Below are positions 1-64,000 of a stretch of 64,000 bases of DNA, in pieces. This stretch comes from Parcubacteria group bacterium. GTDB taxonomy: Bacteria > Patescibacteriota > Minisyncoccia > JACPHC01. The translations under genes and the position numbers were made by a program. The DNA lies in contig JACPHC010000006.1 of the NCBI GenBank assembly GCA_016188775.1, positions 618-64,617 of the forward strand. Reading direction: 5' to 3'. Position 1 is the stretch's first letter. The number at the start of each line of letters is the position of its first letter. The notes under the pieces are model-generated. The model worked only from the letters and a program-made list of their open reading frames with translations, was not told the origin of the DNA and ran no database searches.

Positions 1-240
1 ACGAGTCAAACTGAACGTATTCGCGTAGATGCTTCCGGCAACGTCGGCATCGGGACCACGACGCCTCAAAGTCTTTTGCAGGTAGCCAGCAACTACATTC
101 AGTTTCCTGCGATATCTGGAGCTGCGCCGGCGGCCGTGGACTGCGATGCGACTGCTGAAGCCGGCCGGATGGTGGTTCGAACCGATGGAGCAGCCAATCT
201 CTATATTTGCGCGGGCGTGGGCGGCTGGATTAGTAAATAA
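1..240 (+). CDS. 3' end of a truncated upstream ORF, product unknown. Its ...SGNVGIGTTTP... Gly/Thr/Ala-rich C-terminus resembles fibre or surface-protein tails
   Basis: The open frame runs from the window edge to TAA at 238-240. GC content is about 55%, far above the rest of the window. The motif identification is from memory only. Confidence 0.3.
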   Translation, partial: TSQTERIRVDASGNVGIGTTTPQSLLQVASNYIQFPAISGAAPAAVDCDATAEAGRMVVRTDGAANLYICAGVGGWISK

Positions 241-302
241 AGCCTCTAATCAAAAATGCGCTATAATATCGCGCGACTATTTATAGCAAGTAAAGTCGAG
301 CT

Positions 303-1193
303 ATGCCCAATATTCAAACATTATTTAAAGACTATCTTGACTATTTAGAAATTGAAAAAAACCGCTCTATTAAAACGCGGGAAAATTACGAACATTATTT
401 AAATCGTTTTTCAGAATTCACCAAAATCCAAAATCCGGAAAATATCACTGACGAGGAGGTCAGAAAATACCGAATAGAATTAAATCGCCTTTCTCCGCCG
501 CTTTCCAAAATCACTCAAAATTATCATATTATCGCTTTAAGAAATTTTCTCAAATATCTCGCCAAGCGAGAAATCAAAACTTTAAGTCCGGAAAAAATCG
601 AGCTGGCGCGAATTCCGCAAAGAGAAATAGATATTTTGGGCTACGCGGATTTGGAGCGATTGCTCAAGACGCCACAAAGCGGCGATCTTTTTGCTCTCCG
701 AGACAAAGCGATTTTGGAAACTTTATTCTCCACCGGTCTTCGCGTCTCAGAGCTAGTGCGTTTAAACAGAGATTCAATCGATTTAAAAAGAAAAGAATTT
801 AGCGTCCGGGGAAAAGGCGGAAAAATCCGAGTGGTATTTCTATCGCCTCAGGCCGTTTCCGCCATTAAAAATTATCTGGAAAAAAGAGGGGATATCGAAG
901 AATCTCTTTTTGTCAGCGCCAATGAAAAAAATAAAACGCCGAGCCGACTGACCAGCCGCACGATTGAAAGACTGATTAAAAAATACGCGACTCAGGCCGG
1001 CATTGCCAAGAAAGTCACGCCTCACTCCCTGCGCCACCTTTTCGCCACTGATCTTTTGCAAAACGGCGCGGATTTAAGGTCGGTCCAATCCCTTTTGGGC
1101 CACGCCAATGTTTCCACTACCCAAATTTACACTCATTTTACCGATCGAGAACTCAAAGAAATCCATCAAGCTTTTCACGGAAAAAAAAGATAA
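303..1193 (+). CDS. tyrosine site-specific recombinase, XerC/XerD family
   Basis: 296 aa. The C-terminal catalytic signature ...HSLRHLFATDLLQNGADLRSVQSLLGHANVSTTQIYTH is present. The N-terminal SAM-like core-binding region is present (YLDYLEIEKNRS). Confidence 0.85.
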   Translation: MPNIQTLFKDYLDYLEIEKNRSIKTRENYEHYLNRFSEFTKIQNPENITDEEVRKYRIELNRLSPPLSKITQNYHIIALRNFLKYLAKREIKTLSPEKIELARIPQREIDILGYADLERLLKTPQSGDLFALRDKAILETLFSTGLRVSELVRLNRDSIDLKRKEFSVRGKGGKIRVVFLSPQAVSAIKNYLEKRGDIEESLFVSANEKNKTPSRLTSRTIERLIKKYATQAGIAKKVTPHSLRHLFATDLLQNGADLRSVQSLLGHANVSTTQIYTHFTDRELKEIHQAFHGKKR

Positions 1194-1213
1194 GAATATA
1201 CAAAATTCAATCA

Positions 1214-1426
1214 TTTGTCATTGCGAGAAGCGAAGCGACGAAGCAATCTTATTTGTCATTGCGAGAAGCGAATCGACGAAGCAATCTTATTTGTCATTGC
1301 GAGAAACTGAAAGGAGCGTGGCAACCTCATTTGTCGTTGCGAGAAACTGAAAGGAGCGTGGCAATCTCATAATTTGAACTAAATATTTATTAGATTGCTT
1401 CGGCGATTTCATCGCCTCACAATGAC
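1214..1426. repeat. Composite copy of the family-1 miniature palindromic element. Four tandem left halves (TTTGTCATTGCGAG...GCAATC) are followed by one right half (GATTGC...CACAATGAC)
   Basis: Read directly from the sequence. The termini are GTCATTGCGAG / CTCGCAATGAC, with a subterminal GCAATC/GATTGC pair. The predicted ORF 1108..1350 lies wholly inside the repeat and is judged spurious. Confidence 0.7.
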
Positions 1427-1493
1427 GATTGGTTCGCAATATTTCAAAAATCCATTTTCTTCGCTTTTTAAAAACAAAATTATTTTACAAACA

Positions 1494-1526
1494 AAAACCT
1501 GCTATTCGCGCAGGTTTTTTAAAATT
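1494..1526. terminator. Hairpin (AAACCTGC..GCAGGTTT) with a T tract, overlapping the stop of the minus-strand gene. It is probably a bidirectional terminator
   Basis: aaaacctgctattcgcgcaggtttttt. Confidence 0.4.
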
Positions 1527-2836
1527 AAATCTTTGAGAATTAAGCCTTGAAGACTATCGTAAACAATATCGCCGATTTCCGGCCCGACGGAAACTCTCAT
1601 TTGATAAGGATATTTTTTTGCTTGCCAATCGTTTTTGAAAATTATATAACCCAACTCGTCATTGACCAACCCTAAAATAAATCGGCGTTTAACTTTATGG
1701 ATAGCGAGAACTTGGCGCAATGCTTGGCCGATATTCGGCATGGCTTCGCCGGGAATTGTCAAAAATACGGCTTGGCCAATTCTGATAGAATTTACCTCGG
1801 TCTCAATTTTTCCTTCATTGTCCCTCCTTTCTTCAATCACGCCCAAAAAAATCATCATTTTAAATTTCCAGTCTTCCATCGGAACTTTAATTAATTTCTG
1901 CCGAACGACAATTTCCGGATTTTTTTCTTCTTCTTTATTCTTTAAAGCGGAAAAAATTTTTTCCGATAAAAGCTGGCCGTTAATTTCAACCGTGCCCCAA
2001 TCGTTACGATTGCCTTCGTGATGATTGACTATAGCCCCGACTCCACCTTGGGCGCCGTTGATAAAAACAGGCGTTCCGCCTAATTCTTTTTCCAATCTCT
2101 CATAAACCGGCCAAAGAATATCCGCGCTGACGTAATTGCCATAAATCAAATTGGGATGCATGGCGTAATTAAATAATAAAGCGATATTTTTGCCGCCGGC
2201 ATCGTCGAGCGACATAATTTCCAGAGGAGCGTTGTTTAATATTTCGGACCCGAAAGAGATTTTAGCTTTTTTAAAATTATCCCAGGAAGAACGAATACAA
2301 GATGCGGCCCGCTTTTTCACGCTCGCGATGTAATTATTATCTTTGCCGGAGATAAAAAATATCGGCCCCCAAAGACCCATTGTGTCCGGGGCCGCATGAG
2401 TATGCGTAAAAGCTAAAAACAAATGAGAAGGGGGGATAATGTCAGCAACGCTTTTTTTAATTTCATTGATATCACCTCGGCCCATACCGATTAAATCAAA
2501 GGAGGCGAAAACTAATCCGTTTTGGCCGTCGTGTATTGATAAACACCGAACCCAAATATCGTCATGAATGTCTTCGGCCACCCGAAAATTGATTCCAAAT
2601 CCGTAGCCGGCCAAATAAAATCTGTTCGCCTTGATGTCCGGCGTAATTTTTTCTTTAGCCGCGCCGGCCAAAACTTCGTTGTTGCCAAGCCGGCCGGATA
2701 AAATCGGCGGATCGTAATGATTGGGATTGAATTCCGGCCTGTTGAAAAAATCATTTTTAATGGCCATTTCTTTGGCGCAGCCGAAACAAAATAAAATCAT
2801 GAAAAAACCGATTATTCGTTTCACTTTATCCTCCAA
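1502..2836 (-). CDS. Secreted or lipoprotein hydrolase with an N-terminal domain resembling neutral/alkaline ceramidase
   Basis: 444 aa. It has a signal peptide with a lipobox-like LFCFGC. The motifs GYGFGINFRVAEDIHDDIWVRCL and FTHTHAAPD recall the conserved GYA...GxHxRL..RAF and HTHSGP motifs of neutral ceramidase. This match is recalled, not searched. Confidence 0.4.
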   Translation of the reverse strand: MEDKVKRIIGFFMILFCFGCAKEMAIKNDFFNRPEFNPNHYDPPILSGRLGNNEVLAGAAKEKITPDIKANRFYLAGYGFGINFRVAEDIHDDIWVRCLSIHDGQNGLVFASFDLIGMGRGDINEIKKSVADIIPPSHLFLAFTHTHAAPDTMGLWGPIFFISGKDNNYIASVKKRAASCIRSSWDNFKKAKISFGSEILNNAPLEIMSLDDAGGKNIALLFNYAMHPNLIYGNYVSADILWPVYERLEKELGGTPVFINGAQGGVGAIVNHHEGNRNDWGTVEINGQLLSEKIFSALKNKEEEKNPEIVVRQKLIKVPMEDWKFKMMIFLGVIEERRDNEGKIETEVNSIRIGQAVFLTIPGEAMPNIGQALRQVLAIHKVKRRFILGLVNDELGYIIFKNDWQAKKYPYQMRVSVGPEIGDIVYDSLQGLILKDLILKNLRE

Positions 2837-3030
2837 AACAAGTTTTTAAAGTGCTTCTAATTTGAAGATAATACTTAAAAATAAAATTGGCAAATAAAAA
2901 TAAATATTATACATTGCATTTTAATTTATCACGATAATTGGCCATGGCTTAATAGCTCAATAGCTTAATAGCTTAATAAAACTTAAGCGCTTGATGTAAT
3001 TACTAAAAATTAAATAAAGAATAATAAAAA

Positions 3031-3109
3031 ATCAAAAAATCTTTATCAAAAAATCTTTATCAAAAAATCTTTCTACATACTTTCAAACGATCGTTTGAAA
3101 GTATGTAGA
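3031..3109. repeat. Three tandem 14-bp repeats (ATCAAAAAATCTTT), immediately followed by a perfect 38-bp palindrome (TCTACATACTTTCAAACGATCGTTTGAAAGTATGTAGA)
   Basis: Read directly from the sequence. The feature lies in the intergenic region upstream of the minus-strand ceramidase-like gene. A further 8-bp AATAGCTY x3 tandem lies at 2951-2978. Confidence 0.8.
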
Positions 3110-3139
3110 ATATAACATAATTAAAAATAATTAAAACAT

Positions 3140-3172
3140 AAAAGACCTGAAAAATTTTTCAGGTCTTTTAAT
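3140..3172. terminator. Rho-independent terminator hairpin (AGACCTGAAAAA/TTTTTCAGGTCT) flanked by A/T tracts
   Basis: aaaagacctgaaaaatttttcaggtctttt. It lies just downstream of the minus-strand gene ending at 3195. Confidence 0.6.
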
Positions 3173-3194
3173 AAAATTTTACTGCGTAAAATTT

Positions 3195-3587
3195 TTATCG
3201 TTTTCTTTCCGCTTCTCTCGCGGCATCATACATATTTTTTTGACTCAGCCACAACTGACAGCTTGGCCAGCCTGGCTTTTCCCAACAATGCGAAGGCATT
3301 GGGCCGGGGTGAGGCACTGAAAATTCCAAATAGTACCGTTTCTCAACCCGGGCGCAATCCGTATGGGGATAGGGATTGCGATTATAATCGCATTTATACT
3401 CCCAAGTTCGCCACATTGGCCACCAGCCGGCAATCGCGCGCTGTCTGGCATTATAATCGTCCTTTTGAACCTCAACCGGTATCGGTTGATAATAGCCAAT
3501 ACAGCCGCTGAGAAAAATCGCCATTAGCAATACGGTAAAAATATTCAATCCGAATCCTATCGCGTCGTCTATTTTCTGATAATTCAT
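3195..3587 (-). CDS. Small Cys/Trp-rich putative lipoprotein of unknown function
   Basis: 130 aa. It has an N-terminal hydrophobic segment ending in LSGC (lipobox-like) and a W/C/P/Y-rich mature part. Confidence 0.5.
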   Translation of the reverse strand: MNYQKIDDAIGFGLNIFTVLLMAIFLSGCIGYYQPIPVEVQKDDYNARQRAIAGWWPMWRTWEYKCDYNRNPYPHTDCARVEKRYYLEFSVPHPGPMPSHCWEKPGWPSCQLWLSQKNMYDAAREAERKR

Positions 3588-3821
3588 TTCTCCTCCTTTT
3601 AAAAGTGAAAAAACAATTTTTCCAATAATCCAATGAATTTAAAATTTTTAAACACCTAATATATAATATATCAAAAAATATAATATTGAGTAATGAAGAG
3701 TAAAAACACAATTTATTTTAAAATAACTGATAATACAATAACTCTAAAATAGGTTTTTGTCAAATTTTTTTCATTATTACGTCTCCATGCAGGCATAACG
3801 CAATAAAGGATATTTTTTTGT

Positions 3822-3862
3822 CTTACTAAACTTAATTGGACGGCCGTTTAATTAGTTTAGTA
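3822..3862. promoter_or_regulatory. Copy 1 of a ~40-bp palindromic motif centred on GACGGCCGTC (CTTACTAAACTTAATTGGACGGCCGTTTAATTAGTTTAGTA)
   Basis: Seen directly. Two further copies lie at 30109-30149 and 48696-48735. The arms ACTAAAC/GTTTAGT are inverted repeats around a perfect GACGGCCGTC palindrome. Confidence 0.6.
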
Positions 3863-4011
3863 TGAATATCAATTGCTTAAGTTTAGAAAAGTTTATAAAT
3901 TAAAGAATTTACACCTTTAGCGACGATCGTAAATAAAAGTGTAAATTTCAAAAAATAAACGCATATAGAGCAATCAATGGGGAGTTGAACTCTCATAAAT
4001 TACTCTAAAAA

Positions 4012-4020
4012 TTATCCACA
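4012..4020. promoter_or_regulatory. Perfect DnaA-box consensus TTATCCACA upstream of the first gene of the T4SS-like cluster
   Basis: Exact 9-mer match. It is followed by TGTATAAT (-10-like) at 4047-4054. A single box has uncertain significance. Confidence 0.3.
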
Positions 4021-4111
4021 ATTTGTTTCTTGTTTAATTAAAATATTGTATAATACTGACACAACCGTGAATAATAATTTTTTCAACTCAAAAAAGAGGG
4101 TTATTTTGGGA

Positions 4112-5824
4112 ATGGTTTTTGTTATTTTATTTTTGGCGCTGATTGTTCCTTTAAAAACCGAGGCTTCTATATGGAATCCACTTGACAATCTTTTAGACGC
4201 TATCATAACTGCTATTGTTCAAATATCTAATTTTCTAGTTGGATGGATTCTCTATATTATTCTTACCCCATTAGGCATATTCGCCGGCTGGCTTCTTGAT
4301 CCGACACTGATCCCGATTATTAACAGCGATGTTGTGACAACCGGTTATAAAATCACTTTGGATTTAGCCAATATGTTTTTTGTTTTGATTATTATAGTTA
4401 TCGCGTTCGCGACAATTTTTCGAATTAAAAGTTATGGCGCGGAGAGTCTTTTACCGAACTTAATTATCACCGCGGTCCTAATTAATTTCAGTAAAGTGAT
4501 TGCCGGAGTGGTCATTGATTTTTCCAATGTTTTAACCTCTTTTTTCCTCGAGAGAATATCAAGCAATTCCAGCGGCGTCTCGGCATCAATCGCCAACGCT
4601 CTTAAAGCGGCGGCTCTTTTTCCCACAAATCTTCCATCGGGCACCGGATCAAGTTTAGCGGGCTGGTTGAATGTTCTGGGCGGAATAATAGTCACTTGGA
4701 TTTTCGCTTTAGTAACCATCGCCGTCTTTGCTTCTTTTGTAGTTTTATTATTTTCCAGGGTTTTTGCCTTATGGATGCTTCTGATCGGAGCGCCTTTGGC
4801 TTGGCTTTTTCGAATCTTGCCTAAAACCCAAAAATATTGGAATGATTGGTGGGAAAAATTAATCAGCTGGTCTTTTGTCGCTCCTGTTTTTTCTTTTTTT
4901 CTTTATTTAGCCCTTAAAACCAATCAAACCATGAAAGATGCGCTTGGAAATCCACTTACGGACAACACTGGAGCGGGCGCTGAATTATCAAAAACTAATC
5001 CTATGCTTGAGCCGACTTTTTTGCTCAATTACATAGTTTTAATAGGCCTTCTATTGTATGGCGTTAAAACTTCCAAAAAAATGGCCGATTATATGCCTCA
5101 AGCCTTGTCAGCCGGCTGGCAAAGCGCCAAGGGCGGTTTTAAAAAAGCCGCTGGCATAAAAAGCCTTCAAGAACGAGCTAAAGAATTTGGGGGGAAAGTT
5201 GGCGAAAAAACCTCGCAAATCGCTTCTCGTTTACCCGGGGCCGGTCTTGTTTTACCCAAAGCCGGGGAAATAAGAACTGCCAGAAAAATAGAAAAAGGAG
5301 CCAAAAAAACGGGAGAACAGGCCAAACAAGAAATGGATGTTATTAAAAAACGAGCTCGAGGAGCAGTGTTAACCAAGGAAGAACAAAAAATAGCCGATAA
5401 TCCTCAATATTTAGCAAAAACGGAACAAACAGCGTTAGAAAAACAAGCTCGAGGAGCAGTGATGACTCCGGAAGAACAAAAAACAGCTGCAAGGCTTGAT
5501 GCTGCTTACGCTACCAGCGATCTTGATTTTGGCCGTAATGTTATTGAACAAAAAGCAAAAAATATCGCCCAACGCAGCACTATTGGTCAAAGATTAAAAA
5601 TAAGAGCCAAAAGCGTAATACGCCCGTCGGGAATCCTTACACCCACTCCCACCGCTGATGAGGCCGCGCTTCTTTTAGCCACTTCGCATAAAACTTATAA
5701 AAAAGAGTTTGAAAAACGCAAAAAAATAAATCAATGGCCTTATTCTGAAGGACAAAAAACTGCAAAAGAAAAAGCTTTGGAATCACTGGAAGAGTATTTT
5801 AAACCGCCGCCAACTTCGCCATAA
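4112..5824 (+). CDS. Polytopic membrane protein resembling VirB6/TrbL/PrgH-like T4SS channel components, with a Lys-rich hydrophilic C-terminal domain
   Basis: It has about 6 or more predicted TM helices after a signal-like N-terminus, then a roughly 200-aa charged tail. The start at ATG 4112 is preferred because it is preceded by AAGAGGG (Shine-Dalgarno). The ORF-track start 4046 is the alternative. The family call rests on topology and context only. Confidence 0.4.
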   Translation: MVFVILFLALIVPLKTEASIWNPLDNLLDAIITAIVQISNFLVGWILYIILTPLGIFAGWLLDPTLIPIINSDVVTTGYKITLDLANMFFVLIIIVIAFATIFRIKSYGAESLLPNLIITAVLINFSKVIAGVVIDFSNVLTSFFLERISSNSSGVSASIANALKAAALFPTNLPSGTGSSLAGWLNVLGGIIVTWIFALVTIAVFASFVVLLFSRVFALWMLLIGAPLAWLFRILPKTQKYWNDWWEKLISWSFVAPVFSFFLYLALKTNQTMKDALGNPLTDNTGAGAELSKTNPMLEPTFLLNYIVLIGLLLYGVKTSKKMADYMPQALSAGWQSAKGGFKKAAGIKSLQERAKEFGGKVGEKTSQIASRLPGAGLVLPKAGEIRTARKIEKGAKKTGEQAKQEMDVIKKRARGAVLTKEEQKIADNPQYLAKTEQTALEKQARGAVMTPEEQKTAARLDAAYATSDLDFGRNVIEQKAKNIAQRSTIGQRLKIRAKSVIRPSGILTPTPTADEAALLLATSHKTYKKEFEKRKKINQWPYSEGQKTAKEKALESLEEYFKPPPTSP

Positions 5825-5852
5825 CAAAAATTATTAAAACTAACTACTAAAT

Positions 5853-6248
5853 ATGCCAATACCAAACACAATTTACGGCTTAAGTCATTTTTCCAGCGAC
5901 CAAATTAAAGCTTTGGCCCATGCCTTGGAGGCCGAGGAATTAAATCCGTACACTATTTACAAACAAAGACCGGACGCTCTGCCGGAACGGGAACTGGAAG
6001 ATGTTATAAAAAAAATGAGTCCGGAAGAAGCCTCGGACATTGTGCCGGACAGTTTTAGCGGAGAGAAAGGGATAGAAATAGTTTCTTCCCTGTCTCTGCG
6101 CCAACTTGAAAAAATAGGCTCGGATGGCGACCCGATTCTAAAAGAAACGATTAAAATCAGTCTGGAAAAAGCTATTGAAAAAAAACCGGGCGATTTCAAT
6201 CTTCAAAAAATTTTAAATTATATTAATAACAGCCCAGCCTGGCAATAA
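5853..6248 (+). CDS. Hypothetical acidic soluble protein
   Basis: 131-aa ORF with no recognisable motif. Confidence 0.45.
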   Translation: MPIPNTIYGLSHFSSDQIKALAHALEAEELNPYTIYKQRPDALPERELEDVIKKMSPEEASDIVPDSFSGEKGIEIVSSLSLRQLEKIGSDGDPILKETIKISLEKAIEKKPGDFNLQKILNYINNSPAWQ

Positions 6249-6278
6249 AACTATGCCTATCCAAAAACTCAACCAACT

Positions 6279-6369
6279 GTCATTGCGAGGAGCGGAGCGA
6301 CGAAACAATCTAATAAATATTAGTTCAAATTATGGGATTGCCACGCTCCTTTCAGTCTCTCGCGATGAC
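6279..6369. repeat. Copy B of the family-1 miniature palindromic element
   Basis: CTGTCATTGCGAGGAGCGGAGCGACGAAACAATC ... GATTGCCACGCTCCTTTCAGTCTCTCGCGATGAC. Its right-half core is the reverse complement of the core of the third and fourth tandem units of copy A. Confidence 0.75.
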
Positions 6370-6400
6370 AAAAAAGTTTTCGAACGGACTAAATAAAACT

Positions 6401-7090
6401 ATGGAAGAATTAAAAAAATCCAATCCTTTAATAGCCGAGGAAGAAGAAATGGTTCCCAAACCATCCAAGGATCAAATTGTCTTATGGGAAGAATTGGAAA
6501 AAAGAGTGCCGGAGGAAAATGTCATTGTCTGGACCGAAGGATTCTACCAACTGCCCCAAAATATCCGCGATTATTTAGCTCGCGAAGATACGAGTTTAAA
6601 AATAAAAAATCTCGCCATAAATTTTAATTTCAATCAAGCCGAAACCCAATATTTAAACCGCCTGATTAACGGCTTTTTTATCGGCGCTATTAATCCCTCC
6701 AATTTCTTTGATTATCTCAAAAAGGGCTTTAAAAATTTAAAGGACGAGGAAGTCAAAAAATTAGCGGAAAATATCCGCGAGGCCATATTTCTGCCTCAAA
6801 GAGATTTTCTCCGTCAAAAACATAATTTGGAAGAAACTAAAACTTCTCAACCGGCTCCGGCGCCAAAACAATTGCCAATTGATCAAGATATTTATCGGGA
6901 ACCGGCCGACGAAGAGCCAAAAATCCCGCCTCAAGCCAACGGCGTGGTTTTTCTCTCCGATGACATAAAAATCAAACTGGATGATCCTCAACGTCTGAAA
7001 AAATTAGGCAAATTTTTAATTGATCTGGGTGAAAAAACTATTGAAAAAAAGAGGAAAAAAGACGCGGAAAACGAGATTTTTAAAATTTAA
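6401..7090 (+). CDS. Hypothetical Lys/Glu-rich soluble protein
   Basis: The ORF-track start at 6332 lies inside repeat copy B and is probably not used. In-frame ATGs at 6365 and 6401 are more plausible. Confidence 0.45.
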   Translation: MEELKKSNPLIAEEEEMVPKPSKDQIVLWEELEKRVPEENVIVWTEGFYQLPQNIRDYLAREDTSLKIKNLAINFNFNQAETQYLNRLINGFFIGAINPSNFFDYLKKGFKNLKDEEVKKLAENIREAIFLPQRDFLRQKHNLEETKTSQPAPAPKQLPIDQDIYREPADEEPKIPPQANGVVFLSDDIKIKLDDPQRLKKLGKFLIDLGEKTIEKKRKKDAENEIFKI

Positions 7091-7102
7091 TTTTTTATAA
7101 AT

Positions 7103-7573
7103 ATGGCGCATTCTCCAATAGACAAGGCGGCATTAGCGATTGCCCAGCGGATAGCTAATAAATTAAATAATTTAATTGAACAAGGCCATGATACAATAGC
7201 TTTTTTATTAGCTATTCTTTTAGCTTTTTTGAAAGACGGAATGGATGTGATTCTAGATTTGATGCTGATAGGAGAAATTCCAATTATTGGTCAAATGCCA
7301 GGAATTCTAATTTCCGCGATTTTAATGTATTTTTTATGGGGGAAAGGATGGTTTAATACGACAAAAGTAAAAATAATATTATGGGGACTTGGGGTTTTTG
7401 CTGATAATCTGCCTTTTTTGATAAATGATTTACCATTAACTGTCTTGACAGTTTTGATGGCTTGGCATGTTGTGCGTAAAAGAGCCAAAAAAGCCAAAAA
7501 AGATTTAGACAAATTAAGTAAAAAAACAATAAAAGAATTAGAACAAATTGATAAAGAATTAGAAACAGCTTAA
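7103..7573 (+). CDS. Small integral membrane protein (3-4 TM helices) with a Lys-rich C-terminus
   Basis: 156 aa, hydrophobic core. No family assignment is possible by eye. Confidence 0.45.
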   Translation: MAHSPIDKAALAIAQRIANKLNNLIEQGHDTIAFLLAILLAFLKDGMDVILDLMLIGEIPIIGQMPGILISAILMYFLWGKGWFNTTKVKIILWGLGVFADNLPFLINDLPLTVLTVLMAWHVVRKRAKKAKKDLDKLSKKTIKELEQIDKELETA

Positions 7574-7623
7574 TAAATATAGAGCGATTAATAAAAAAAT
7601 GATATAATAAAAAATACTAATCA

Positions 7624-8511
7624 ATGAGATTAGCTTTAAATCCAAAAATAAATTCAATGATTTTACCGGCGGTTAGCCTGCTGACCGTTTTAGGTATTGG
7701 TTTAATCGGTTTTGGTGTTTTTAAATCCGGCAATAAATTGGAAATAGAATTTAAAAACGGCCGGCTGACTCCTCAAAGCACCCAAAATATCAGCGAAATT
7801 TTTTCTCAAAATCTCAAAAAGGCGATTTCCCAAAACGTCGCTCCGGAAAAAATTTTTGAAAACACAAAGTTGAATTTCAAAAGCGACGAAACTTTAACCG
7901 CGCTTTTATCTCAAAATTTTCTTTCCGAAATAACCAAAAAAAATCCGGCCCAAATTCAAGATCCGTCTTTTATAGAAGCTCTTAAAGATTCATCTGATCC
8001 GGCAAGTTTTCTGGGAATCAGCGATTTAAATCCGGCTTTTGCCGATAAATCAAAAGAAATTATGAATTCATTGATTTACAACCCGCCGAGCTTTACTACC
8101 AAAAATAACGCCAGTTTGAAAGATAAAGTAAATTATTTCTCCGCTCTTAAAAATTTAATCTTGCCGTTTCAAAAAACAAACCCTTTAATTATCCAGGCAG
8201 CGCTGCAAACAAAAAATTACGCCGAACTGGATAGACGGATTGAAAAATTAAAAACCTCTCTCTTGAGCTTTGAAAAATTAGAAGCGCCGAAAGAATACAT
8301 CGATCTTCATAAAAAAATAATCAGTTTTAACGGCTATCAAATCAACGTTTTTGAAGAAATAAAAAAAGCCGGGGAAAATAACGATCCTTTAAAGCAATAT
8401 CTGATTATAATTTCTTACGATGAAATTTTAAATAATAATTATAAAACAACTATTTTAGAAACAATAAACGAAGCTAAAAAAATGATTAGCGAGATTAAGA
8501 AACTAAAATGA
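7624..8511 (+). CDS. Bitopic membrane protein, with an N-terminal TM helix and a ~250-aa extracytoplasmic domain. The topology is VirB8-like
   Basis: 295 aa with one TM helix near the N-terminus. The VirB8 comparison rests on topology and context only. Confidence 0.4.
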   Translation: MRLALNPKINSMILPAVSLLTVLGIGLIGFGVFKSGNKLEIEFKNGRLTPQSTQNISEIFSQNLKKAISQNVAPEKIFENTKLNFKSDETLTALLSQNFLSEITKKNPAQIQDPSFIEALKDSSDPASFLGISDLNPAFADKSKEIMNSLIYNPPSFTTKNNASLKDKVNYFSALKNLILPFQKTNPLIIQAALQTKNYAELDRRIEKLKTSLLSFEKLEAPKEYIDLHKKIISFNGYQINVFEEIKKAGENNDPLKQYLIIISYDEILNNNYKTTILETINEAKKMISEIKKLK

Positions 8512-10535
8512 AAAAACTCCTCACAATTATATTAATTTTTTCTCTCATCGTTTCTTCTTTTATTTTCAGCTTTCAAAAAACTTACGCTGGAGAACCTGTG
8601 ACCGATCCCCTCACTGAATTTATGACAGGTCTCACGTCTTTTGTAACAACTGTCTCGTCAATATATGACCAGATAGCTAACGAAGATAGCATTTTTGCCA
8701 CAGCGGCTAAATACGCATTATTGGTAGCTGGAACGCTTATTATGAACCAGATAACTAATGATATGATAAATTGGATTAACAACGGATTTGACGGCAAGCC
8801 GGGTTTTGTTCAAAATCCTGAAGGATTAATTAAAAAAGTCGGAGACCAAGCGGCCGGTTCTATTTTAACGACTCTGGCCGGCAATCAACTCTGCGAGCCG
8901 TTCAAATTAAATATTCAGATACCGTTGCAGGAAGTCTCGTCTTTTAACGATGAAGTTCAATGCACCCTCACGAAAATAGTTGAAAATATTGATTCTTTTT
9001 ATGACGATTTTTCAACCGGCGGCTGGCTCGCTTGGGTTCATTTAACCAAACCGCAAAATAACGCCATTAGCTCTTATTTAATGATCCAAGATGAATCGGC
9101 GCGCCAAGAGAGCAAATCCACAAAAAATACTTTTGACGAAATAAACCGCAATCAAGGATATTATTCCGTCAAAGAATGCAGCGCGAGCTTTGATTCTATA
9201 GATGTCCCCACCGGAGAAAAAAACGGAGTCAGAACGTTAACCGGTAAAACCCAAGAGAATATCTGGGATCAAGTCGCTAAAGCTGTCACTGATAGCGGCG
9301 GTGAAACGGTTTATCGCATAAAAGGTGAAATTCAATGTTCAACTAAAACTCCGGCGCAAGTTGTTTCAGGCACCTTAAATGAAACTATTACCGGAGGAAA
9401 TAAAATAATGCAACAATCAATATCCGATTTAACCGCGTCTTTAGGACTGCAAGGCAGTTTTTTTCAACCATTTATTACAGCGATGTTGAACGCCTTAATT
9501 AATAAAGGCGTTATGGAAGGATTGGCCGCGGCCCAAACAGCTTTAACCAACACGGAATCTTCGCCAATTAACTCTGTTCCCTCCGACGAAGCGGTTGATG
9601 ACTCTACTTTAGTAGACACAACCAGATCCGATATAGCCCAAGTTGAAAGCATTAAAAGATCCCTTAATCCGGGTTTAAAACAACAACTTTCATTAGTCTC
9701 TGACGCTTTAATTCCCGCAATTGATGTGGCCGGCCAAATTCAACAAACCGAAATTAATATATTAGAAACTGAAGGAAAAATGGCCGCTATAAACGAGGCT
9801 TTAGTTAAAGGCGGTCGAGCCGCGTCCTGCGTTTTTCCAACTGATACTACTGACAGAACAATTACCACTATTATAACTTCTACCAATGCCACTTATCCCA
9901 ATGCCACTGCTCTTGATGATAAAATGGCAAGAACTATAGACGTTAATGTTACTGACAGTAAATATGGAAAAGGAACGCCAGCTACAACTTTGCGTATTAT
10001 CACCGCCACTGCTCAAACAACCGATCTCTTCGGCAATACTTTTGTTAATGTAGGCGTCAATTCAGTGACAGCAATTTCGTCTCCTCAATATCAAACTCCT
10101 ATTGACGCTGCGCTTAGCAATTATACCACTGAAAAAACCAGCGCTGATAACGCTTTAAATAATATTGATCCGACAATGACTAGTCTTCAAATTTATTTAG
10201 ACAACGCTGATTCATTTATTGAAATTGGCAACGCCAATGTTCAAGCCGGGACCACAATTGCCCAATCTGACAAAGATACGCTCCAGCAAAATAAAGATAA
10301 TGCCCTTAATAGTCTAGCGCCGATTATAAGCCCAGAAACTGCCAATGATTTTTCCAGTTATAATTCAAAAATTTCCGATTTAAACGTGGAGACGTTTGAC
10401 CGCGCCGACAATATTAATCGCGAAGTCGGCTCATCCAGTTCAACCGATCCCCTAACTCTTTACGGACAATTAAACGACGCCAGCGGCGCTCTCGCTTCAA
10501 TTCAATCTTCTTACGCCGCTTGCGCCGCCTTTTAA
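8508..10535 (+). CDS. Large secreted Thr/Ser/Asn-rich protein, a candidate surface, adhesin or pilus-associated protein
   Basis: 675 aa with a cleavable-type signal peptide (MKKLLTIILIFSLIVSSFIFSFQKTYA). Its start overlaps the upstream stop by 4 nt, suggesting translational coupling. Confidence 0.5.
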   Translation: MKKLLTIILIFSLIVSSFIFSFQKTYAGEPVTDPLTEFMTGLTSFVTTVSSIYDQIANEDSIFATAAKYALLVAGTLIMNQITNDMINWINNGFDGKPGFVQNPEGLIKKVGDQAAGSILTTLAGNQLCEPFKLNIQIPLQEVSSFNDEVQCTLTKIVENIDSFYDDFSTGGWLAWVHLTKPQNNAISSYLMIQDESARQESKSTKNTFDEINRNQGYYSVKECSASFDSIDVPTGEKNGVRTLTGKTQENIWDQVAKAVTDSGGETVYRIKGEIQCSTKTPAQVVSGTLNETITGGNKIMQQSISDLTASLGLQGSFFQPFITAMLNALINKGVMEGLAAAQTALTNTESSPINSVPSDEAVDDSTLVDTTRSDIAQVESIKRSLNPGLKQQLSLVSDALIPAIDVAGQIQQTEINILETEGKMAAINEALVKGGRAASCVFPTDTTDRTITTIITSTNATYPNATALDDKMARTIDVNVTDSKYGKGTPATTLRIITATAQTTDLFGNTFVNVGVNSVTAISSPQYQTPIDAALSNYTTEKTSADNALNNIDPTMTSLQIYLDNADSFIEIGNANVQAGTTIAQSDKDTLQQNKDNALNSLAPIISPETANDFSSYNSKISDLNVETFDRADNINREVGSSSSTDPLTLYGQLNDASGALASIQSSYAACAAF

Positions 10536-10664
10536 ATTAGAAAATTAATCCCGTTAAAAATCGCGGATACGTAATTAAAATATGATATATATAAAAAATA
10601 AAATTTATAAATAATAAAATAGAGCCTCGGATGCTTTTTGCGCCCGCATTCTATTTTTAACGGG

Positions 10665-11387
10665 ATGAAAAAATTTTTTCTTACAATTTTCATTTCTTTG
10701 TTAATGCCTTTTTTAACATTGGCTATCGTAGCTAAATCAAAACCTCAACTTAATCAGCCGCTTCAAATCATTCTTTCTTGGACGGTTCCCTCTTCAATAC
10801 CTTCTCTTTACAAAGGCCGAGCCTTGCCGACTTTAAATTCATTTGTCCAAGTCAATGCCGATGCAATAAATGGAACGGATAAAAAAGAAAATCTCATCTT
10901 TAAATGGTTTGTTGATAACGACTATCAGCCTTTAGTTTCGGGCCGAAATAAAAATAATTTTAAATTTCAAATTAAAAAAGGGGTGGACGACCTTTATAAT
11001 ATCAAGCTGGAACTTCGCAAAACCGACTCCAGTCAAACGCTCTTGGCGACCAAAAATATTTTTATTCCCATCACCAATCCGGAAATTATCTTTTATAAAT
11101 TAAATAATGAAACGGCGATTAATAAAGAAATAAATATGTCCATTGGCCAATCTATTGATATAACAGCTGAACCTTATTTTTTCAACTCGCCGAAAGGAAA
11201 TTTAAAATATGAATGGACGATAAACGGAGGAAAAGCGAAAACGGAAAAACCGGATATTTTGAATTTAACGGCTCCGGAAGGAAAACTGCTCTCTCCGGTC
11301 TTAAAATCCATTGGGCTTAAAATCAGCAAAACCTTTTTTCCGGCCCAGCAAACGGAAGAATCTTTTAATTTAAAAATTTCCCAATGA
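10665..11387 (+). CDS. Secreted hypothetical protein
   Basis: Signal peptide MKKFFLTIFISLLMPFLTLAIVA. The start at ATG 10665 is preferred over the track start at 10638. Confidence 0.5.
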   Translation: MKKFFLTIFISLLMPFLTLAIVAKSKPQLNQPLQIILSWTVPSSIPSLYKGRALPTLNSFVQVNADAINGTDKKENLIFKWFVDNDYQPLVSGRNKNNFKFQIKKGVDDLYNIKLELRKTDSSQTLLATKNIFIPITNPEIIFYKLNNETAINKEINMSIGQSIDITAEPYFFNSPKGNLKYEWTINGGKAKTEKPDILNLTAPEGKLLSPVLKSIGLKISKTFFPAQQTEESFNLKISQ

Positions 11388-12271
11388 AAAAAATCATTAT
11401 TGTTGTTATATTTTTAGTTTTTTTCGTTAATTTAGCTCAAGCGGTTGAATTGACCTATCCGTCCGTTGGGCAAGGCATAACCACTCCCGCCGGCGCCACC
11501 AGCGATTTAGGAAATTATCTCGCATATGTTTACACTCTCGGCTTAGGCGCTTCCGGCATTGCCGCTTTGGCAATGATTGTCTGGAGCGGCATCAAATATA
11601 TGACTTCGGAAATTGTCACTTCCAAAGAAGAAGCGCGCAAAGATATTCAAGCCGCTCTTTTTGGACTGGCTTTGCTTCTGGGCGCTTATTTGATCTTAAA
11701 CACCATTAATCCTAATTTAGTCAGCTTAACTAATCCTGAGCTTGAAAGGCCGGCTGCGGTTCAAGGATATTGCGGCACGTCCGGACAAAAACAATCTGAA
11801 TTTACTCCGCCAAGTTGTTGCTCTGGCTATCAATCTGATAATGAAGGTATATGTAGATACGTCGGTCTAACTGAAGGCAGCGCTTGCCCTGCCACGATAA
11901 CAAACGGCGTTAACTGCTCAAGCGACCAGGTTTGCTCTAATAACAAATGCAAAGTTAAAGCATCATTCAATGAAACCTGCAGCGATGTGAAAAATAGTTC
12001 AGATTGCCTTTCAGGCCTCACCTGCATATCAACAGGGATAATTGGCGGTAATTGTCATAAGCCAACGGGCCAAAGAGTCGAAAGCGAATATTGCGGAGAT
12101 AATATTAATAGTTGCGGTTCCGGATTAAAATGTTCTGCCGGTATTTGCGTGGTCAGTACTTCTACCACAGCAAAAACAACTAACGAAGCCTGCACCAGTG
12201 GTCCTGAATGCCAAAGCAATCGATGCGAATACCCTGATAGCAGATCAACTAGTAGAACGTGCCAACCTTAA
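11384..12271 (+). CDS. VirB2/TrbC-like T4SS pilin domain (signal peptide plus two hydrophobic helices) fused to a ~180-aa Cys-rich C-terminal extension
   Basis: Signal MKKIIIVVIFLVFFVNLAQA. Helix 1 is LGASGIAALAMIVWSGIKYM, followed by a polar turn TSEIVTSKEEARKDIQ, then helix 2 AALFGLALLLGAYLILNTINP. The C-terminus has four C-x(5-7)-C-x-SG-x-C-x(3-8)-C-like modules. Confidence 0.5.
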   Translation: MKKIIIVVIFLVFFVNLAQAVELTYPSVGQGITTPAGATSDLGNYLAYVYTLGLGASGIAALAMIVWSGIKYMTSEIVTSKEEARKDIQAALFGLALLLGAYLILNTINPNLVSLTNPELERPAAVQGYCGTSGQKQSEFTPPSCCSGYQSDNEGICRYVGLTEGSACPATITNGVNCSSDQVCSNNKCKVKASFNETCSDVKNSSDCLSGLTCISTGIIGGNCHKPTGQRVESEYCGDNINSCGSGLKCSAGICVVSTSTTAKTTNEACTSGPECQSNRCEYPDSRSTSRTCQP

Positions 12272-12277
12272 TAGACT

Positions 12278-12676
12278 ATGCAATTTCAAGTCCCCCAATT
12301 CATTGAAGTGGAAGATAAAATCATCGGCCCTCTCACGCTCAAACAATTTCTTTATATCGCCGCTCCCGTAGGCTTTACTTTTCTTTTAAAATTTTTCTTA
12401 AGTCTGCCGTTTATGATTCTTTTAGGCGGGCCGACCGTGCTTTTCGGTTTCGCTCTGGCGTTTTACAAACCCGGCGGCCGGCCTTTTATCGTAATGATAA
12501 AATCTTTTTTTAATTTTCTGTCCAAGCCCCGTCTTTATATGTGGCAGCATCCGCGAACAAAAGAAATCACTCTGGAAAAAGAACTTATTCCCCAAACTAA
12601 AAGATTAAAAGAGCAAAAATGGAAATTGAACATATTTTCCGCCAAAGGCGGATCCGCCTCTGGCGGGAAAAAATAA
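12278..12676 (+). CDS. PrgI/VirB3-like small membrane protein of Gram-positive-type T4SS
   Basis: 132 aa. The N-terminus MQFQVPQFIEVEDKIIGPLTLKQFLYI is followed by two TM helices, and the gene sits immediately upstream of VirB4. The family is recognised from memory. Confidence 0.5.
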   Translation: MQFQVPQFIEVEDKIIGPLTLKQFLYIAAPVGFTFLLKFFLSLPFMILLGGPTVLFGFALAFYKPGGRPFIVMIKSFFNFLSKPRLYMWQHPRTKEITLEKELIPQTKRLKEQKWKLNIFSAKGGSASGGKK

Positions 12677-12798
12677 ATTTTGACAATTTGTTATTTAAAT
12701 TAAAATTAAAGTATGGCACCCGCCTTCGCTAAAAGCTTCGGCGGATGCTCATAATTGTAGCGAAATTTATTTCGCTATAATTATAAATTTCGACAATT

Positions 12799-13449
12799 AT
12801 GGCAAAACCTGAAGCGTCGACTCAACAATTTGTTATAATAGATCAAATCCGCGATAACGTGGTGTTTTTAAAAGACGGACAAATGCGCGGAATTTTAGCC
12901 GCCTCTTCTCAAAATTTCGCCCTAAAAACCGAAGAAGAACAGCAAGCGACTCTTTATCAATTCCAAAATTTTCTAAACACTTTGGATTTTTCTTTGCAAA
13001 TTGTCGTTCATTCCCGCAAATTGGATATCGCTCCTTATCTTTCCTATTTGGAAGAGGCGACCAGAAAAGAAGACAACGAACTGATGAAAATTCAAACACA
13101 AGAATACACGGAATTTATCCGTTCTTTTGTCCAAGGCTCAACGATTATGACTAAAAGTTTTTATGTTGTGGTGCCATTCGCTTTACTGGCCGGCGCGAAA
13201 AAAACCGGCGGAATTTTGAGCCTTTTCAAAACCGCGGCTGCTCCGGCCAAAACCTTGGCTAAAATGTCCGAAAAAGAATTCCAGGCTTATAAAAACCAGC
13301 TGGATCAAAGAATGGATCAGGTGGCGGCCGGGCTGACCAGGACCGGCACTCGGACCATTTCGCTCGACGCCGACAGCCTGACGGAACTTTTTTATGAAAT
13401 TTATAATCCCGGCGAAGTCAAACAAAAACCGAGAGAAATACCGGAGTAA
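12799..13449 (+). CDS. N-terminal ~216 aa of a Gram-positive-type VirB4 (TcpF/PrgJ/TrsE-like), separated from the ATPase body by an in-frame 219-bp insert
   Basis: The motif FVIIDQIRDNVVFLKDGQMRGILAASSQNFALKTEEEQQATLYQFQNFLNTLDFSLQIVV matches the conserved start of VirB4-like proteins. It is in the same reading frame as 13669..15444. Confidence 0.5.
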   Translation: MAKPEASTQQFVIIDQIRDNVVFLKDGQMRGILAASSQNFALKTEEEQQATLYQFQNFLNTLDFSLQIVVHSRKLDIAPYLSYLEEATRKEDNELMKIQTQEYTEFIRSFVQGSTIMTKSFYVVVPFALLAGAKKTGGILSLFKTAAAPAKTLAKMSEKEFQAYKNQLDQRMDQVAAGLTRTGTRTISLDADSLTELFYEIYNPGEVKQKPREIPE

Positions 13450-13485
13450 TGAATGGACATATAATAAAAATATTCTACAATCGAA

Positions 13486-13567
13486 GTCATTGCGAGGCGA
13501 TTAAATCGCCGAAGCAATCTCTCGACAATTGAGATTACTTCGTCGGCTTATGCCTCCTCATAATGAC
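13486..13567. repeat. Copy C of the family-1 miniature palindromic element, lying inside the gap that splits VirB4
   Basis: GTCATTGCGAGGCGATTAAATCGCCGAAGCAATC ... CTCATAATGAC. Confidence 0.7.
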
Positions 13568-13668
13568 AAACAAATTATTTATTTGATTTGAGAATAGTAA
13601 TAGTTACTTATAGGATATTTGGCGAATGCATAATAATGCTATCAAATCTCACAATTAAAATTTGAACC

Positions 13669-15444
13669 ATGACTAATAATACTGAAACAATCCTAACTGA
13701 AGGAACGGTTTCAATCAAAGATATTATCGCCCCTTCGGCTCTGGAAGTTAACGCCAATTTTATAAAAATCGGCGGCAAAATCGCCCGCACTTTTTTTGTT
13801 ATTTCCTACCCAAAATTTTTAACCACGAATTGGCTTTCGCCGATTATAAATCTGGATAAAATTTTGGATGTTTCTTTATTTTTTCACCCGGTTGACACCG
13901 CTATAGTTTTAAAAAACCTCCGCAAAAAAGCCGCCCAAGTCGAATCCCAATTAATGGCTCGGGAAGAAAAAGGCCAAACCCGGGATCCGGTGCTGGAAGC
14001 CGCCATTGCCAACATTGAAGAATTAAGGGATCGGTTGTCGCAGGCCACGGAAAAACTTTTTAAATTTGGACTTTATTTTACTTTATGGGGAGAATCTTTG
14101 GAAGAATTGGAAAAAACAGAAAATGAAATTCGGACAATGCTGGAAGGCCGACTGATAATGACCAAAACAGCCACTTATCAGCAGGAAGAAGGATTTAATT
14201 CAGCTCTGCCAACCAATGACGACCAACTCCAAATCACTATGCCTATGAACACCGACACCATTTCCAGCGCTTTTCCTTTTGTTTCTTTTGACCTAACTTC
14301 CAATAAAGGCATACTTTACGGCATCAACCGGCACAATAACAGCCTGATAATTTTTGACCGGTTTTCTTTGCCTAATTACAACTCTCTGATTTTTGCCACC
14401 TCGGGCGCGGGCAAATCTTACACCACCAAACTAGAAGTTTTGCGAGCAATGATGCTGGGCTCGGACGTGATGATTTTAGATCCGGAAAATGAATACGAAT
14501 ATCTATCCCAGACAGTCGGAGGAAGTTTTTTTCGCATATCTCTGACGTCTAAACATCATATTAATCCTTTTGATCTGCCAAGACCGCGATCGGACGAAAA
14601 TCCGGCTGATGTTTTAAGATCCAATATTATTAATCTGGTCGGCCTGCTTCGCATTATGCTGGGCGGCCTGAGCCCGGAAGAAGACGGCTTGATTGACCGG
14701 GCCATCACTGAAACTTACGCCGCGCGAAACATTACCGTGGAAAGCGATTTTTCCAACGCCGAGCCGCCTTTGATGTCCGATCTTCAAACAGTTTTAGAAA
14801 GCCTGGAAGGCGGAAAAAATTTAGCCACGAGACTGGAAAAATACACCCGAGGCAGTTACGCCGGATTTCTTAATCAGCCGTCCAATGTTGATATCGGCAA
14901 CCGCCTGGTTGTTTTTTCTATTCGGGATATGGAAGACGAGCTCCGTCCAATCGCGATGTATATTATTCTCCATTTCATCTGGAACGAAATCCGTCGGGAA
15001 ATTAAAAAACGAATTTTAATAGTGGATGAAGCCTGGGTTTTAATGAAACATGAAGACGGCGCTTCTTTCCTTTTTGGGATTGCCAAAAGAGGAAGGAAGT
15101 ATTATTTGGGACTTACCATTATCACGCAAGACGTGGCGGATCTTATGAATAGCCCTTACGGTAAGCCCATTGTCACCAATTCCTCTATGCAACTTTTGTT
15201 AAAACAATCGCCGGCCACGATTGAAACGGTTGTTAAAACATTTAATCTGACGGATGAAGAAAAATTCCTGCTGCTGGAATCAAACGTCGGGGAAGGAATA
15301 TTTTTTGCCGGACTCAAGCACGCGGCTATAAAAGTAATCGCCTCCTACGCCGAAGATCAAATTATCACATCGGATCCTTCTCAACTACTGGCGATTCAAA
15401 AAGCCAAAGAGCAATTAGTCCAAGCTGAAGAAAAAGTGATTTAA
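13669..15444 (+). CDS. VirB4/TrbE/CagE-family T4SS ATPase (central and C-terminal parts)
   Basis: Walker A is LIFATSGAGKSYT and Walker B is RILIVDEAW. The N-terminal region IIAPSALEV..IGGKIARTFFVISYPKFL..WLSPII is typical of VirB4. Walker A sits at residue ~243 of this ORF. That only fits the usual position if the 216 aa of the upstream ORF are added. Confidence 0.85.
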   Translation: MTNNTETILTEGTVSIKDIIAPSALEVNANFIKIGGKIARTFFVISYPKFLTTNWLSPIINLDKILDVSLFFHPVDTAIVLKNLRKKAAQVESQLMAREEKGQTRDPVLEAAIANIEELRDRLSQATEKLFKFGLYFTLWGESLEELEKTENEIRTMLEGRLIMTKTATYQQEEGFNSALPTNDDQLQITMPMNTDTISSAFPFVSFDLTSNKGILYGINRHNNSLIIFDRFSLPNYNSLIFATSGAGKSYTTKLEVLRAMMLGSDVMILDPENEYEYLSQTVGGSFFRISLTSKHHINPFDLPRPRSDENPADVLRSNIINLVGLLRIMLGGLSPEEDGLIDRAITETYAARNITVESDFSNAEPPLMSDLQTVLESLEGGKNLATRLEKYTRGSYAGFLNQPSNVDIGNRLVVFSIRDMEDELRPIAMYIILHFIWNEIRREIKKRILIVDEAWVLMKHEDGASFLFGIAKRGRKYYLGLTIITQDVADLMNSPYGKPIVTNSSMQLLLKQSPATIETVVKTFNLTDEEKFLLLESNVGEGIFFAGLKHAAIKVIASYAEDQIITSDPSQLLAIQKAKEQLVQAEEKVI

Positions 15445-15455
15445 AAAAATAATTT

Positions 15456-16580
15456 ATGTCTAGACGCAATCTAATAATTTTAATATCGGCGGTGATTTTG
15501 ATAATAATAACTATTATTTTAATCCTGACAGTTTTTTTGCGCCGGCCCGGCCCATTACCAACGCCCGCGCCTTCAGGAGGGGGGTTTATTATCCCCGAAG
15601 AACCGACTCTTCCAACGGTTTCTAAAGAAAAGGTTCGCGCTTTGAGCGAAAATCCGGCCGGCGCTTTGCATATAGTCAATGATCGGCCGCGATTCTGGGA
15701 TAAAGAAACCGGCTTCATTTTCGAAACCAGCCCTGACGGCGCCGAACCAAAAAGAATTTCTCGCGATCAACTGGCCGATGTTGTCAATATCCTGCCGCTT
15801 TCCGACAATGAAAAAATTGTTTTGGCGGAGAAAGAAAATAACCAAATAAAATATTCAATCTACAACCTTGTTTCTGGGACAAAAAATCTTCTGCCAAACG
15901 GGATTAAATCAATCGCCGTTTCACCAGACGGGAAAAAAATCGCTCTCTATTTAACTGACGGCCAAAAAAATAAACTGGTTATTACCGACGCGGACGCCAT
16001 AAACGCTAAAACAGTCGCGGAACTTAACCTGGATAAAATAAATCTCTCCTGGACCAACGCCAATATGATTTTAATGGCTGAACCGGCCTCAGGTCTGGCC
16101 TCAAGCAGTATTTTAAGTTTTAACGCGGAAAAAAAGCAACCGGATTTGATTGTTGATAATTTATTCGGACTGGAAGCTATTACCTCTTCTGATTTCTCAA
16201 AAATGATTTATTCAAAAACTAATCAAGCCGGCGGCGGCCTTTCTCTTAATCTTCTGGATTTAAGCACAAGAGAAGCGAAAAGCCTGGCTATCGGCACTTT
16301 CGCTTCCAAATGCGTTTTTTCGAAATCTAATCGAGAAATTTTTTGCGCCGTTCCGTCTGAACTGAAATCTTCAATATTGCCGGATGATTACTATAAAGGA
16401 ATATTGAGAACCAATGATTCTTTATTTAAAATCAACCTGGAAACAGCGGAATTTAGCGAAATAATAAACGGCTTTGAACGTCCGTCTTTCGATATTGTCA
16501 AACCTCTTTTAAATTCGTCAGAAGACTTTTTATTCTTTATAAATAATTTGGACGACAAGCCTTACTCAATTAAACTTTAA
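15456..16580 (+). CDS. Membrane-anchored protein with a TolB-like/beta-propeller-like extracytoplasmic domain
   Basis: N-terminal TM helix, then repeated SPDGKKIALY-type blades. Confidence 0.4.
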   Translation: MSRRNLIILISAVILIIITIILILTVFLRRPGPLPTPAPSGGGFIIPEEPTLPTVSKEKVRALSENPAGALHIVNDRPRFWDKETGFIFETSPDGAEPKRISRDQLADVVNILPLSDNEKIVLAEKENNQIKYSIYNLVSGTKNLLPNGIKSIAVSPDGKKIALYLTDGQKNKLVITDADAINAKTVAELNLDKINLSWTNANMILMAEPASGLASSSILSFNAEKKQPDLIVDNLFGLEAITSSDFSKMIYSKTNQAGGGLSLNLLDLSTREAKSLAIGTFASKCVFSKSNREIFCAVPSELKSSILPDDYYKGILRTNDSLFKINLETAEFSEIINGFERPSFDIVKPLLNSSEDFLFFINNLDDKPYSIKL

Positions 16581-17022
16581 TCACGGGTTTAATAATAACA
16601 TAACGCTCCGGCTCATTTCCTTCGCTTTCGGTTGTCAAATCAACTTCTCCGGCCAGCGCCAAATGAGCCGTTCTTCTCTCATAAGCGGACATTGAAGGCA
16701 AAGCAACGACTTTTTTAAAAAAGCGCGCTTCTTTCGCTTTTTCCAAAACCATTTCTTTAATCTCTTTCTCTCTGAATTCGCGCCAATTATTCACGTCAAT
16801 TATAAATGAAGGAGCTTCGCCCATCCGTTTCCGAATCACCAGATAAATCAGGTGATTAAAAGCCGCCAAAACTTCCGGCTTATTATTTGTCCAGCGATCG
16901 AGATCGCCGATAAAAATATTATATTTATTTTTATCGGCGTCTTGAGATAATTCAATCGTATGCTCAAAGCCCAAAACATTGATAAATTCTCTGATTAAAT
17001 TTTTTAATTGGTCTTCGTTCAT
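16570..17022 (-). CDS. jag: Jag/KhpB-like R3H-domain RNA-binding protein
   Basis: 150 aa in the conserved position downstream of yidC. The C-terminus has R3H-like ...YERRTAHLALAGEVDLTTESEG. Confidence 0.6.
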   Translation of the reverse strand: MNEDQLKNLIREFINVLGFEHTIELSQDADKNKYNIFIGDLDRWTNNKPEVLAAFNHLIYLVIRKRMGEAPSFIIDVNNWREFREKEIKEMVLEKAKEARFFKKVVALPSMSAYERRTAHLALAGEVDLTTESEGNEPERYVIIKPVIKV

Positions 17023-17151
17023 CTCGCACGATGCAGATCGCGATCGAAAGACGCAATCCGCTTGTATTAATTTTTTATAATTTCAAATTTATAATATTCG
17101 CGTATATCCCGAGAAGAAGCGATCGCGACTTCGTACGGGATAAAACTAAAT

Positions 17152-17898
17152 TCAATTCTTCTGTATTTTAGATTCTAGATTCTGATTATTGACGTGTTTT
17201 TCTTTATAAGGAAACCGTAAGGACAGATACTGCTGTAAAATAGCAAAGAGATTAAAAGTTGTCCAGTAAAGAGCAATAGCCGCTGGCCAAGATAAAGAAA
17301 TAAAGCCGATCAGGGCCGGAAAAACATAGACCATCTGTTTGTTTAATATATTGGAAAGATCGCCGGGGCTGGTGGTTTTTTGATCTTTCGGCAACATCAT
17401 TTTTGACTGCCAAAATTGAGAAACGCCGGCTAAAGCCGCGAGCGCTATATTGCGAGTCTGACTCAAATCAATAAAGCCGAGAAAAAGGGGATTGATTTGA
17501 CCCGGATTTTTCACGAAATCGTACAAAAAATTTAAAGAAGACTGATCAAGTCCGACGCGAAAAACCTTCAAAAGAGCGAATAAAACCGGAATTTGAATCA
17601 AAATAGTTAAAAAACCGGAAAAAGGATTAACTCGATGTTCTCGATAAAGATTGAGCAATGCCCGGCTTTGTTCTTCTTTGCTTTCTTTAAAATTTTTTTG
17701 AATTTCCTTAATTTTCGGCTGCAGCAAAGTCATTTCTCTTTGTGACTTTAACGCTTTTTGAGAAAGAGGATAAAGAATCAAACGGACAAAAATTGTCAGT
17801 AAAATAATTGCCACGCCAATATCGGGAACAAGGTCGTAAAAAAATATTAATAAATTAAATAGCGGCAGAAAAAGAAAATTATTGAATAATGAAGACAT
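17152..17898 (-). CDS. yidC: Membrane protein insertase YidC/Oxa1 (short form)
   Basis: 248 aa with 5 TM helices, in the rnpA-yidC-jag context. Confidence 0.75.
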   Translation of the reverse strand: MSSLFNNFLFLPLFNLLIFFYDLVPDIGVAIILLTIFVRLILYPLSQKALKSQREMTLLQPKIKEIQKNFKESKEEQSRALLNLYREHRVNPFSGFLTILIQIPVLFALLKVFRVGLDQSSLNFLYDFVKNPGQINPLFLGFIDLSQTRNIALAALAGVSQFWQSKMMLPKDQKTTSPGDLSNILNKQMVYVFPALIGFISLSWPAAIALYWTTFNLFAILQQYLSLRFPYKEKHVNNQNLESKIQKN

Positions 17899-17906
17899 TT
17901 TTATTA

Positions 17907-18254
17907 TTAATTAATGATGTTATTTTGTTTTAAAATTAATTCAAAAGTTTTTTGAATATCTTTAAAATTTGCTTTGGCCGCTTCCGGAGTCAAGCTAATC
18001 ACAATATCGAAACTTTTTGAAAATGCGGATGATTTAAGAATCGCCCGAGCCGCTTCTCTCATCTTTCTTTTTAAGCGATTCCTTAAAGTTGATTTTTTAG
18101 ACACTTTGGTTGAAATAATAAAACCAAATCGGCTTTCCGGCAGATAATTCGGCGAATATCTTAAAATTAAAAAGCCGCTCTTAAAAATCCGACCGCGCTG
18201 AAAAACATTATCAAAATCTTTTTTTTCAGTTATCCGATTGCGTCGAGCTAACAT
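17907..18254 (-). CDS. rnpA: Ribonuclease P protein component
   Basis: 115 aa basic protein lying between rpmH and yidC. Confidence 0.75.
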   Translation of the reverse strand: MLARRNRITEKKDFDNVFQRGRIFKSGFLILRYSPNYLPESRFGFIISTKVSKKSTLRNRLKRKMREAARAILKSSAFSKSFDIVISLTPEAAKANFKDIQKTFELILKQNNIIN

Positions 18255-18389
18255 TTAAACCGTGATATTCCAGCGCCCTTTTTTCTGGCGGCGTTTTAAA
18301 ACTTTTTTACCCCCGGCCCGGCTTTTTCTTTTTAAAAATCCGTGCGTCTTTTTACGTTTTTTCTTTTTAGGCTGATAAGTAATGGACAT
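18255..18389 (-). CDS. rpmH: 50S ribosomal protein L34
   Basis: Hand translation of the minus strand gives MSITYQPKKKKRKKTHGFLKRKSRAGGKKVLKRRQKKGRWNITV. It is absent from the ORF track because it is shorter than 60 aa. Confidence 0.85.
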   Translation of the reverse strand: MSITYQPKKKKRKKTHGFLKRKSRAGGKKVLKRRQKKGRWNITV

Positions 18390-18502
18390 ATTTTAATTAT
18401 TTAATTAAGATTAGCCTAGCATTAAATTCATCAACAATCAATCCACACTTTATTCACTAAATTTATTCTTGACTATATATATTCACAGCTTATTATAAAA
18501 AT

Positions 18503-19891
18503 ATGGGGGACGAAAAAATATTTTCAAAAGAAGAATTATGGCAAGCGGCCCTTGGCGAAATAGAGCTTAATATTTCAAAAGCGAATTTTTTAACTTGGCT
18601 TAAAAATACTTCCATTGATTCCATTAAAGAAGGAGTAGTGGTGATTAGCGTGCCTAATCATTTTTCAAAAGAATGGCTGGAAAATAAATATCATAAATTT
18701 ATTTTCCAAGCTTTAAAAAAATTAATTTCGGAAATCAATAAAATTGATTATATTATCAACGCCAATGCGGAAAATAAAAATACCGCCGCTCCGGAAAAAG
18801 AAAAAACTAAAAAAATCAATGAAACAGCCTTATTAAAAGAGCAACTTAGTCTCGCTGAAATTGAAATCAATCCAGAAACAAATCTTAATCAACGCTATAT
18901 GTTTGATACTTTTATTGTCGGATCTTCCAACGAACTGGCGCACGCGGCGGCCTTAAGCGTGGCTAAAAATCCCGGTCAGACCTACAATCCTTTGTTTATT
19001 TATGGAGGAGTGGGGCTTGGCAAAACTCATCTTTTGCAGGCAATCGGCAATGAAGCCCAAAAAAAAGAGAAATTAAGAGTAAAATACGTCACTTCGGAAA
19101 AATTTACCGAAGAAGTGGTAACCGCTATTCAAAACCACACAATGAATCAATTAAAAAATAACTATCGTAAAACCGATATTTTAATTGTCGATGATATTCA
19201 ATTTTTAGTCGGTAGAGAAAAAACTCAAGAAGAATTTTTTCATCTTTTTAATACTTTATACGAAAAAAATAAACAAATTATTCTTTCCTCGGATCGACCT
19301 CCTAAATCTATTGCCACGCTCGAAGACCGTCTGCGGTCGCGTTTTTCCGGTGGAATGATCGCGGATATCGGATATCCGGATTTTGAAACGCGTCTCGCTA
19401 TTTTAAAAACGAAAGTCGCGGCTCATAATTTTAAAATAAATGAAAATATTTTAATTTATATCGCCAACGCTATTACTCAAAATATTAGAGAAATTGAAGG
19501 CTGCCTAACACGACTAATCGCTTTTACTCGTCTAACTAAAAAAGAACCCACCGAAGAAGAAGCTATTAGAATACTTAATGAAGTGATAAAAACTCCTAAA
19601 AAAATTTTTAACATTAAGCAAATAATAAAAACAGTGGCTAATTTTTATGATATTGAGGAAAAAGATTTAATAGCTAAAAACCGACAAAAAGAAATTGTTA
19701 AACCCCGGCAAGTCGCGATGTATCTTTTAAGAGAAGATTTAAAGTCTTCTTTCCCGTATATCGGAAAAAAATTTGGCAATCGCGATCACACGACAGTTAT
19801 TTACGCTTGCGAAAAAATTAATGATTTAATTAAAACAAATGAAACAATAAAACAGGAAATTGGGATAATTCGCGAACGTTTAAATAACTAG
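18503..19891 (+). CDS. dnaA: Chromosomal replication initiator DnaA
   Basis: AAA+ Walker A GGVGLGKTHLL. The C-terminal DNA-binding domain is present. The gene is divergent from rpmH and upstream of dnaN. Confidence 0.95.
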   Translation: MGDEKIFSKEELWQAALGEIELNISKANFLTWLKNTSIDSIKEGVVVISVPNHFSKEWLENKYHKFIFQALKKLISEINKIDYIINANAENKNTAAPEKEKTKKINETALLKEQLSLAEIEINPETNLNQRYMFDTFIVGSSNELAHAAALSVAKNPGQTYNPLFIYGGVGLGKTHLLQAIGNEAQKKEKLRVKYVTSEKFTEEVVTAIQNHTMNQLKNNYRKTDILIVDDIQFLVGREKTQEEFFHLFNTLYEKNKQIILSSDRPPKSIATLEDRLRSRFSGGMIADIGYPDFETRLAILKTKVAAHNFKINENILIYIANAITQNIREIEGCLTRLIAFTRLTKKEPTEEEAIRILNEVIKTPKKIFNIKQIIKTVANFYDIEEKDLIAKNRQKEIVKPRQVAMYLLREDLKSSFPYIGKKFGNRDHTTVIYACEKINDLIKTNETIKQEIGIIRERLNN

Positions 19892-20099
19892 GAATAAATT
19901 GTGGAAAAAATATTGAATAAATAGTTGAAAATTATTTTTAAAAAATTATTTTTAAAAATATCCACAATTAAAATATATATTATTCACTGAATAACATATT
20001 AAAAATTAGCTAATAAAAAGCATTTTTGGAAAAAAATAAATAAAAAGTCATCTTAATAATAATAAATTTAATTAATAATAATAATAAAATTTAATTATA
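19892..20099. promoter_or_regulatory. Putative oriC segment: an AT-rich dnaA-dnaN intergenic region with DnaA-box-like 9-mers
   Basis: TGTGGAAAA at ~19901 and ATATCCACA at ~19961 are each one mismatch from TTATCCACA. A long AT-rich tract (AATAATAATAAATTTAATTAATAATAATAATAAAATTTAATTATAATGG) precedes dnaN, whose ATG is its final three bases. More boxes (AATCCACAC, ATTCACAG) lie upstream of dnaA at 18440-18480. Confidence 0.45.
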
Positions 20100-21200
20100 A
20101 TGGAAATAATTTGTTTGCGAGAAAATTTATTAAAAGCGATAAATCAAACGGAAAAAATTATTGGAAAAAATTTTTCTCTTCCGATTTTAAATAATCTTTA
20201 TTTTAAAACCGAAAAAGGAAGATTGAAGATTACCGCTACTAATCTCGAAATCGCTATTTCCAGCTGGGTGCCGGGAAAAATAAATGAGGAAGGAGAAACG
20301 ACTATTCCGGCGAAAATTATTTCCGGTATTATTTCCGGTCTGTCCGATGATAAAATAAACCTTAGATTTAAAGATAATTTATTAATAGTTAAAACAGATA
20401 ATTATCAGGCTCAAATTAATACTATTAACCCGAAAGAATTTCCTTTAATTCCTAAAATAAAAAGTGAAAATAAAATAAAAATTAATCAAAAAATTTTAAA
20501 AAAACATCTTTCGCGGGTTATAAAAGTCGTTAGTGAAAGCACTATTAATTCCGTTCTTTCGGGAATTTTAGTGGATAATAAAAAAAAGGAAATTAAATTT
20601 GTGGCTACGGATAGTTTTCGTCTGGCCGTCAGTATTGAAAAAAAAGAGAATGAAAATGAAGAAATTTCTTTCATTATTCCTTTTAGAACCGCGCTGGAAA
20701 TTATTAGATTAAGTTCTGACAAAGATTTTGACGTTGAAATTAATATAGGAGAAAATCAGGCGGTATTTATTTTTGAACAGTCGGAAATTATTTCCAGACT
20801 AATTGAAGGGAAATTTCCCGATTACGAAAAAATAATTCCCAATAATTTTGAAACAAAAATATTTCTTGATAAAAACGATTTTTTAAAAAATATTAAATTA
20901 GTCGGTCTATTTTCCGCCCGTCTTGGTGAAATAAAAATTAATCCTTTAAATGATAAAGAAAATCTAGAAATAAAAGCTGAAGAAAATAATTTAGGAACAA
21001 ATAAATCCGTTATTTCAGCTCAAATTCAAGGAAAAACAGAAGAAGTTGTTTTTAATTATCGTTATCTTTTAGATGGTCTTGATAATTTAGAAGAAAATAA
21101 AATTATTTTTTCTTTAAATGGAAATTCCGGCCCGTCTTATTTGAATTCATTAAATAAAGCCGATTATTTTTATCTTTTGATGCCAATTAGGAATCAATAA
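20100..21200 (+). CDS. dnaN: DNA polymerase III beta sliding clamp
   Basis: 366 aa immediately after dnaA, with a three-domain clamp-like length and pattern. Confidence 0.85.
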   Translation: MEIICLRENLLKAINQTEKIIGKNFSLPILNNLYFKTEKGRLKITATNLEIAISSWVPGKINEEGETTIPAKIISGIISGLSDDKINLRFKDNLLIVKTDNYQAQINTINPKEFPLIPKIKSENKIKINQKILKKHLSRVIKVVSESTINSVLSGILVDNKKKEIKFVATDSFRLAVSIEKKENENEEISFIIPFRTALEIIRLSSDKDFDVEINIGENQAVFIFEQSEIISRLIEGKFPDYEKIIPNNFETKIFLDKNDFLKNIKLVGLFSARLGEIKINPLNDKENLEIKAEENNLGTNKSVISAQIQGKTEEVVFNYRYLLDGLDNLEENKIIFSLNGNSGPSYLNSLNKADYFYLLMPIRNQ

Positions 21201-23691
21201 ATAAAGTTAAAGATGCTTCCGCTTGATTGCCGAATTTATCAAATATTCTGATTTGAATTAAATATTGGCCGGCCGGTCCTTGAAAATTTGCCTGCCAAGG
21301 CGAATTTTTTAATGACTCGAAAATTTCTCCGTTGGCGAAAAAATCAATTTTAGAAATTTCAAATAGAGATTCAACCGCGACCGAGATTGGAATGTTTATT
21401 CCGCCAAAAAAGCGAGAATTTGAAAAAGGAGAAACTGAAATAATTTTAGGCCTATTTTCTTCCGTGTGAATATTATCGAAGTCTTGAGGAGGAAGATTAA
21501 TAATAAATCCTCCTCGAGAAGCCAGCCATTTTTTAATTCCCGCTTCCCAATTCTCAAATTGCGAATCTTGTGATGGATTTTCCTGAACTGGGCCTAAAAT
21601 ATCATCTTTATTTATAAAATAAAGAATTGAATGAGGTTCGTCTTGATAGGCGCGTTCTTCTATAAATTCCGGAGGAGTTAAGGATGTTGCTATAAGTCCG
21701 GAAATAGTATCGATGGATATTTTTTTGATGTTTTGATAGGAGCCGGAAAGAATTGGCTTTTGAATTTCTTTTTCCATTGGCTTAGGTAAAAAAGTGGTTT
21801 GCTTGTCTTTTAAGACTTCTTTTAAAAAATTATGCCAAATTGGAGCGGCGGCCATAGCTCCTCCTCCGCTTTTAACCAAGGGACTGTTGTCATTATTTCC
21901 AACCCAAACTCCGACAACTATTTCCGGCGTGTAGCCGACAGTCCAAGCGTCGCGGTAGTCTTGGGAGGTGCCGGTTTTAGCCGCCACTTGGCGGTCTTCG
22001 AAATAAAGAGGGCTAGCCGGTCCAAAAATAGGCGTTCGGGCGTTGTTGTCGGAAAGGATATCGGAGATGGTTCGAGCAATTTCCGGATCAATTATTTGAA
22101 AAGAATTATTTTTATATTCTTCTATGATATTTCCGTTTTTATCTTCTATTTTTAAAATAGCGGTTTTAGGATGTTTGGAGCCGTCATTGGCAAAAACGCC
22201 GTAAGCGGCCACCAAATCAATCAGTTTTACTTCTCCGCCTCCTAAAACTAAAGATAGGCCGTAGCGGTCCCGATTTTTTAAAGTGGTAATCCCCATATCT
22301 TGAGCCAGATTAATGGTTTTATTAATGCCGGCGATGTAGAGAGTTTTGACCGCTGGAACGTTGATTGATTGAGCTAGGGCTTCTCGGAGAGAAATAGGTC
22401 CCCGATATTTTTCATCGTAATTTTGAGGATGATAACATTTTTCTTGGCTAATTAAAACTCCTTCTTTTGGTTTACCGTCCGAGTCGCAGAGGGGATTAAA
22501 TTCGGTAAAAACATCAAAAAGAGTTGTTTCCGGCCTTAATCCTTTTTTAAAAGCCAGAGTGTAAGCGAACGGCTTGAAGGCCGAACCGGGCTGACGGTTA
22601 GCAGTGGCCACATTAAAATTTCCTTCATTTTTTAAATCAAAATAATCACGAGAGCCGACCATAGCCAAAATTTGGCCGGTTTTTGGATCGATGGCCGTCA
22701 AGGCGGCGTTTTTAGCTTTAAATAATTTTTCGTTCTGAGCCGCCCCTTCTTTGATTGTTTTTTCGGCTATTTTTTGAAGGTCAGTATCAATGGTCGTGTG
22801 AACTTTAAGACCGCCTTGTTCAAGAAAATTTTCGCCGTAACGCTCGGTCAAATAATCGCGCACATACATAATAAAATGAGGGGCCTGAATTTTTTCTCTT
22901 TGAGGCAAAAAATTTATTTTGATCGCGCTGTTTTTTCGGTAATCCTCCTCATTGATATATCCGAATTCTTTCATCCTTTCCAAAATAAATTCCTGCCGAT
23001 TTTTTAGTTCCTTAAAATTAGAGCCGTAAGGCGAATAGTAAGTTGGCGCTTTTGGCAGGCTTGCCAGTAAAGCCGCTTCTGAAACAGAAAGAGATTCGGT
23101 CTTTTTCCCGAAAAAAGTTTCAGCCGCCGCTTCAATGCCGTAGGCGTTGGATCCGTAAGATATTTGATTCAAATAAAGTTCCAGTATTTCTTCTTTGGAA
23201 AAATTTTTTTCAATTTCGTAAGCAAGCATTACTTCTTTGATTTTTCTGGCGATGGTTTTCTGCCGTCCCAAAAAAGCGTTTTTAACCAGTTGCTGGGTGA
23301 TAGTCGATCCTCCCTGGGTAAATTTACCTTCCAAAATATTAACTACTAAAGCCCGCAAAATGGATTTGACGGAAAAACCGGAATGATTCCAGAAATTCGC
23401 GTCTTCGGCGACTACCGTCGCCGCTTTGACATAGGAAGGAATTTCATCCCGCGAAATAACGGTTCGCTTTTCTTCGCCGTGGATTTCATAAAGAATTTGC
23501 TCGCCGGAGCGATCATAAATTTTTGTGGATTCATGAAGCGCTATTTTGCTTATTTGGGTCGGATCGGGAAGATCGCGGCGAAAATACAAAAAGACCCCCG
23601 CCAAGGAGACTGCTGAGGTAAAAATAAAAAACAAAAAGAAAACAAAAATAAATTTTAATATCGATTTCATTGAAAAAATAATTCCCCTCAT
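21187..23691 (-). CDS. Class A penicillin-binding protein (transglycosylase plus transpeptidase, PBP1A-like) with a C-terminal extension
   Basis: TM anchor. The GT51 motifs EDANFWNHSGF and GGSTITQQLVKN are present, as are the TP motifs SAFKP and KTGTS. Confidence 0.85.
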   Translation of the reverse strand: MRGIIFSMKSILKFIFVFFLFFIFTSAVSLAGVFLYFRRDLPDPTQISKIALHESTKIYDRSGEQILYEIHGEEKRTVISRDEIPSYVKAATVVAEDANFWNHSGFSVKSILRALVVNILEGKFTQGGSTITQQLVKNAFLGRQKTIARKIKEVMLAYEIEKNFSKEEILELYLNQISYGSNAYGIEAAAETFFGKKTESLSVSEAALLASLPKAPTYYSPYGSNFKELKNRQEFILERMKEFGYINEEDYRKNSAIKINFLPQREKIQAPHFIMYVRDYLTERYGENFLEQGGLKVHTTIDTDLQKIAEKTIKEGAAQNEKLFKAKNAALTAIDPKTGQILAMVGSRDYFDLKNEGNFNVATANRQPGSAFKPFAYTLAFKKGLRPETTLFDVFTEFNPLCDSDGKPKEGVLISQEKCYHPQNYDEKYRGPISLREALAQSINVPAVKTLYIAGINKTINLAQDMGITTLKNRDRYGLSLVLGGGEVKLIDLVAAYGVFANDGSKHPKTAILKIEDKNGNIIEEYKNNSFQIIDPEIARTISDILSDNNARTPIFGPASPLYFEDRQVAAKTGTSQDYRDAWTVGYTPEIVVGVWVGNNDNSPLVKSGGGAMAAAPIWHNFLKEVLKDKQTTFLPKPMEKEIQKPILSGSYQNIKKISIDTISGLIATSLTPPEFIEERAYQDEPHSILYFINKDDILGPVQENPSQDSQFENWEAGIKKWLASRGGFIINLPPQDFDNIHTEENRPKIISVSPFSNSRFFGGINIPISVAVESLFEISKIDFFANGEIFESLKNSPWQANFQGPAGQYLIQIRIFDKFGNQAEASLTLFIDS

Positions 23692-24037
23692 TTTGCCCTT
23701 TTAAATTTTTTCACCCGCTAAAAATGGGCGGATAAAAATTCTGGGCGCGTCAATGAGGGGAATATCTATATTCTATATCTTAATATCCTTCTTCTTCCTC
23801 TTCTTCTTCAAAATTTTCTTCTGTTTCTTCCGGCGTTTTTTTTTCGTCTATATCGGCGTCAGGGTCCAGTTCGGTTTTATCATCGCTGGGATATCCCGTA
23901 GCGTCGTCGTTTTGAAGACGGTAGCGATTGTAAGAACCTATTGATTCTTCAAGCATTATAAATTAGAGATGACCTCGTTCTTATTTTTTTTAAGACACAT
24001 ATTCGACCTTTGGGTTTTAAAGATTATTTTTAAGATT

Positions 24038-24071
24038 GTCTCAGGGGAGCGGGATTTGAATCCTGCTCCCC
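24038..24071. terminator. Strong hairpin (TCAGGGGAGC..GCTCCCCTGA) downstream of ruvC
   Basis: tcaggggagcgggatttgaatcctgctcccctga. Confidence 0.45.
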
Positions 24072-24242
24072 TGATTATATTTTTATTGTTTTTGTCTTGT
24101 CAAGCCCCGTAGAGCAACTTCGAAAAAATTTCTTGCTGTCGTTATTTTAAATGTTTAAAAAATTATTAAAACTGAATAATTAGAGCAGATTTAATATCTA
24201 AAAGATGAAATTTTAGACAGCATTCGAAGTTGTCTTACGGGG

Positions 24243-24704
24243 TCAAGCCCAAGCCGCGATGGCTATGGCTAAAGCGTCGGCGGCGTCATCCGGCTTTGGG
24301 ATTTTTTTTAAATTCAGTAATTTTTGAACCATAAGGCTAACTTGTTTTTTATCGGCTCGGCCGTAAGAAGTCAAGGATTGCTTGACTTGAATCGGCGTCA
24401 CTTCTTTTATTTTTAAATTCATTTTTTGGGCCAAAAGTAAAATAACTCCTCTGATTTCGGCGATATTCAAAGCGGTTTTTGCGTTTTTGGCAAAAAAAAG
24501 CCGCTCAATGGCCAAAAAATTTGGATTTTGTTTTTGAATAATTTTTGAAAGGGAATCATGGAGAATCATTAGCCGCTCCGATTGCGCGAGCGTTTTGGCG
24601 GTTTCCAAACAGCCATAATCCAGGCAGGAGATTCGACTGTTATTTTTTAATATAATGCCGTATCCCAACCGGGCGATTCCTGGATCAATTCCTAAAATAA
24701 TCAT
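24243..24704 (-). CDS. ruvC: Holliday junction resolvase RuvC
   Basis: MIILGIDPGIARLGYGII... with catalytic Asp/Glu pattern. Confidence 0.85.
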   Translation of the reverse strand: MIILGIDPGIARLGYGIILKNNSRISCLDYGCLETAKTLAQSERLMILHDSLSKIIQKQNPNFLAIERLFFAKNAKTALNIAEIRGVILLLAQKMNLKIKEVTPIQVKQSLTSYGRADKKQVSLMVQKLLNLKKIPKPDDAADALAIAIAAWA

Positions 24705-24744
24705 AAAACTTTTTTACGAAATAATTTTTCGGAATAATAACAAG

Positions 24745-24831
24745 AAGTCATTCTAAAATTTTTTAGGCACCCTCGGCGGATTATATAATTTGATTAAAGA
24801 GCCTCGACCTTAAAAATTTTTAGAATAACTT
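24745..24831 (-). repeat. Family-2 ~86-bp element, with termini AAGTATYCTAAAAATTTTT / AAAAATTTTTAGRATACTT and a core containing TTATATAAT. It lies 40 bp upstream of ruvC in the same orientation
   Basis: The reverse complement aligns with the copies at 38299-38384 and 39737-39822, with a few mismatches. Confidence 0.7.
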
Positions 24832-24934
24832 CTTTAATTATTATAAGCGAAAGAAAGGGGTTTTTGAAAATCGTCTTTAAAAATCCCTTTCGCTTATTTT
24901 AAAAAAATATTTCGCAAGAGGCCTATAATATTAT

Positions 24935-25675
24935 TCAATTTTTTATGTTTGAATATATTTCCTGAACGTCTTCCTGATCGTCTAAGGCTTCAAAAAGCTC
25001 TTCAATTTTCTTTTTTGCCGCCTGATTAGTTATTTGAACGGGATTTTTAGCCACCAAATCAATCGAAGCCGAGATTATTTCAACCCCTTTTTTAATAAGC
25101 CTGTTTTTTATATTTTCAAGATTTTCCGGTTTCGCGTAAACGTCAATTTTTTCTTCGTGCGATTCTAAATCTTCGGCTCCGGCCTCGATAATATCCAATT
25201 CCTTGTTTTCGTCAATTTTATTTTTTTTAATTTCAATAACGGCCCTTTTTTCAAACATCCAGGAAACCGATCCCGGCTCGGCCAACTTGCCTTCGTATTG
25301 GGAAAGAATGTGTTTGATTTCTGCCACGGTTCTATTGCGGTTATCCGTGATCGCTTCCAGCATTAGAGCCGTTCCTCCCGGTCCGTAAGCTTCATAGATT
25401 ACTTCTTCAAAATTAGACGTTTCTTTTTCGCCCACTCCCTGCCTTGTCGGCAGGGAGGCTTTTTTAATCGCCCGGTCAATCGAATCATTGGGCATATTGA
25501 AGGTTTTGGCTTTTTCAATCGCCAATTTCAGCTGATAGTTAATGTTTGGGTTATCTCCTTTTTCTTTGACCGCCAGAATGATGTTTTTTGAAAGTTTGGA
25601 AAATAGCTGACCTCTTTTTTGATCAGCTATGCCTTTTTTATGTTTAATTTGAGACCACTTAGAATGCCCGGACAT
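24935..25675 (-). CDS. YebC/PmpR-family probable transcriptional regulatory protein
   Basis: MSGHSKWSQIKHKKG... is the canonical N-terminus. The gene is linked to ruvC as in many bacteria. Confidence 0.85.
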   Translation of the reverse strand: MSGHSKWSQIKHKKGIADQKRGQLFSKLSKNIILAVKEKGDNPNINYQLKLAIEKAKTFNMPNDSIDRAIKKASLPTRQGVGEKETSNFEEVIYEAYGPGGTALMLEAITDNRNRTVAEIKHILSQYEGKLAEPGSVSWMFEKRAVIEIKKNKIDENKELDIIEAGAEDLESHEEKIDVYAKPENLENIKNRLIKKGVEIISASIDLVAKNPVQITNQAAKKKIEELFEALDDQEDVQEIYSNIKN

Positions 25676-25678
25676 TTT

Positions 25679-26191
25679 TTAGTGTTTAGTTTTTAGCGCC
25701 TCTTCCCACCAATAATTGATAATTTTTTTGACTTCATTTGGATGAGGAATTGAATTGAAAATAAAAGGCTCTTTTTCAGCGGCAGTATAAATTTTTAAAT
25801 CGCCAAAGTCAAGCCAGGTGGCGATAAAACCGTTAATCTCGATATTGATATTCTGAATAGTTGAAAGGCGAAATTCGTGAGTTTCTTGATTAAAATATCC
25901 TTTTTGCTCAACTTCTAAAATTCTTTCATTAGTAAGAACCAGGTAATCTAAAAGATAATCAAAGATAATAAAAAAAGCTGTTCCAATCAAAAAAAGAGCA
26001 TAAAGAGATGAAGACAAGAAAAAAAATTTGAGAAATATCCCCCCTGTTTCAAGAGGAAGGGATTTAATTATCAGCCAGATAAAAATCGGCATAAAAATTA
26101 AAACAACTAAAACGGCCAGTTTTGCGTATATCGTGAAATAATGCCGTCTGGAGATCAAAAGTATTTTTTCATCGGAAGGAATATCTATCAT
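25679..26191 (-). CDS. Membrane protein with two N-terminal TM helices and a C-terminal PH-like domain, function unknown
   Basis: 170 aa. Confidence 0.4.
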   Translation of the reverse strand: MIDIPSDEKILLISRRHYFTIYAKLAVLVVLIFMPIFIWLIIKSLPLETGGIFLKFFFLSSSLYALFLIGTAFFIIFDYLLDYLVLTNERILEVEQKGYFNQETHEFRLSTIQNINIEINGFIATWLDFGDLKIYTAAEKEPFIFNSIPHPNEVKKIINYWWEEALKTKH

Positions 26192-26236
26192 AAAAAATTT
26201 TAATTTTCAATTTCTAATTTCTAAATAGTTTTAAAA

Positions 26237-26449
26237 TTACGCGTTGAAAATTTCACTCCAAGGGATATTTAAAAAAGCAAAAATTGATATCAAGATAGAG
26301 ACAATAGAGATAATTGAGAAAATAAAAATTACTTTATTGACGATGGAATCGCCTTTGACGGCGAATTTTTTTAAATGCCAGACATTAAGAGAGAAAAAAA
26401 CCGCGTAAATTCCGAGAATAAAAATATAGATTAAAAGTGGCAGCAGCAT
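26237..26449 (-). CDS. Small hydrophobic protein, 70 aa
   Basis: Two TM helices. It lies between ruvB and the 170-aa membrane protein. Confidence 0.3.
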   Translation of the reverse strand: MLLPLLIYIFILGIYAVFFSLNVWHLKKFAVKGDSIVNKVIFIFSIISIVSILISIFAFLNIPWSEIFNA

Positions 26450-26454
26450 ATTTA

Positions 26455-27492
26455 TTACAGCAATTTATTTTGTCTTTCTTGATCAGTGAGAGAATTTAGT
26501 CCCAGATGTTTGTAGGCCATTGTGGTAGCTAATCGGCCCTTGGGAGTTCTTTCAATAAAACCGCGCTGAAGTAAAAAAGGTTCGTAGATATCGGCGATCG
26601 TGTCTTCTTCTTCAGCCGTGGCCGCGGCCAGGGCTCTTAAGCCGACCGGCCCGCCTTTGAAACGGTGAATTATAGTTTCCAAAAGTTTTCGGTCCGTCGG
26701 CTCAAGCCCTTTTTCGTCAATTTCCAGCATTTTTAAGGCTTCTTGAGCGACGTTTTCATCAATAATATTTAAATTTTTTACTTGCGCGAAATCGCGAGAT
26801 CGTTTGAGCAGGCGGTTGGCGGTTCTGGGGGTGGCGCGGCTGGATTTGGCAATGATATTCTTCGCTTCTTTTGAGACATTGACGTTTAAAATTTTAGCCG
26901 ATCGGGCGATAATATTTTCAATATCTTCTATTTCATAAAAACCAAGGCGAAAAGTGACGCCGAAGCGCGATCTTAAAGGGCCGGATAAAAGATCGATTCG
27001 GGTCGTTGCCGCCACTAATGTAAAAGGAGGAAGGTCGAGTTGGATACTTCGGGCGCCCGGGCCTTTGCCGATAATGATATTTAAATGACGGCTTTCCATG
27101 GCCGGATAAAGAATTTCTTCAACCAGTTTATTTAAACGATGAGCCTCGTCAATAAAAAGAATTTCATTGGGTTCCAGATTGGTTAAAATAGCGGCCAGAT
27201 CCCCGCCGCGTTCAATAGCCGGACCGGAAGTCACTCGGCAGAGAGCGGACATTTCTTTGGCGATTAAATGAGCCAAAGTTGTTTTGCCCAACCCGGGCGG
27301 GCCGTATAAAAGCACGTGCTCAATGGTTTCATTCCTTTTTTTGGCCGCCTCGGTCAGAATTTTGACGTTTTCTTTTATTTTTTTTTGGCCAATAAAATCG
27401 TTCCAGCTTTTGGGCCGTAAAGCCAGATCTATTTCTTTATCTTTAACCTCTTTTTCTTTAGGTCTTGACAAATCTTCGTCTTTCATATACAA
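26455..27492 (-). CDS. ruvB: Holliday junction branch-migration helicase RuvB
   Basis: AAA+ Walker [15 protein letters not shown], Walker [11 protein letters not shown], plus a winged-helix C-terminus. Confidence 0.95.
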
Positions 27493-27665
27493 TATATAAG
27501 CATCAATTATGCTCTCATCAACCTCTAGGCAATTAAGGCATTACCATGACTTAAAGGGATTTTTCTTAGTTTTGGGTAATTGGGCCGCGGCGCGATTATT
27601 CCTCGGGAAAATCTTTAACTCCGAGAGACTTCGGAGTCTTGCCTAGAGATTGATGGGATCATAAT

Positions 27666-29324
27666 TCAACCGACCACGCTTTCTACTTCATTGATTGAAG
27701 TTAATCCTTGAAGTATTTTCAAAAATCCGTCTTGTTTTAAAGTGATCATTCCTTTTTTGATGGCCAAATCTTGAATGGCGAATTGGGAAGGGGAAGAGAG
27801 AATCAAATTTTTCATTTTCTCGTTCATTTCCAGAATTTCCACTATGGCTACTCGGCCCTTATATCCCGTGTTATTGCATTCCGGGCAGCCAGTCTCCCGG
27901 AATATTTTTGTTTGGGCGTTTAAAGGTTGGGAGAGAAAATTAGCCGGAACGTTTTTGAGAATCGTTTTGATTTTTTTTAATTCTTCTTGAGTCAATTTAT
28001 CTTCTTTTTTGCATTCTTGGCAGAGTTTGCGGACCAGACGTTGGGCAACGGCAAGATTGAAAGCCGCGGCAATAATGGCCGGATTCATGTCCATTTCAAT
28101 CAAGCGGGGAATGGTGCCGGCCGCGTCATTGGTATGCAGAGTGGAAAAAACCAGATGGCCAGTCAGGGCGGATTGCAGAGCGATTTCAGCCGTTTCTTTA
28201 TCCCGCATTTCGCCGATTAAAATCACGTCCGGGTCTTGGCGTAAAATTGAGCGCAGAGCCGTGGCGAAAGTGTAACCTTTGTCCGGCGCGACTTGAGTTT
28301 GAGTGATGCCGGCCAAATGGTATTCCACCGGATCTTCAACTGTGATGATTTTCATTTCCGGCGAATAGACTCTTTTTAAAAAAGCGTAGAGCGTGGTGGT
28401 TTTTCCCGAACCGGTCGGCCCGGTCATAACAATCATGCCGTTGGGTTTGACTATTTCTCTCTCAAATGTTTTCAAGGCGTCGGGACGAAAACCCAGTTCG
28501 TTTAATTCGACATTTATCGCTTTGGGATTTAAAATTCTCAAGACGATGTTTTCGCCCCAGGCGCCCGGAGCTAGCGCGACTCTGACTTCCACGGATTCGT
28601 CAGCCAGCAAAATGGTGAAACGGCCGTCTTGAGCCCGGTCCCGAATATTGATTTTTAAACCGGCCAAAAGCTTTATTCTGGAAAGGATTTGATTGTAAAT
28701 TTTGGGATTAAAAAAGAAAATATCCTGCAAAGAGCCGTCGATGCGAAGCCTTAACCGCACTTCTTTTTCCTGGGCTTCAAAATGGATATCCGAAGCGTTT
28801 AAAGTGACCGCGCCGGCGAAAGCGAATTCCAGTATTTTAACGAGTTGAAATCCCTCGAGAGTTTTAAATTTTTTTTCTAAAACTTCAAGATTATTGATTT
28901 TTGTTTTGAATTCTTCCAGTTCTTCTTTATGAATGATAATTTTTCCGGTGATGCTTTCAACGGGTTTTCTGATTCTTTCGTAAACCCGCCAAGCTTTATT
29001 GAGACTGGTCAAAGAAACGACTAAAAGTTGAATGGCGTATCCTTGATTTTTAAGTTCGGAAATAATTATTTTTGTTTCGGCGTTTTCCGGATCAAAAACG
29101 GCTATTTTTAAATTTTTGGCAGTTTTGCCGATGACGGCCAGATAGCCTCGCCGCGATTTATCTTCAGGAATAAGACCGATGGCCTCGGGGCCCGGGGCCA
29201 ATATTGCGAGATTGGCGTAATTGGCGCCGCTTTTAGCGGCTTTTCTTTCAGCTTCTCTTTCCTCGGCTCCCAGGCGCAAGGTCGCCAGTTTTTCTTGTTG
29301 TGTTTTGTCGGAAAAAGTAACCAT
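27666..29324 (-). CDS. GspE/PilB-family secretion or type IV pilus assembly ATPase
   Basis: Walker A MTGPTGSGKTTTLYA. The C-terminal tetracysteine is CQEC...CPEC. An N-terminal GspE_N-like domain is present. Confidence 0.85.
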   Translation of the reverse strand: MVTFSDKTQQEKLATLRLGAEEREAERKAAKSGANYANLAILAPGPEAIGLIPEDKSRRGYLAVIGKTAKNLKIAVFDPENAETKIIISELKNQGYAIQLLVVSLTSLNKAWRVYERIRKPVESITGKIIIHKEELEEFKTKINNLEVLEKKFKTLEGFQLVKILEFAFAGAVTLNASDIHFEAQEKEVRLRLRIDGSLQDIFFFNPKIYNQILSRIKLLAGLKINIRDRAQDGRFTILLADESVEVRVALAPGAWGENIVLRILNPKAINVELNELGFRPDALKTFEREIVKPNGMIVMTGPTGSGKTTTLYAFLKRVYSPEMKIITVEDPVEYHLAGITQTQVAPDKGYTFATALRSILRQDPDVILIGEMRDKETAEIALQSALTGHLVFSTLHTNDAAGTIPRLIEMDMNPAIIAAAFNLAVAQRLVRKLCQECKKEDKLTQEELKKIKTILKNVPANFLSQPLNAQTKIFRETGCPECNNTGYKGRVAIVEILEMNEKMKNLILSSPSQFAIQDLAIKKGMITLKQDGFLKILQGLTSINEVESVVG

Positions 29325-29545
29325 AAATCCTGATTGGATTATTAGACTTTTTTCTAAAGACCTTTTGCAAAATAATTTTTCGTAACGAAATTCGCAAATT
29401 TCGAGCGAAAATTATGAAGAGCGACGAAGCGTATTTTAATTAAAATACGTTGAGGAGCTCTGAATAATTTGTAGCCGAAATTTGAAGATTGCAGTAGAAA
29501 GAATTATTTTACAAAAGGTCTTATAATTATTTTACTTTAAAGGCG

Positions 29546-30052
29546 CTACTTTAACAAGCTAAAAAGCCTGATCGCGGTTTCTTTTAAATCGCCGGTTCGG
29601 CTTTGAAAAAAAGCCGTTTCCCTGCTTTCAGTTTTTATTTCGTCCAAGCGGCTGATTTTTCCGATTTTCAAAAATTGATCAACAATATTTTTATTTTCAG
29701 CTTGAATAAATCCTCTGGGTTCTTTTTTGGCGGTTTCGTAGACAACCAGCTGAGTCTTGGCCGGGATAACGTTGGAAAATTTTTTAAAAATTTCAACCAG
29801 ATGAGAGGGTCCGGTGTTGGTTTTTTGAAAATCTTCGTTTTTTAAAATTGAAAAAAAGAATTTTTTTTGCGGGTGATAGGAAGCGCGGGAGGCGATTCGG
29901 CCGAAAAGACGAAGTAAAGGTTGAGAAATTAAAGAGTTTTCTTCTTGATCGAGATAAAGCATCAGGCACTCGCCTTCTTTTTCATAGCGGACTTTATCAA
30001 TTATCGGCATATTGGCGCCTAATTTGATAATGAGTTTTTCTTGAGTTTCCAT
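29546..30052 (-). CDS. Hypothetical protein
   Basis: 168-aa ORF with no recognisable motif. Confidence 0.4.
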   Translation of the reverse strand: METQEKLIIKLGANMPIIDKVRYEKEGECLMLYLDQEENSLISQPLLRLFGRIASRASYHPQKKFFFSILKNEDFQKTNTGPSHLVEIFKKFSNVIPAKTQLVVYETAKKEPRGFIQAENKNIVDQFLKIGKISRLDEIKTESRETAFFQSRTGDLKETAIRLFSLLK

Positions 30053-30108
30053 CTTTGCGTCCTACACTAACGCCGGATTTTTAAGCCGTCAAGTGGATAA
30101 GCGATACG

Positions 30109-30149
30109 CTTACTAAACTAATTGGACGGCCGTCAAATCAGTTCAGTAA
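30109..30149. promoter_or_regulatory. Copy 2 of the GACGGCCGTC-centred palindromic motif (CTTACTAAACTAATTGGACGGCCGTCAAATCAGTTCAGTAA)
   Basis: It lies in the divergent region between the minus ORF starting at 30052 and tsaE at 30205. A partial direct repeat TAAGCCGTCAAG lies just upstream at 30083. Confidence 0.6.
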
Positions 30150-30204
30150 AGTTTGAAATTGATTATCCCTTTTTTTATTATAAATAAATCTGATAAAATT
30201 AATT

Positions 30205-30654
30205 ATGCGTTTAAAAATTATTTCCCAAAACGCGAAAGAGACTCAAAAAATCGCTTTTATTTTAGGCCAAGCAATACGCAAAGAAAAAGGCCGCCGAACT
30301 GCTCGGGTAATCGCCCTGGAGGGCAATTTAGGCAGCGGTAAAACTATTTTTACGCAAGGGTTGGCCAAGGGGTTAAAAGTGAAAGGGCGAGTTCTTTCTC
30401 CGACTTTTATTTTGATGAGGCCGCACCAGTTAGGGAAATTTCAAGGCTGTTTTTATCACATTGACAGTTATCGCTTAAAAGGAGAAACTGATCTTTTAAA
30501 TTTGGATTTTGAAACTATTTTCAAAGAGCCGAAAAATATTATTGTTATTGAATGGCCGGGCCGGGTCAAAAAAATTCTGCCCCAAGACGCGATTTGGATT
30601 AAATTTAAAATAATTGGAAAATTAAAGAGAGAGATTTCTTTTTTAATAAAATAA
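30205..30654 (+). CDS. tsaE: tRNA threonylcarbamoyladenosine biosynthesis protein TsaE
   Basis: P-loop LEGNLGSGKTIFTQGLAKGL and the expected ~150 aa size. Confidence 0.8.
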   Translation: MRLKIISQNAKETQKIAFILGQAIRKEKGRRTARVIALEGNLGSGKTIFTQGLAKGLKVKGRVLSPTFILMRPHQLGKFQGCFYHIDSYRLKGETDLLNLDFETIFKEPKNIIVIEWPGRVKKILPQDAIWIKFKIIGKLKREISFLIK

Positions 30655-30661
30655 AATCGCT

Positions 30662-33256
30662 ATGCCTAAATTAATTCTAATTGATTCTCACGCCCTGATT
30701 CATCGGGCCTATCACGCCTTGCCGCCTTTGATTACTAAAAAAGGCGAAGTGGTCGGCGCGGTTTACGGTTTTTCCAGTCTTTTGATTAAAATTATTAAAG
30801 AGATGAGACCGGATTATCTGGTCGCGGCTTTTGACAGGCCGGAGCCGACTTTTCGGCACGAAGAATATAAAGAATACAAAGCTCAAAGACCCCCTACGCC
30901 ATCGGATTTGGAATCCCAGTTCGTCGTCGTGAAAGATGTTTTAAGGGCTTTTTCTATTCCGGTTTTGGAAAAATCCGGCTATGAGGCTGACGACATTATC
31001 GGCGCGATTGCCCAGAAAATAAAAAAAGAGAAACCGAATATTGAAATAATTATTTTAAGCGGCGATTTGGATTTGCTTCAATTGGTTGATTCCAACGTTT
31101 CGGTTTTGGCTTTAAAAAAAGGAATTTCCGAGACAATTCTTTACGATCTCAAGGCTATTAAATTAAGATACGACCTTTTACCCGAAGAGTTGGTGGATTA
31201 TAAAGCGTTGGTCGGCGATCCATCCGATAATATTCCCGGGGTTCGAGGCATTGGCCCTAAAAGAGCGACGGAACTCGTTAAAAAATACGGCCCAGTTGAA
31301 AATATGAAAGATTTTTTGAAAGAGGAAGAATACAAAATAGCTCTTTTTTCAAAAAAATTAACCAAGATAAATCGAGACGTTCCGATGGAATTTGACTTGG
31401 AAAAAGCGCGTTTTTCTTTGACGGTCACAACCAAAATTAAAGAAATTTTTCACGAATTAGGCTTTAAAACATTAATGGCGCGCCTGGAGCCTCAAAAAAC
31501 GCTTTTTGAGATAAATCAAGAAAAAATGGCTGGTCAAAAAAATAACGGGCTAAAAAATGAATTTAGACCGCTGGGAAGTGAAAATATCCAGGATTTCGCA
31601 AACACGGCTAAAAAACGGGGGAATTTACTAATTATTTACGATGAAAAGGAGGCGGAATTTTTTGTTTCAGCGGATAATCAAAATTTTTTCCAGTTGGATA
31701 AAAATAATGCCACTTTTGATAAAAGAGTTTTAGAAATTATTTGGCCATTATTAAAAGATGAAAAAATCGAAAAATGGGGCTGGGATTTAAAGCCGTTTTT
31801 GAAGATAATAATGAAGCCAAACGAGCCAAGCAACGATTTTTTGTCATGGTTGGACAAGAATCGGTTTATTGATCTTAAAATCGTTGCCTGGCTTTTAGAT
31901 TCGGGCCGGAGATCTTACAATTTAAAAGAAATTTTATCGTTTGAAACCGGCCAAGAAACTTATGAAGGACTTTTGATTTTGAAAAATATTTTTTTGGCCA
32001 ATATCAAAAAATTGGGATTGGAAAAAGTTTTTTTTGAAATTGAGACGCCTCTTATTCCGATTTTAGCTAAAATGGAAAACCGGGGGATTTCAGTCAATCA
32101 AAAGCAACTGGCCCAAATGGCTCAAAAATTTGAAAAAGAAACAGCTGATTTAAAAAATAAAATTTTTTATCTGGCCGGCGGCAATTTTAATCCCAATTCC
32201 GGCCGGGAACTCAAAGAGGTTCTTTTTGAACGTTTAAAAATTTCAAAAGCCGGACTTAAAAAGACTCCCAAAGGAGAAATTTCCGTCGCGGCCGATGAAC
32301 TTTTAAAACTGGAACAGGCGCATCCGATTGTTCCTTTGATGTTAAAATTGCGGGAGTTGACGAAATTAAAATCCACCTATATCGACCCTTTGCCTGATTT
32401 AATAGATAAAAAAGATAATCGGATCCATACCGCATTTTTTCAGACAGGCACCGCCACCGGTCGGTTGAGTTCGGCCAGTCCCAATTTGCAGAATTTGCCG
32501 GCTCGTTCGGAATTTTCAAAAGATATCAGGAGTATTTTTGAAGCCAGTCCGGGTTTTGAGTTCGCGGCTTTTGATTATTCCCAGCTTGAACTTCGCATTA
32601 TCGCTTCTTTGGCCAATGATGAAAAAATGATCGCCGCTTTTAAAAAAAACGAAGATATTCATGTCCGAGTGGCGGCGGAAATTAATAATGTTCCCGTTGA
32701 GAAAGTGAGCGGCCAGATGCGTCAGGCGGCCAAAGCCCTGAATTTCGGCTTGATTTACGGCATGGGGATTTTAGGCTTTGCCAAAAGCGCCGGCATTTCC
32801 CGGGAGGAAGCCGAGTCTTTTATGGCCGAATATTTCGCTGATTTTGCCGGCCTCGCCCATTATATTGAATTTTTTAAAGAAGAAGCGCGTAAAAACGGAT
32901 TGGCCAGAACCGTTTTTGGGCGGGTTCGATTTTTGCCGGAGATTAATTCGCCTCGGGAAAATTTACGGAAAGAAGCGGAGCGAATGGCCGTGAATATGTC
33001 GGTGCAGGGACTGGCCGCGGATATAATGAAGCTCGGCATGAATAAAATCGAACAACAATTGGGCGGATCCGAGGAAGTATTTTTGATTCTTCAAATTCAC
33101 GACGAATTGGTGTTTGAAATAAAATCTGATAAAATAAAAGAAAATGTCGCCATTATCAAAAATATAATGGAGAATATCTATGATTTGAAATCCGGTCTTA
33201 AGGTTGATATCGAATCCGGCAATAATTTAGGAAATTTAAAAAGCGTAAATATATGA
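30662..33256 (+). CDS. polA: DNA polymerase I
   Basis: The 5'-3' exonuclease N-terminus (LILIDSHALIHRAYHAL) is present. Polymerase motif A is DYSQLELRI, motif B is RQAAKALNFGLIYG and motif C is LQIHDELVFE. Confidence 0.95.
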   Translation: MPKLILIDSHALIHRAYHALPPLITKKGEVVGAVYGFSSLLIKIIKEMRPDYLVAAFDRPEPTFRHEEYKEYKAQRPPTPSDLESQFVVVKDVLRAFSIPVLEKSGYEADDIIGAIAQKIKKEKPNIEIIILSGDLDLLQLVDSNVSVLALKKGISETILYDLKAIKLRYDLLPEELVDYKALVGDPSDNIPGVRGIGPKRATELVKKYGPVENMKDFLKEEEYKIALFSKKLTKINRDVPMEFDLEKARFSLTVTTKIKEIFHELGFKTLMARLEPQKTLFEINQEKMAGQKNNGLKNEFRPLGSENIQDFANTAKKRGNLLIIYDEKEAEFFVSADNQNFFQLDKNNATFDKRVLEIIWPLLKDEKIEKWGWDLKPFLKIIMKPNEPSNDFLSWLDKNRFIDLKIVAWLLDSGRRSYNLKEILSFETGQETYEGLLILKNIFLANIKKLGLEKVFFEIETPLIPILAKMENRGISVNQKQLAQMAQKFEKETADLKNKIFYLAGGNFNPNSGRELKEVLFERLKISKAGLKKTPKGEISVAADELLKLEQAHPIVPLMLKLRELTKLKSTYIDPLPDLIDKKDNRIHTAFFQTGTATGRLSSASPNLQNLPARSEFSKDIRSIFEASPGFEFAAFDYSQLELRIIASLANDEKMIAAFKKNEDIHVRVAAEINNVPVEKVSGQMRQAAKALNFGLIYGMGILGFAKSAGISREEAESFMAEYFADFAGLAHYIEFFKEEARKNGLARTVFGRVRFLPEINSPRENLRKEAERMAVNMSVQGLAADIMKLGMNKIEQQLGGSEEVFLILQIHDELVFEIKSDKIKENVAIIKNIMENIYDLKSGLKVDIESGNNLGNLKSVNI

Positions 33257-33660
33257 CAAAAAACATTATTTTAATTTTAGCGATTATTTTGGTTGTCGGC
33301 GGTTTGGGTTATTACAGTTTTTACGGCTCATCGTCTTCGCCGTCTTCTTCCGCGACGACTCCTTTGACAAGCCCGGAATCCTCCGCTAAAGAATGGAATG
33401 TTATTTACGAGAATAATAAATTTAATCCCGATTCTCTGAAAATTAAATTCGGAGATATTGTTATTTTTGAAAATCTCGGCGATTTTCCAATGTGGCCGGC
33501 TTCCAATCCTCATCCGGCTCACAGCGATTTGGCCGGCTTTGACGCTCTTCGAGGCTATATTCAAAACGAATCTTATAAATTTGTTTTTACTCAAAAAGGC
33601 GCTTGGAGCTATCACAATCATTTAAATCCCGAAGCCGGCGGTAAAATCATCGTGGAATAA
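33253..33660 (+). CDS. Secreted small protein with a cupredoxin-like beta-sandwich pattern. No Cys ligand is present
   Basis: Signal or TM helix, Ser-rich linker, then ...KIKFGDIVIFEN...YKFVFTQKGAWSYHNHLNPEAGGKIIVE. Confidence 0.35.
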   Translation: MTKNIILILAIILVVGGLGYYSFYGSSSSPSSSATTPLTSPESSAKEWNVIYENNKFNPDSLKIKFGDIVIFENLGDFPMWPASNPHPAHSDLAGFDALRGYIQNESYKFVFTQKGAWSYHNHLNPEAGGKIIVE

Positions 33661-33884
33661 TGCGTAAGAATTAACAGCGTTATTTACATCATAATATCGT
33701 CTTTGATAATTCGCCAAGAAAACCCTTCGCGGGCCGAGCGGGCATGGTTTCGCCAAAGGCGAAGAGCGAGGCCGAGATGGAGCGCAATTTCCCGCCGGGG
33801 AAATTGATAGCGTGTTTTCGAGCGAATCGTCAAAAGCGATAGAATATTTAAAAATGAAAACAGCGCTATGAAATTTTACAAATA

Positions 33885-35135
33885 ATGCAAATTCTTTTAA
33901 CCATCGCTCCTCTGATTTTAGGGGCGGCTATTATATTTTCCGGCATTCTTTTTTTGGTTTTTCTGCTTTTATTTTTTCGCAGCGTCAATAAGCGTGAACG
34001 GGTTATTAAAACCGAGAGAGATTTTTTTGAAAATTTGATTGACAGCCTTGAAGACGGCGCGATTTTTATTAATCGGGAGAATAAAATGACGGTTATTAAC
34101 AAAACCTCGGAATCGCTTTTAGAAATTCAAAGAGCCGATACTTTAGGCCTGGATATTGAAGCCGAAATTTTGGAAAGAGAGAAATTTCGCACGCTTCGCC
34201 AAGTTTTAACTCCGGCCTTGGCTTCTTCTTTTCGAATCCTTTCAAAATCGGAAGATAGAGAGGAGATAGTTGAAATTTTAATCAAAGAGCCCCGGGAAAA
34301 AACTTTTTTAGTCACGAGTTTGCCGATTTACGCGGCTGGGACAGCTGATCGGATCGGATACTTAAAAATTATTAGAGACATATCTCGGGAAAAAGCCCTG
34401 GAGCGGGTGCGTTCGGAATTCATTACTATCGCCGCTCATCAGCTTCGGACGCCTCTCGCGGCCATTAAATGGTCTTTAAAAATGCTTCTTGATGAAGATT
34501 TGGGAGGTATAAGCGGCGAGCAAAAAGACATTCTTCAAAAAGGCTATGATTCCAATGATCGAATGATTCAACTGGTTTCCGAGCTTTTAGACGCGGCCAG
34601 AATCGAGGAGGGCCGGTTCGGCTACGAATTCATCGAAACTGATTTTATTTCTTTTATGGAAGATGTTGTTAATAATTTAAAAAAACAAGCCGAAGAAGCC
34701 GGCGTAAAACTTTTTTTGCGTAAACCTAAAGAATCAATTCGGCCGATTAAATTTGATCCGAATAAATTAAGACTGGTGGTGGAAAATTTGATCGATAACG
34801 CGATTCGTTACACCTTGTCGGGCGGCCAGATTGATGTTATGATTGAAAAAGACCCCTCTTTTATTAAAGTTAAAATCGAAGATACGGGAGTGGGTATTCC
34901 GGCTCATCAATTAAGCCGCCTTTTTACGAAATTTTTCCGCGGCGAAAATGTTATGCGGCTTCAGACTGAAGGCAGCGGCCTTGGGCTTTTCATTTCCAAA
35001 AATATTATCGAAGGACATAACGGAGAAATTTGGGCCGAATCTCAGGAAGGCAAAGGCAGCAGTTTTTATTTCACGATTCCAATCGAATCCCAGATGACTT
35101 CCAAAAAGGGCGTTTCTTTTGGTAAAATTGTGTAG
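33885..35135 (+). CDS. Sensor histidine kinase (two TM helices, PAS-like, HisKA and HATPase_c domains)
   Basis: H-box IAAHQLRTPLAAI, N-box LIDNAIRYT, and G-boxes DTGVGIP and GSGLGL. Confidence 0.9.
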   Translation: MQILLTIAPLILGAAIIFSGILFLVFLLLFFRSVNKRERVIKTERDFFENLIDSLEDGAIFINRENKMTVINKTSESLLEIQRADTLGLDIEAEILEREKFRTLRQVLTPALASSFRILSKSEDREEIVEILIKEPREKTFLVTSLPIYAAGTADRIGYLKIIRDISREKALERVRSEFITIAAHQLRTPLAAIKWSLKMLLDEDLGGISGEQKDILQKGYDSNDRMIQLVSELLDAARIEEGRFGYEFIETDFISFMEDVVNNLKKQAEEAGVKLFLRKPKESIRPIKFDPNKLRLVVENLIDNAIRYTLSGGQIDVMIEKDPSFIKVKIEDTGVGIPAHQLSRLFTKFFRGENVMRLQTEGSGLGLFISKNIIEGHNGEIWAESQEGKGSSFYFTIPIESQMTSKKGVSFGKIV

Positions 35136-35163
35136 TGGAAAAATATATGATATAATTTCAAAT

Positions 35164-35946
35164 ATGCCGAAACGGATACTTATTATAGAAGACGAGGAAA
35201 TACTTCTCGACCTTTTGCAAAATAAATTGGAAAAGTCCGGCTACGAAGTAATGGCCGCGCGAGACGGAATGGAGGGCCTTTCGGCCATGGAAAAAGAAAA
35301 ACCGGATTTGATTCTGCTCGATATCCTGATGCCGGTAATGAACGGAATGGAGGTTTTGAAAATAATGCATCGGAATAAAATTTTGTCCGAGATTCCCGTC
35401 ATCATTCTTTCCAATTCGGGACAGGAAGTGGAAGTGGATGAAGCCGTCAAATTAGGCGCGAAAGATTATTTAATCAAGGCGGAATTTGACCCCGACGAAG
35501 TTTTGGAAAAAGTTAAAAAACAATTAAGCGAAGATCCAATGCCCAACGAAGAAAAATTGCCAACCGAATCAACGCGTATTTTGCTCGTTGAAGACGACAA
35601 GTTTTTGCGCGATTTAATTTCGCAAAAATTAATTAAAGAGGGATTTAATTTGTCCGTGGCCATTGACGGCGAAGAAGGATTGAAAAAAACCTTGGAAGAA
35701 AAGCCTCAATTGGTTCTGCTGGATATTATTTTGCCCGGCATAGACGGTTTTGAAGTTTTAAGCAAAATTCGCGCCAACGCCGAAACGGCCAAAACGCCGG
35801 TGATTCTTTTGTCTAATCTCGGAGCCAAAGATGATGTTGAGAGGGGATTGCAGTTGGGCGCGGACGATTATATGATCAAGGCTCATTTCACGCCCGGGGA
35901 AATTATCGCCAAAGTGAAAAATATCATCCAATTGAAGCATTCGTAA
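35164..35946 (+). CDS. Response regulator with two tandem receiver domains and no output domain
   Basis: REC1 runs RILIIEDEE...LILLDILMP...KAEF and REC2 runs RILLVEDDK...LVLLDIILP...KAHF. The start at 35164 is preferred over 35119. Confidence 0.85.
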   Translation: MPKRILIIEDEEILLDLLQNKLEKSGYEVMAARDGMEGLSAMEKEKPDLILLDILMPVMNGMEVLKIMHRNKILSEIPVIILSNSGQEVEVDEAVKLGAKDYLIKAEFDPDEVLEKVKKQLSEDPMPNEEKLPTESTRILLVEDDKFLRDLISQKLIKEGFNLSVAIDGEEGLKKTLEEKPQLVLLDIILPGIDGFEVLSKIRANAETAKTPVILLSNLGAKDDVERGLQLGADDYMIKAHFTPGEIIAKVKNIIQLKHS

Positions 35947-35954
35947 AAAGTTTT

Positions 35955-36830
35955 ATGCCCGAGTTGCCAGAAGTGGAAACAATCGTTCGGGATTTAAAGA
36001 AAAAAATCATCGGCCGGAAAATTATCGACGCTTGGGTCGATACGCCGAAATTGATCAAAAATCCGAAAAATTTTTCCGATTTTAAAGAAAAAATAAAAAA
36101 CAGAAAAATTCTGGACGCTTGGCGAAGAGGCAAGAATATTATTTTAAGTTTATCGGGCGGAAAAACTTTATTGATTCATCAGAAAATGACCGGCCATCTT
36201 TTGGTGGGTCAATGGAAATGGCAAAAAAATAATTGGCAGCCAATTGGCGACGGCTATCTTAAAGAAAAGGTGAACAATTATATTCATCTTTTATTTTTTT
36301 TAGATGACAACCGGATGTTCGCGTTGTCGGACGTAAGAAAATTTGCCAAAGCGATTTTAATTGATTCGGAAAACTTAAATCAACTTTCGGATATAAAAAA
36401 TCTCGGTCCGGAGCCGCTGGATAAAAAATTTACTTTTGCTAAATTCAAAGAAAGATTAAAAAATAAAAAAGGAAAAATTAAACAAATTTTATTGAATCAG
36501 GAAATTATCGCCGGATTGGGCAATATTTACGCCGACGAAACTTTGTTCTTGGCTCGCCTTCATCCAACGCGGCGACTGGAGAGCCTAAATAACGCAGAGC
36601 TGGCGCGGATTTATAAATCCAGCCGATTGGTTTTAAAAAAAGCCATCCGTTTGAGGGGAACTTCCATCAGCGATTACCGCGATACCGCGGGCAAACCCGG
36701 CGGCTATGATAAAGTCCGCTTGGTTTATCGCAGAGAAGGCGAAAAATGCCCCAGGCCTTGCCAAGGTCTGGTTCAACGGATTAAAATCGGAAACAGATCC
36801 GCTCATTTTTGCCCAAAATGCCAGAAATAA
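35955..36830 (+). CDS. mutM: Formamidopyrimidine-DNA glycosylase
   Basis: N-terminal MPELPEVE and a C-terminal zinc finger C..C...C..C. Confidence 0.9.
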   Translation: MPELPEVETIVRDLKKKIIGRKIIDAWVDTPKLIKNPKNFSDFKEKIKNRKILDAWRRGKNIILSLSGGKTLLIHQKMTGHLLVGQWKWQKNNWQPIGDGYLKEKVNNYIHLLFFLDDNRMFALSDVRKFAKAILIDSENLNQLSDIKNLGPEPLDKKFTFAKFKERLKNKKGKIKQILLNQEIIAGLGNIYADETLFLARLHPTRRLESLNNAELARIYKSSRLVLKKAIRLRGTSISDYRDTAGKPGGYDKVRLVYRREGEKCPRPCQGLVQRIKIGNRSAHFCPKCQK

Positions 36831-36835
36831 ATAAT

Positions 36836-36870
36836 TTACGAGGCTTAGCCTCGTAAATTAATATTTTTTC
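36836..36870 (+). terminator. Rho-independent terminator after mutM
   Basis: tttacgaggcttagcctcgtaaa followed by a T tract. Confidence 0.55.
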
Positions 36871-36897
36871 AAACTTATCTCATCATCTTTAATTTAA

Positions 36898-37827
36898 ATG
36901 CTTTATTTTCTTTACGGCGAGGACTCGTACCGGGCTCGCCAAAAATTAAACGAAATTATCAACGAATATCAAAAGAAAAATTCCGGCCTTTTGAATTTTT
37001 CCCGTTTTGATCTCGAAGAAGATCTTATAAATAAAATTTTTGATGAGTCGCGGAATGCCAATTTATTGGGTAAAAAATTAACGGTTGTTGAAAATATTTC
37101 TTTTTTACCGAAAAATTTCGAGGAAAAATTTATCAAAACTTTGGATTTTTTAAAAAACGATAAAGAAATAATTATTGTTTTATTTGAGCCTGGGAAACTG
37201 GACGCTAAAAAGAAAATCTTTAAAGAGCTGAAAGAAATCGCTAAAAATCAGGAATTTAAAAAAATAACCGGCCGAGAATTGGCGGTTTGGACCAAAAAAG
37301 AAATTAAAGCCGAAGGAGGCGAGATTGACAGCCAAGTCCTTGATCTACTGATCGGACTTTTTCAGAACTCATGGGAAATCGCTTCGGAGATTAAAAAACT
37401 TGTCAATTATTCGCCGAAAATCAGCGAAGAGAGTATTTTAACTTTGTCGCAGAATCGAGCGGAGGTCAGCGTTTTTAAATTCATTGATTCGATACTGGCA
37501 AAACAAAAATATCAGTCTTTAATTTTATTGGAAAAAATTTTAAAAAATGGAGAATCGGAGCTTAATGTTTTGGGTCTTTTGGCTTATTATTTTCGCAATC
37601 TTTTAAGATTAAATTCTTTAAATCAAAAAGGATTGAGCGGGCGAGAAGCGGCGGCCGCGGCCGGTCTTCATCCCTACGCCGCTTCCAAAATGACCGCGGC
37701 TTTTAGATTTTTCGGCCTTCAAGAATTAAAAAAATTCTATTCTCAAATTTTGAAAATAGAATTTTTGATTAAAAGCGGTCAAATCGATCCTCGCGACGGT
37801 CTTTGGCAGTTCTTGCTTGATGTTTAA
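36898..37827 (+). CDS. holA: DNA polymerase III delta subunit
   Basis: MLYFLYGEDSYRARQKLNEI N-terminus and the expected ~310 aa size. Confidence 0.75.
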   Translation: MLYFLYGEDSYRARQKLNEIINEYQKKNSGLLNFSRFDLEEDLINKIFDESRNANLLGKKLTVVENISFLPKNFEEKFIKTLDFLKNDKEIIIVLFEPGKLDAKKKIFKELKEIAKNQEFKKITGRELAVWTKKEIKAEGGEIDSQVLDLLIGLFQNSWEIASEIKKLVNYSPKISEESILTLSQNRAEVSVFKFIDSILAKQKYQSLILLEKILKNGESELNVLGLLAYYFRNLLRLNSLNQKGLSGREAAAAAGLHPYAASKMTAAFRFFGLQELKKFYSQILKIEFLIKSGQIDPRDGLWQFLLDV

Positions 37828-37884
37828 AAATTTACTTTATTATGTGCTCGTTTAATATTTTATGACTGACGATGCTGTTAAAAT

Positions 37885-37973
37885 GTCATTGCGAGCGACC
37901 GAAGGAAGCGAAGCAATCTCAAAAACTCGCATAAATATAAGATTGCCACGGCGTCTTCGACGCCTCGCAATGA
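37885..37973. repeat. Copy D of the family-1 miniature palindromic element
   Basis: GTCATTGCGAGCGACCGAAGGAAGCGAAGCAATC ... GATTGCCACGGCGTCTTCGACGCCTCGCAATGAC. Confidence 0.8.
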
Positions 37974-38009
37974 CAAAAAGCGAATTCTCTAATGGTTTGC
38001 GGAATAAGT

Positions 38010-38276
38010 CTATTTGACTGATTTATTCAAAGAAAGCGAGAGACGGGACTTTAAACGGCTGGCTCGGTTTTTTTTAATGAGATTAATTTTGGCGGATTTA
38101 TCCAAGATTTTAAAAACCGCTGGTAAATTTTTTTTAGCCTCGGCTATTTTTTTGCCTTTAACGAAAGAGCGAAAAATCTTGATCGCGTCTTTAAGGGCGT
38201 TTAATTTCTTTAAATTTTTTATTCTGTTTCTTTGGCTTTTTCTTAAAGCTTTTTTGGCTGATTTTGTGATTGGCAT
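38010..38276 (-). CDS. rpsT: 30S ribosomal protein S20
   Basis: MPITKSAKKALRKSQRNRIKN... Confidence 0.85.
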   Translation of the reverse strand: MPITKSAKKALRKSQRNRIKNLKKLNALKDAIKIFRSFVKGKKIAEAKKNLPAVFKILDKSAKINLIKKNRASRLKSRLSLSLNKSVK

Positions 38277-38298
38277 ATTTGTTAAAATAATGATAAAT

Positions 38299-38384
38299 AA
38301 GTATCCTTAGAAATTTTTGAGGTCGAGGCGCTTTAATGAAATTATATAATCCGCCGAGGGTACCTAAAAATTTTTAGGATACTT
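38299..38384 (+). repeat. Family-2 ~86-bp element upstream of the ccdA-like gene
   Basis: AAGTATCCTTAGAAATTTTTGAGGTCGAGGCGCTTTAATGAAATTATATAATCCGCCGAGGGTACCTAAAAATTTTTAGGATACTT. Confidence 0.8.
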
Positions 38385-38473
38385 ATTGAAAATATCATAT
38401 TCCAAAATAGGAAGTCAAATCAATCAAATTCGTAAATTTTGTTTGCAAAATAAAATTATGGTATAATTTTTAT

Positions 38474-39715
38474 ATGGAACAAAATCCAATGCCCCAAAAC
38501 TTAACTAATCAAACCGAAGCCAGATGGCGCTATTTGTTTGTTATTTTGGCTATTTTGCTTTTTCTTATTTTTATAGGTGGCCTTTTTTGGATTTTTACGG
38601 TTTTCAAGGGTTCGCCCATAGGTTTGGGCTGGTTTTTATTCAGTTTTGCCGCCGGGCTTTCAATGATCGTTCTTCCTTGCACTTTGCCTTTGGCCTTTGT
38701 GATCGTGCCTCTTTCAATGGGCAAGGGCTACGTCAAGGGATTTTTAATCGCCTTGAGTTTTGGTTTGGGCGTGGCCATTACTTTAAGTTTTTACGGGGTT
38801 TTGGCCGCGATTTTAGGCAAGGCGATTTTGGGAGCGGCGGCTGGAATCGAGGTGGTTAAAAATATTTTTTACGTTATTGCCGGTATTTTCGCCATTATTT
38901 TTTCTTTGGGCGAGCTGGGATTTTTAAAAATTCGTCTGCCGAGCTACACGGGCGCGGCCCCGGGGTTTATTCAAAGAAAAAATGATATTTTGAAAGCTTT
39001 GCTTTTGGGGCTGTTTTTGGGTAATATCGGCATTGGCTGTCCGCATCCGGCCACCCCGATTATTTTGGGGCAAATTGGCATCGTGGGCAATGTTTTTTAC
39101 GGCTGGCTTTTATTTTTTATTCACGCTATTGGCCGAATCATTCCGCTTTTACTGCTCGCGGTTTTAGGAATTTTGGGCATTAACGCGACCAAGGGCTTGC
39201 TCAAGCATAAAGACGCGATTGGCCGAGCCACGGCTTGGGGAATGGTTTTTGTCGGCGCTTTTCTTTTCACTTTGGGATTTTTTTCTCACGATTGGTGGGT
39301 CGCCTCCGGCACTCATTCGCTTTTGGAAGTTGTGACACAAGAAGAGCGGATTATTGATATTTTAGGCCAACGCTTAGGAGCCGGCCGCGGTCATGCCCAC
39401 GGTTTTGAAGAAATCATTGGCAAGGCCGGATTTTTCGGATTGCCGTTATGGCTGGGCAACTGGGTTTTTGTAGCTTTGATGGTTATTCCTATCTGGTGGC
39501 ATTGGCGGCGGGAAAAAAAACGAGTGGCGATTTTGCCGGAGCCGGAAAAAATCAATGAGAACAAGGTATTATTATGGAAAAAATGGTTTTTTATCGCTCT
39601 GACCATTCTTTTAGCCGTCTTATTTATTTGGGCGATTCCTCTTTGGTTCCGGCATCAGGCTGACGAACATAAGGAGATGATTGATAATCACGTTGGCCGG
39701 ATTGAAAATAAATAA
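38474..39715 (+). CDS. CcdA/DsbD-family thiol-disulfide transfer membrane protein (extended)
   Basis: Polytopic. The motifs are Cys1 in LSMIVLPCTLPL and Cys2 in GIGCPHPATP. Confidence 0.55.
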   Translation: MEQNPMPQNLTNQTEARWRYLFVILAILLFLIFIGGLFWIFTVFKGSPIGLGWFLFSFAAGLSMIVLPCTLPLAFVIVPLSMGKGYVKGFLIALSFGLGVAITLSFYGVLAAILGKAILGAAAGIEVVKNIFYVIAGIFAIIFSLGELGFLKIRLPSYTGAAPGFIQRKNDILKALLLGLFLGNIGIGCPHPATPIILGQIGIVGNVFYGWLLFFIHAIGRIIPLLLLAVLGILGINATKGLLKHKDAIGRATAWGMVFVGAFLFTLGFFSHDWWVASGTHSLLEVVTQEERIIDILGQRLGAGRGHAHGFEEIIGKAGFFGLPLWLGNWVFVALMVIPIWWHWRREKKRVAILPEPEKINENKVLLWKKWFFIALTILLAVLFIWAIPLWFRHQADEHKEMIDNHVGRIENK

Positions 39716-39736
39716 TTTTTAGTTTTTTAATTTAAT

Positions 39737-39822
39737 AAGTATTCTAAAAAATTTTTGAGGTCGAGGCGCTTTAATGAAATTATATAATCCGCCGAGGGTA
39801 CCTAAAAATTTTTAGGATACTT
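39737..39822 (+). repeat. Family-2 ~86-bp element upstream of the thioredoxin-like gene
   Basis: It is nearly identical to 38299-38384. Confidence 0.8.
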
Positions 39823-39849
39823 ATTGAACATTATTTTATCAAAAAGTTT

Positions 39850-40104
39850 ATGATTCTTTTAGAAGAAGTGGTGGCGCCGGGCTGCCACATTTGCAAAGAA
39901 TTTGAAAAATTTTGGGAAACGATCAAGGGAGATTTTCCCAATGTTGAGTTTAAAAAAATTGACGTTACCGCGCCTGAAGGAATGGCCATAGCCCAAAAAT
40001 ATATGATTTTCGCTTCCCCGGGAATTATTATCAATAATGAACTTTTTTCCACCGGCGGGTTTGACAAAGAAAAAATCGTGAAAAAATTGAAAGAGCTGTC
40101 GTAA
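39850..40104 (+). CDS. Small thioredoxin/glutaredoxin-like protein (CxxC = CHIC)
   Basis: 84 aa, APGCHICKEF. Confidence 0.5.
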   Translation: MILLEEVVAPGCHICKEFEKFWETIKGDFPNVEFKKIDVTAPEGMAIAQKYMIFASPGIIINNELFSTGGFDKEKIVKKLKELS

Positions 40105-40124
40105 GAATTGTTATCATTTTAAAT

Positions 40125-40562
40125 ATGTTTACCTTTTCCGAAAATTCAAAAAAATACGCCCCGCTTATTTTAAGAATGGGATTGGCTATTGTTTTTTTGC
40201 TTTTTGGCTACCACAAATTGGTTCAGCCCGGACAAGCGCAGGCCGAAGTTCAGCTTTTGCTTGATATTGGACTCGGAACGGCCGCGGCTTTGAATTATTA
40301 TCTTGGCATTATGGAGATTCTTATTGGTCTTTCGCTGCTTTTGGGCTGGCAGATTAAATATTTCGCGCCAGTCTCGGGGTTTTTAGTGATAATCATTTTT
40401 GGCTCAATTTTATGGAAATATGGCTTTACTCTTAGTCCGGAGCGCGTTGATCCGACGCTTTTTCGGGACGCGGGATTGATTGGCGCCTGTTTTGCTTTAT
40501 GGATTTTGGGAGCCGGAGCTTGGAGTATAGATGAATGGCTAGAGGAAAGAAAAAAGCGCTAG
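40125..40562 (+). CDS. DoxX-family membrane protein
   Basis: 145 aa with 4 TM helices and the DoxX-like LILRMGLAIVFLLFGYHKL. Confidence 0.55.
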   Translation: MFTFSENSKKYAPLILRMGLAIVFLLFGYHKLVQPGQAQAEVQLLLDIGLGTAAALNYYLGIMEILIGLSLLLGWQIKYFAPVSGFLVIIIFGSILWKYGFTLSPERVDPTLFRDAGLIGACFALWILGAGAWSIDEWLEERKKR

Positions 40563-40565
40563 ATA

Positions 40566-40967
40566 TTATTCCGTGACGATGAATTCGCCGGTTTGTTGGT
40601 AATGACCTTGGCCGCAGGGAACCGAGCAGTAAAAATTAAAAGTTCCGATTTTGGAAGCGATAAAATCAATTGTCGTTTCCCTTTTAGGAAAAAGACGTTT
40701 GTTGATGCCAAAAGTTTCCATGGCAAAGCCGTGATCGTAAGCGTCTTCGTTGAAAATTTTTAAAATCACCCGGTCGCCGATTTTAGCTTGAATGACGCGA
40801 GGATCCCATTTCCATTGATTTTCTAAAACCCTCATTTTGATTTCCAGAATTTTGCCCGAAGCCTGAACCGGCGCTATTTCCGGCGGCCGATAATATTTTT
40901 GATAAATTACGCCGGTGACGATTAAAAATCCGGCAAAAAGAAGTATTGTGACAAATTTATTTTGCAT
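40566..40967 (-). CDS. Membrane-anchored cupredoxin with a CuA-type (COX2-like) Cys-x3-Cys-Gly-x2-His site
   Basis: N-terminal TM helix. The motif FYCSVPCGQGHYQQ matches C-x-x-x-C-G-x-x-H. Confidence 0.5.
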   Translation of the reverse strand: MQNKFVTILLFAGFLIVTGVIYQKYYRPPEIAPVQASGKILEIKMRVLENQWKWDPRVIQAKIGDRVILKIFNEDAYDHGFAMETFGINKRLFPKRETTIDFIASKIGTFNFYCSVPCGQGHYQQTGEFIVTE

Positions 40968-41186
40968 AATTATACATAATAATCCGAATATTATTTACAT
41001 TATTTAAAGAAATGGATACCTATTCGCGGAACCGCTGTCGGCTCGCTCCTGCGGCTCGCCGCAGCTTAACTCTCGGCGTCAAAACTTTTGCTTCGCAAAA
41101 GACCAATCTTTTGACGCCTCCGAGATATTCCGCTTGATAGGCATCCATTTCTTTGGATTAATTTTTAAAAATTAATTTCTATAAAT

Positions 41187-43616
41187 ATGGAAAACGGTAA
41201 ATTAGAAAGAAAAATTTTTAAAGTCAGGGGCATGCATTGCGCCGCCTGCAAAAATTTGATTGAAAAAATTATTTCCAAACAGCCGGGCGTGAAACAGGCC
41301 GAGGCGAATTTCGGTTCGGAATCGTTGAACATCGCTTACGATCCGACTCAATCGACGCCGGAAAAAATGAACGCGCTTTTATCAAAAGCCGGCTATTCTT
41401 TAATTATAGCAGACGAAGAAGCGAAAAGCGAAGAGCTTTTTGAAAAGGAGCATGAGGCGGAAATTCAAAGCCTGAAAAAACGGACCATTATCAGTTTTAT
41501 TTTAGCCTCGCCGATCATTCTCTATTATATGTATGTTCATATGTTCAATGTCGAACATATCCACGCTTTTTGCTGGGGAGGCGGAGGGCTGATTGAGGGA
41601 TTAAAAACAGGCTGTTTGGGAGGCTCTTTGATTGATCTTAACTGGATTTTCTTTTTGTTGACCACGCCGATTCAGTTGGGCGTGGGCTGGATTTTTTATC
41701 GGAATTCCTGGACCGCCATTCGGGTTGGATCGGCTTCAATGGATGTTTTGGTGGCGCTGGGCACCAGCGCGGCTTACGCGATTTCCGCTGTCGGATTTCT
41801 TTTTTCCGATATTGCTTTTTTGAATCAATATTGGCAGGGATTGGATCATCCGTTTTGGGAGTCGTCAGCCGCTCTTCTTTCTTTTATCATTTTAGGCCGG
41901 TATTTTGAGGCTCGGTCAAAAGGCCAAGTGACTTCGGCGATCAGAAAATTGATGAATTTGGCGCCAAAAACAGCGATTGTCGTCAGGGACGGGAAAGAGA
42001 TTGAAATTCCGATTAAAGATATTCAAATAGGCGATGTGTTTTTAGTAAAACCCGGGGCCAATGTGCCGACCGATGGCGTTATTATGGAAGGCGAGTCGTC
42101 CATTGACGAGAAAGTCGTTACCGGCGAATCAATGCCGGTTGGAAAAAAAGCCGGCGATCAAGTCATCGGCGCGACTAATAACACTTACGGATTTTTGAAA
42201 TGCAGAGCCGTTAAGGTCGGCCAAGACACGCTTCTTTTTCAAATTATTAAAATGGTGCGCGAGGCCCAATCTTCAAAAGCCGAGATTCAGGACGTGGCCG
42301 ATCAAGTTTCGGAAAGATTTGTGCCGATCGCCATTATTATTTCTCTTTTAGCTTTTTCATTTTGGTATTTTGTTATGGGATTGGAAGTAATCCCGTCGCT
42401 TTTATTTATGATCGCGGTTTTAGTGATTTCTTGTCCTTGCGCTTTGGGGCTGGCCACGCCCACGGCTTTAATGGTCGGCACGGCTCGGGGCGCCCAGTTC
42501 GGCATTTTAATCAAAGGAGCGCAGGCCTTAGAAAATTCTTATAAAATTAACGCCGTGGCTTTTGATAAAACCGGAACCTTGACCAAAGGTAAACCGGCGG
42601 TCACCGATGTTATTCCAATTGGCAATATGACGCGCGAAGAAGTTTTAAGAATCGCCGCCATTGCCGAGCGGGGCTCGGAGCATCCATTGGCCAAAACCAT
42701 CGTGGCAGCGGCTGAAAATCCTCCTGAGCCGAAAAAGCTTGTCGCTTTGGGCGGCCGAGGGATAGAAGCGGAATATGAAGGCAAACAGATTTTGGTTGGC
42801 AATGAAGTTTTAATGGATGAGCGCGGCATTAATATTTCGTCTTATCAAAAAGATTATGAAAAACTTCAAGACGAAGCTAAAACCGTTGTTTTCGCGGTTT
42901 ATGACGGTCGGCCGATTGGCATTATCGCTTTGGCCGACACTTTGAAAGATTATGTTAAAGAGGCGATCACTGAACTTAAAAAAATGAAAAAAGAGGTAAT
43001 GATGATCACCGGCGATAATGAAAAAACCGCCAAAGCCATCGCCGCCAGTCTTGGCATTGACGCGTATTTTGCCAAAGTTTTGCCGGAGAAAAAAGAGGAG
43101 CTGATTGCCAATCTTCAGCAAAAAGGGAAAATTGTGGCTATGGTCGGCGACGGTATCAATGACGCGCCGGCTTTGGCTAAAGCCAATCTTGGCATCGCGG
43201 TCGGGTCCGGCACGGATGTGGCGATTGAAACCGGCGATATAATTTTGATTAAAGACGATCTTCGGGACGTGGTGACGGCCATTGATCTTTCCCGCCGAAC
43301 TATTGTAAAAATCTGGCAAAATTTTTTCTGGGCCTTTGTTTACAATATCGTGGCCATTCCGATCGCGGCCGGGTTTCATCTTTTAATAACCCAAACCGCG
43401 GGTCAAGCCTCGCCTTGGGTGGTCGGCTTTGCTCAAACTCTTCATTCTTTCCTGGGGCCGACAGTCTCGCAGATATTTTTAAATCTTTCCCAATCGTCTT
43501 TGAGGCCGGAAATCGCCGGTTTTGCCATGGCCTTTTCATCGGTTTCAGTCGTCACTAATTCGCTTTTATTAAATCGCTACAAAGAGCCGAAATTCGCGAG
43601 AGTGGAAAATAAATAG
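41187..43616 (+). CDS. copA: Copper-translocating P1B-type ATPase
   Basis: N-terminal HMA domain GMHCAACKN, the CPC motif, DKTGTLT, and GDGINDAPAL. Confidence 0.9.
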   Translation: MENGKLERKIFKVRGMHCAACKNLIEKIISKQPGVKQAEANFGSESLNIAYDPTQSTPEKMNALLSKAGYSLIIADEEAKSEELFEKEHEAEIQSLKKRTIISFILASPIILYYMYVHMFNVEHIHAFCWGGGGLIEGLKTGCLGGSLIDLNWIFFLLTTPIQLGVGWIFYRNSWTAIRVGSASMDVLVALGTSAAYAISAVGFLFSDIAFLNQYWQGLDHPFWESSAALLSFIILGRYFEARSKGQVTSAIRKLMNLAPKTAIVVRDGKEIEIPIKDIQIGDVFLVKPGANVPTDGVIMEGESSIDEKVVTGESMPVGKKAGDQVIGATNNTYGFLKCRAVKVGQDTLLFQIIKMVREAQSSKAEIQDVADQVSERFVPIAIIISLLAFSFWYFVMGLEVIPSLLFMIAVLVISCPCALGLATPTALMVGTARGAQFGILIKGAQALENSYKINAVAFDKTGTLTKGKPAVTDVIPIGNMTREEVLRIAAIAERGSEHPLAKTIVAAAENPPEPKKLVALGGRGIEAEYEGKQILVGNEVLMDERGINISSYQKDYEKLQDEAKTVVFAVYDGRPIGIIALADTLKDYVKEAITELKKMKKEVMMITGDNEKTAKAIAASLGIDAYFAKVLPEKKEELIANLQQKGKIVAMVGDGINDAPALAKANLGIAVGSGTDVAIETGDIILIKDDLRDVVTAIDLSRRTIVKIWQNFFWAFVYNIVAIPIAAGFHLLITQTAGQASPWVVGFAQTLHSFLGPTVSQIFLNLSQSSLRPEIAGFAMAFSSVSVVTNSLLLNRYKEPKFARVENK

Positions 43617-43619
43617 CAT

Positions 43620-44732
43620 ATGCTTCATCAACTCTCAGATAAAAAACTTTATCTCGCTAGCGTTTTAGCCACTAGCGTTATCTCCGCCACGGTTTTATTT
43701 TCTCAATCTCCTTCATCTAAACCTTTTCGCAATATCGAAGATTTTATTCTCTTTGGCAAAGAAGGTATTCACTTGGCTGAAGATGTCCAGAGTTTAAGCG
43801 GTAATATTGGTTCAGACAAAATTATAGAAATTCAAGAAAGATCAAAGATAATCGGCCATCTTTTTTCTCAAGAGATTAAATTAGCTGAAAATACGGAAAT
43901 AGATGGCAATATCATCACTCAACAATTAGAACAAACTCCAACAACTAAAATACTTGGCACCACATCAAAAGAAATAACTTTTCCCGTAGCTAAGATTCCA
44001 GATATTCCTGATTTTCAAATAGGCGTCCAAGATATTGAAATAACTCAAAAAGATTTTATTCTCCCAGCCGGATTGTTTCGCGATATCAAAGTCAAAGAAA
44101 ATGCCAGCCTGATTATGGCTGGCATTTATAATTTTCGCTCTCTTCGCGCTGATGACAACAGCGCTATTCTTTTTGATGGTCCAATTACAATCAATATTCA
44201 ATCCTCGTTTAGATTGGGTCAAGGTACCATTGTTACTCCTAAACTTTCTAACCTTTCTGTAAAAGAAATTAAAATCAATTTTACCGGCACTGAAACAATT
44301 CAGATTGGTAATCGTTTTATTTTAGGTTTTCGACTTGTGGCTCCCAATACAAGCGTAGATGTTGGCGAAGAAGCGCTTTGGCGAGGCTCAATTTGGGCAA
44401 GGGAGGTGAGGGTAGGAGAAAATTCTTTGATAAGCAAAGAAGATAGTTTTGAGAAAGAAAGCGATTTAACAAAAGTTATTGAGGATCAAGGATTGAAATT
44501 TATTAGTAATGAAATTTTGATTCTTTTTAAAAACGAAGCAACACAATTTGATATTCAACAAGTTGTTAATTTAATAAACGGTAAAGTAGTTGGATTTATT
44601 CCTAATCCGCTCATTGTTAAAATAGAGGTACCAATTCTTACTATTCAAGACTTAAATGATAAAATTCAACTAATTAAAAATTCAAATAATCCGTTGATTG
44701 TGGAAGTTATACAAAATTTAATTGGTAGATAA
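43620..44732 (+). CDS. Membrane-anchored hypothetical protein
   Basis: 370 aa with an N-terminal TM helix. Confidence 0.4.
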   Translation: MLHQLSDKKLYLASVLATSVISATVLFSQSPSSKPFRNIEDFILFGKEGIHLAEDVQSLSGNIGSDKIIEIQERSKIIGHLFSQEIKLAENTEIDGNIITQQLEQTPTTKILGTTSKEITFPVAKIPDIPDFQIGVQDIEITQKDFILPAGLFRDIKVKENASLIMAGIYNFRSLRADDNSAILFDGPITINIQSSFRLGQGTIVTPKLSNLSVKEIKINFTGTETIQIGNRFILGFRLVAPNTSVDVGEEALWRGSIWAREVRVGENSLISKEDSFEKESDLTKVIEDQGLKFISNEILILFKNEATQFDIQQVVNLINGKVVGFIPNPLIVKIEVPILTIQDLNDKIQLIKNSNNPLIVEVIQNLIGR

Positions 44733-45033
44733 ATTTATGGAGAAGAAATACCTTTTAATGTCGATTATTATTAATATTTTCTATTGGCTTATTATTTTAT
44801 TTGATATTATTGGAGATAAATACAATATTAGTAATATTTCAACTTTTGTCTCTATTTTTATAGTCTGGATTATATTTGTATTATTTATATTAATACCATT
44901 ACTAATAATTGTTGGTTTCATCTACATTTTTTTTTCTAAAAACAAAAAAATTGTTTTGTTGGGATTATTAATTAATTTAATTACCGTTAGTTTTTTAATT
45001 TTTTCATTATTCACTCTCCAGGTTCGAAGATAA
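44722..45033 (+). CDS. Small membrane protein
   Basis: 103 aa with 3 TM helices. Confidence 0.35.
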   Translation: MVDKFMEKKYLLMSIIINIFYWLIILFDIIGDKYNISNISTFVSIFIVWIIFVLFILIPLLIIVGFIYIFFSKNKKIVLLGLLINLITVSFLIFSLFTLQVRR

Positions 45034-45037
45034 AAAT

Positions 45038-46558
45038 ATGAAAAGATATTTTCAAAAATTGATATTTCCAATTATTATAATGCAATTATTAACTGCTTAT
45101 CCTATTTTTGCTCAACAATTTATTTTAACAAAAGATTTTTTAAATCTTGAAAAAATCAATCCTAATTTATTCAGTTCTTACAAGAATATAAAAATAAGTG
45201 AAGCGTGGAATATAGTAGAAAGCATAAACCCAATTTTTATTCGGCCAATCAAAATTGGAATTATTGATTCGGGTATTGATGATAAGCATCCAGAATTTCA
45301 TAATGTGAATTTAGGAAATACACCCTTAAGCGCTAAATTTGATCATGATCTACTTGGTCATGGGACTCAAATTTCTGGTATTATCGGCGCGAATAATATT
45401 TCGATAATATCTTCTCAAAATTATATAACTCCACAGATGAATGGTATTGTCAGTGGAATTAAAAATCTAGATTACGTTATCGAACATCGTTATGACGGCG
45501 GTCTTAATCTATTTAAAATTCTATTTAATATTTTTGAATTAGCAGCAATTGAGAATGTAGATGTTATTAATATTAGTTCGGCGGCTAGCCATTCTATATG
45601 TAATGCCATTTTATTAAATTCTGCGGAGGGCATATTTTTTGCAGCCATTGCCCCTTATATTCATACTTTATTTATTACAAGCGCCGGTGAAACCTTGCCT
45701 AACGTTTCTGACGCAGAATGTTTTCTTCCCGGCGCTTTAGGCGGTGGTTTATTATCATTATCCAATGTAATCAATGTTGGCGGTTTAGATTCCACGGTAA
45801 ATAATCGTTGGCCTAATTCGCCGTTTGGTTCAGCGGTTAATATATCTGCTCCGGCAGTTAATGTTTACGCTCCTCGTCCGCCACAAATAAGAGAATTAGA
45901 GGGGCAATATGATCAAAATTTCAGCGGCACCTCTGCTTCCGCTCCTATGGTCGCCGGTGTCGCTGCCATCCTTAAAGCTATTAAACCCGAATTAACTCCG
46001 AGTGAAATTAAAGATATTCTTCAAAAATCTGCCGATCCGATTATTACTGATAAACCTTTAGGCAGTGGCTGTTTTGATCCTAATAATAACCCTCAAGGAT
46101 TTAATGGCTGCAGATTGAACGCTTTAGAGGCGGTTTGTCATTTTAAAGTTTTAAACTGTCTTCGAGCTGGCAGCCCTTTAATTAGAAATTTGCCGTTAGG
46201 CTATATTACCACAGTGGCTGGAAGCGGTGGTTTTGGTCTTAGTTTAGAAGGGTTTAGTGGAGATGGAGGTCCAGCGATTGCCGCTCGTTTTTTTCAGCCA
46301 GTCGCTGTAGTTTTGGATAAATCAGGTAATCTTTTTGTCGCTGATTGGATAAATCATCGAATACGAAAAGTCGATGCTAAAACAGGCATAATTACCACAG
46401 TGGCTGGAAGCGGGAATACCGGTCAAAAAGGCGATAATGGTCCGGCCATAGAAGCGGAATTAGCAGGTCCTTTTGGAGTAGCTATTGATTCAGCGGGTAA
46501 TCTTTTTATTGCGGATACATTCAACCATCGTGTTCGTGCTGTCCGTTTAGTTCCATAA
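45038..46558 (+). CDS. Secreted subtilisin-like (S8) serine peptidase with C-terminal NHL repeats
   Basis: Asp is in IGIIDSGID, His in GHGTQISGIIGA, and Ser in GTSASAPMVAGVAAIL. The NHL-like repeats are NHRIRKVD and NHRVRAV. Confidence 0.7.
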   Translation: MKRYFQKLIFPIIIMQLLTAYPIFAQQFILTKDFLNLEKINPNLFSSYKNIKISEAWNIVESINPIFIRPIKIGIIDSGIDDKHPEFHNVNLGNTPLSAKFDHDLLGHGTQISGIIGANNISIISSQNYITPQMNGIVSGIKNLDYVIEHRYDGGLNLFKILFNIFELAAIENVDVINISSAASHSICNAILLNSAEGIFFAAIAPYIHTLFITSAGETLPNVSDAECFLPGALGGGLLSLSNVINVGGLDSTVNNRWPNSPFGSAVNISAPAVNVYAPRPPQIRELEGQYDQNFSGTSASAPMVAGVAAILKAIKPELTPSEIKDILQKSADPIITDKPLGSGCFDPNNNPQGFNGCRLNALEAVCHFKVLNCLRAGSPLIRNLPLGYITTVAGSGGFGLSLEGFSGDGGPAIAARFFQPVAVVLDKSGNLFVADWINHRIRKVDAKTGIITTVAGSGNTGQKGDNGPAIEAELAGPFGVAIDSAGNLFIADTFNHRVRAVRLVP

Positions 46559-46560
46559 AT

Positions 46561-47802
46561 ATGAAAATTATATTCAACAATTTTTATTCTCAATCACTTT
46601 TTCGGGCTTTATCGGCTCTAATCATAGCTATTCTTTTTATGCCTTTGGTATTTTTTCTCGGAGCAAGAAATGATCTTTTATTTCCAAAAGCGATTTATTT
46701 TGAAATTTTAGTCGAAGTCGCTTTAGCTGTTTTTATTAGTCTTATTTTAATTGATCGGCGTTTTTTTCCAAAAGCTAGTCATCTTACGGTTACGCTTTTT
46801 ATTTTTTTTATTTTTTTAACCTTATCGGCTATTTTTGGCGTTGATCCTTATCGAAGTTTTTTTGGCGATATTTTTCGGATGGAGGGTTTGATTACTCTTT
46901 ATCATTTTTTTATTTTTTTCTTAATTGTAAGTTCTCTTTTTAAAGTTAAACCCGATTTTATTTGGACATTATTAAAAATATCTTTTGGGGTTGGAATTTT
47001 GGCTGGATTGAGCGCGATAATTGAGCTAATGAGAAGAAAAGTGGAAATCAGCAGCTTTCGGGGCGGAGGATTGATTGGTAATCCAGCAGTTTTAAGCAGT
47101 TATCTTATTTTTATAATTTTTTTTGGAGGAATTTTAGCGTTTAAATCGAGAAATATCGCGGCGCGCTATTTCTTCGTCGTCGGTTCTCTTTTTTTGACCG
47201 CTATTTTATTTTTAACTCAAACTAGAGGCGCTTTCGTCGGATTTATTTCTGGAATAATCGCTACTCTCTTTTTTATTTTTTTATTTGAACCGCGAAAAAA
47301 GTTCGGTTTAATTGCCGGCGGAATTTTAATTGTTTTTTTTCTTGTCGGATTTTTGATTTTTATTAATCCCGATTCATTATTTGTTCAAAAAATTCCTCTA
47401 ATTAATCGCCTGACCAAGATTAATCGGGAGGATCCGACCACTAAAACGCGTCTTTTATCAATTAAAACTTCCTGGAACGCCATTAAAGAAAGGCCAATTT
47501 TGGGTTTTGGCCAAGAGCACTATGATTTTGCATATTTCCGACACTTTAATCTCGGTTTTACTTCTATTAGCGAATATTTTAATTTTGATCGATCGCACAA
47601 TAAACTTTTAGATATTGCGGTCATGAACGGCGTTCCGGCTTTGATTATTTATTTGACGCTTTTCTTCTTTATTTTTAAAATTATTTTTTCCGAGCGGTTC
47701 AAAAAAGAGGAATCGCCGGTTACGAGAAGTTTTTTTTCGGATTACCCATTGCTTATTTTGTTCAAAATTTATTTCTTTTTGACTCTCTGGTTGTTTATTT
47801 AA
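46561..47802 (+). CDS. O-antigen ligase (Wzy_C)-like polytopic membrane protein
   Basis: Multiple TM helices and the ...LTQTRGAFVGFISG... Wzy_C-like motif. Confidence 0.5.
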   Translation: MKIIFNNFYSQSLFRALSALIIAILFMPLVFFLGARNDLLFPKAIYFEILVEVALAVFISLILIDRRFFPKASHLTVTLFIFFIFLTLSAIFGVDPYRSFFGDIFRMEGLITLYHFFIFFLIVSSLFKVKPDFIWTLLKISFGVGILAGLSAIIELMRRKVEISSFRGGGLIGNPAVLSSYLIFIIFFGGILAFKSRNIAARYFFVVGSLFLTAILFLTQTRGAFVGFISGIIATLFFIFLFEPRKKFGLIAGGILIVFFLVGFLIFINPDSLFVQKIPLINRLTKINREDPTTKTRLLSIKTSWNAIKERPILGFGQEHYDFAYFRHFNLGFTSISEYFNFDRSHNKLLDIAVMNGVPALIIYLTLFFFIFKIIFSERFKKEESPVTRSFFSDYPLLILFKIYFFLTLWLFI

Positions 47803-48446
47803 TGTTTTTTTTATTTTTAGCTATTTTGGATAATTTTTATACGCCAAAAGCGGTCTCAAAAATAACCTCGATTAATTTATCTTTCGTCAGTTTTAAAACT
47901 TCCGCTATTTTTATTTTCATTTTTTTAATTATTACCGGCTTATTTATTTACAAATTTCACTGGCAACCTTTTTTAGCTTCTCTGGAAGCAGGCGGAAAAG
48001 CGCAGGGAGTAAAATATGTTAGTAAAGAAATGTTAGATTGGTATAAAAAAGCTTATGAGCGAAACACATATTTAAGCAGTCAAATTGCCGAAGATGTGGC
48101 TCAAAACACGATGAGTTTAGCCGAAGCCGGAATTTATGATGAACAGTTTTTTAAAGAATCCAGTCGAATTATCGAAGAAGCTTTTTTGAAAGAACCAAGC
48201 TATATTCGTTTAGGTATTCGAATTGAGAGAATTTATCTGTTATTATTTAATTACGACAAGAGTTATTTAGATCGAGCAGAAAAAATTTTAAATATTCTTA
48301 TAGCTGAAGCGCCGGCCTTTCCTTATCTTAAAAATGATTTAGGCAGGGTAAAACTCGCTAAAGGCGAAAACAAAGAGGCATTTGAATTTTTTCGCCAGTC
48401 AGCTGAACAGGCGCCGAATATTAATCTGGACTTAAAAATCCAGTGA
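47802..48446 (+). CDS. TM plus TPR-like domain protein, possibly the frameshifted C-terminal continuation of the O-antigen-ligase-like gene
   Basis: It starts exactly where the upstream ORF stops, next to a T8 homopolymer. Wzy_C proteins often carry C-terminal TPR extensions. Confidence 0.4.
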   Translation: MFFLFLAILDNFYTPKAVSKITSINLSFVSFKTSAIFIFIFLIITGLFIYKFHWQPFLASLEAGGKAQGVKYVSKEMLDWYKKAYERNTYLSSQIAEDVAQNTMSLAEAGIYDEQFFKESSRIIEEAFLKEPSYIRLGIRIERIYLLLFNYDKSYLDRAEKILNILIAEAPAFPYLKNDLGRVKLAKGENKEAFEFFRQSAEQAPNINLDLKIQ

Positions 48447-48461
48447 GGGTATAATTTAAAA

Positions 48462-48677
48462 ATGGTCAAAAAATTATTCACAATCGAAGGGATGCATTGC
48501 GGCGCTTGCGCCGCCGGCATTGAACTGATTCTTTCTAACACCGAAGGAATCAAATCCGTTAAAGCTGATTACGAAGGCAAAAAAGCCGAGGTGGAATACG
48601 ATGAGGCGAAATTGAGCGCGGATGATGTAATCAACGCCATCGCGGACGCCGGCTTTGGAGCGAAAGCCGTATCGTAA
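48462..48677 (+). CDS. copZ: Copper chaperone CopZ (HMA domain)
   Basis: 71 aa, GMHCGACAAGIE. Confidence 0.8.
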   Translation: MVKKLFTIEGMHCGACAAGIELILSNTEGIKSVKADYEGKKAEVEYDEAKLSADDVINAIADAGFGAKAVS

Positions 48678-48695
48678 AAAACTTTTCCAGCCACT

Positions 48696-48735
48696 CACTA
48701 AACTTATTTGACAGCCGTCTCAATAGCTTAGTAAG
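48696..48735. promoter_or_regulatory. Copy 3 of the GACGGCCGTC-family palindromic motif (ACTAAACTTATTTGACAGCCGTCTCAATAGCTTAGTAAG), lying between convergent copZ and uvrB
   Basis: The reverse complement aligns with copies 1 and 2. Here the centre reads GACAGCCGTC. Confidence 0.5.
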
Positions 48736-50670
48736 TTAATTATTATTTTTTTTCTTAATTTCATCTCTTAAAACAGCGGCTTGTTCGAAATTAAGATCAA
48801 TAATAGCTTTTTTCAATTCTCGTTTGAGCGTTTTCAGATTATGATTTTCAAAAGCGTCCGTTAAGATCGTTTTTTCTTGTTTTGATTTATGAGCTTTGGA
48901 AAATAAATCTTCACTGATTATTTTGCTGATTGTTTGAGGAATAACGCCGAATTTTTTATTGTGCGCCTCTTGATACTGACGACGCCTTTTTGTTTCCTCG
49001 ATCGCTTTTCGCATTGAGCCAGTGATATTGTCCGCGTACATTATGACTTGGCCGGCCGAATGCCGAGCCGTCCGGCCGATAATTTGAATTAAAGAAGTTT
49101 CGCCCCTCAAAAATCCTTCTTTATCCGCGTCCAAAATGATAACTAAAGAAACCTCGGGCAAATCCAACCCTTCCCGCAAAAGATTGACGCCGACAATGGC
49201 GTCGTATTTTCCCCGTCTTAAATCATTGAGAATTTTTGGCCGTTCCAAGGTTTTTATTTCCGAATGAATATAATTGACGTTAATATCGCGTTCTTTTAAA
49301 AATTCGTTTAAATCTTCAGCCAAGCGTTTGGTGATGGTTAAAATTAAAACCCGCTCATTATTATTTTTTCTTTTTTTGACTTCTTCAATCAGATTTTCAA
49401 CTTGATTTTTAGTCGGCCGGATTTCTATTTTTGGATCAAGCAGTCCCTGCGGTCTTATCAACTGCTCCGCGATATTTTCGCTTTTTTTGAGCTCATAAGG
49501 CCCGGGGGTGGCCGAGACATAAATCGCCTGACTGACTTTTTTTTCAAATTCATCAAATTTAAGCGGGCGATTGTCCAGGGCCGAAGGCAGGCGAAAGCCG
49601 TAGTCAACCAAAATTTGTTTTCTTTGGCGATCTCCTTCATGCATTCCTCGAATTTGCGGGATTGATAAATGCGATTCGTCAATGACGGTTAAAAAATTTT
49701 CGGGAAAATAATCCAGCAGGGTAAAAGGCGGTTCGCCCGGGGCGCGGAAAGAAAGATGCCGGGAATAATTTTCAATTCCGTGAGCGTAGCCGATTTTTTC
49801 CAAAAGTTCCAAGTCGTATTTTGTTTTTTGTTCCAATCTTTGAGCTTCCAGAAATTTTTTTTCACTTTTAAATTGTTCAAGACGTTTTTTTAATTCTTTT
49901 TTAATGTTTAAAATCGCGATTTTTATTTTTTTTTGCGGAGTGACGAAATGTTTGGCCGGAAATATCCTAATCTTGATTTTATTCGTTCTTTTTTCGTTTT
50001 CTTTCGAGGTAATTCTAACGATTTGATTTTTATTAATTTCAATTAAAATAATATTTTGGCCGGTCGGCGAACCGATTTCGATTTCATCGCCATAAGCCCG
50101 AACCAGCCCCGGTCCGATTAAAAGCGAACGTTCGTATTGCAATATGGCCAGCTGTTTTAAAAGAGAGCGCTGCGAGATTTTTTCCCCGACTTTTAAATTT
50201 AGAGAAATTTTTTCATATTCGGCCGGATCGCCGATGCCGTAAATGCAAGAGACCGAAGCGATAATAATCGTGTCCGGCCGCTCAAACAAAGAAGCGGTGG
50301 CAGCGTGCCGAAGATGATCGATAAATTCGTTTATTTTGGCGTCTTTTTCAATATAAGTGTCGGTGGGCGGCAAATAAGCCTCGGGCTGGTAATAATCATA
50401 GTAACTGACAAAATAATGGACTGCGTTGGCGGGGAAAAATGATTTTAATTCCTGAAAAAGTTGGGCCGCCAGAGTTTTGTTGGGCGAAATTATCAAGGCC
50501 GGCCTTTGTTCTGCTTCAATAATTTTAGCCATCGTGAATGTTTTACCCGAGCCGGTGACGCCCAAAAGAGTTTGGTGTTTTCGGCCGGCTTTTAATCCTT
50601 CAATCAATTTTCGGCCGGCTTTTTCTTGATCAATAGTCGGTTTAAATTTTGAGACGATTTGAAATCGCAT
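48736..50670 (-). CDS. uvrB: Excinuclease ABC subunit B
   Basis: Walker A GVTGSGKT and a C-terminal UVR domain. Confidence 0.95.
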   Translation of the reverse strand: MRFQIVSKFKPTIDQEKAGRKLIEGLKAGRKHQTLLGVTGSGKTFTMAKIIEAEQRPALIISPNKTLAAQLFQELKSFFPANAVHYFVSYYDYYQPEAYLPPTDTYIEKDAKINEFIDHLRHAATASLFERPDTIIIASVSCIYGIGDPAEYEKISLNLKVGEKISQRSLLKQLAILQYERSLLIGPGLVRAYGDEIEIGSPTGQNIILIEINKNQIVRITSKENEKRTNKIKIRIFPAKHFVTPQKKIKIAILNIKKELKKRLEQFKSEKKFLEAQRLEQKTKYDLELLEKIGYAHGIENYSRHLSFRAPGEPPFTLLDYFPENFLTVIDESHLSIPQIRGMHEGDRQRKQILVDYGFRLPSALDNRPLKFDEFEKKVSQAIYVSATPGPYELKKSENIAEQLIRPQGLLDPKIEIRPTKNQVENLIEEVKKRKNNNERVLILTITKRLAEDLNEFLKERDINVNYIHSEIKTLERPKILNDLRRGKYDAIVGVNLLREGLDLPEVSLVIILDADKEGFLRGETSLIQIIGRTARHSAGQVIMYADNITGSMRKAIEETKRRRQYQEAHNKKFGVIPQTISKIISEDLFSKAHKSKQEKTILTDAFENHNLKTLKRELKKAIIDLNFEQAAVLRDEIKKKNNN

Positions 50671-50834
50671 AAAATAAGAATTAAAAGCGAAGGAAATGGA
50701 TTTTTAAAATCGCAGGCGTGGTCGGCTAAATTTGCGAAGCAAATTTAGGGCTACGGCGATTTTAAAAAATCCGTTTCCGAAGAGTTATAATTTTGCGTTG
50801 CGTTTTATTTTTTAAGATTATATGATTAAATGTA

Positions 50835-51908
50835 ATGTTGGAAATCGAACAAATTACAAGCGATGATTTTAAAAATCAATGGAATGAGTTTGCGTTGAGC
50901 CAACAAACTAAAGAGTCTTTTGGATCGTTTGCCGGCTCTTTTTTTCAGTCTTGGGAATGGGGCGAATTCCAGGTCCTTTTAGGCCGGCCGATTTTACGTT
51001 TGGCTGTCAGAGACGAGGATAAAAAAATAATCGCTCTGGCGTCATTTATACATTATTCATTGCCATTTGGCAAGGCCCAGATTTACGCTCCCAGAGGCCC
51101 GATTTTGCGTCAGGATTTATGGAATACGAAAAAGAGCCAAGAAATTTTTTTAGCGATTTTAGAGGCAATTAAGACTGCCAGGGTTGAAAATAACAGCATT
51201 TTTTTAAGGACTGAACCGAGCCTAACTGCCCAGCCCGATTTTTTTAAAAAAGCCGGTTTTCAACCTTTTGCCGACGACGTCCAGCCGCGGGAAAACCAAA
51301 TTTTGGATTTAAAGAAATCCGAAGAAGAACTTTTATCCGAAATGCATCCGTCCGCCCGGCATAATATTCGTCTGGCCAAAAAGAGAGGCGTTATTATCAG
51401 GGAATTAACTCAAAAAAGCGAAAACGATCAAAAGATTTTTTTCGATTTAATGAAGAAAACCTTGCAAAGGCAGCGATTTCGATCGCAGCCAAAACAATAT
51501 TACAATTTGATGCTGGATTTTTTTCAAAGAAGGGGAGAAAATCAAAATCGCCAGAGCGTGAAAATCGCTTTTTTTGAAGCGATCTGGAATGGAAAAACCG
51601 TCGCGGCCAATATCGTTTTTCTTTTCGGCTCTCACGCGACTTATCTTTTCGGCGGCTCGGATTTGGCTTTTAGCGGCATTAAAGCCCCGATTTTGCTTCA
51701 TTGGGAATCAATGCTTCGTTTGAAAAAAGACGGCTATTTAAGTTATGATCTGGGCGGGATTTCCCGTCAAAAATGGCCCGGCCTGACTGATTTTAAAACT
51801 CGGTTCGGCGGTCAGACTATTAAACTCATTGGCTCATACGATTTTGTTTTTAGCCCGTTTTGGTATTATATTTATAAATACGGGAGAAGACTTAAAAGAT
51901 CGCTATGA
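50835..51908 (+). CDS. FemAB-family peptidoglycan interpeptide-bridge aminoacyltransferase
   Basis: 357 aa with the FemAB-like ...FLFGSHATYLFGGS... motif. Confidence 0.6.
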   Translation: MLEIEQITSDDFKNQWNEFALSQQTKESFGSFAGSFFQSWEWGEFQVLLGRPILRLAVRDEDKKIIALASFIHYSLPFGKAQIYAPRGPILRQDLWNTKKSQEIFLAILEAIKTARVENNSIFLRTEPSLTAQPDFFKKAGFQPFADDVQPRENQILDLKKSEEELLSEMHPSARHNIRLAKKRGVIIRELTQKSENDQKIFFDLMKKTLQRQRFRSQPKQYYNLMLDFFQRRGENQNRQSVKIAFFEAIWNGKTVAANIVFLFGSHATYLFGGSDLAFSGIKAPILLHWESMLRLKKDGYLSYDLGGISRQKWPGLTDFKTRFGGQTIKLIGSYDFVFSPFWYYIYKYGRRLKRSL

Positions 51909-52474
51909 TTTCTACTATTGAAGGACAACTCAAAGAAAAGAATGGCAAGTCCGTTATTTTGGAAACGGGCGGCATTGGTTACGAAATTTTTGTTTCAAGT
52001 CGGACGCTCAAAGAATTAAACGAATTTAACCATTCGATCAAGCTTTGGACATTTTTAAGCATTCGGGAGGATCGCATGGAACTTTATGGATTTTTAAACA
52101 AGGAAGAACTGGATTTTTTTCATCTTTTGGATTCAGTGGCTGGCGTCGGGCCAAAAGGAGCTCTGGCTATTTTGGGGTTATCCGACTTGACCCGTTTGAA
52201 AGCCGCTGTTTTTCAGGAAGACAGCAAATTTTTGACCAAAGTCGCCGGCATCGGGAAAAAAACGGCGGAACGGATTATTCTGGAACTCAAAAATAAAATT
52301 AAAGATATTGAAAATCTGCCGGCCCTTGAATCCGATCACGAAATTCTTGACGCTTTGGTTGAGTTGGGATATAGCGCCAGAGAAGCCAAGGCCGCGATTG
52401 AAAAAATCCCCGACGAGGCCCAGGGGCTTGAACCAAGATTAAAATCCGCCTTAAAATCGCTGTCGAAAAAATGA
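51905..52474 (+). CDS. ruvA: Holliday junction DNA helicase RuvA
   Basis: MISTIEGQLKEK...GGIGYEIFVS and the HhH motifs. Confidence 0.9.
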   Translation: MISTIEGQLKEKNGKSVILETGGIGYEIFVSSRTLKELNEFNHSIKLWTFLSIREDRMELYGFLNKEELDFFHLLDSVAGVGPKGALAILGLSDLTRLKAAVFQEDSKFLTKVAGIGKKTAERIILELKNKIKDIENLPALESDHEILDALVELGYSAREAKAAIEKIPDEAQGLEPRLKSALKSLSKK

Positions 52475-53088
52475 TACCAAACATCCTTATTAATTTATCC
52501 CGTTTAGGTTTTTTGATTTTTTTGATTTTTCAGGCGCTAAACTTAAAAGGTATTTTGAATTTCCAGCCGACTTTCAGTTGGGAAGGATTAATCACTACTT
52601 CGCTTTTTATCTGGTTTAGCGTTGAGTTCATCCATTATTATTTAAAAAATCGGAATTTGCGGTCTTTAAGCTCGTTTGTTTTTGTTTTAGGTTTTATTCC
52701 CACTTCCGTTGATTTTTTCGGCGATATCCTGCATTTTTACGATCGTTTTTATTGGTATGATCGGGCCGCTCATTTTTCCGCCGCTTCCAGTTTGGCCATC
52801 CTGGCTTTGATAATTTTATCAAATCTTAGAAAAAAAAATTATTTCAATTGGAGTTTGGTCATGCTTCTTTTTATAGTTTTTTCCGTCACCCTCATCGGCG
52901 GCGTTTTTTATGAAATTGAAGAATATTTGGAAGATCGATTGTACTGGAGCCGTCAGCTTCGTTTGGGAGACGGTCCGGACACGGTCGAAGATATTATGTT
53001 TGACGCTTTCGGCGGCTTGTTCGTGACTTGGACGGCGTTTATTTATCAGAAAGTGAAAAATGCTCGAAAAAATTCTTCGGCTTCTTAA
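52471..53088 (+). CDS. Polytopic membrane protein, unknown
   Basis: 205 aa with 5 TM helices. Confidence 0.4.
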   Translation: MIPNILINLSRLGFLIFLIFQALNLKGILNFQPTFSWEGLITTSLFIWFSVEFIHYYLKNRNLRSLSSFVFVLGFIPTSVDFFGDILHFYDRFYWYDRAAHFSAASSLAILALIILSNLRKKNYFNWSLVMLLFIVFSVTLIGGVFYEIEEYLEDRLYWSRQLRLGDGPDTVEDIMFDAFGGLFVTWTAFIYQKVKNARKNSSAS

Positions 53089-54316
53089 AACTTATATTAT
53101 TCCGAAATCTATTTTTAATCTGGCTCGGCCGAGCTATCATTATTTTCTGGCGGGTTTGTCCGCTTTTTTTTACGGCTTCCCGTCAAAAAAATTAAAAGTT
53201 ATCGGCGTCACCGGCACTAAAGGAAAATCTTCCACGGTTTATCTTTTAAGCCGGATTTTTGACGCGGCTCGTCTCAAAAATGCCGTTTTATCTTCAATTG
53301 AAATAAAAATCAACGGTGAAATTCAGCCCAATTTTCAAAAAATGACTATGCCGGGCCGGTTTTTTATTCAGAAATTTTTAGCCGAAGCGGTTTCTTCTGG
53401 ATGCGAGTTTGCGATTTTAGAAACGACTTCGGAAGGCATTAAACAGTTTCGGCATAAATTTATTGATTTTGAAGCCGCGGTTTTCACGAATTTGAGTCCG
53501 GAGCATATTGAATCGCACGGCTCTTTTGAAAAATACCGCCAGGCGAAATTGGAACTTTTTCAAGCCGTTAAAAAAATTCATATTATTAACGCGGACGATC
53601 CGTCAGCGAAATATTTTTTGGAAATCCCGGCGGCTAAAAAAATTCAATACGGAAAAAATAATAATTCTTTCGGCTCTTTGGATTTAAAATTGGAAGGAGA
53701 GTTTAATTATTACAACGCTTTGGCCGCCGGTGAAACCGCGCTTGCTTTGGATGTTGATAAAGAAATCATTAAAAAAGCCCTCGCAAGCGTGGAAACTATT
53801 TCCGGCAGATTTGAATATATTAACGCCGGGCAAGATTTTAAAGTAGTTGTTGATTATGCTCATACGCCGGATTCTTTGGAAAAAGTTTATCAGACGATTA
53901 AGGTAAAAGATAAAGACGCGAGGTTGATCTGCGTTTTGGGCGCGGCTGGCGGCGGCCGAGATAAATGGAAAAGACCGGTGATGGGAGAAATTGCCGCAAA
54001 ATATTGCGATAAGATTATTTTGACCAATGAAGACCCGTATGACGAAAATCCAAGCCGGATTTTATCGGAGATAAAATCCGGAATTTCCAATTCCCCCGCC
54101 AGTCGGACAGGCAGGCAATTTCTATTTTCCAATTTATTTGAAATTTTAGATCGGAAAAAAGCGATTCAAAAAGCTTTGGGATTGGCGAAAAAAGACGATT
54201 TTGTTATTATTATTGGTAAAGGTTCGGAAAAATGGATGATGCTGGAAAATGGCAAAAAAATTCCTTGGGATGAACGGGAGACGGTTAAAGAAATTTTAAA
54301 AGGTCGAAAAATATGA
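53060..54316 (+). CDS. Mur ligase, MurE-like UDP-MurNAc-tripeptide synthetase
   Basis: P-loop VIGVTGTKGKSST and DYAHTPDSLEKVY. The protein is short (418 aa) and carries ENPS where mDAP-type MurE has DNPR. Confidence 0.6.
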   Translation: MLEKILRLLKTYIIPKSIFNLARPSYHYFLAGLSAFFYGFPSKKLKVIGVTGTKGKSSTVYLLSRIFDAARLKNAVLSSIEIKINGEIQPNFQKMTMPGRFFIQKFLAEAVSSGCEFAILETTSEGIKQFRHKFIDFEAAVFTNLSPEHIESHGSFEKYRQAKLELFQAVKKIHIINADDPSAKYFLEIPAAKKIQYGKNNNSFGSLDLKLEGEFNYYNALAAGETALALDVDKEIIKKALASVETISGRFEYINAGQDFKVVVDYAHTPDSLEKVYQTIKVKDKDARLICVLGAAGGGRDKWKRPVMGEIAAKYCDKIILTNEDPYDENPSRILSEIKSGISNSPASRTGRQFLFSNLFEILDRKKAIQKALGLAKKDDFVIIIGKGSEKWMMLENGKKIPWDERETVKEILKGRKI

Positions 54317-54357
54317 AAATTAAACAGCTCAAAATATAATACCTTGAATTGCAAAAT

Positions 54358-54458
54358 GTCATCGCGAGCGAGCCCTAAGGCGAGCGCGGCGATCTCGCGT
54401 TTATATACAGAAGCGTAGGATTGCCGCGTCGCTCGCTTTGTTCGCTCCTCGCAATGAC
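54358..54458. repeat. Copy E of the family-1 miniature palindromic element (GC-rich core variant)
   Basis: GTCATCGCGAGCGAGCCCTAAGGCGAGCGCGGCGATC ... GATTGCCGCGTCGCTCGCTTTGTTCGCTCCTCGCAATGAC. Confidence 0.75.
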
Positions 54459-54493
54459 ATCTTTTTGAGAATTTCGTAATTCATAGATAATAT

Positions 54494-54706
54494 ATGGATA
54501 ACTATCTTCACAATTTAATTCATCAGCTTTCCGAGGACTTGGACAGTCTTTGGAGATACGATACGTACAAAGACGATTCTAAAAATTTTTGCGACCATTG
54601 CCACGGACTTTGGGATAAAATGAGAAAAATGGACGAAGACAAAGCCCAGCTTTTGATTGACGAACTTTTAATGCACGTTAAGGAAGGCAAGGTTAAAATT
54701 AAATAA
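54494..54706 (+). CDS. Small hypothetical protein
   Basis: 70 aa, Cys/His-containing. Confidence 0.3.
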   Translation: MDNYLHNLIHQLSEDLDSLWRYDTYKDDSKNFCDHCHGLWDKMRKMDEDKAQLLIDELLMHVKEGKVKIK

Positions 54707-54717
54707 ATCCCGTTAAA

Positions 54718-55569
54718 GTGAAATTAAAGTTTTTAAAAATTCCTTTATTTTTAGAGGAAGCCGCTTTTTTTGGTCTGGCTCAAGTTTTGGGAATTTTATC
54801 CGCCTGGAAAACCTCTATTTTTTTAAATGAATCGGTTCCTCAAATTAAAACGGAAGAATCTTTTTCCGGACTCCAATTTATTATTTATTTTTTGATCGGC
54901 ACGCTAGTTATTTTCATTTTTTTGCGTTTTTTTAAATCAAACATTCCTTTTAAATTTTTCTTTTATCTGACGGTTTTTAGCGGAATGAATTTAATTTTTT
55001 CTTCTTTTTTTAGCGCCAATCTAGCTCTGATTTTATCCTTTGCTTTGGTTGTTTTTTTGTTTATCCATCCCCGAGTCTGGCTTCACAATTTGGTTTTTAC
55101 TTTGGGAGTCGGCGGTCTGGGCGGGCTGTTGGGTATTAGCTTAACGCCTTGGACCGCTGTTTTGATTTTAATCGTTTTATCTATTTACGATTGGATCGCG
55201 GTTTATAAAACCAAGCATATGGTTAAACTCGCCAAGGAGATGATTCAACGGGGAGCGATTTTCGCCCTGATTCTGCCGGAAAAAATTCGGGATTTATTTA
55301 TACTTCCCAATTATGAAGTTAAGCCCGGAGAAGGGAGGGCTTTTTTTCTGGGCGGCGGAGACGTGGCTTTGCCTCTGCTTCTTTCCGCCTCGGTTTTAAC
55401 TTTTTATGGATTAAAAATCAGCGCTCTGACCGCGGTTTTTTCTTTATTCGGTCTTTTGGCCACTCATTTATTGTTTATTCTTCAGGAGAGGAAAAAACCT
55501 ATGCCGGCTTTGCCGCCAATCGCCCTTTTTACGATTGCGGGATTTTTGATTGGCAGATTGATTTTCTAA
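54718..55569 (+). CDS. Presenilin/signal-peptide-peptidase-family intramembrane aspartyl protease (A22-like)
   Basis: Polytopic, with the YD motif (SIYDWIAVY), the GxGD motif (FLGGGDVALP) and a C-terminal PAL motif (MPALPPIA). Confidence 0.6.
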   Translation: MKLKFLKIPLFLEEAAFFGLAQVLGILSAWKTSIFLNESVPQIKTEESFSGLQFIIYFLIGTLVIFIFLRFFKSNIPFKFFFYLTVFSGMNLIFSSFFSANLALILSFALVVFLFIHPRVWLHNLVFTLGVGGLGGLLGISLTPWTAVLILIVLSIYDWIAVYKTKHMVKLAKEMIQRGAIFALILPEKIRDLFILPNYEVKPGEGRAFFLGGGDVALPLLLSASVLTFYGLKISALTAVFSLFGLLATHLLFILQERKKPMPALPPIALFTIAGFLIGRLIF

Positions 55570-55712
55570 TTTTTTACTACAATGCGATTACGATCGTGAG
55601 CTCATTGTAGTGAGAAAATAGAAAAGAAAGAAAAAAACGAAAAGATTGATTTTCCAAAAAAGTTTTGATAAAGTCATTTGAATAAAAAATCGATCTTTAA
55701 AAAGGAGGAAAA

Positions 55713-55871
55713 ATGCCTGTTTGCTGTCAAGAATTAGAAGAGAAAAAAAGTTTTTTAAAAATGGAATTTGTGAATGTTTGTCCTTTTTGTGGAACTGTTT
55801 TAAGCCCGGAAAGGTTTAAAACAATAATAAAAGAAATTGAAAAGGAGAAAAAAGATGCAATGCAAGGATAA
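55713..55871 (+). CDS. Small zinc-ribbon protein, 52 aa
   Basis: Strong SD AAAGGAGG upstream, with CC..C..CPFC. It is absent from the ORF track because it is shorter than 60 aa. Confidence 0.45.
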   Translation: MPVCCQELEEKKSFLKMEFVNVCPFCGTVLSPERFKTIIKEIEKEKKDAMQG

Positions 55872-56073
55872 GAAATGCGGAGGTGAAGTAGATTTTAAAT
55901 TGATGAATGGAATAATGGTGAGACTTGGGCCTAGCGAATTGGATCAAGGTTTTCCTTGCAAAAAGTGCGGCCAATTATACAAAAATCACGGCGGATTGGT
56001 TTCTAGGGAAATCAAGGGGAAAATTAAATTTCTGTATTTAAATAAAAAAACTCTTGAAATAGAGCTTAGATGA
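55855..56073 (+). CDS. Small zinc-ribbon protein, 72 aa
   Basis: SD AAGGAG at 55842-55847. The motifs are C..C....C..C. It overlaps the upstream small ORF by 17 nt. Confidence 0.45.
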   Translation: MQCKDKKCGGEVDFKLMNGIMVRLGPSELDQGFPCKKCGQLYKNHGGLVSREIKGKIKFLYLNKKTLEIELR

Positions 56074-56078
56074 AGACT

Positions 56079-56108
56079 TGTCCCCATTATGGGGACTTTT
56101 TCTTTTTT
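56079..56108 (+). terminator. Rho-independent terminator
   Basis: gtccccattatggggac followed by ttttcttttttt. Confidence 0.7.
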
Positions 56109-56138
56109 AAAAAAATTGCTAATTTATTTATAGTATTA

Positions 56139-56213
56139 GCCCTCGTAGCTCAACGGATAGAGCGTAGGCCTCCGGAGCCTAAGACAGGGGTTCAATTCCT
56201 CTCGAGGGCACCA
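56139..56213 (+). tRNA. tRNA-Arg (anticodon CCG)
   Basis: Folded by hand. The acceptor stem is GCCCTCG/CGAGGGC, the D arm GCTC-AACGGATA-GAGC, the anticodon arm TAGGC-CTCCGGA-GCCTA, and the T arm AGGGG-TTCAATT-CCTCT. The discriminator is A and the CCA end is encoded. Confidence 0.85.
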
Positions 56214-56216
56214 AAA

Positions 56217-56407
56217 TAAAAAACCCGCGCCCGGGTTTTTTATTTTGGTGTATATTTACGACCGCGCTCGAACTTGCTTTAACCCCACACCTAAATTTTA
56301 GGTATGGGGGTTTATCAAAAATTCCTGAACTAAGGAAGTCCGCCGCCAGCCGCCGCTCTGAACGAGTAGGCAGCGGGGCTTCACTTGCGGCTCGTGGGGA
56401 AAATTCT
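56217..56407. repeat. Left copy of a ~190-bp near-perfect inverted repeat, beginning 4 nt after the tRNA CCA end
   Basis: Its reverse complement matches 59756-59946 with only 2 mismatches. It includes the hairpin AAAACCCGCGCCCGGGTTTT and a GC-rich block. Confidence 0.9.
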
Positions 56408-56447
56408 TGACATGACACAAATTTATTTAGGTGATATAATCAAAATC

Positions 56448-56909
56448 ATGAATAAAAAAGTTTTATTTTTTGTTGTTATAATAATCGCTGTTATTTCAAT
56501 CAGTGCATATTTTTGGCTACAGAAGGCAGATGTTCTTATTTCTACTCCTGCTTCACGAAAAACATCGCCTACACCAACTTCAAATGAGCTGACTACAAAA
56601 GTAAAGAACCCCACTATTGCTAATTCGGCAAACGATCTTGTCGGCAACAACAACCTTGAAAGTATCGGCTTAATTTGGGATAGAGAAGAAGGCGCGGTAG
56701 AATATGTTATTTTCCGCTCCGATTTCATAAGCGGCCCCTTTGTGGAATTTAGACGTATTCGTGCAGGTATTGAGATACGCGCAAACACCGAGGATATTAC
56801 ACCGGATGCTAGGACAAAAACGCTTTGCTATAAAATTGAAGCAAGAGACATTGCCGGAAAGATCATTAGAATTTATGAACCGATATGCGTGCCAAAGTGG
56901 CAAGAATAA
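56448..56909 (+). CDS. Membrane-anchored or secreted protein that is a single-domain paralog of a domain within the downstream large protein
   Basis: The start at ATG 56448 is preferred. It is preceded by ATGACA, 17 nt, then TATAAT ending 7 nt upstream. The track start 56385 lies inside the inverted repeat. Residues ~60-150 duplicate residues ~160-245 of ORF 56931..59684. Confidence 0.55.
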   Translation: MNKKVLFFVVIIIAVISISAYFWLQKADVLISTPASRKTSPTPTSNELTTKVKNPTIANSANDLVGNNNLESIGLIWDREEGAVEYVIFRSDFISGPFVEFRRIRAGIEIRANTEDITPDARTKTLCYKIEARDIAGKIIRIYEPICVPKWQE

Positions 56910-56930
56910 ATCATCAGAATAAATTTAATT

Positions 56931-59684
56931 ATGGACAGTACCGAAGTTAATCAGACAAAAATTTCAGTTAAGCACGTTGCTACTGCAATTGTGGGCTTAG
57001 TTTTTATTGTTTTTGCCAGCCAGATTCCACAACCTACGAGCAGTTCAACAGTAATTCCGCCTGGAGGAATTGCTTTTGGGCCGGAAACATTTATCCGTTC
57101 AACGGATAAACCGGCAACAATAATTAGAAACTTTAGTGTTGCAAATCCAGATGCAAATTATTTCATCCAGATTCAAAATGGGGAAAATAGCACAAATCGA
57201 GTAAGTAGCGCAATTATAAAACTGAATGATCAAACCATTGTACCGCCCAACGAGTTTAACCAAAATGTTCCAGGATTAAGCAAGGGCATTGTTTTACAAC
57301 AAACCAATACTCTTGAAGTAGAACTCAGAAGTATGCCAAATAGCAGATTAACAGTTACGATCCGGCGAGAGATGATTAATACGACGATACAAAATAAAAG
57401 AAACGATCTTGTCGGCAACAACAACCTTGAAAGTATCGGCTTAGTTTGGGATAGAGAAGAAGGCGCGGTAGAATATGTTATTTTCCGCTCTGATTTCATA
57501 AGCGGCCCCTTTGTGGAGATCGGGCGAGCACCAACTGGCCTGGATAGAAGAACTAATGCAGAAGATATAACGGCCGACGCTAGAAAAAAGACACTCTGTT
57601 ATAAAGTTGAGGCGAGAGATATCGCCGGGAAAACAATACGAACCTACGAGCCAGTGTGCGTTTCCTCGCATGTTGCCAATCCTCATGAACTGGATGATTT
57701 AAGCAAAAGAATTTCCCCGGAGACTTTTTGCTTGAACGAACAACAACTCACTGATACATCCACAATGTCTCTAAGCGATATAGGGGTCTTTTTGCAAAAA
57801 TGGGACAGCTTCTTGATCCGCCAAGATAAAGATGTCGATGGCGTTCCGATTGACCCAGCCACAATTATTGCCAGTTCATCGGCGTCATTCGGGATTAATC
57901 CGCAAGCTATTCTTGGAACCCTCGAAAGAGAATCTGCAGCGATTACGAGGACATCTCCTCCACCGGAAACAACATTGAGGTTAATTATGGGTTTTGATTT
58001 AGCGCACCCAACTACAATCAGGCAACAAATTCAAGACGGAACAGCGCAATATCGTAGAGACTTTGATAGGTTAACGGGAGGCGAACCAACTGCCGGCGGT
58101 TGGCAGTTAGGTATTTCTAAAACTACTCTTGATGGTGTTGCTGTTGTGCCGCGCACAAAAGTATCTGCTGGAATGTTTTCGTACGATCCAGAAGTGGGTA
58201 TCGGTTGGGGTGGTAATACTGGCGCGGGAGGAAATTTTTTCCTTTGTCGAAGATGGGCCTCATTCAATTTTCCCATCCCACCCCAAGCGGTTACTCTGGA
58301 CCAACCCGCTGATGTCACTGCGACTTCATTAAAACTTTCTTGGGCGTTGCCCGCCTTCCCCGACCCCGACTTTTTACACTATAAAATTTTCCGCTCCACC
58401 AGCCCCAATGTTACCGAGAATGACACATTGGTAGCTACCATCACCAACCAATCCCAAACAGTACTTGCTAATACCGGACTTACACCAAACACCACTTTTT
58501 TCTATCGCGTCTTTGCGGTTGATCAAGATAATCTTTCCACCGGCAGCAATGAAGTATCTGCAAAAACGTCATTAGCTGTCGGATTAGCTAATACTCCCTG
58601 GCCAATGCTTAGGCATGACATGCAGCACTCAGGAAAATCTGTCTTTGTTGGCATAGATACTCCGGTATCAAAGTGGTTTCTCAATCTTCCAGATTTTGTA
58701 TTTTTTGAACTCGCTATTGGCAACGAGGGTGTTCTTTTCGGAAAAACAAGAAGCGATCAACTCCTTGCTATCAATCCAGACGGAACATTAAAATGGCAAT
58801 TGCAGTTAGAGCCGTCTCCTATTTTTACGCTTGGTTCAACTCCTGCCATTGCGGCTGATGGTGCCATTATTATAGGGGCTAAAAAGATCTACGCGGTGAA
58901 CCCGGATGGTTCAATTCGATGGTCTTTTGAATCTCCAGCTGATGAATTTTCACGTTCTTCCCCGGCGATCGGTTCCGATGGCACCATTTATATTGCCTCG
59001 ACCAATCTTTCGGTAGCAAAACTTTTCGCAATTAACCCGGATGGTACATTAAAGTGGCAGCAACCAGTCGGCTTTTTAAGTTTTGACTCTCCGGCGGTTG
59101 CTAATGACGGCACAATCTATATTCGAGCCCGAGGGAGTTCAAGCGCTTTTGATGCGCAGCTTTTAGCTTTTAATTCTGACGGATCACTTCGCTGGAGTTT
59201 CTTGCTTCCAGACGGAGAATCTAATCCATTGGTCGCTCAGGATGACACTGTATACCACATTGGCTACGACAACTTCTTGTACGCGATTAGTTCCAACGGC
59301 AATCTAAAATGGAAACAACGGATTAGCCCGGGATCAACTTCAGTATTTTCTAAAATTGGCTTAGACAATGATAGCAATGTTTATGTGGGGGCACACAGAG
59401 AAGGGAAAATTGTTTCCTATAATTCCTCTGGCAATCTCCGCTGGACATTGTCAATTGGTTTTCCGGTCAATTGCATCGGAGTAATGGACGCAAGTGAAAC
59501 TTTATATATAGGCACTAATAGTCACGGAGGAGTCTTTGCTGTTACGAAAGATGGTACTATAAAATGGCATTTTGTTTCCCCAGATAACCCTTTAGATATC
59601 GTTGGTTGTCCAATACTTGATCAAAACAGAACGCTTTATGTTGCCACTAATTCTCCGACACGAGTTTATGCGATCACGCAGTAG
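56931..59684 (+). CDS. Large membrane-anchored surface protein with a conserved N-proximal domain, an FN3 domain and a C-terminal PQQ-like beta-propeller repeat region
   Basis: N-terminal TM helix. The FN3 signature is LKLSWALP...FFYRVFAVDQDN. At least 7 repeats of the type DGT(L/I)KWQ, DGS(I/L)RWSF, NGNLKWK and SGNLRWT are present. Confidence 0.65.
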   Translation: MDSTEVNQTKISVKHVATAIVGLVFIVFASQIPQPTSSSTVIPPGGIAFGPETFIRSTDKPATIIRNFSVANPDANYFIQIQNGENSTNRVSSAIIKLNDQTIVPPNEFNQNVPGLSKGIVLQQTNTLEVELRSMPNSRLTVTIRREMINTTIQNKRNDLVGNNNLESIGLVWDREEGAVEYVIFRSDFISGPFVEIGRAPTGLDRRTNAEDITADARKKTLCYKVEARDIAGKTIRTYEPVCVSSHVANPHELDDLSKRISPETFCLNEQQLTDTSTMSLSDIGVFLQKWDSFLIRQDKDVDGVPIDPATIIASSSASFGINPQAILGTLERESAAITRTSPPPETTLRLIMGFDLAHPTTIRQQIQDGTAQYRRDFDRLTGGEPTAGGWQLGISKTTLDGVAVVPRTKVSAGMFSYDPEVGIGWGGNTGAGGNFFLCRRWASFNFPIPPQAVTLDQPADVTATSLKLSWALPAFPDPDFLHYKIFRSTSPNVTENDTLVATITNQSQTVLANTGLTPNTTFFYRVFAVDQDNLSTGSNEVSAKTSLAVGLANTPWPMLRHDMQHSGKSVFVGIDTPVSKWFLNLPDFVFFELAIGNEGVLFGKTRSDQLLAINPDGTLKWQLQLEPSPIFTLGSTPAIAADGAIIIGAKKIYAVNPDGSIRWSFESPADEFSRSSPAIGSDGTIYIASTNLSVAKLFAINPDGTLKWQQPVGFLSFDSPAVANDGTIYIRARGSSSAFDAQLLAFNSDGSLRWSFLLPDGESNPLVAQDDTVYHIGYDNFLYAISSNGNLKWKQRISPGSTSVFSKIGLDNDSNVYVGAHREGKIVSYNSSGNLRWTLSIGFPVNCIGVMDASETLYIGTNSHGGVFAVTKDGTIKWHFVSPDNPLDIVGCPILDQNRTLYVATNSPTRVYAITQ

Positions 59685-59755
59685 TAAAGCAGGGATATAA
59701 GAAGGAATTCTTCCAAATCAAAATTGTTGGGGATGAATAAAGCAATGTATTAAAG

Positions 59756-59946
59756 AGAATTTTCTCCACGAGCCGCAAGTGAAGCCCCGCTGCCTACTCG
59801 TTCAGAGCGGCGGCTGGCGGCGGACTTCCTTAGTTCAGGAATTTTTGATAAACCCCCATGCCTAAAATTTAGGTGTGGGGTTAAAGCAAGTTCGAGCGCG
59901 GTCGTAAATATACACCAAAATAAAAAACCCGGGCGCGGGTTTTTTA
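59756..59946. repeat. Right copy of the ~190-bp inverted repeat
   Basis: See the left copy. An extended -10 element TGGTATAAT at 59957-59965 follows immediately. Confidence 0.9.
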
Positions 59947-59972
59947 AAATTATTTGTGGTATAATTTCTTTG

Positions 59973-61325
59973 ATGTCTCATCTTTCTTTTTTCGGCGGAG
60001 TTGAAGAAGTGACCGGTTCAAATTATCTTTTGGAACATAAAGATAAAAAGATTTTGATTGATTGCGGAATGTTTCAGGGTTCGCGTTTTGCCGAAGAAAA
60101 AAATTTCGAACCTTTTCCTTATAATCCTAAAAAAATCGATTTTTTAGCCATTACTCATTCGCACATTGATCATATCGGCCGCATTCCAAAACTTTATCGG
60201 GAAGGTTTTCGAGGCAAAATTTTTTCCACCCGGCCGATCAAAGATTTCGCGGAACTTTTTTTATCCGACAGTCTTAAACAGTTGGAAGATATAGCGAGAG
60301 ATTTTAAAAAAGAACCCTTTTTTGACGAAAAAGATTTAATCGGCGCGATGAATCTTTTTGAAACCTACGACTACGGAGAAAAAATCGATCTGGGAGAAAA
60401 TTTTTATTTGATTTTTCGCGATGCCGGCCATATTTTGGGCTCCAGTATTATTGAAGTTTTTATAAACGGACAAAAATTGGCCTTTACCGGCGATTTAGGC
60501 AATCCGCCAACGCCGATTTTGAAACCAACCGAACGAATTTCTAACGCCGATTGGCTGATTATGGAGGCGACTTACGGCAATCGTTTGCACGAGGATAAAT
60601 TAAAAAGAAAGACGTTGTTGGAACGGGCCATTGAAGACACGGTGACCCAGGGCGGAGTTTTAATGATTCCGGCTTTTGCCATGGAAAGAACGCAGGAGAT
60701 ACTTTACGAATTGGACGAGCTGGTGAAAAATCATCGAATTCCCCGGATTCCCATTTTTATTGACAGTCCCTTGGCTATTAAAGCCACGAATATTTATAAA
60801 AAATACACCGATTATTATAATCAGGAGGCGATTAGCCTGATTCGTTCCGGCGAAGATTTTTTCCGTTTTTCCGGACTTAAATTCACCGAAACAAAAGAAG
60901 AATCAAAAAAAATCAACGATGTTCCGGCGCCAAAGATTATTATTGCCGGTTCCGGCATGTCCAACGGCGGCCGGATTTTGCATCATGAGCGCCGATACCT
61001 GGCCGATCCCAAAAGCCTTCTTTTGATTATCGGCTATCAAGCTTTTGGTTCGCTTGGCCGGAGATTGCTTGACGGAGAGAAAGAGGTCCGGCTGTTTGGC
61101 GAAACTATTCCGGTTCGGGCTCGGGTTCGGGCGATTGGCGGCTATTCGGCTCACGCGGACCAAGAAGGGCTTTTGGAATTCGTTTCCAATATGCGCGAAA
61201 CTTTAAAAAAAGTTTTTTTGGTGCACGGTGAATTCGGAGCCGCGGAAACTCTGGCTTTAAAAATCAAAGACGAAATGGCAATTGAGGCGATTATACCAAA
61301 ATTTGGAGAAAAATTTGAAATTTGA
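59973..61325 (+). CDS. MBL-fold beta-CASP family ribonuclease (RNase J / CPSF-like)
   Basis: HxHxDH motif in ITHSHIDHIGRIP, plus DAGH, EATYGN and a C-terminal His. The ATG at 59973 lies only 7 nt after the -10 hexamer, which suggests a leaderless transcript. Confidence 0.6.
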   Translation: MSHLSFFGGVEEVTGSNYLLEHKDKKILIDCGMFQGSRFAEEKNFEPFPYNPKKIDFLAITHSHIDHIGRIPKLYREGFRGKIFSTRPIKDFAELFLSDSLKQLEDIARDFKKEPFFDEKDLIGAMNLFETYDYGEKIDLGENFYLIFRDAGHILGSSIIEVFINGQKLAFTGDLGNPPTPILKPTERISNADWLIMEATYGNRLHEDKLKRKTLLERAIEDTVTQGGVLMIPAFAMERTQEILYELDELVKNHRIPRIPIFIDSPLAIKATNIYKKYTDYYNQEAISLIRSGEDFFRFSGLKFTETKEESKKINDVPAPKIIIAGSGMSNGGRILHHERRYLADPKSLLLIIGYQAFGSLGRRLLDGEKEVRLFGETIPVRARVRAIGGYSAHADQEGLLEFVSNMRETLKKVFLVHGEFGAAETLALKIKDEMAIEAIIPKFGEKFEI

Positions 61326-61343
61326 TACAATATTTATACAACT

Positions 61344-61430
61344 GTCATTGCGAGTCCCGCTTTAGCGGGGCGTGGCAATCTCTTCTTTTGACTAATTTTA
61401 GAGATTGCTTCGCTTTCAGCTCGCAATGAC
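61344..61430. repeat. Copy F of the family-1 miniature palindromic element
   Basis: GTCATTGCGAGTCCCGCTTTAGCGGGGCGTGGCAATC ... GATTGCTTCGCTTTCAGCTCGCAATGAC. Confidence 0.8.
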
Positions 61431-61478
61431 AAAATATGCTTTTATATAAATTCTATTAATGAAGTTAAAATTATTTTT

Positions 61479-62099
61479 ATGTCTAAATTATCGAACGCTC
61501 AAAAATATCATTTAAAATATAAAATCGCGGTTTCCGGCGCGGCCGAATCCGGCAATTGTTCGGATTACGCCTTGGAAAAAGCTAGGGAAATCGGCAAAGA
61601 AATCGTCAAACAAGGCGCGGTTTTAGTCACTGGCGCCACTACCGGCATTCCTTATTGGGCCGCGAAAGGAACTAAAGAAGAAGGAGGTATTAGCATCGGT
61701 GTTTCGCCGGCGGCCTCGGAAAGGGATCATGTTAAAAAATATCGGCTGCCTATAGATTATTTTGACATTATGATTTATACCGGCTTTGAATATTCCGGCC
61801 GGAATTTATTGATGACTCGGGCGGCCGATGCCGTGATTGTCATCTGCGGCCGGATGGGCACGTTAAACGAGTTCACTATCGCCTTTGAAGATCATAAAGC
61901 CATCGGCGTGCTTTTGGGCACCGGCGGGACCGCCGATATGCTTCGGGAAATCGTGGCCAGAGCTCATCGGGGTCCGGGGAAAATTGTCTACGACGACAAT
62001 CCTAAAAAATTAGTGGAGCGGCTTTTGAAAATTATTAAAAAAGAAAAAATGGCCGATGTTGTCAAGCAAAGAATTTTGGCTCGACAAGGGAAAATTTAA
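61479..62099 (+). CDS. Rossmann-fold nucleotide-binding protein of the TIGR00725 / SLOG (LOG-DprA-like) family
   Basis: IAVSGAAESGNCSDYALEKAREIGKEIVKQGAVLVTGATTGIPYWAAKG...GISIGVSP. Confidence 0.45.
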   Translation: MSKLSNAQKYHLKYKIAVSGAAESGNCSDYALEKAREIGKEIVKQGAVLVTGATTGIPYWAAKGTKEEGGISIGVSPAASERDHVKKYRLPIDYFDIMIYTGFEYSGRNLLMTRAADAVIVICGRMGTLNEFTIAFEDHKAIGVLLGTGGTADMLREIVARAHRGPGKIVYDDNPKKLVERLLKIIKKEKMADVVKQRILARQGKI

Positions 62100-62131
62100 A
62101 GGTCCGAATAATTTATTAATAAAATAAAATA

Positions 62132-62389
62132 ATGGAAGCCGAAGAAAAATTAGTCGGTGTCATTACCCATTATTATCCGAAAATAAAAGTGGGCGTCATT
62201 GAATTGGCGGATAATTTGAGCGTTGGCGACAAAATTCGGATCAAGGGCAATTCAACCGATTTTGAGCAAATCGTTAGTTCAATTCAGGTTGAACATAGAG
62301 ACATTCAGCAGGCGAAAAAAAGCGAAGTAGTGGGGATCGGACTGGATCAGCCGGCGAGCGAAAATTACAAAGTTTATAAAGCCCAGTAA
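62132..62389 (+). CDS. Small hypothetical protein
   Basis: 85-aa ORF. Confidence 0.35.
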   Translation: MEAEEKLVGVITHYYPKIKVGVIELADNLSVGDKIRIKGNSTDFEQIVSSIQVEHRDIQQAKKSEVVGIGLDQPASENYKVYKAQ

Positions 62390-62390
62390 A

Positions 62391-62834
62391 ATGATTTTCA
62401 CCGATTTTAGTTATGAAATTTTAATTCAGCTTATTTTAGCCGTGATTCTTGGAGCGGTTATTGGTTTTGAGCGAACCGTTTCTGGCAAGGCCGCCGGTCT
62501 TCGAACTTACGCTTTAGTGACTTTAGGGTCAACGATTTTCACTATTCTTTCCCGTTTGGCTTTTCGGCCCGATGTTTTAAACAACCAATTTGACCCGACC
62601 AGAATCGCCGCTCAAATCGTTGTGGGTATCGGTTTTATTGGCGCCGGCTTAATCGTCATCAAAGAACAAAAACTTCAGGGACTGACAACCGCGGCCGGTC
62701 TTTGGACAGCCGCGGCCGTGGGAATGGCTATCGGCGCCAAGTTTTATTTTACCGCCCTGTCCAGCGTTTTTTTAATCGTTTTAATTTTAGCCATTTTAAG
62801 ATGGGCGAGAATTGAGGAACGATTTTCTAAATGA
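62391..62834 (+). CDS. MgtC/SapB-family membrane protein
   Basis: ILAVILGAVIGFERTVSGKAAGLRTYALVTLGSTIF. Confidence 0.65.
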   Translation: MIFTDFSYEILIQLILAVILGAVIGFERTVSGKAAGLRTYALVTLGSTIFTILSRLAFRPDVLNNQFDPTRIAAQIVVGIGFIGAGLIVIKEQKLQGLTTAAGLWTAAAVGMAIGAKFYFTALSSVFLIVLILAILRWARIEERFSK

Positions 62835-63967
62835 CCATCAGTCGTTTTTATTTGGCCATAAGCATTTTAGTCGGCGCGATTGTCGGAGTAGGAATTTTTA
62901 GCTTGCCCTATTTGGCTTCCCAGGCGGGTTTTTTTGTTTCTCTTTTTTGGCTGACTCTTTTGGCTTTAGTTTCTGCTTATCTTCACTTGATGTATGGCGA
63001 AATTATTTTACGGACTGGCCAAGAACATCGTTTCCCCGGTTACGTCCGTTATTATCTCGGAAAAATTTGGGGCCTTCTTTCGTCTTTTTCCACGATTTTT
63101 GGCCTTTGGCTGTCCCAACTTGTTTATATTATAGTCGGCGCGGGATTTTTAGAGCTGATTTTTAAAAATTTCGTGAAGCCTCCTCCCGGTTTTTGGGCTT
63201 TTTCTTTGTTTATTTTGGGCGCTTTTTTTATTTATCTTGATATTACTCGGTTAGCCAAAGGAGAATTATTTTTTAATTTTTTTTTAATTTTAATTTTTTT
63301 TTTGATATTTTTAGCCAGTTGGTCGTTGATTCGTTTTGAAAATTTTTACGGTTTTTCTCGGCAAAATTTTTTCCTTCCTTACGGCGCCACTCTTTTCACT
63401 CTCACCGGCCTGATGAGTATCGCGGAAGTCAAAGAAGTGTTGGCGCCGGATTTTTCGCTTTTCAAAAAAGCGATTAAGGCGGGTATTTTTATTTCGGCGT
63501 TAATTTCTTTGATTTTTTTAATAACCGTTTTGGGAGTCAGCGGCAACTTAACCAGCGAAAATTCTATTGCCGGTCTGGAAAAATTTTTGCCAAGATCAAT
63601 TATCGCGCTTCTGTCTGGGTTTGGCTTTCTAGCTGTTTTTACTTCATTTTTAACCACAGGATTTAGTTTGAAAAAAGTTTTTTGGTATGACTGGGCCGTT
63701 CCGAAAAATTTATCTTTTTTTTTCGCGGTCTTACCGCCGATTATTTTTTATTTTTCCAGCTTTAAAAATTTTATTGAGATTATCAGTTTTAGCGGAACTA
63801 TTTTTTTAGGCTTCGATGCTCTTCTTTTGCTTTTTATTTATCGAAAATCAAAAACCAAAGGAGATAGAAGTCCGGAATATAGCTTGCGATCTTCAATTCT
63901 CCCTCTTTTTATTGGTATAATATTGGTATTGGGAGTTTTAGCTTATTTTTTTAAAAATCCTATATAA
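62831..63967 (+). CDS. Polytopic transporter-like membrane protein, possibly an amino-acid permease
   Basis: 378 aa with about 11 TM helices and no diagnostic motif. Confidence 0.35.
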   Translation: MTISRFYLAISILVGAIVGVGIFSLPYLASQAGFFVSLFWLTLLALVSAYLHLMYGEIILRTGQEHRFPGYVRYYLGKIWGLLSSFSTIFGLWLSQLVYIIVGAGFLELIFKNFVKPPPGFWAFSLFILGAFFIYLDITRLAKGELFFNFFLILIFFLIFLASWSLIRFENFYGFSRQNFFLPYGATLFTLTGLMSIAEVKEVLAPDFSLFKKAIKAGIFISALISLIFLITVLGVSGNLTSENSIAGLEKFLPRSIIALLSGFGFLAVFTSFLTTGFSLKKVFWYDWAVPKNLSFFFAVLPPIIFYFSSFKNFIEIISFSGTIFLGFDALLLLFIYRKSKTKGDRSPEYSLRSSILPLFIGIILVLGVLAYFFKNPI

Positions 63968-63976
63968 TAATTAAAG

Positions 63977-64000
63977 AAGTTATTCTAAAAATTCTAGAAT
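63977..64000 (+). repeat. Probable 5' end of a fourth family-2 element, truncated by the window edge
   Basis: AAGTTATTCTAAAAATT matches the family-2 left terminus. Confidence 0.35.

Follow-up and report, generated by a model that had tools for sequence, protein, structure and literature searches.

A surface-protein operon enclosed by long inverted repeats in a variable tRNA-adjacent slot of a Parcubacteria lineage

The 3.73-kb unit at 56217-59946 of the window (the whole 64-kb stretch of Parcubacteria DNA analysed here) carries two surface-protein genes between the arms of a long inverted repeat (Table 1). Sequence comparison indicates that the unit is a real, lineage-specific insert in a variable slot of one Parcubacteria lineage, because the closest relative (L012) keeps the frame of the slot without the unit and the nearest homologous gene pair (L006) lies elsewhere without arms. 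The explanation that we tentatively prefer is a recombinase-less insertion module that was moved in trans and whose arms now serve as terminators. The arms are the most unusual part of the locus, a point overlooked in an earlier note on this DNA.

Table 1. Positions of the features of the locus in the window
Feature	Position	Strand	Evidence
tRNA-Arg (anticodon CCG), encoded CCA	56139..56213	+	ARAGORN; Rfam tRNA 68.9 bits
34-nt direct repeat, left copy, CACCAAAAT + palindromic hairpin	56209..56242	+	repeat search
Left arm	56217..56407	-	191-nt repeat, fold, covariance model match 240.6 bits
Operon extended -10 promoter TGATATAAT	56432..56440	+	11/12 consensus match, TG present
Membrane-anchored short paralogue, 153 aa, no Pfam match	56448..56909	+	ORF and domain search
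Gene-conversion tract, copy 1	56630..56746	+	98% identical to copy 2; flanks only 40-75%
917-aa surface protein	56931..59684	+	ORF, domain and fold searches
Gene-conversion tract, copy 2	57401..57517	+	repeat search, paralogue comparison
Right arm	59756..59946	+	191-nt repeat, dG -80 kcal/mol, fold, covariance model match 240.1 bits
34-nt direct repeat, right copy, CACCAAAAT + hairpin, loop inverted relative to left	59913..59946	+	repeat search
Beta-CASP extended -10 promoter TGGTATAAT	59957..59965	+	motif search; L012 comparison
Beta-CASP metallo-beta-lactamase RNase gene, host flank	59973..61325	+	Pfam Beta-Casp, RMMBL, Lactamase_B

The two arms are reverse complements of each other over 191 nt with two mismatches (at 56303 and 56398), and the similarity drops off sharply at all four ends; the near-perfect inverted repeat of ~190 bp claimed in the earlier note was recovered with both of its coordinate pairs. 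The structured module of the right arm recurs in the left arm when the latter is read on the minus strand. The repeat is present in the reads, since two independent assemblies built with k = 31 (Logan contigs of SRR12113424 and SRR12113422, both 100% identical to the window) break off at 56246, a point precisely k-1 = 30 nt inside the left arm. It is highly improbable that the assembler created the inverted repeat, an artefact that the earlier note named as fatal to its reading, or imposed the direction of the interior. A stop k-1 nt into the arm is characteristic of a genuine branching of the assembly graph at a repeat boundary, so the repeat is not an artefact of a single assembly; the two differing positions show that the arms are not one collapsed copy, and the interior genes are co-oriented with all their neighbours and with replication. 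The arguments for such an artefact are that a repeat of 191 nt exceeds common k-mer sizes, leaving the orientation of the 3.35-kb interior to read pairs, and that exact-protein look-ups in Logan contigs returned no match for the interior and right-flank proteins.

Only two copies of the arm were found by blastn, nhmmer and a covariance model in the window and 11 further loci (182 kb), and this set contained no solo arm, second insertion or partner element; the same ends were not found elsewhere or around other cargo by the covariance model. The terminal hairpin motif was confined to the two arms in the loci searched. When Rfam 15 was searched by E-value over the locus and at gathering thresholds over the whole window, the tRNA alone reached threshold, the best arm match being Trp_leader (22 bits against a cutoff of 41, E = 0.42). 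The comparison proposed earlier for recognising a multi-copy element or a known noncoding RNA thus turned up neither. The arms gave no blastn match in 50,697 phage and 72,556 plasmid records, and three arm patterns searched in viral contigs were absent, as was the cargo protein family. The arms are orphans in that neither Rfam nor the protein, phage, plasmid and viral sets contain a match to them. Three matches from a metagenome 20-mer scan, all in contigs of 61-65% GC and none with extended similarity, were attributed to chance. A coding remnant was also dismissed, the sole arm-spanning ORF (79 aa) having a single match among 1.84 billion representatives, a junk tandem-repeat protein (E = 3e-4). 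The arm is not a MITE either: its ends, AGAATTTTC... and ...GGGTTTTTTA, are not mutual inverted copies, no duplication surrounds the individual arms, and the copy number is just two. The arm shares no sequence kinship with two further intergenic elements of high stability in the window (~54.3 kb and 41.0 kb).

The content of the slot differs between relatives. In L012, whose beta-CASP protein is 82% identical at the amino acid level, the frame of Zn-ribbon gene, tRNA-Arg(CCG), promoter and beta-CASP gene is retained without the inverted-repeat unit. The slot there measures 318 nt, non-homologous to the 3,739 nt of the window (56211-59949), and contains a different ORF of 78 aa; a terminator occupies the corresponding place ahead of the beta-CASP promoter. 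Homology to L012 is regained at position 59950, with the beta-CASP promoter as the conserved right border. The conserved left border is tRNA-Arg(CCG), whose orthologue in L012 (553-626) has no encoded CCA, whereas the tRNA of the window does. More distant relatives lack the frame running from tRNA-Arg(CCG) to beta-CASP, and the beta-CASP/SLOG pair is kept in relatives. The gene pair closest to that of the unit is in L006 (72% amino acid identity), where it occupies a different context without arms and where protein p147 is 66% identical to the 153-aa protein. A distant cargo homologue, in L008, adjoins integrase, ParA, PIN and relaxase-like genes. As the slot of L012 holds other content, the difference may stem from a gain in the lineage of the window or from a replacement in L012.

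The cassette acquired at a tRNA-proximal site that the earlier note proposed is therefore supported by comparison with L012 and L006 but not by composition. The inner segment has 42.5% GC against 38.8% for the window; the cargo, described as having visibly higher GC and different codon usage, falls within the host range for GC (0.39 and 0.44; host genes 0.39 +/- 0.04), GC3 (0.33 and 0.37; host genes 0.38 +/- 0.07) and codon distance. The sole atypical measure is GC skew, which is flat over the unit (~ -2.6 SD), with a value of -0.017 in the gene of the 917-aa protein against +0.089 +/- 0.041 in neighbouring plus-strand genes.

No recombinase was found within 55 kb of the unit and no transposase gene in the 64-kb window. 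Between the arms there are only two ORFs, neither of them recombinase-like, in agreement with the statement that no integrase or transposase is encoded inside. The one tyrosine recombinase of the window (303-1193) lies 55 kb away and has a XerC/D-like housekeeping architecture; genes for RuvA, RuvB and RuvC are also present. Diversity-generating retroelements (DGR), integron attC sites, IS200/IS605 ends, bridge and omega RNAs and Tn7 ends were each set aside for want of the partner gene (RT, IntI, TnpA/TnpB, IS110 recombinase or TnsB) or of the end motif.

At the left border, the arm lies directly beside the CCA end of the tRNA as previously described, starting 3 nt after it. What had been missed is a direct repeat of 34 nt that runs into the tRNA 3' end. 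Its left copy starts within the last 5 nt of the tRNA, and the two copies differ at two positions, corresponding to the inverted loop. Direct repeats of which one overlaps a tRNA 3' end resemble an att arrangement; most of the 34 nt, however, follows from the presence of a palindromic hairpin within an inverted repeat, and the tRNA contributes just 5 nt. The 8 nt of the direct repeat that extend beyond the boundary of the inverted repeat have a chance probability of ~2e-5 to 8e-5. If the inverted repeat is trimmed by 1 nt, AAAAT stands at both outer ends (56213-17 and 59946-50), with a chance probability of 0.9-2.3%.

Both arms are predicted to fold into a closed, GC-rich three-helix body followed by a single-stranded A/U-rich stretch and a terminator hairpin, the last located at the outward end of each arm and predicted as a terminator on both strands. 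On the plus strand the left arm opens with the hairpin AAAAAACCCGCGCCCGGGTTTTTT, which is predicted to double as the tRNA terminator; the earlier note had placed that terminator in the left repeat, and the hairpin was indeed found at the start of the arm. The right arm begins 71 nt past the operon stop codon and, by prediction, is effectively the 3' UTR and terminator of the operon. Such a structure could also belong to a gene of ~190 nt for a novel small RNA or an RNA derived from a 3' UTR, present in two copies, read outward, ending at its intrinsic terminator and functioning at the RNA level, with the inverted layout incidental. The arms have 50% GC in a genome of 39%, their fold stability ranks in the top 0.4% of all 191-nt windows, and the folding z-score is -4.5 on the outward strand versus -3.2 on the opposite strand, all as expected of an RNA gene. 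The body, A/U stretch and terminator are common to both copies, one of the two substitutions changes G.U to A-U and so keeps the pairing on the outward strand only, and the right copy is surely transcribed if the operon is. We nevertheless regard an RNA gene as unlikely: there is no promoter within the repeat, no common upstream promoter and no detected minus-strand promoter upstream of the left copy, no Rfam family matches, the covariance model finds no homologue in any fetched locus, and two substitutions are no real test of covariation.

The -10 boxes reported to lie within 7 nt of a start codon precede the ATGs at 56448 and 59973 by 7 nt, a leaderless geometry. The operon promoter lies inside the segment that recombination between the arms would invert, and a predicted terminator stands at each outer end, so inversion would produce no expression switch. 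Inversion by homologous recombination is physically plausible, given arms of 191 nt at 99% identity, RuvA, RuvB and RuvC in the window, and a conversion tract within the cargo. This tract, 117 nt long, is a fresh gene conversion between the two cargo genes and is not present between the paralogues of L006; conversion is demonstrably active at the locus. Nothing suggests that the cassette acts as an on/off switch. Programmed phase variation of the operon through the arms or the palindromic hairpins is very unlikely, although surface-protein genes are here flanked by inverted repeats, the hairpins, oriented oppositely at the two ends, have the outline of a recombinase core site (inverted arms of 9-10 bp around an asymmetric GC spacer), and a tyrosine recombinase gene is present in the window. 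Either orientation would give the same transcript from the internal promoter to the outer terminators, inversion would alter no promoter-gene or coding link, no invertase is nearby, and the 191-nt arms far exceed typical inverton repeats.

The insertion module that we favour would carry a self-promoted, leaderless two-gene surface-protein operon, now placed between tRNA-Arg(CCG) and the beta-CASP promoter. The unit would have arrived in one piece, beside or into the tRNA 3' end, driven by a recombinase or transposase acting in trans; the direct repeat speaks for site-specific entry of the att type, and the possible 5-bp duplication AAAAT allows entry in the manner of a transposon. The arms may act as terminators or insulators, the left for the tRNA and the right for the operon, each shielding a tightly packed leaderless promoter downstream. 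Their 99% identity may reflect recent origin or gene conversion, and the interior may be invertible through RecA/RuvABC recombination at the arms with no regulatory consequence. Excision would be predicted to leave the scar tRNA...GGGCACCAAAAT-hairpin-AAATTATTTGTGGTATAAT and to form a circle with the junction ...GGTCGTAAATATACACCAAAAT-hairpin-ATTTTGGTGTATATTTACGACC... In favour of the module were counted the inverted-repeat geometry with its sharp ends, the Logan branch, the L012 frame, the L006 and L008 contexts, the 8-nt extension of the direct repeat, the CCA lacking in L012, AAAAT, the flat GC skew, the two-strand terminator, the terminator in L012, the conversion tract and RuvA/B/C. Counted against it were the lack of further arm copies and of a nearby recombinase, the host-like GC and codon usage, a direct repeat that is mostly automatic, the statistical weakness of AAAAT, the L012 slot not being empty, and ends of 191 nt at 99% identity, which are atypical for att arms and IS ends.

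A local inverted duplication would dispense with mobility altogether. One arm, the operon 3' UTR/terminator or the tRNA trailer, would be ancestral; template switching or recombination at the palindromic hairpin would recently have copied it in inverted form, gene conversion would have homogenised the two, and both would be retained since each gives a needed terminator. No recombinase is then required, the 99% identity suits a very recent duplication or conversion, conversion is active at the locus, the outer breakpoint falls in the palindrome, and an original tRNA terminator with a palindromic 19-bp stem would yield the direct repeat automatically. Both positions require a terminator, and in L012 one precedes the beta-CASP promoter. 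We consider such a duplication somewhat unlikely because it offers no simple route by which a copy could land in inverted orientation at a distance of 3.3 kb while the interior stays single and uninverted, and leaves unexplained the whole-slot difference from L012, the location of the pair in L006 and the flat GC skew; the 165-nt structured body would have no role. A more far-reaching variant, in which the arms are the functional ends of an undescribed recombinase-less mobile cassette of the CPR with long, structured, symmetric terminal modules (~190 nt), is distinctly unlikely. If it were true, each arm would combine a core resembling a tRNA 3' end, a palindromic crossover site and a bidirectional terminator; a recombinase encoded at another site would drop the operon behind a tRNA and use the 34-nt direct repeat to excise it precisely, with the RNA or DNA structure of the arm as part of the mechanism.

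Several known systems resemble the putative insertion module in part. Integrase-less derivatives of tRNA-targeting integrative elements are cis-mobilisable elements flanked by attL and attR. The unit likewise sits directly at a tRNA 3' end, in a slot that varies between relatives, its 34-nt direct repeat has a left copy that overlaps the tRNA end and supplies CCA, and a distant cargo homologue lies beside an integrase (L008). In contrast to such elements, however, no cognate tyrosine or serine integrase lies inside or adjacent, just 5 nt of the tRNA are repeated, and ~165 nt within each repeat match those of the other perfectly in inverted orientation, a symmetry not normally seen in att arms. 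The dif/pdif modules of Acinetobacter plasmids are cassettes between inversely oriented XerC/XerD sites, moved by host Xer recombinases; the unit also encodes no recombinase and has palindromic sites in inverse orientation at its borders, with a XerC/D-like recombinase elsewhere in the window, but no dif-like sequence was recognised in it, its boundary repeats measure 191 nt versus 28 bp, and no second module was seen. Invertons and shufflons are site-specific invertible DNA switches. The inverted repeats of the unit similarly flank a surface-protein segment, but they exceed the repeats of such switches by an order of magnitude in length, an invertase is absent, and the layout of promoter and terminators would let inversion pass without a change in expression. 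Mobile insertion cassettes (MICs), such as MIC231 of Bacillus cereus, consist of passenger genes within IS-type inverted repeats, encode no transposase and are mobilised in trans (PMC4337579). The unit shares with them the bracketed passenger genes, the lack of an inner transposase and possibly the flanking duplication (5 bp, AAAAT), and its 3.7 kb fall inside the 3-19 kb range reported for Xanthomonas MICs. It differs in that MIC repeats are shorter than 100 bp and IS-derived, whereas its arms are 191 nt and 99% identical, its tips are terminator hairpins rather than transposase-binding tips, and the duplication is statistically weak; a search of the window, the fetched loci and the phage, plasmid and viral-contig sets gave neither a cognate IS or transposon with the arms as its ends nor any further copy.

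In CPR/Patescibacteria, whose genomes are tiny, attachment to host cells probably occurs through surface proteins. To our knowledge, the movement of such surface genes between genomes and positions is poorly documented. The locus may provide a concrete and well-delimited case, in which a surface-protein operon was relocated to a tRNA-adjacent slot with no recombinase and with terminator-bearing inverted modules. Similar arm pairs around other cargo, if found, would point to a new vehicle for gene flux in the CPR; absent such pairs, the locus would be a one-off rearrangement that would still show how inserted genes are insulated in a streamlined genome with leaderless promoters.

The FN3 and PQQ-like propeller protein and its short paralogue reported between the arms were recognised by their domains and by a paralogous domain common to the 153-aa and 917-aa proteins. 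The AlphaFold model of the 917-aa protein is poor (pLDDT 54), and a fold search with it retrieved only the propeller. The protein consists of a TM helix, a beta-sandwich, the FN3-like paralogous domain, a helical core, an fn3 domain (residues 460-543) and a PQQ-like beta-propeller (residues 701-915). The helical core has no match among PDB sequences and is conserved, with an invariant E334.

The arms, described in the earlier note as near-perfect inverted repeats of about 190 bp with two mismatches, are indeed reverse complements over 191 nt, far above chance. They differ at 56303 (T versus C) and 56398 (G versus A), and complementarity ends sharply at all four boundaries. The host is a Parcubacteria-group (CPR) MAG. 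Logan contigs (k = 31) of SRR12113424 and SRR12113422 match the window with 100% identity, and both end at 56246, 30 nt (k−1) into the left arm. At a true repeat boundary, a de Bruijn graph stops a contig k−1 nt into the repeat. Because both contigs stop in this way and the arms differ at two positions, the repeat is present in the reads, and the assembly artefact that the note had entertained is very unlikely to be its origin.

Features of the cassette locus and of the replication origin region in the window
Feature	Position	Strand	Remarks
dnaA	18503-19891
dnaN	20100-21200
tRNA-Arg(CCG)	56139-56213		ARAGORN and Rfam
Inverted repeat unit	56217-59946		3,730 nt
Left arm	56217-56407		191 nt
Right arm	59756-59946		191 nt
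Direct repeat, left copy	56209-56242		CACCAAAAT + hairpin; repeat family D7
Direct repeat, right copy	59913-59946		CACCAAAAT + hairpin; repeat family D7
153-aa protein gene	56448-56909	+	TM helix; no Pfam match
917-aa protein gene	56931-59684	+	fn3 at residues 460-543; PQQ_2 propeller at 701-915
beta-CASP gene	59973-61325	+

The 3,348 nt between the arms hold two plus-strand genes, whose products match the FN3 and PQQ-like propeller protein and short paralogue read from the sequence earlier. Foldseek recovered PQQ-like propellers, e.g., 3hxj, from a poor AlphaFold model of the 917-aa protein. Neither gene matched a recombinase, in agreement with the note. No recombinase lies near the inverted repeat unit, the sole one in the 64 kb being a XerC/D-like tyrosine recombinase at 303-1193. 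The −10 boxes said to lie close to the start codons were likewise found: the operon has an extended −10 box 7 nt upstream of its ATG, and so does the beta-CASP gene that follows it.

This arrangement (TATAAT + 7 nt + ATG), lacking a Shine-Dalgarno sequence, occupies 56435-56450 (operon) and 59960-59975 (beta-CASP). It recurs in homologues at L012 (∼985-1005) and L006 (∼2250-2268), the loci of the closest relatives of the beta-CASP gene and of the cargo pair, respectively, which suggests that leaderless mRNAs are routine in this lineage. The family of the 917-aa protein is tiny, with 9 database matches. Its conserved part (residues ∼50-447, window 57080-58270; loci L006, L007, and L008) comprises an N-terminal β sandwich, an FN3-like domain, and a helical core with an invariant Glu334 (LERES motif), possibly a glycosidase-like domain. 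In L006, the C-terminal FN3 and propeller are replaced by another domain.

The nearest beta-CASP relative (P0011 in L012; 82% amino acid, 76% nucleotide identity) is preceded by a Zn-ribbon ORF, tRNA-Arg(CCG), a 78-aa membrane ORF, a terminator, and a GTATAAT promoter, in that order. The Zn-ribbon ORF is 41% identical to window 55837-56073 (E = 5e-9). Homology stops at the tRNA discriminator base (56210) and restarts at 59950, leaving 318 nt in L012 versus 3,739 nt in the window, and the inverted repeat unit fills the latter almost exactly. As to the empty site that the note proposed to look for, L012 keeps the frame without the unit, yet its slot holds the 78-aa ORF, which has no counterpart in the window. 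On this comparison, in a thinly sampled lineage, the content of the slot between the tRNA and the beta-CASP promoter therefore varies, and the unit belongs to the window's lineage alone. More distant relatives (61%–62%) keep beta-CASP/SLOG with different upstream genes. The nearest cargo homologue (P0002 in L006, 72% amino acid identity) belongs to a short and long gene pair between ComEC/MBL genes and an AspRS-like gene, with the same leaderless promoter style and a different C-terminal domain. Neither an arm, an inverted repeat, nor a tRNA was found at that pair. In L008, a 43% homologue pair sits amid integrase, ParA, PIN, HTH, and relaxase-like genes.

The best supported reading, a tentative one, is a recombinase-less insertion module in this variable tRNA-adjacent slot. 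The left arm opens with the hairpin AAAAAACCCGCGCCCGGGTTTTTT, 3 nt past the tRNA CCA. Because this terminal hairpin is palindromic, the arms also form a direct repeat (Table). Eight of its bases, CACCAAAA, fall beyond the inverted repeat and run into the last five of the tRNA (match probability about 2e-5 by composition, 8e-5 empirically). The window tRNA encodes CCA (56211-56213) and the orthologous L012 tRNA does not (626-629, GGGCA/TACACAG); the window CCA falls in the nonhomologous part and has a second copy in CACCAAAAT of the right arm. If the inverted repeat is trimmed by 1 nt, AAAAT stands at both outer ends (chance probability 1%–2%). No terminal repeats or duplications surround the individual arms. 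The direct repeat would favor att-like, site-specific entry; the AAAAT duplication would allow transposon-like entry on the model of mobile insertion cassettes (MICs; PMC4337579).

A serious rival, which we consider rather unlikely, is a purely local inverted duplication kept by gene conversion.

Within the cassette, positions 56630-56746 and 57401-57517, in the paralogous FN3-like domains of the two proteins, are 98% identical over 117 nt, with flanks 40%–75% identical and no comparable tract between the L006 paralogues. The tract marks a recent gene-conversion event, and homologous exchange on ∼100-nt repeats is therefore active here. RuvA, RuvB, and RuvC genes are all present in the window, and the interior should lend itself well to RecA-type inversion. 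Since the promoter lies inside the segment and a terminator at each end, the operon would be expressed identically in both orientations; inversion would thus not be a phase-variation switch, a role we regard as highly improbable.

The arms are the odd part of the locus. Their GC is 50%, against 39% for the genome, among all 191-nt windows they rank in the top 0.4% for predicted stability, and on either strand they outdo shuffled sequences in folding (z = −4.5 outward, −3.2 inward; outward is the right arm on the plus strand and the left on the minus strand). The predicted outward fold common to both copies has a closed three-helix body, a single-stranded A/U-rich stretch, and a terminator. One mismatch changes G·U to A-U, keeping the pairing on the outward strand only, and the other is unpaired; two positions make no real covariation test. 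The searches gave no sign of a multi-copy element or a known ncRNA, the two identities raised for the repeat in the note: no Rfam family matches, and a covariance model found just the two copies in 182 kb (window and related loci). An arm-spanning ORF had no protein homologue, phage, plasmid, and viral-contig sets gave zero matches, and a metagenome 20-mer scan gave chance matches only. The repeat contains no promoter, and its two copies have none in common upstream; the right copy, as the operon 3′ UTR, is the only one assuredly transcribed. An RNA-level function, compatible with the other readings, is possible though improbable. Under the insertion-module reading, the ends would now serve as outward-facing bidirectional terminators, the left for the tRNA and the right for the operon. 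Both stand directly ahead of tightly packed leaderless promoters; likewise, in L012 a terminator precedes the beta-CASP promoter.

Two other very stable elements, without Rfam matches, lie elsewhere. One (∼54343-54460, GC-rich, between a 70-aa ORF and the gene for a Mur ligase) folds as a long imperfect hairpin, AATGTCATCGCGAGCGAGCC...CGCAATGACAT (dG about −68 kcal/mol), with AATATAAT upstream and a sequence unrelated to the arm. The other (∼41005-41155, dG −74 to −81 kcal/mol), upstream of a CopA-like P-type ATPase, has ends that pair over ∼27 nt (AAAGAAATGGATACCTATTCGCGGAA / TTCCGCTTGATAGGCATCCATTTCTTT), a MITE-like trait.

As recombinase-less cargo bounded by inverted repeats at a tRNA, the cassette is similar to MICs, integrase-less att-flanked elements, and pdif modules. 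On the strength of this single genome, it does not fully qualify as any of the three: no cognate IS or integrase and no second copy were found, and the ends are atypically long and identical. The feature is real and tidy, if not very surprising, and its orphan structured arms are its most interesting aspect.

The foreign GC and codon usage claimed for the cassette did not hold up: its genes have GC 0.39/0.44 and GC3 0.33/0.37, against 0.392 ± 0.042 and 0.379 ± 0.069 for 43 window genes. The cumulative GC skew drops to a clean, sharp minimum by Jag/YidC/dnaA/dnaN, at 17-20 kb; the window therefore spans the replication origin, and the cassette lies on the leading-strand arm. Between 56 and 60 kb the curve runs flat, and skew is −0.017 in the 917-aa gene versus +0.089 ± 0.041 in plus-strand neighbors. 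This fits recent arrival or flipping of the cassette, but amino acid composition could also be the source; further surface-protein genes of the window are skew outliers too. The dnaA-dnaN spacer (19892-20099) has a GC of just 11%. Directly abutting the origin region, 303-16580 is possibly a conjugative or mobile element that has integrated: after the tyrosine recombinase come ∼12 kb of ORFs to which Pfam gave no match and a TraG-like P-loop ATPase gene (13669-15444). Codon usage is extreme in ORF 11384-12271 (distance 1.6; GC3 skew −0.49).
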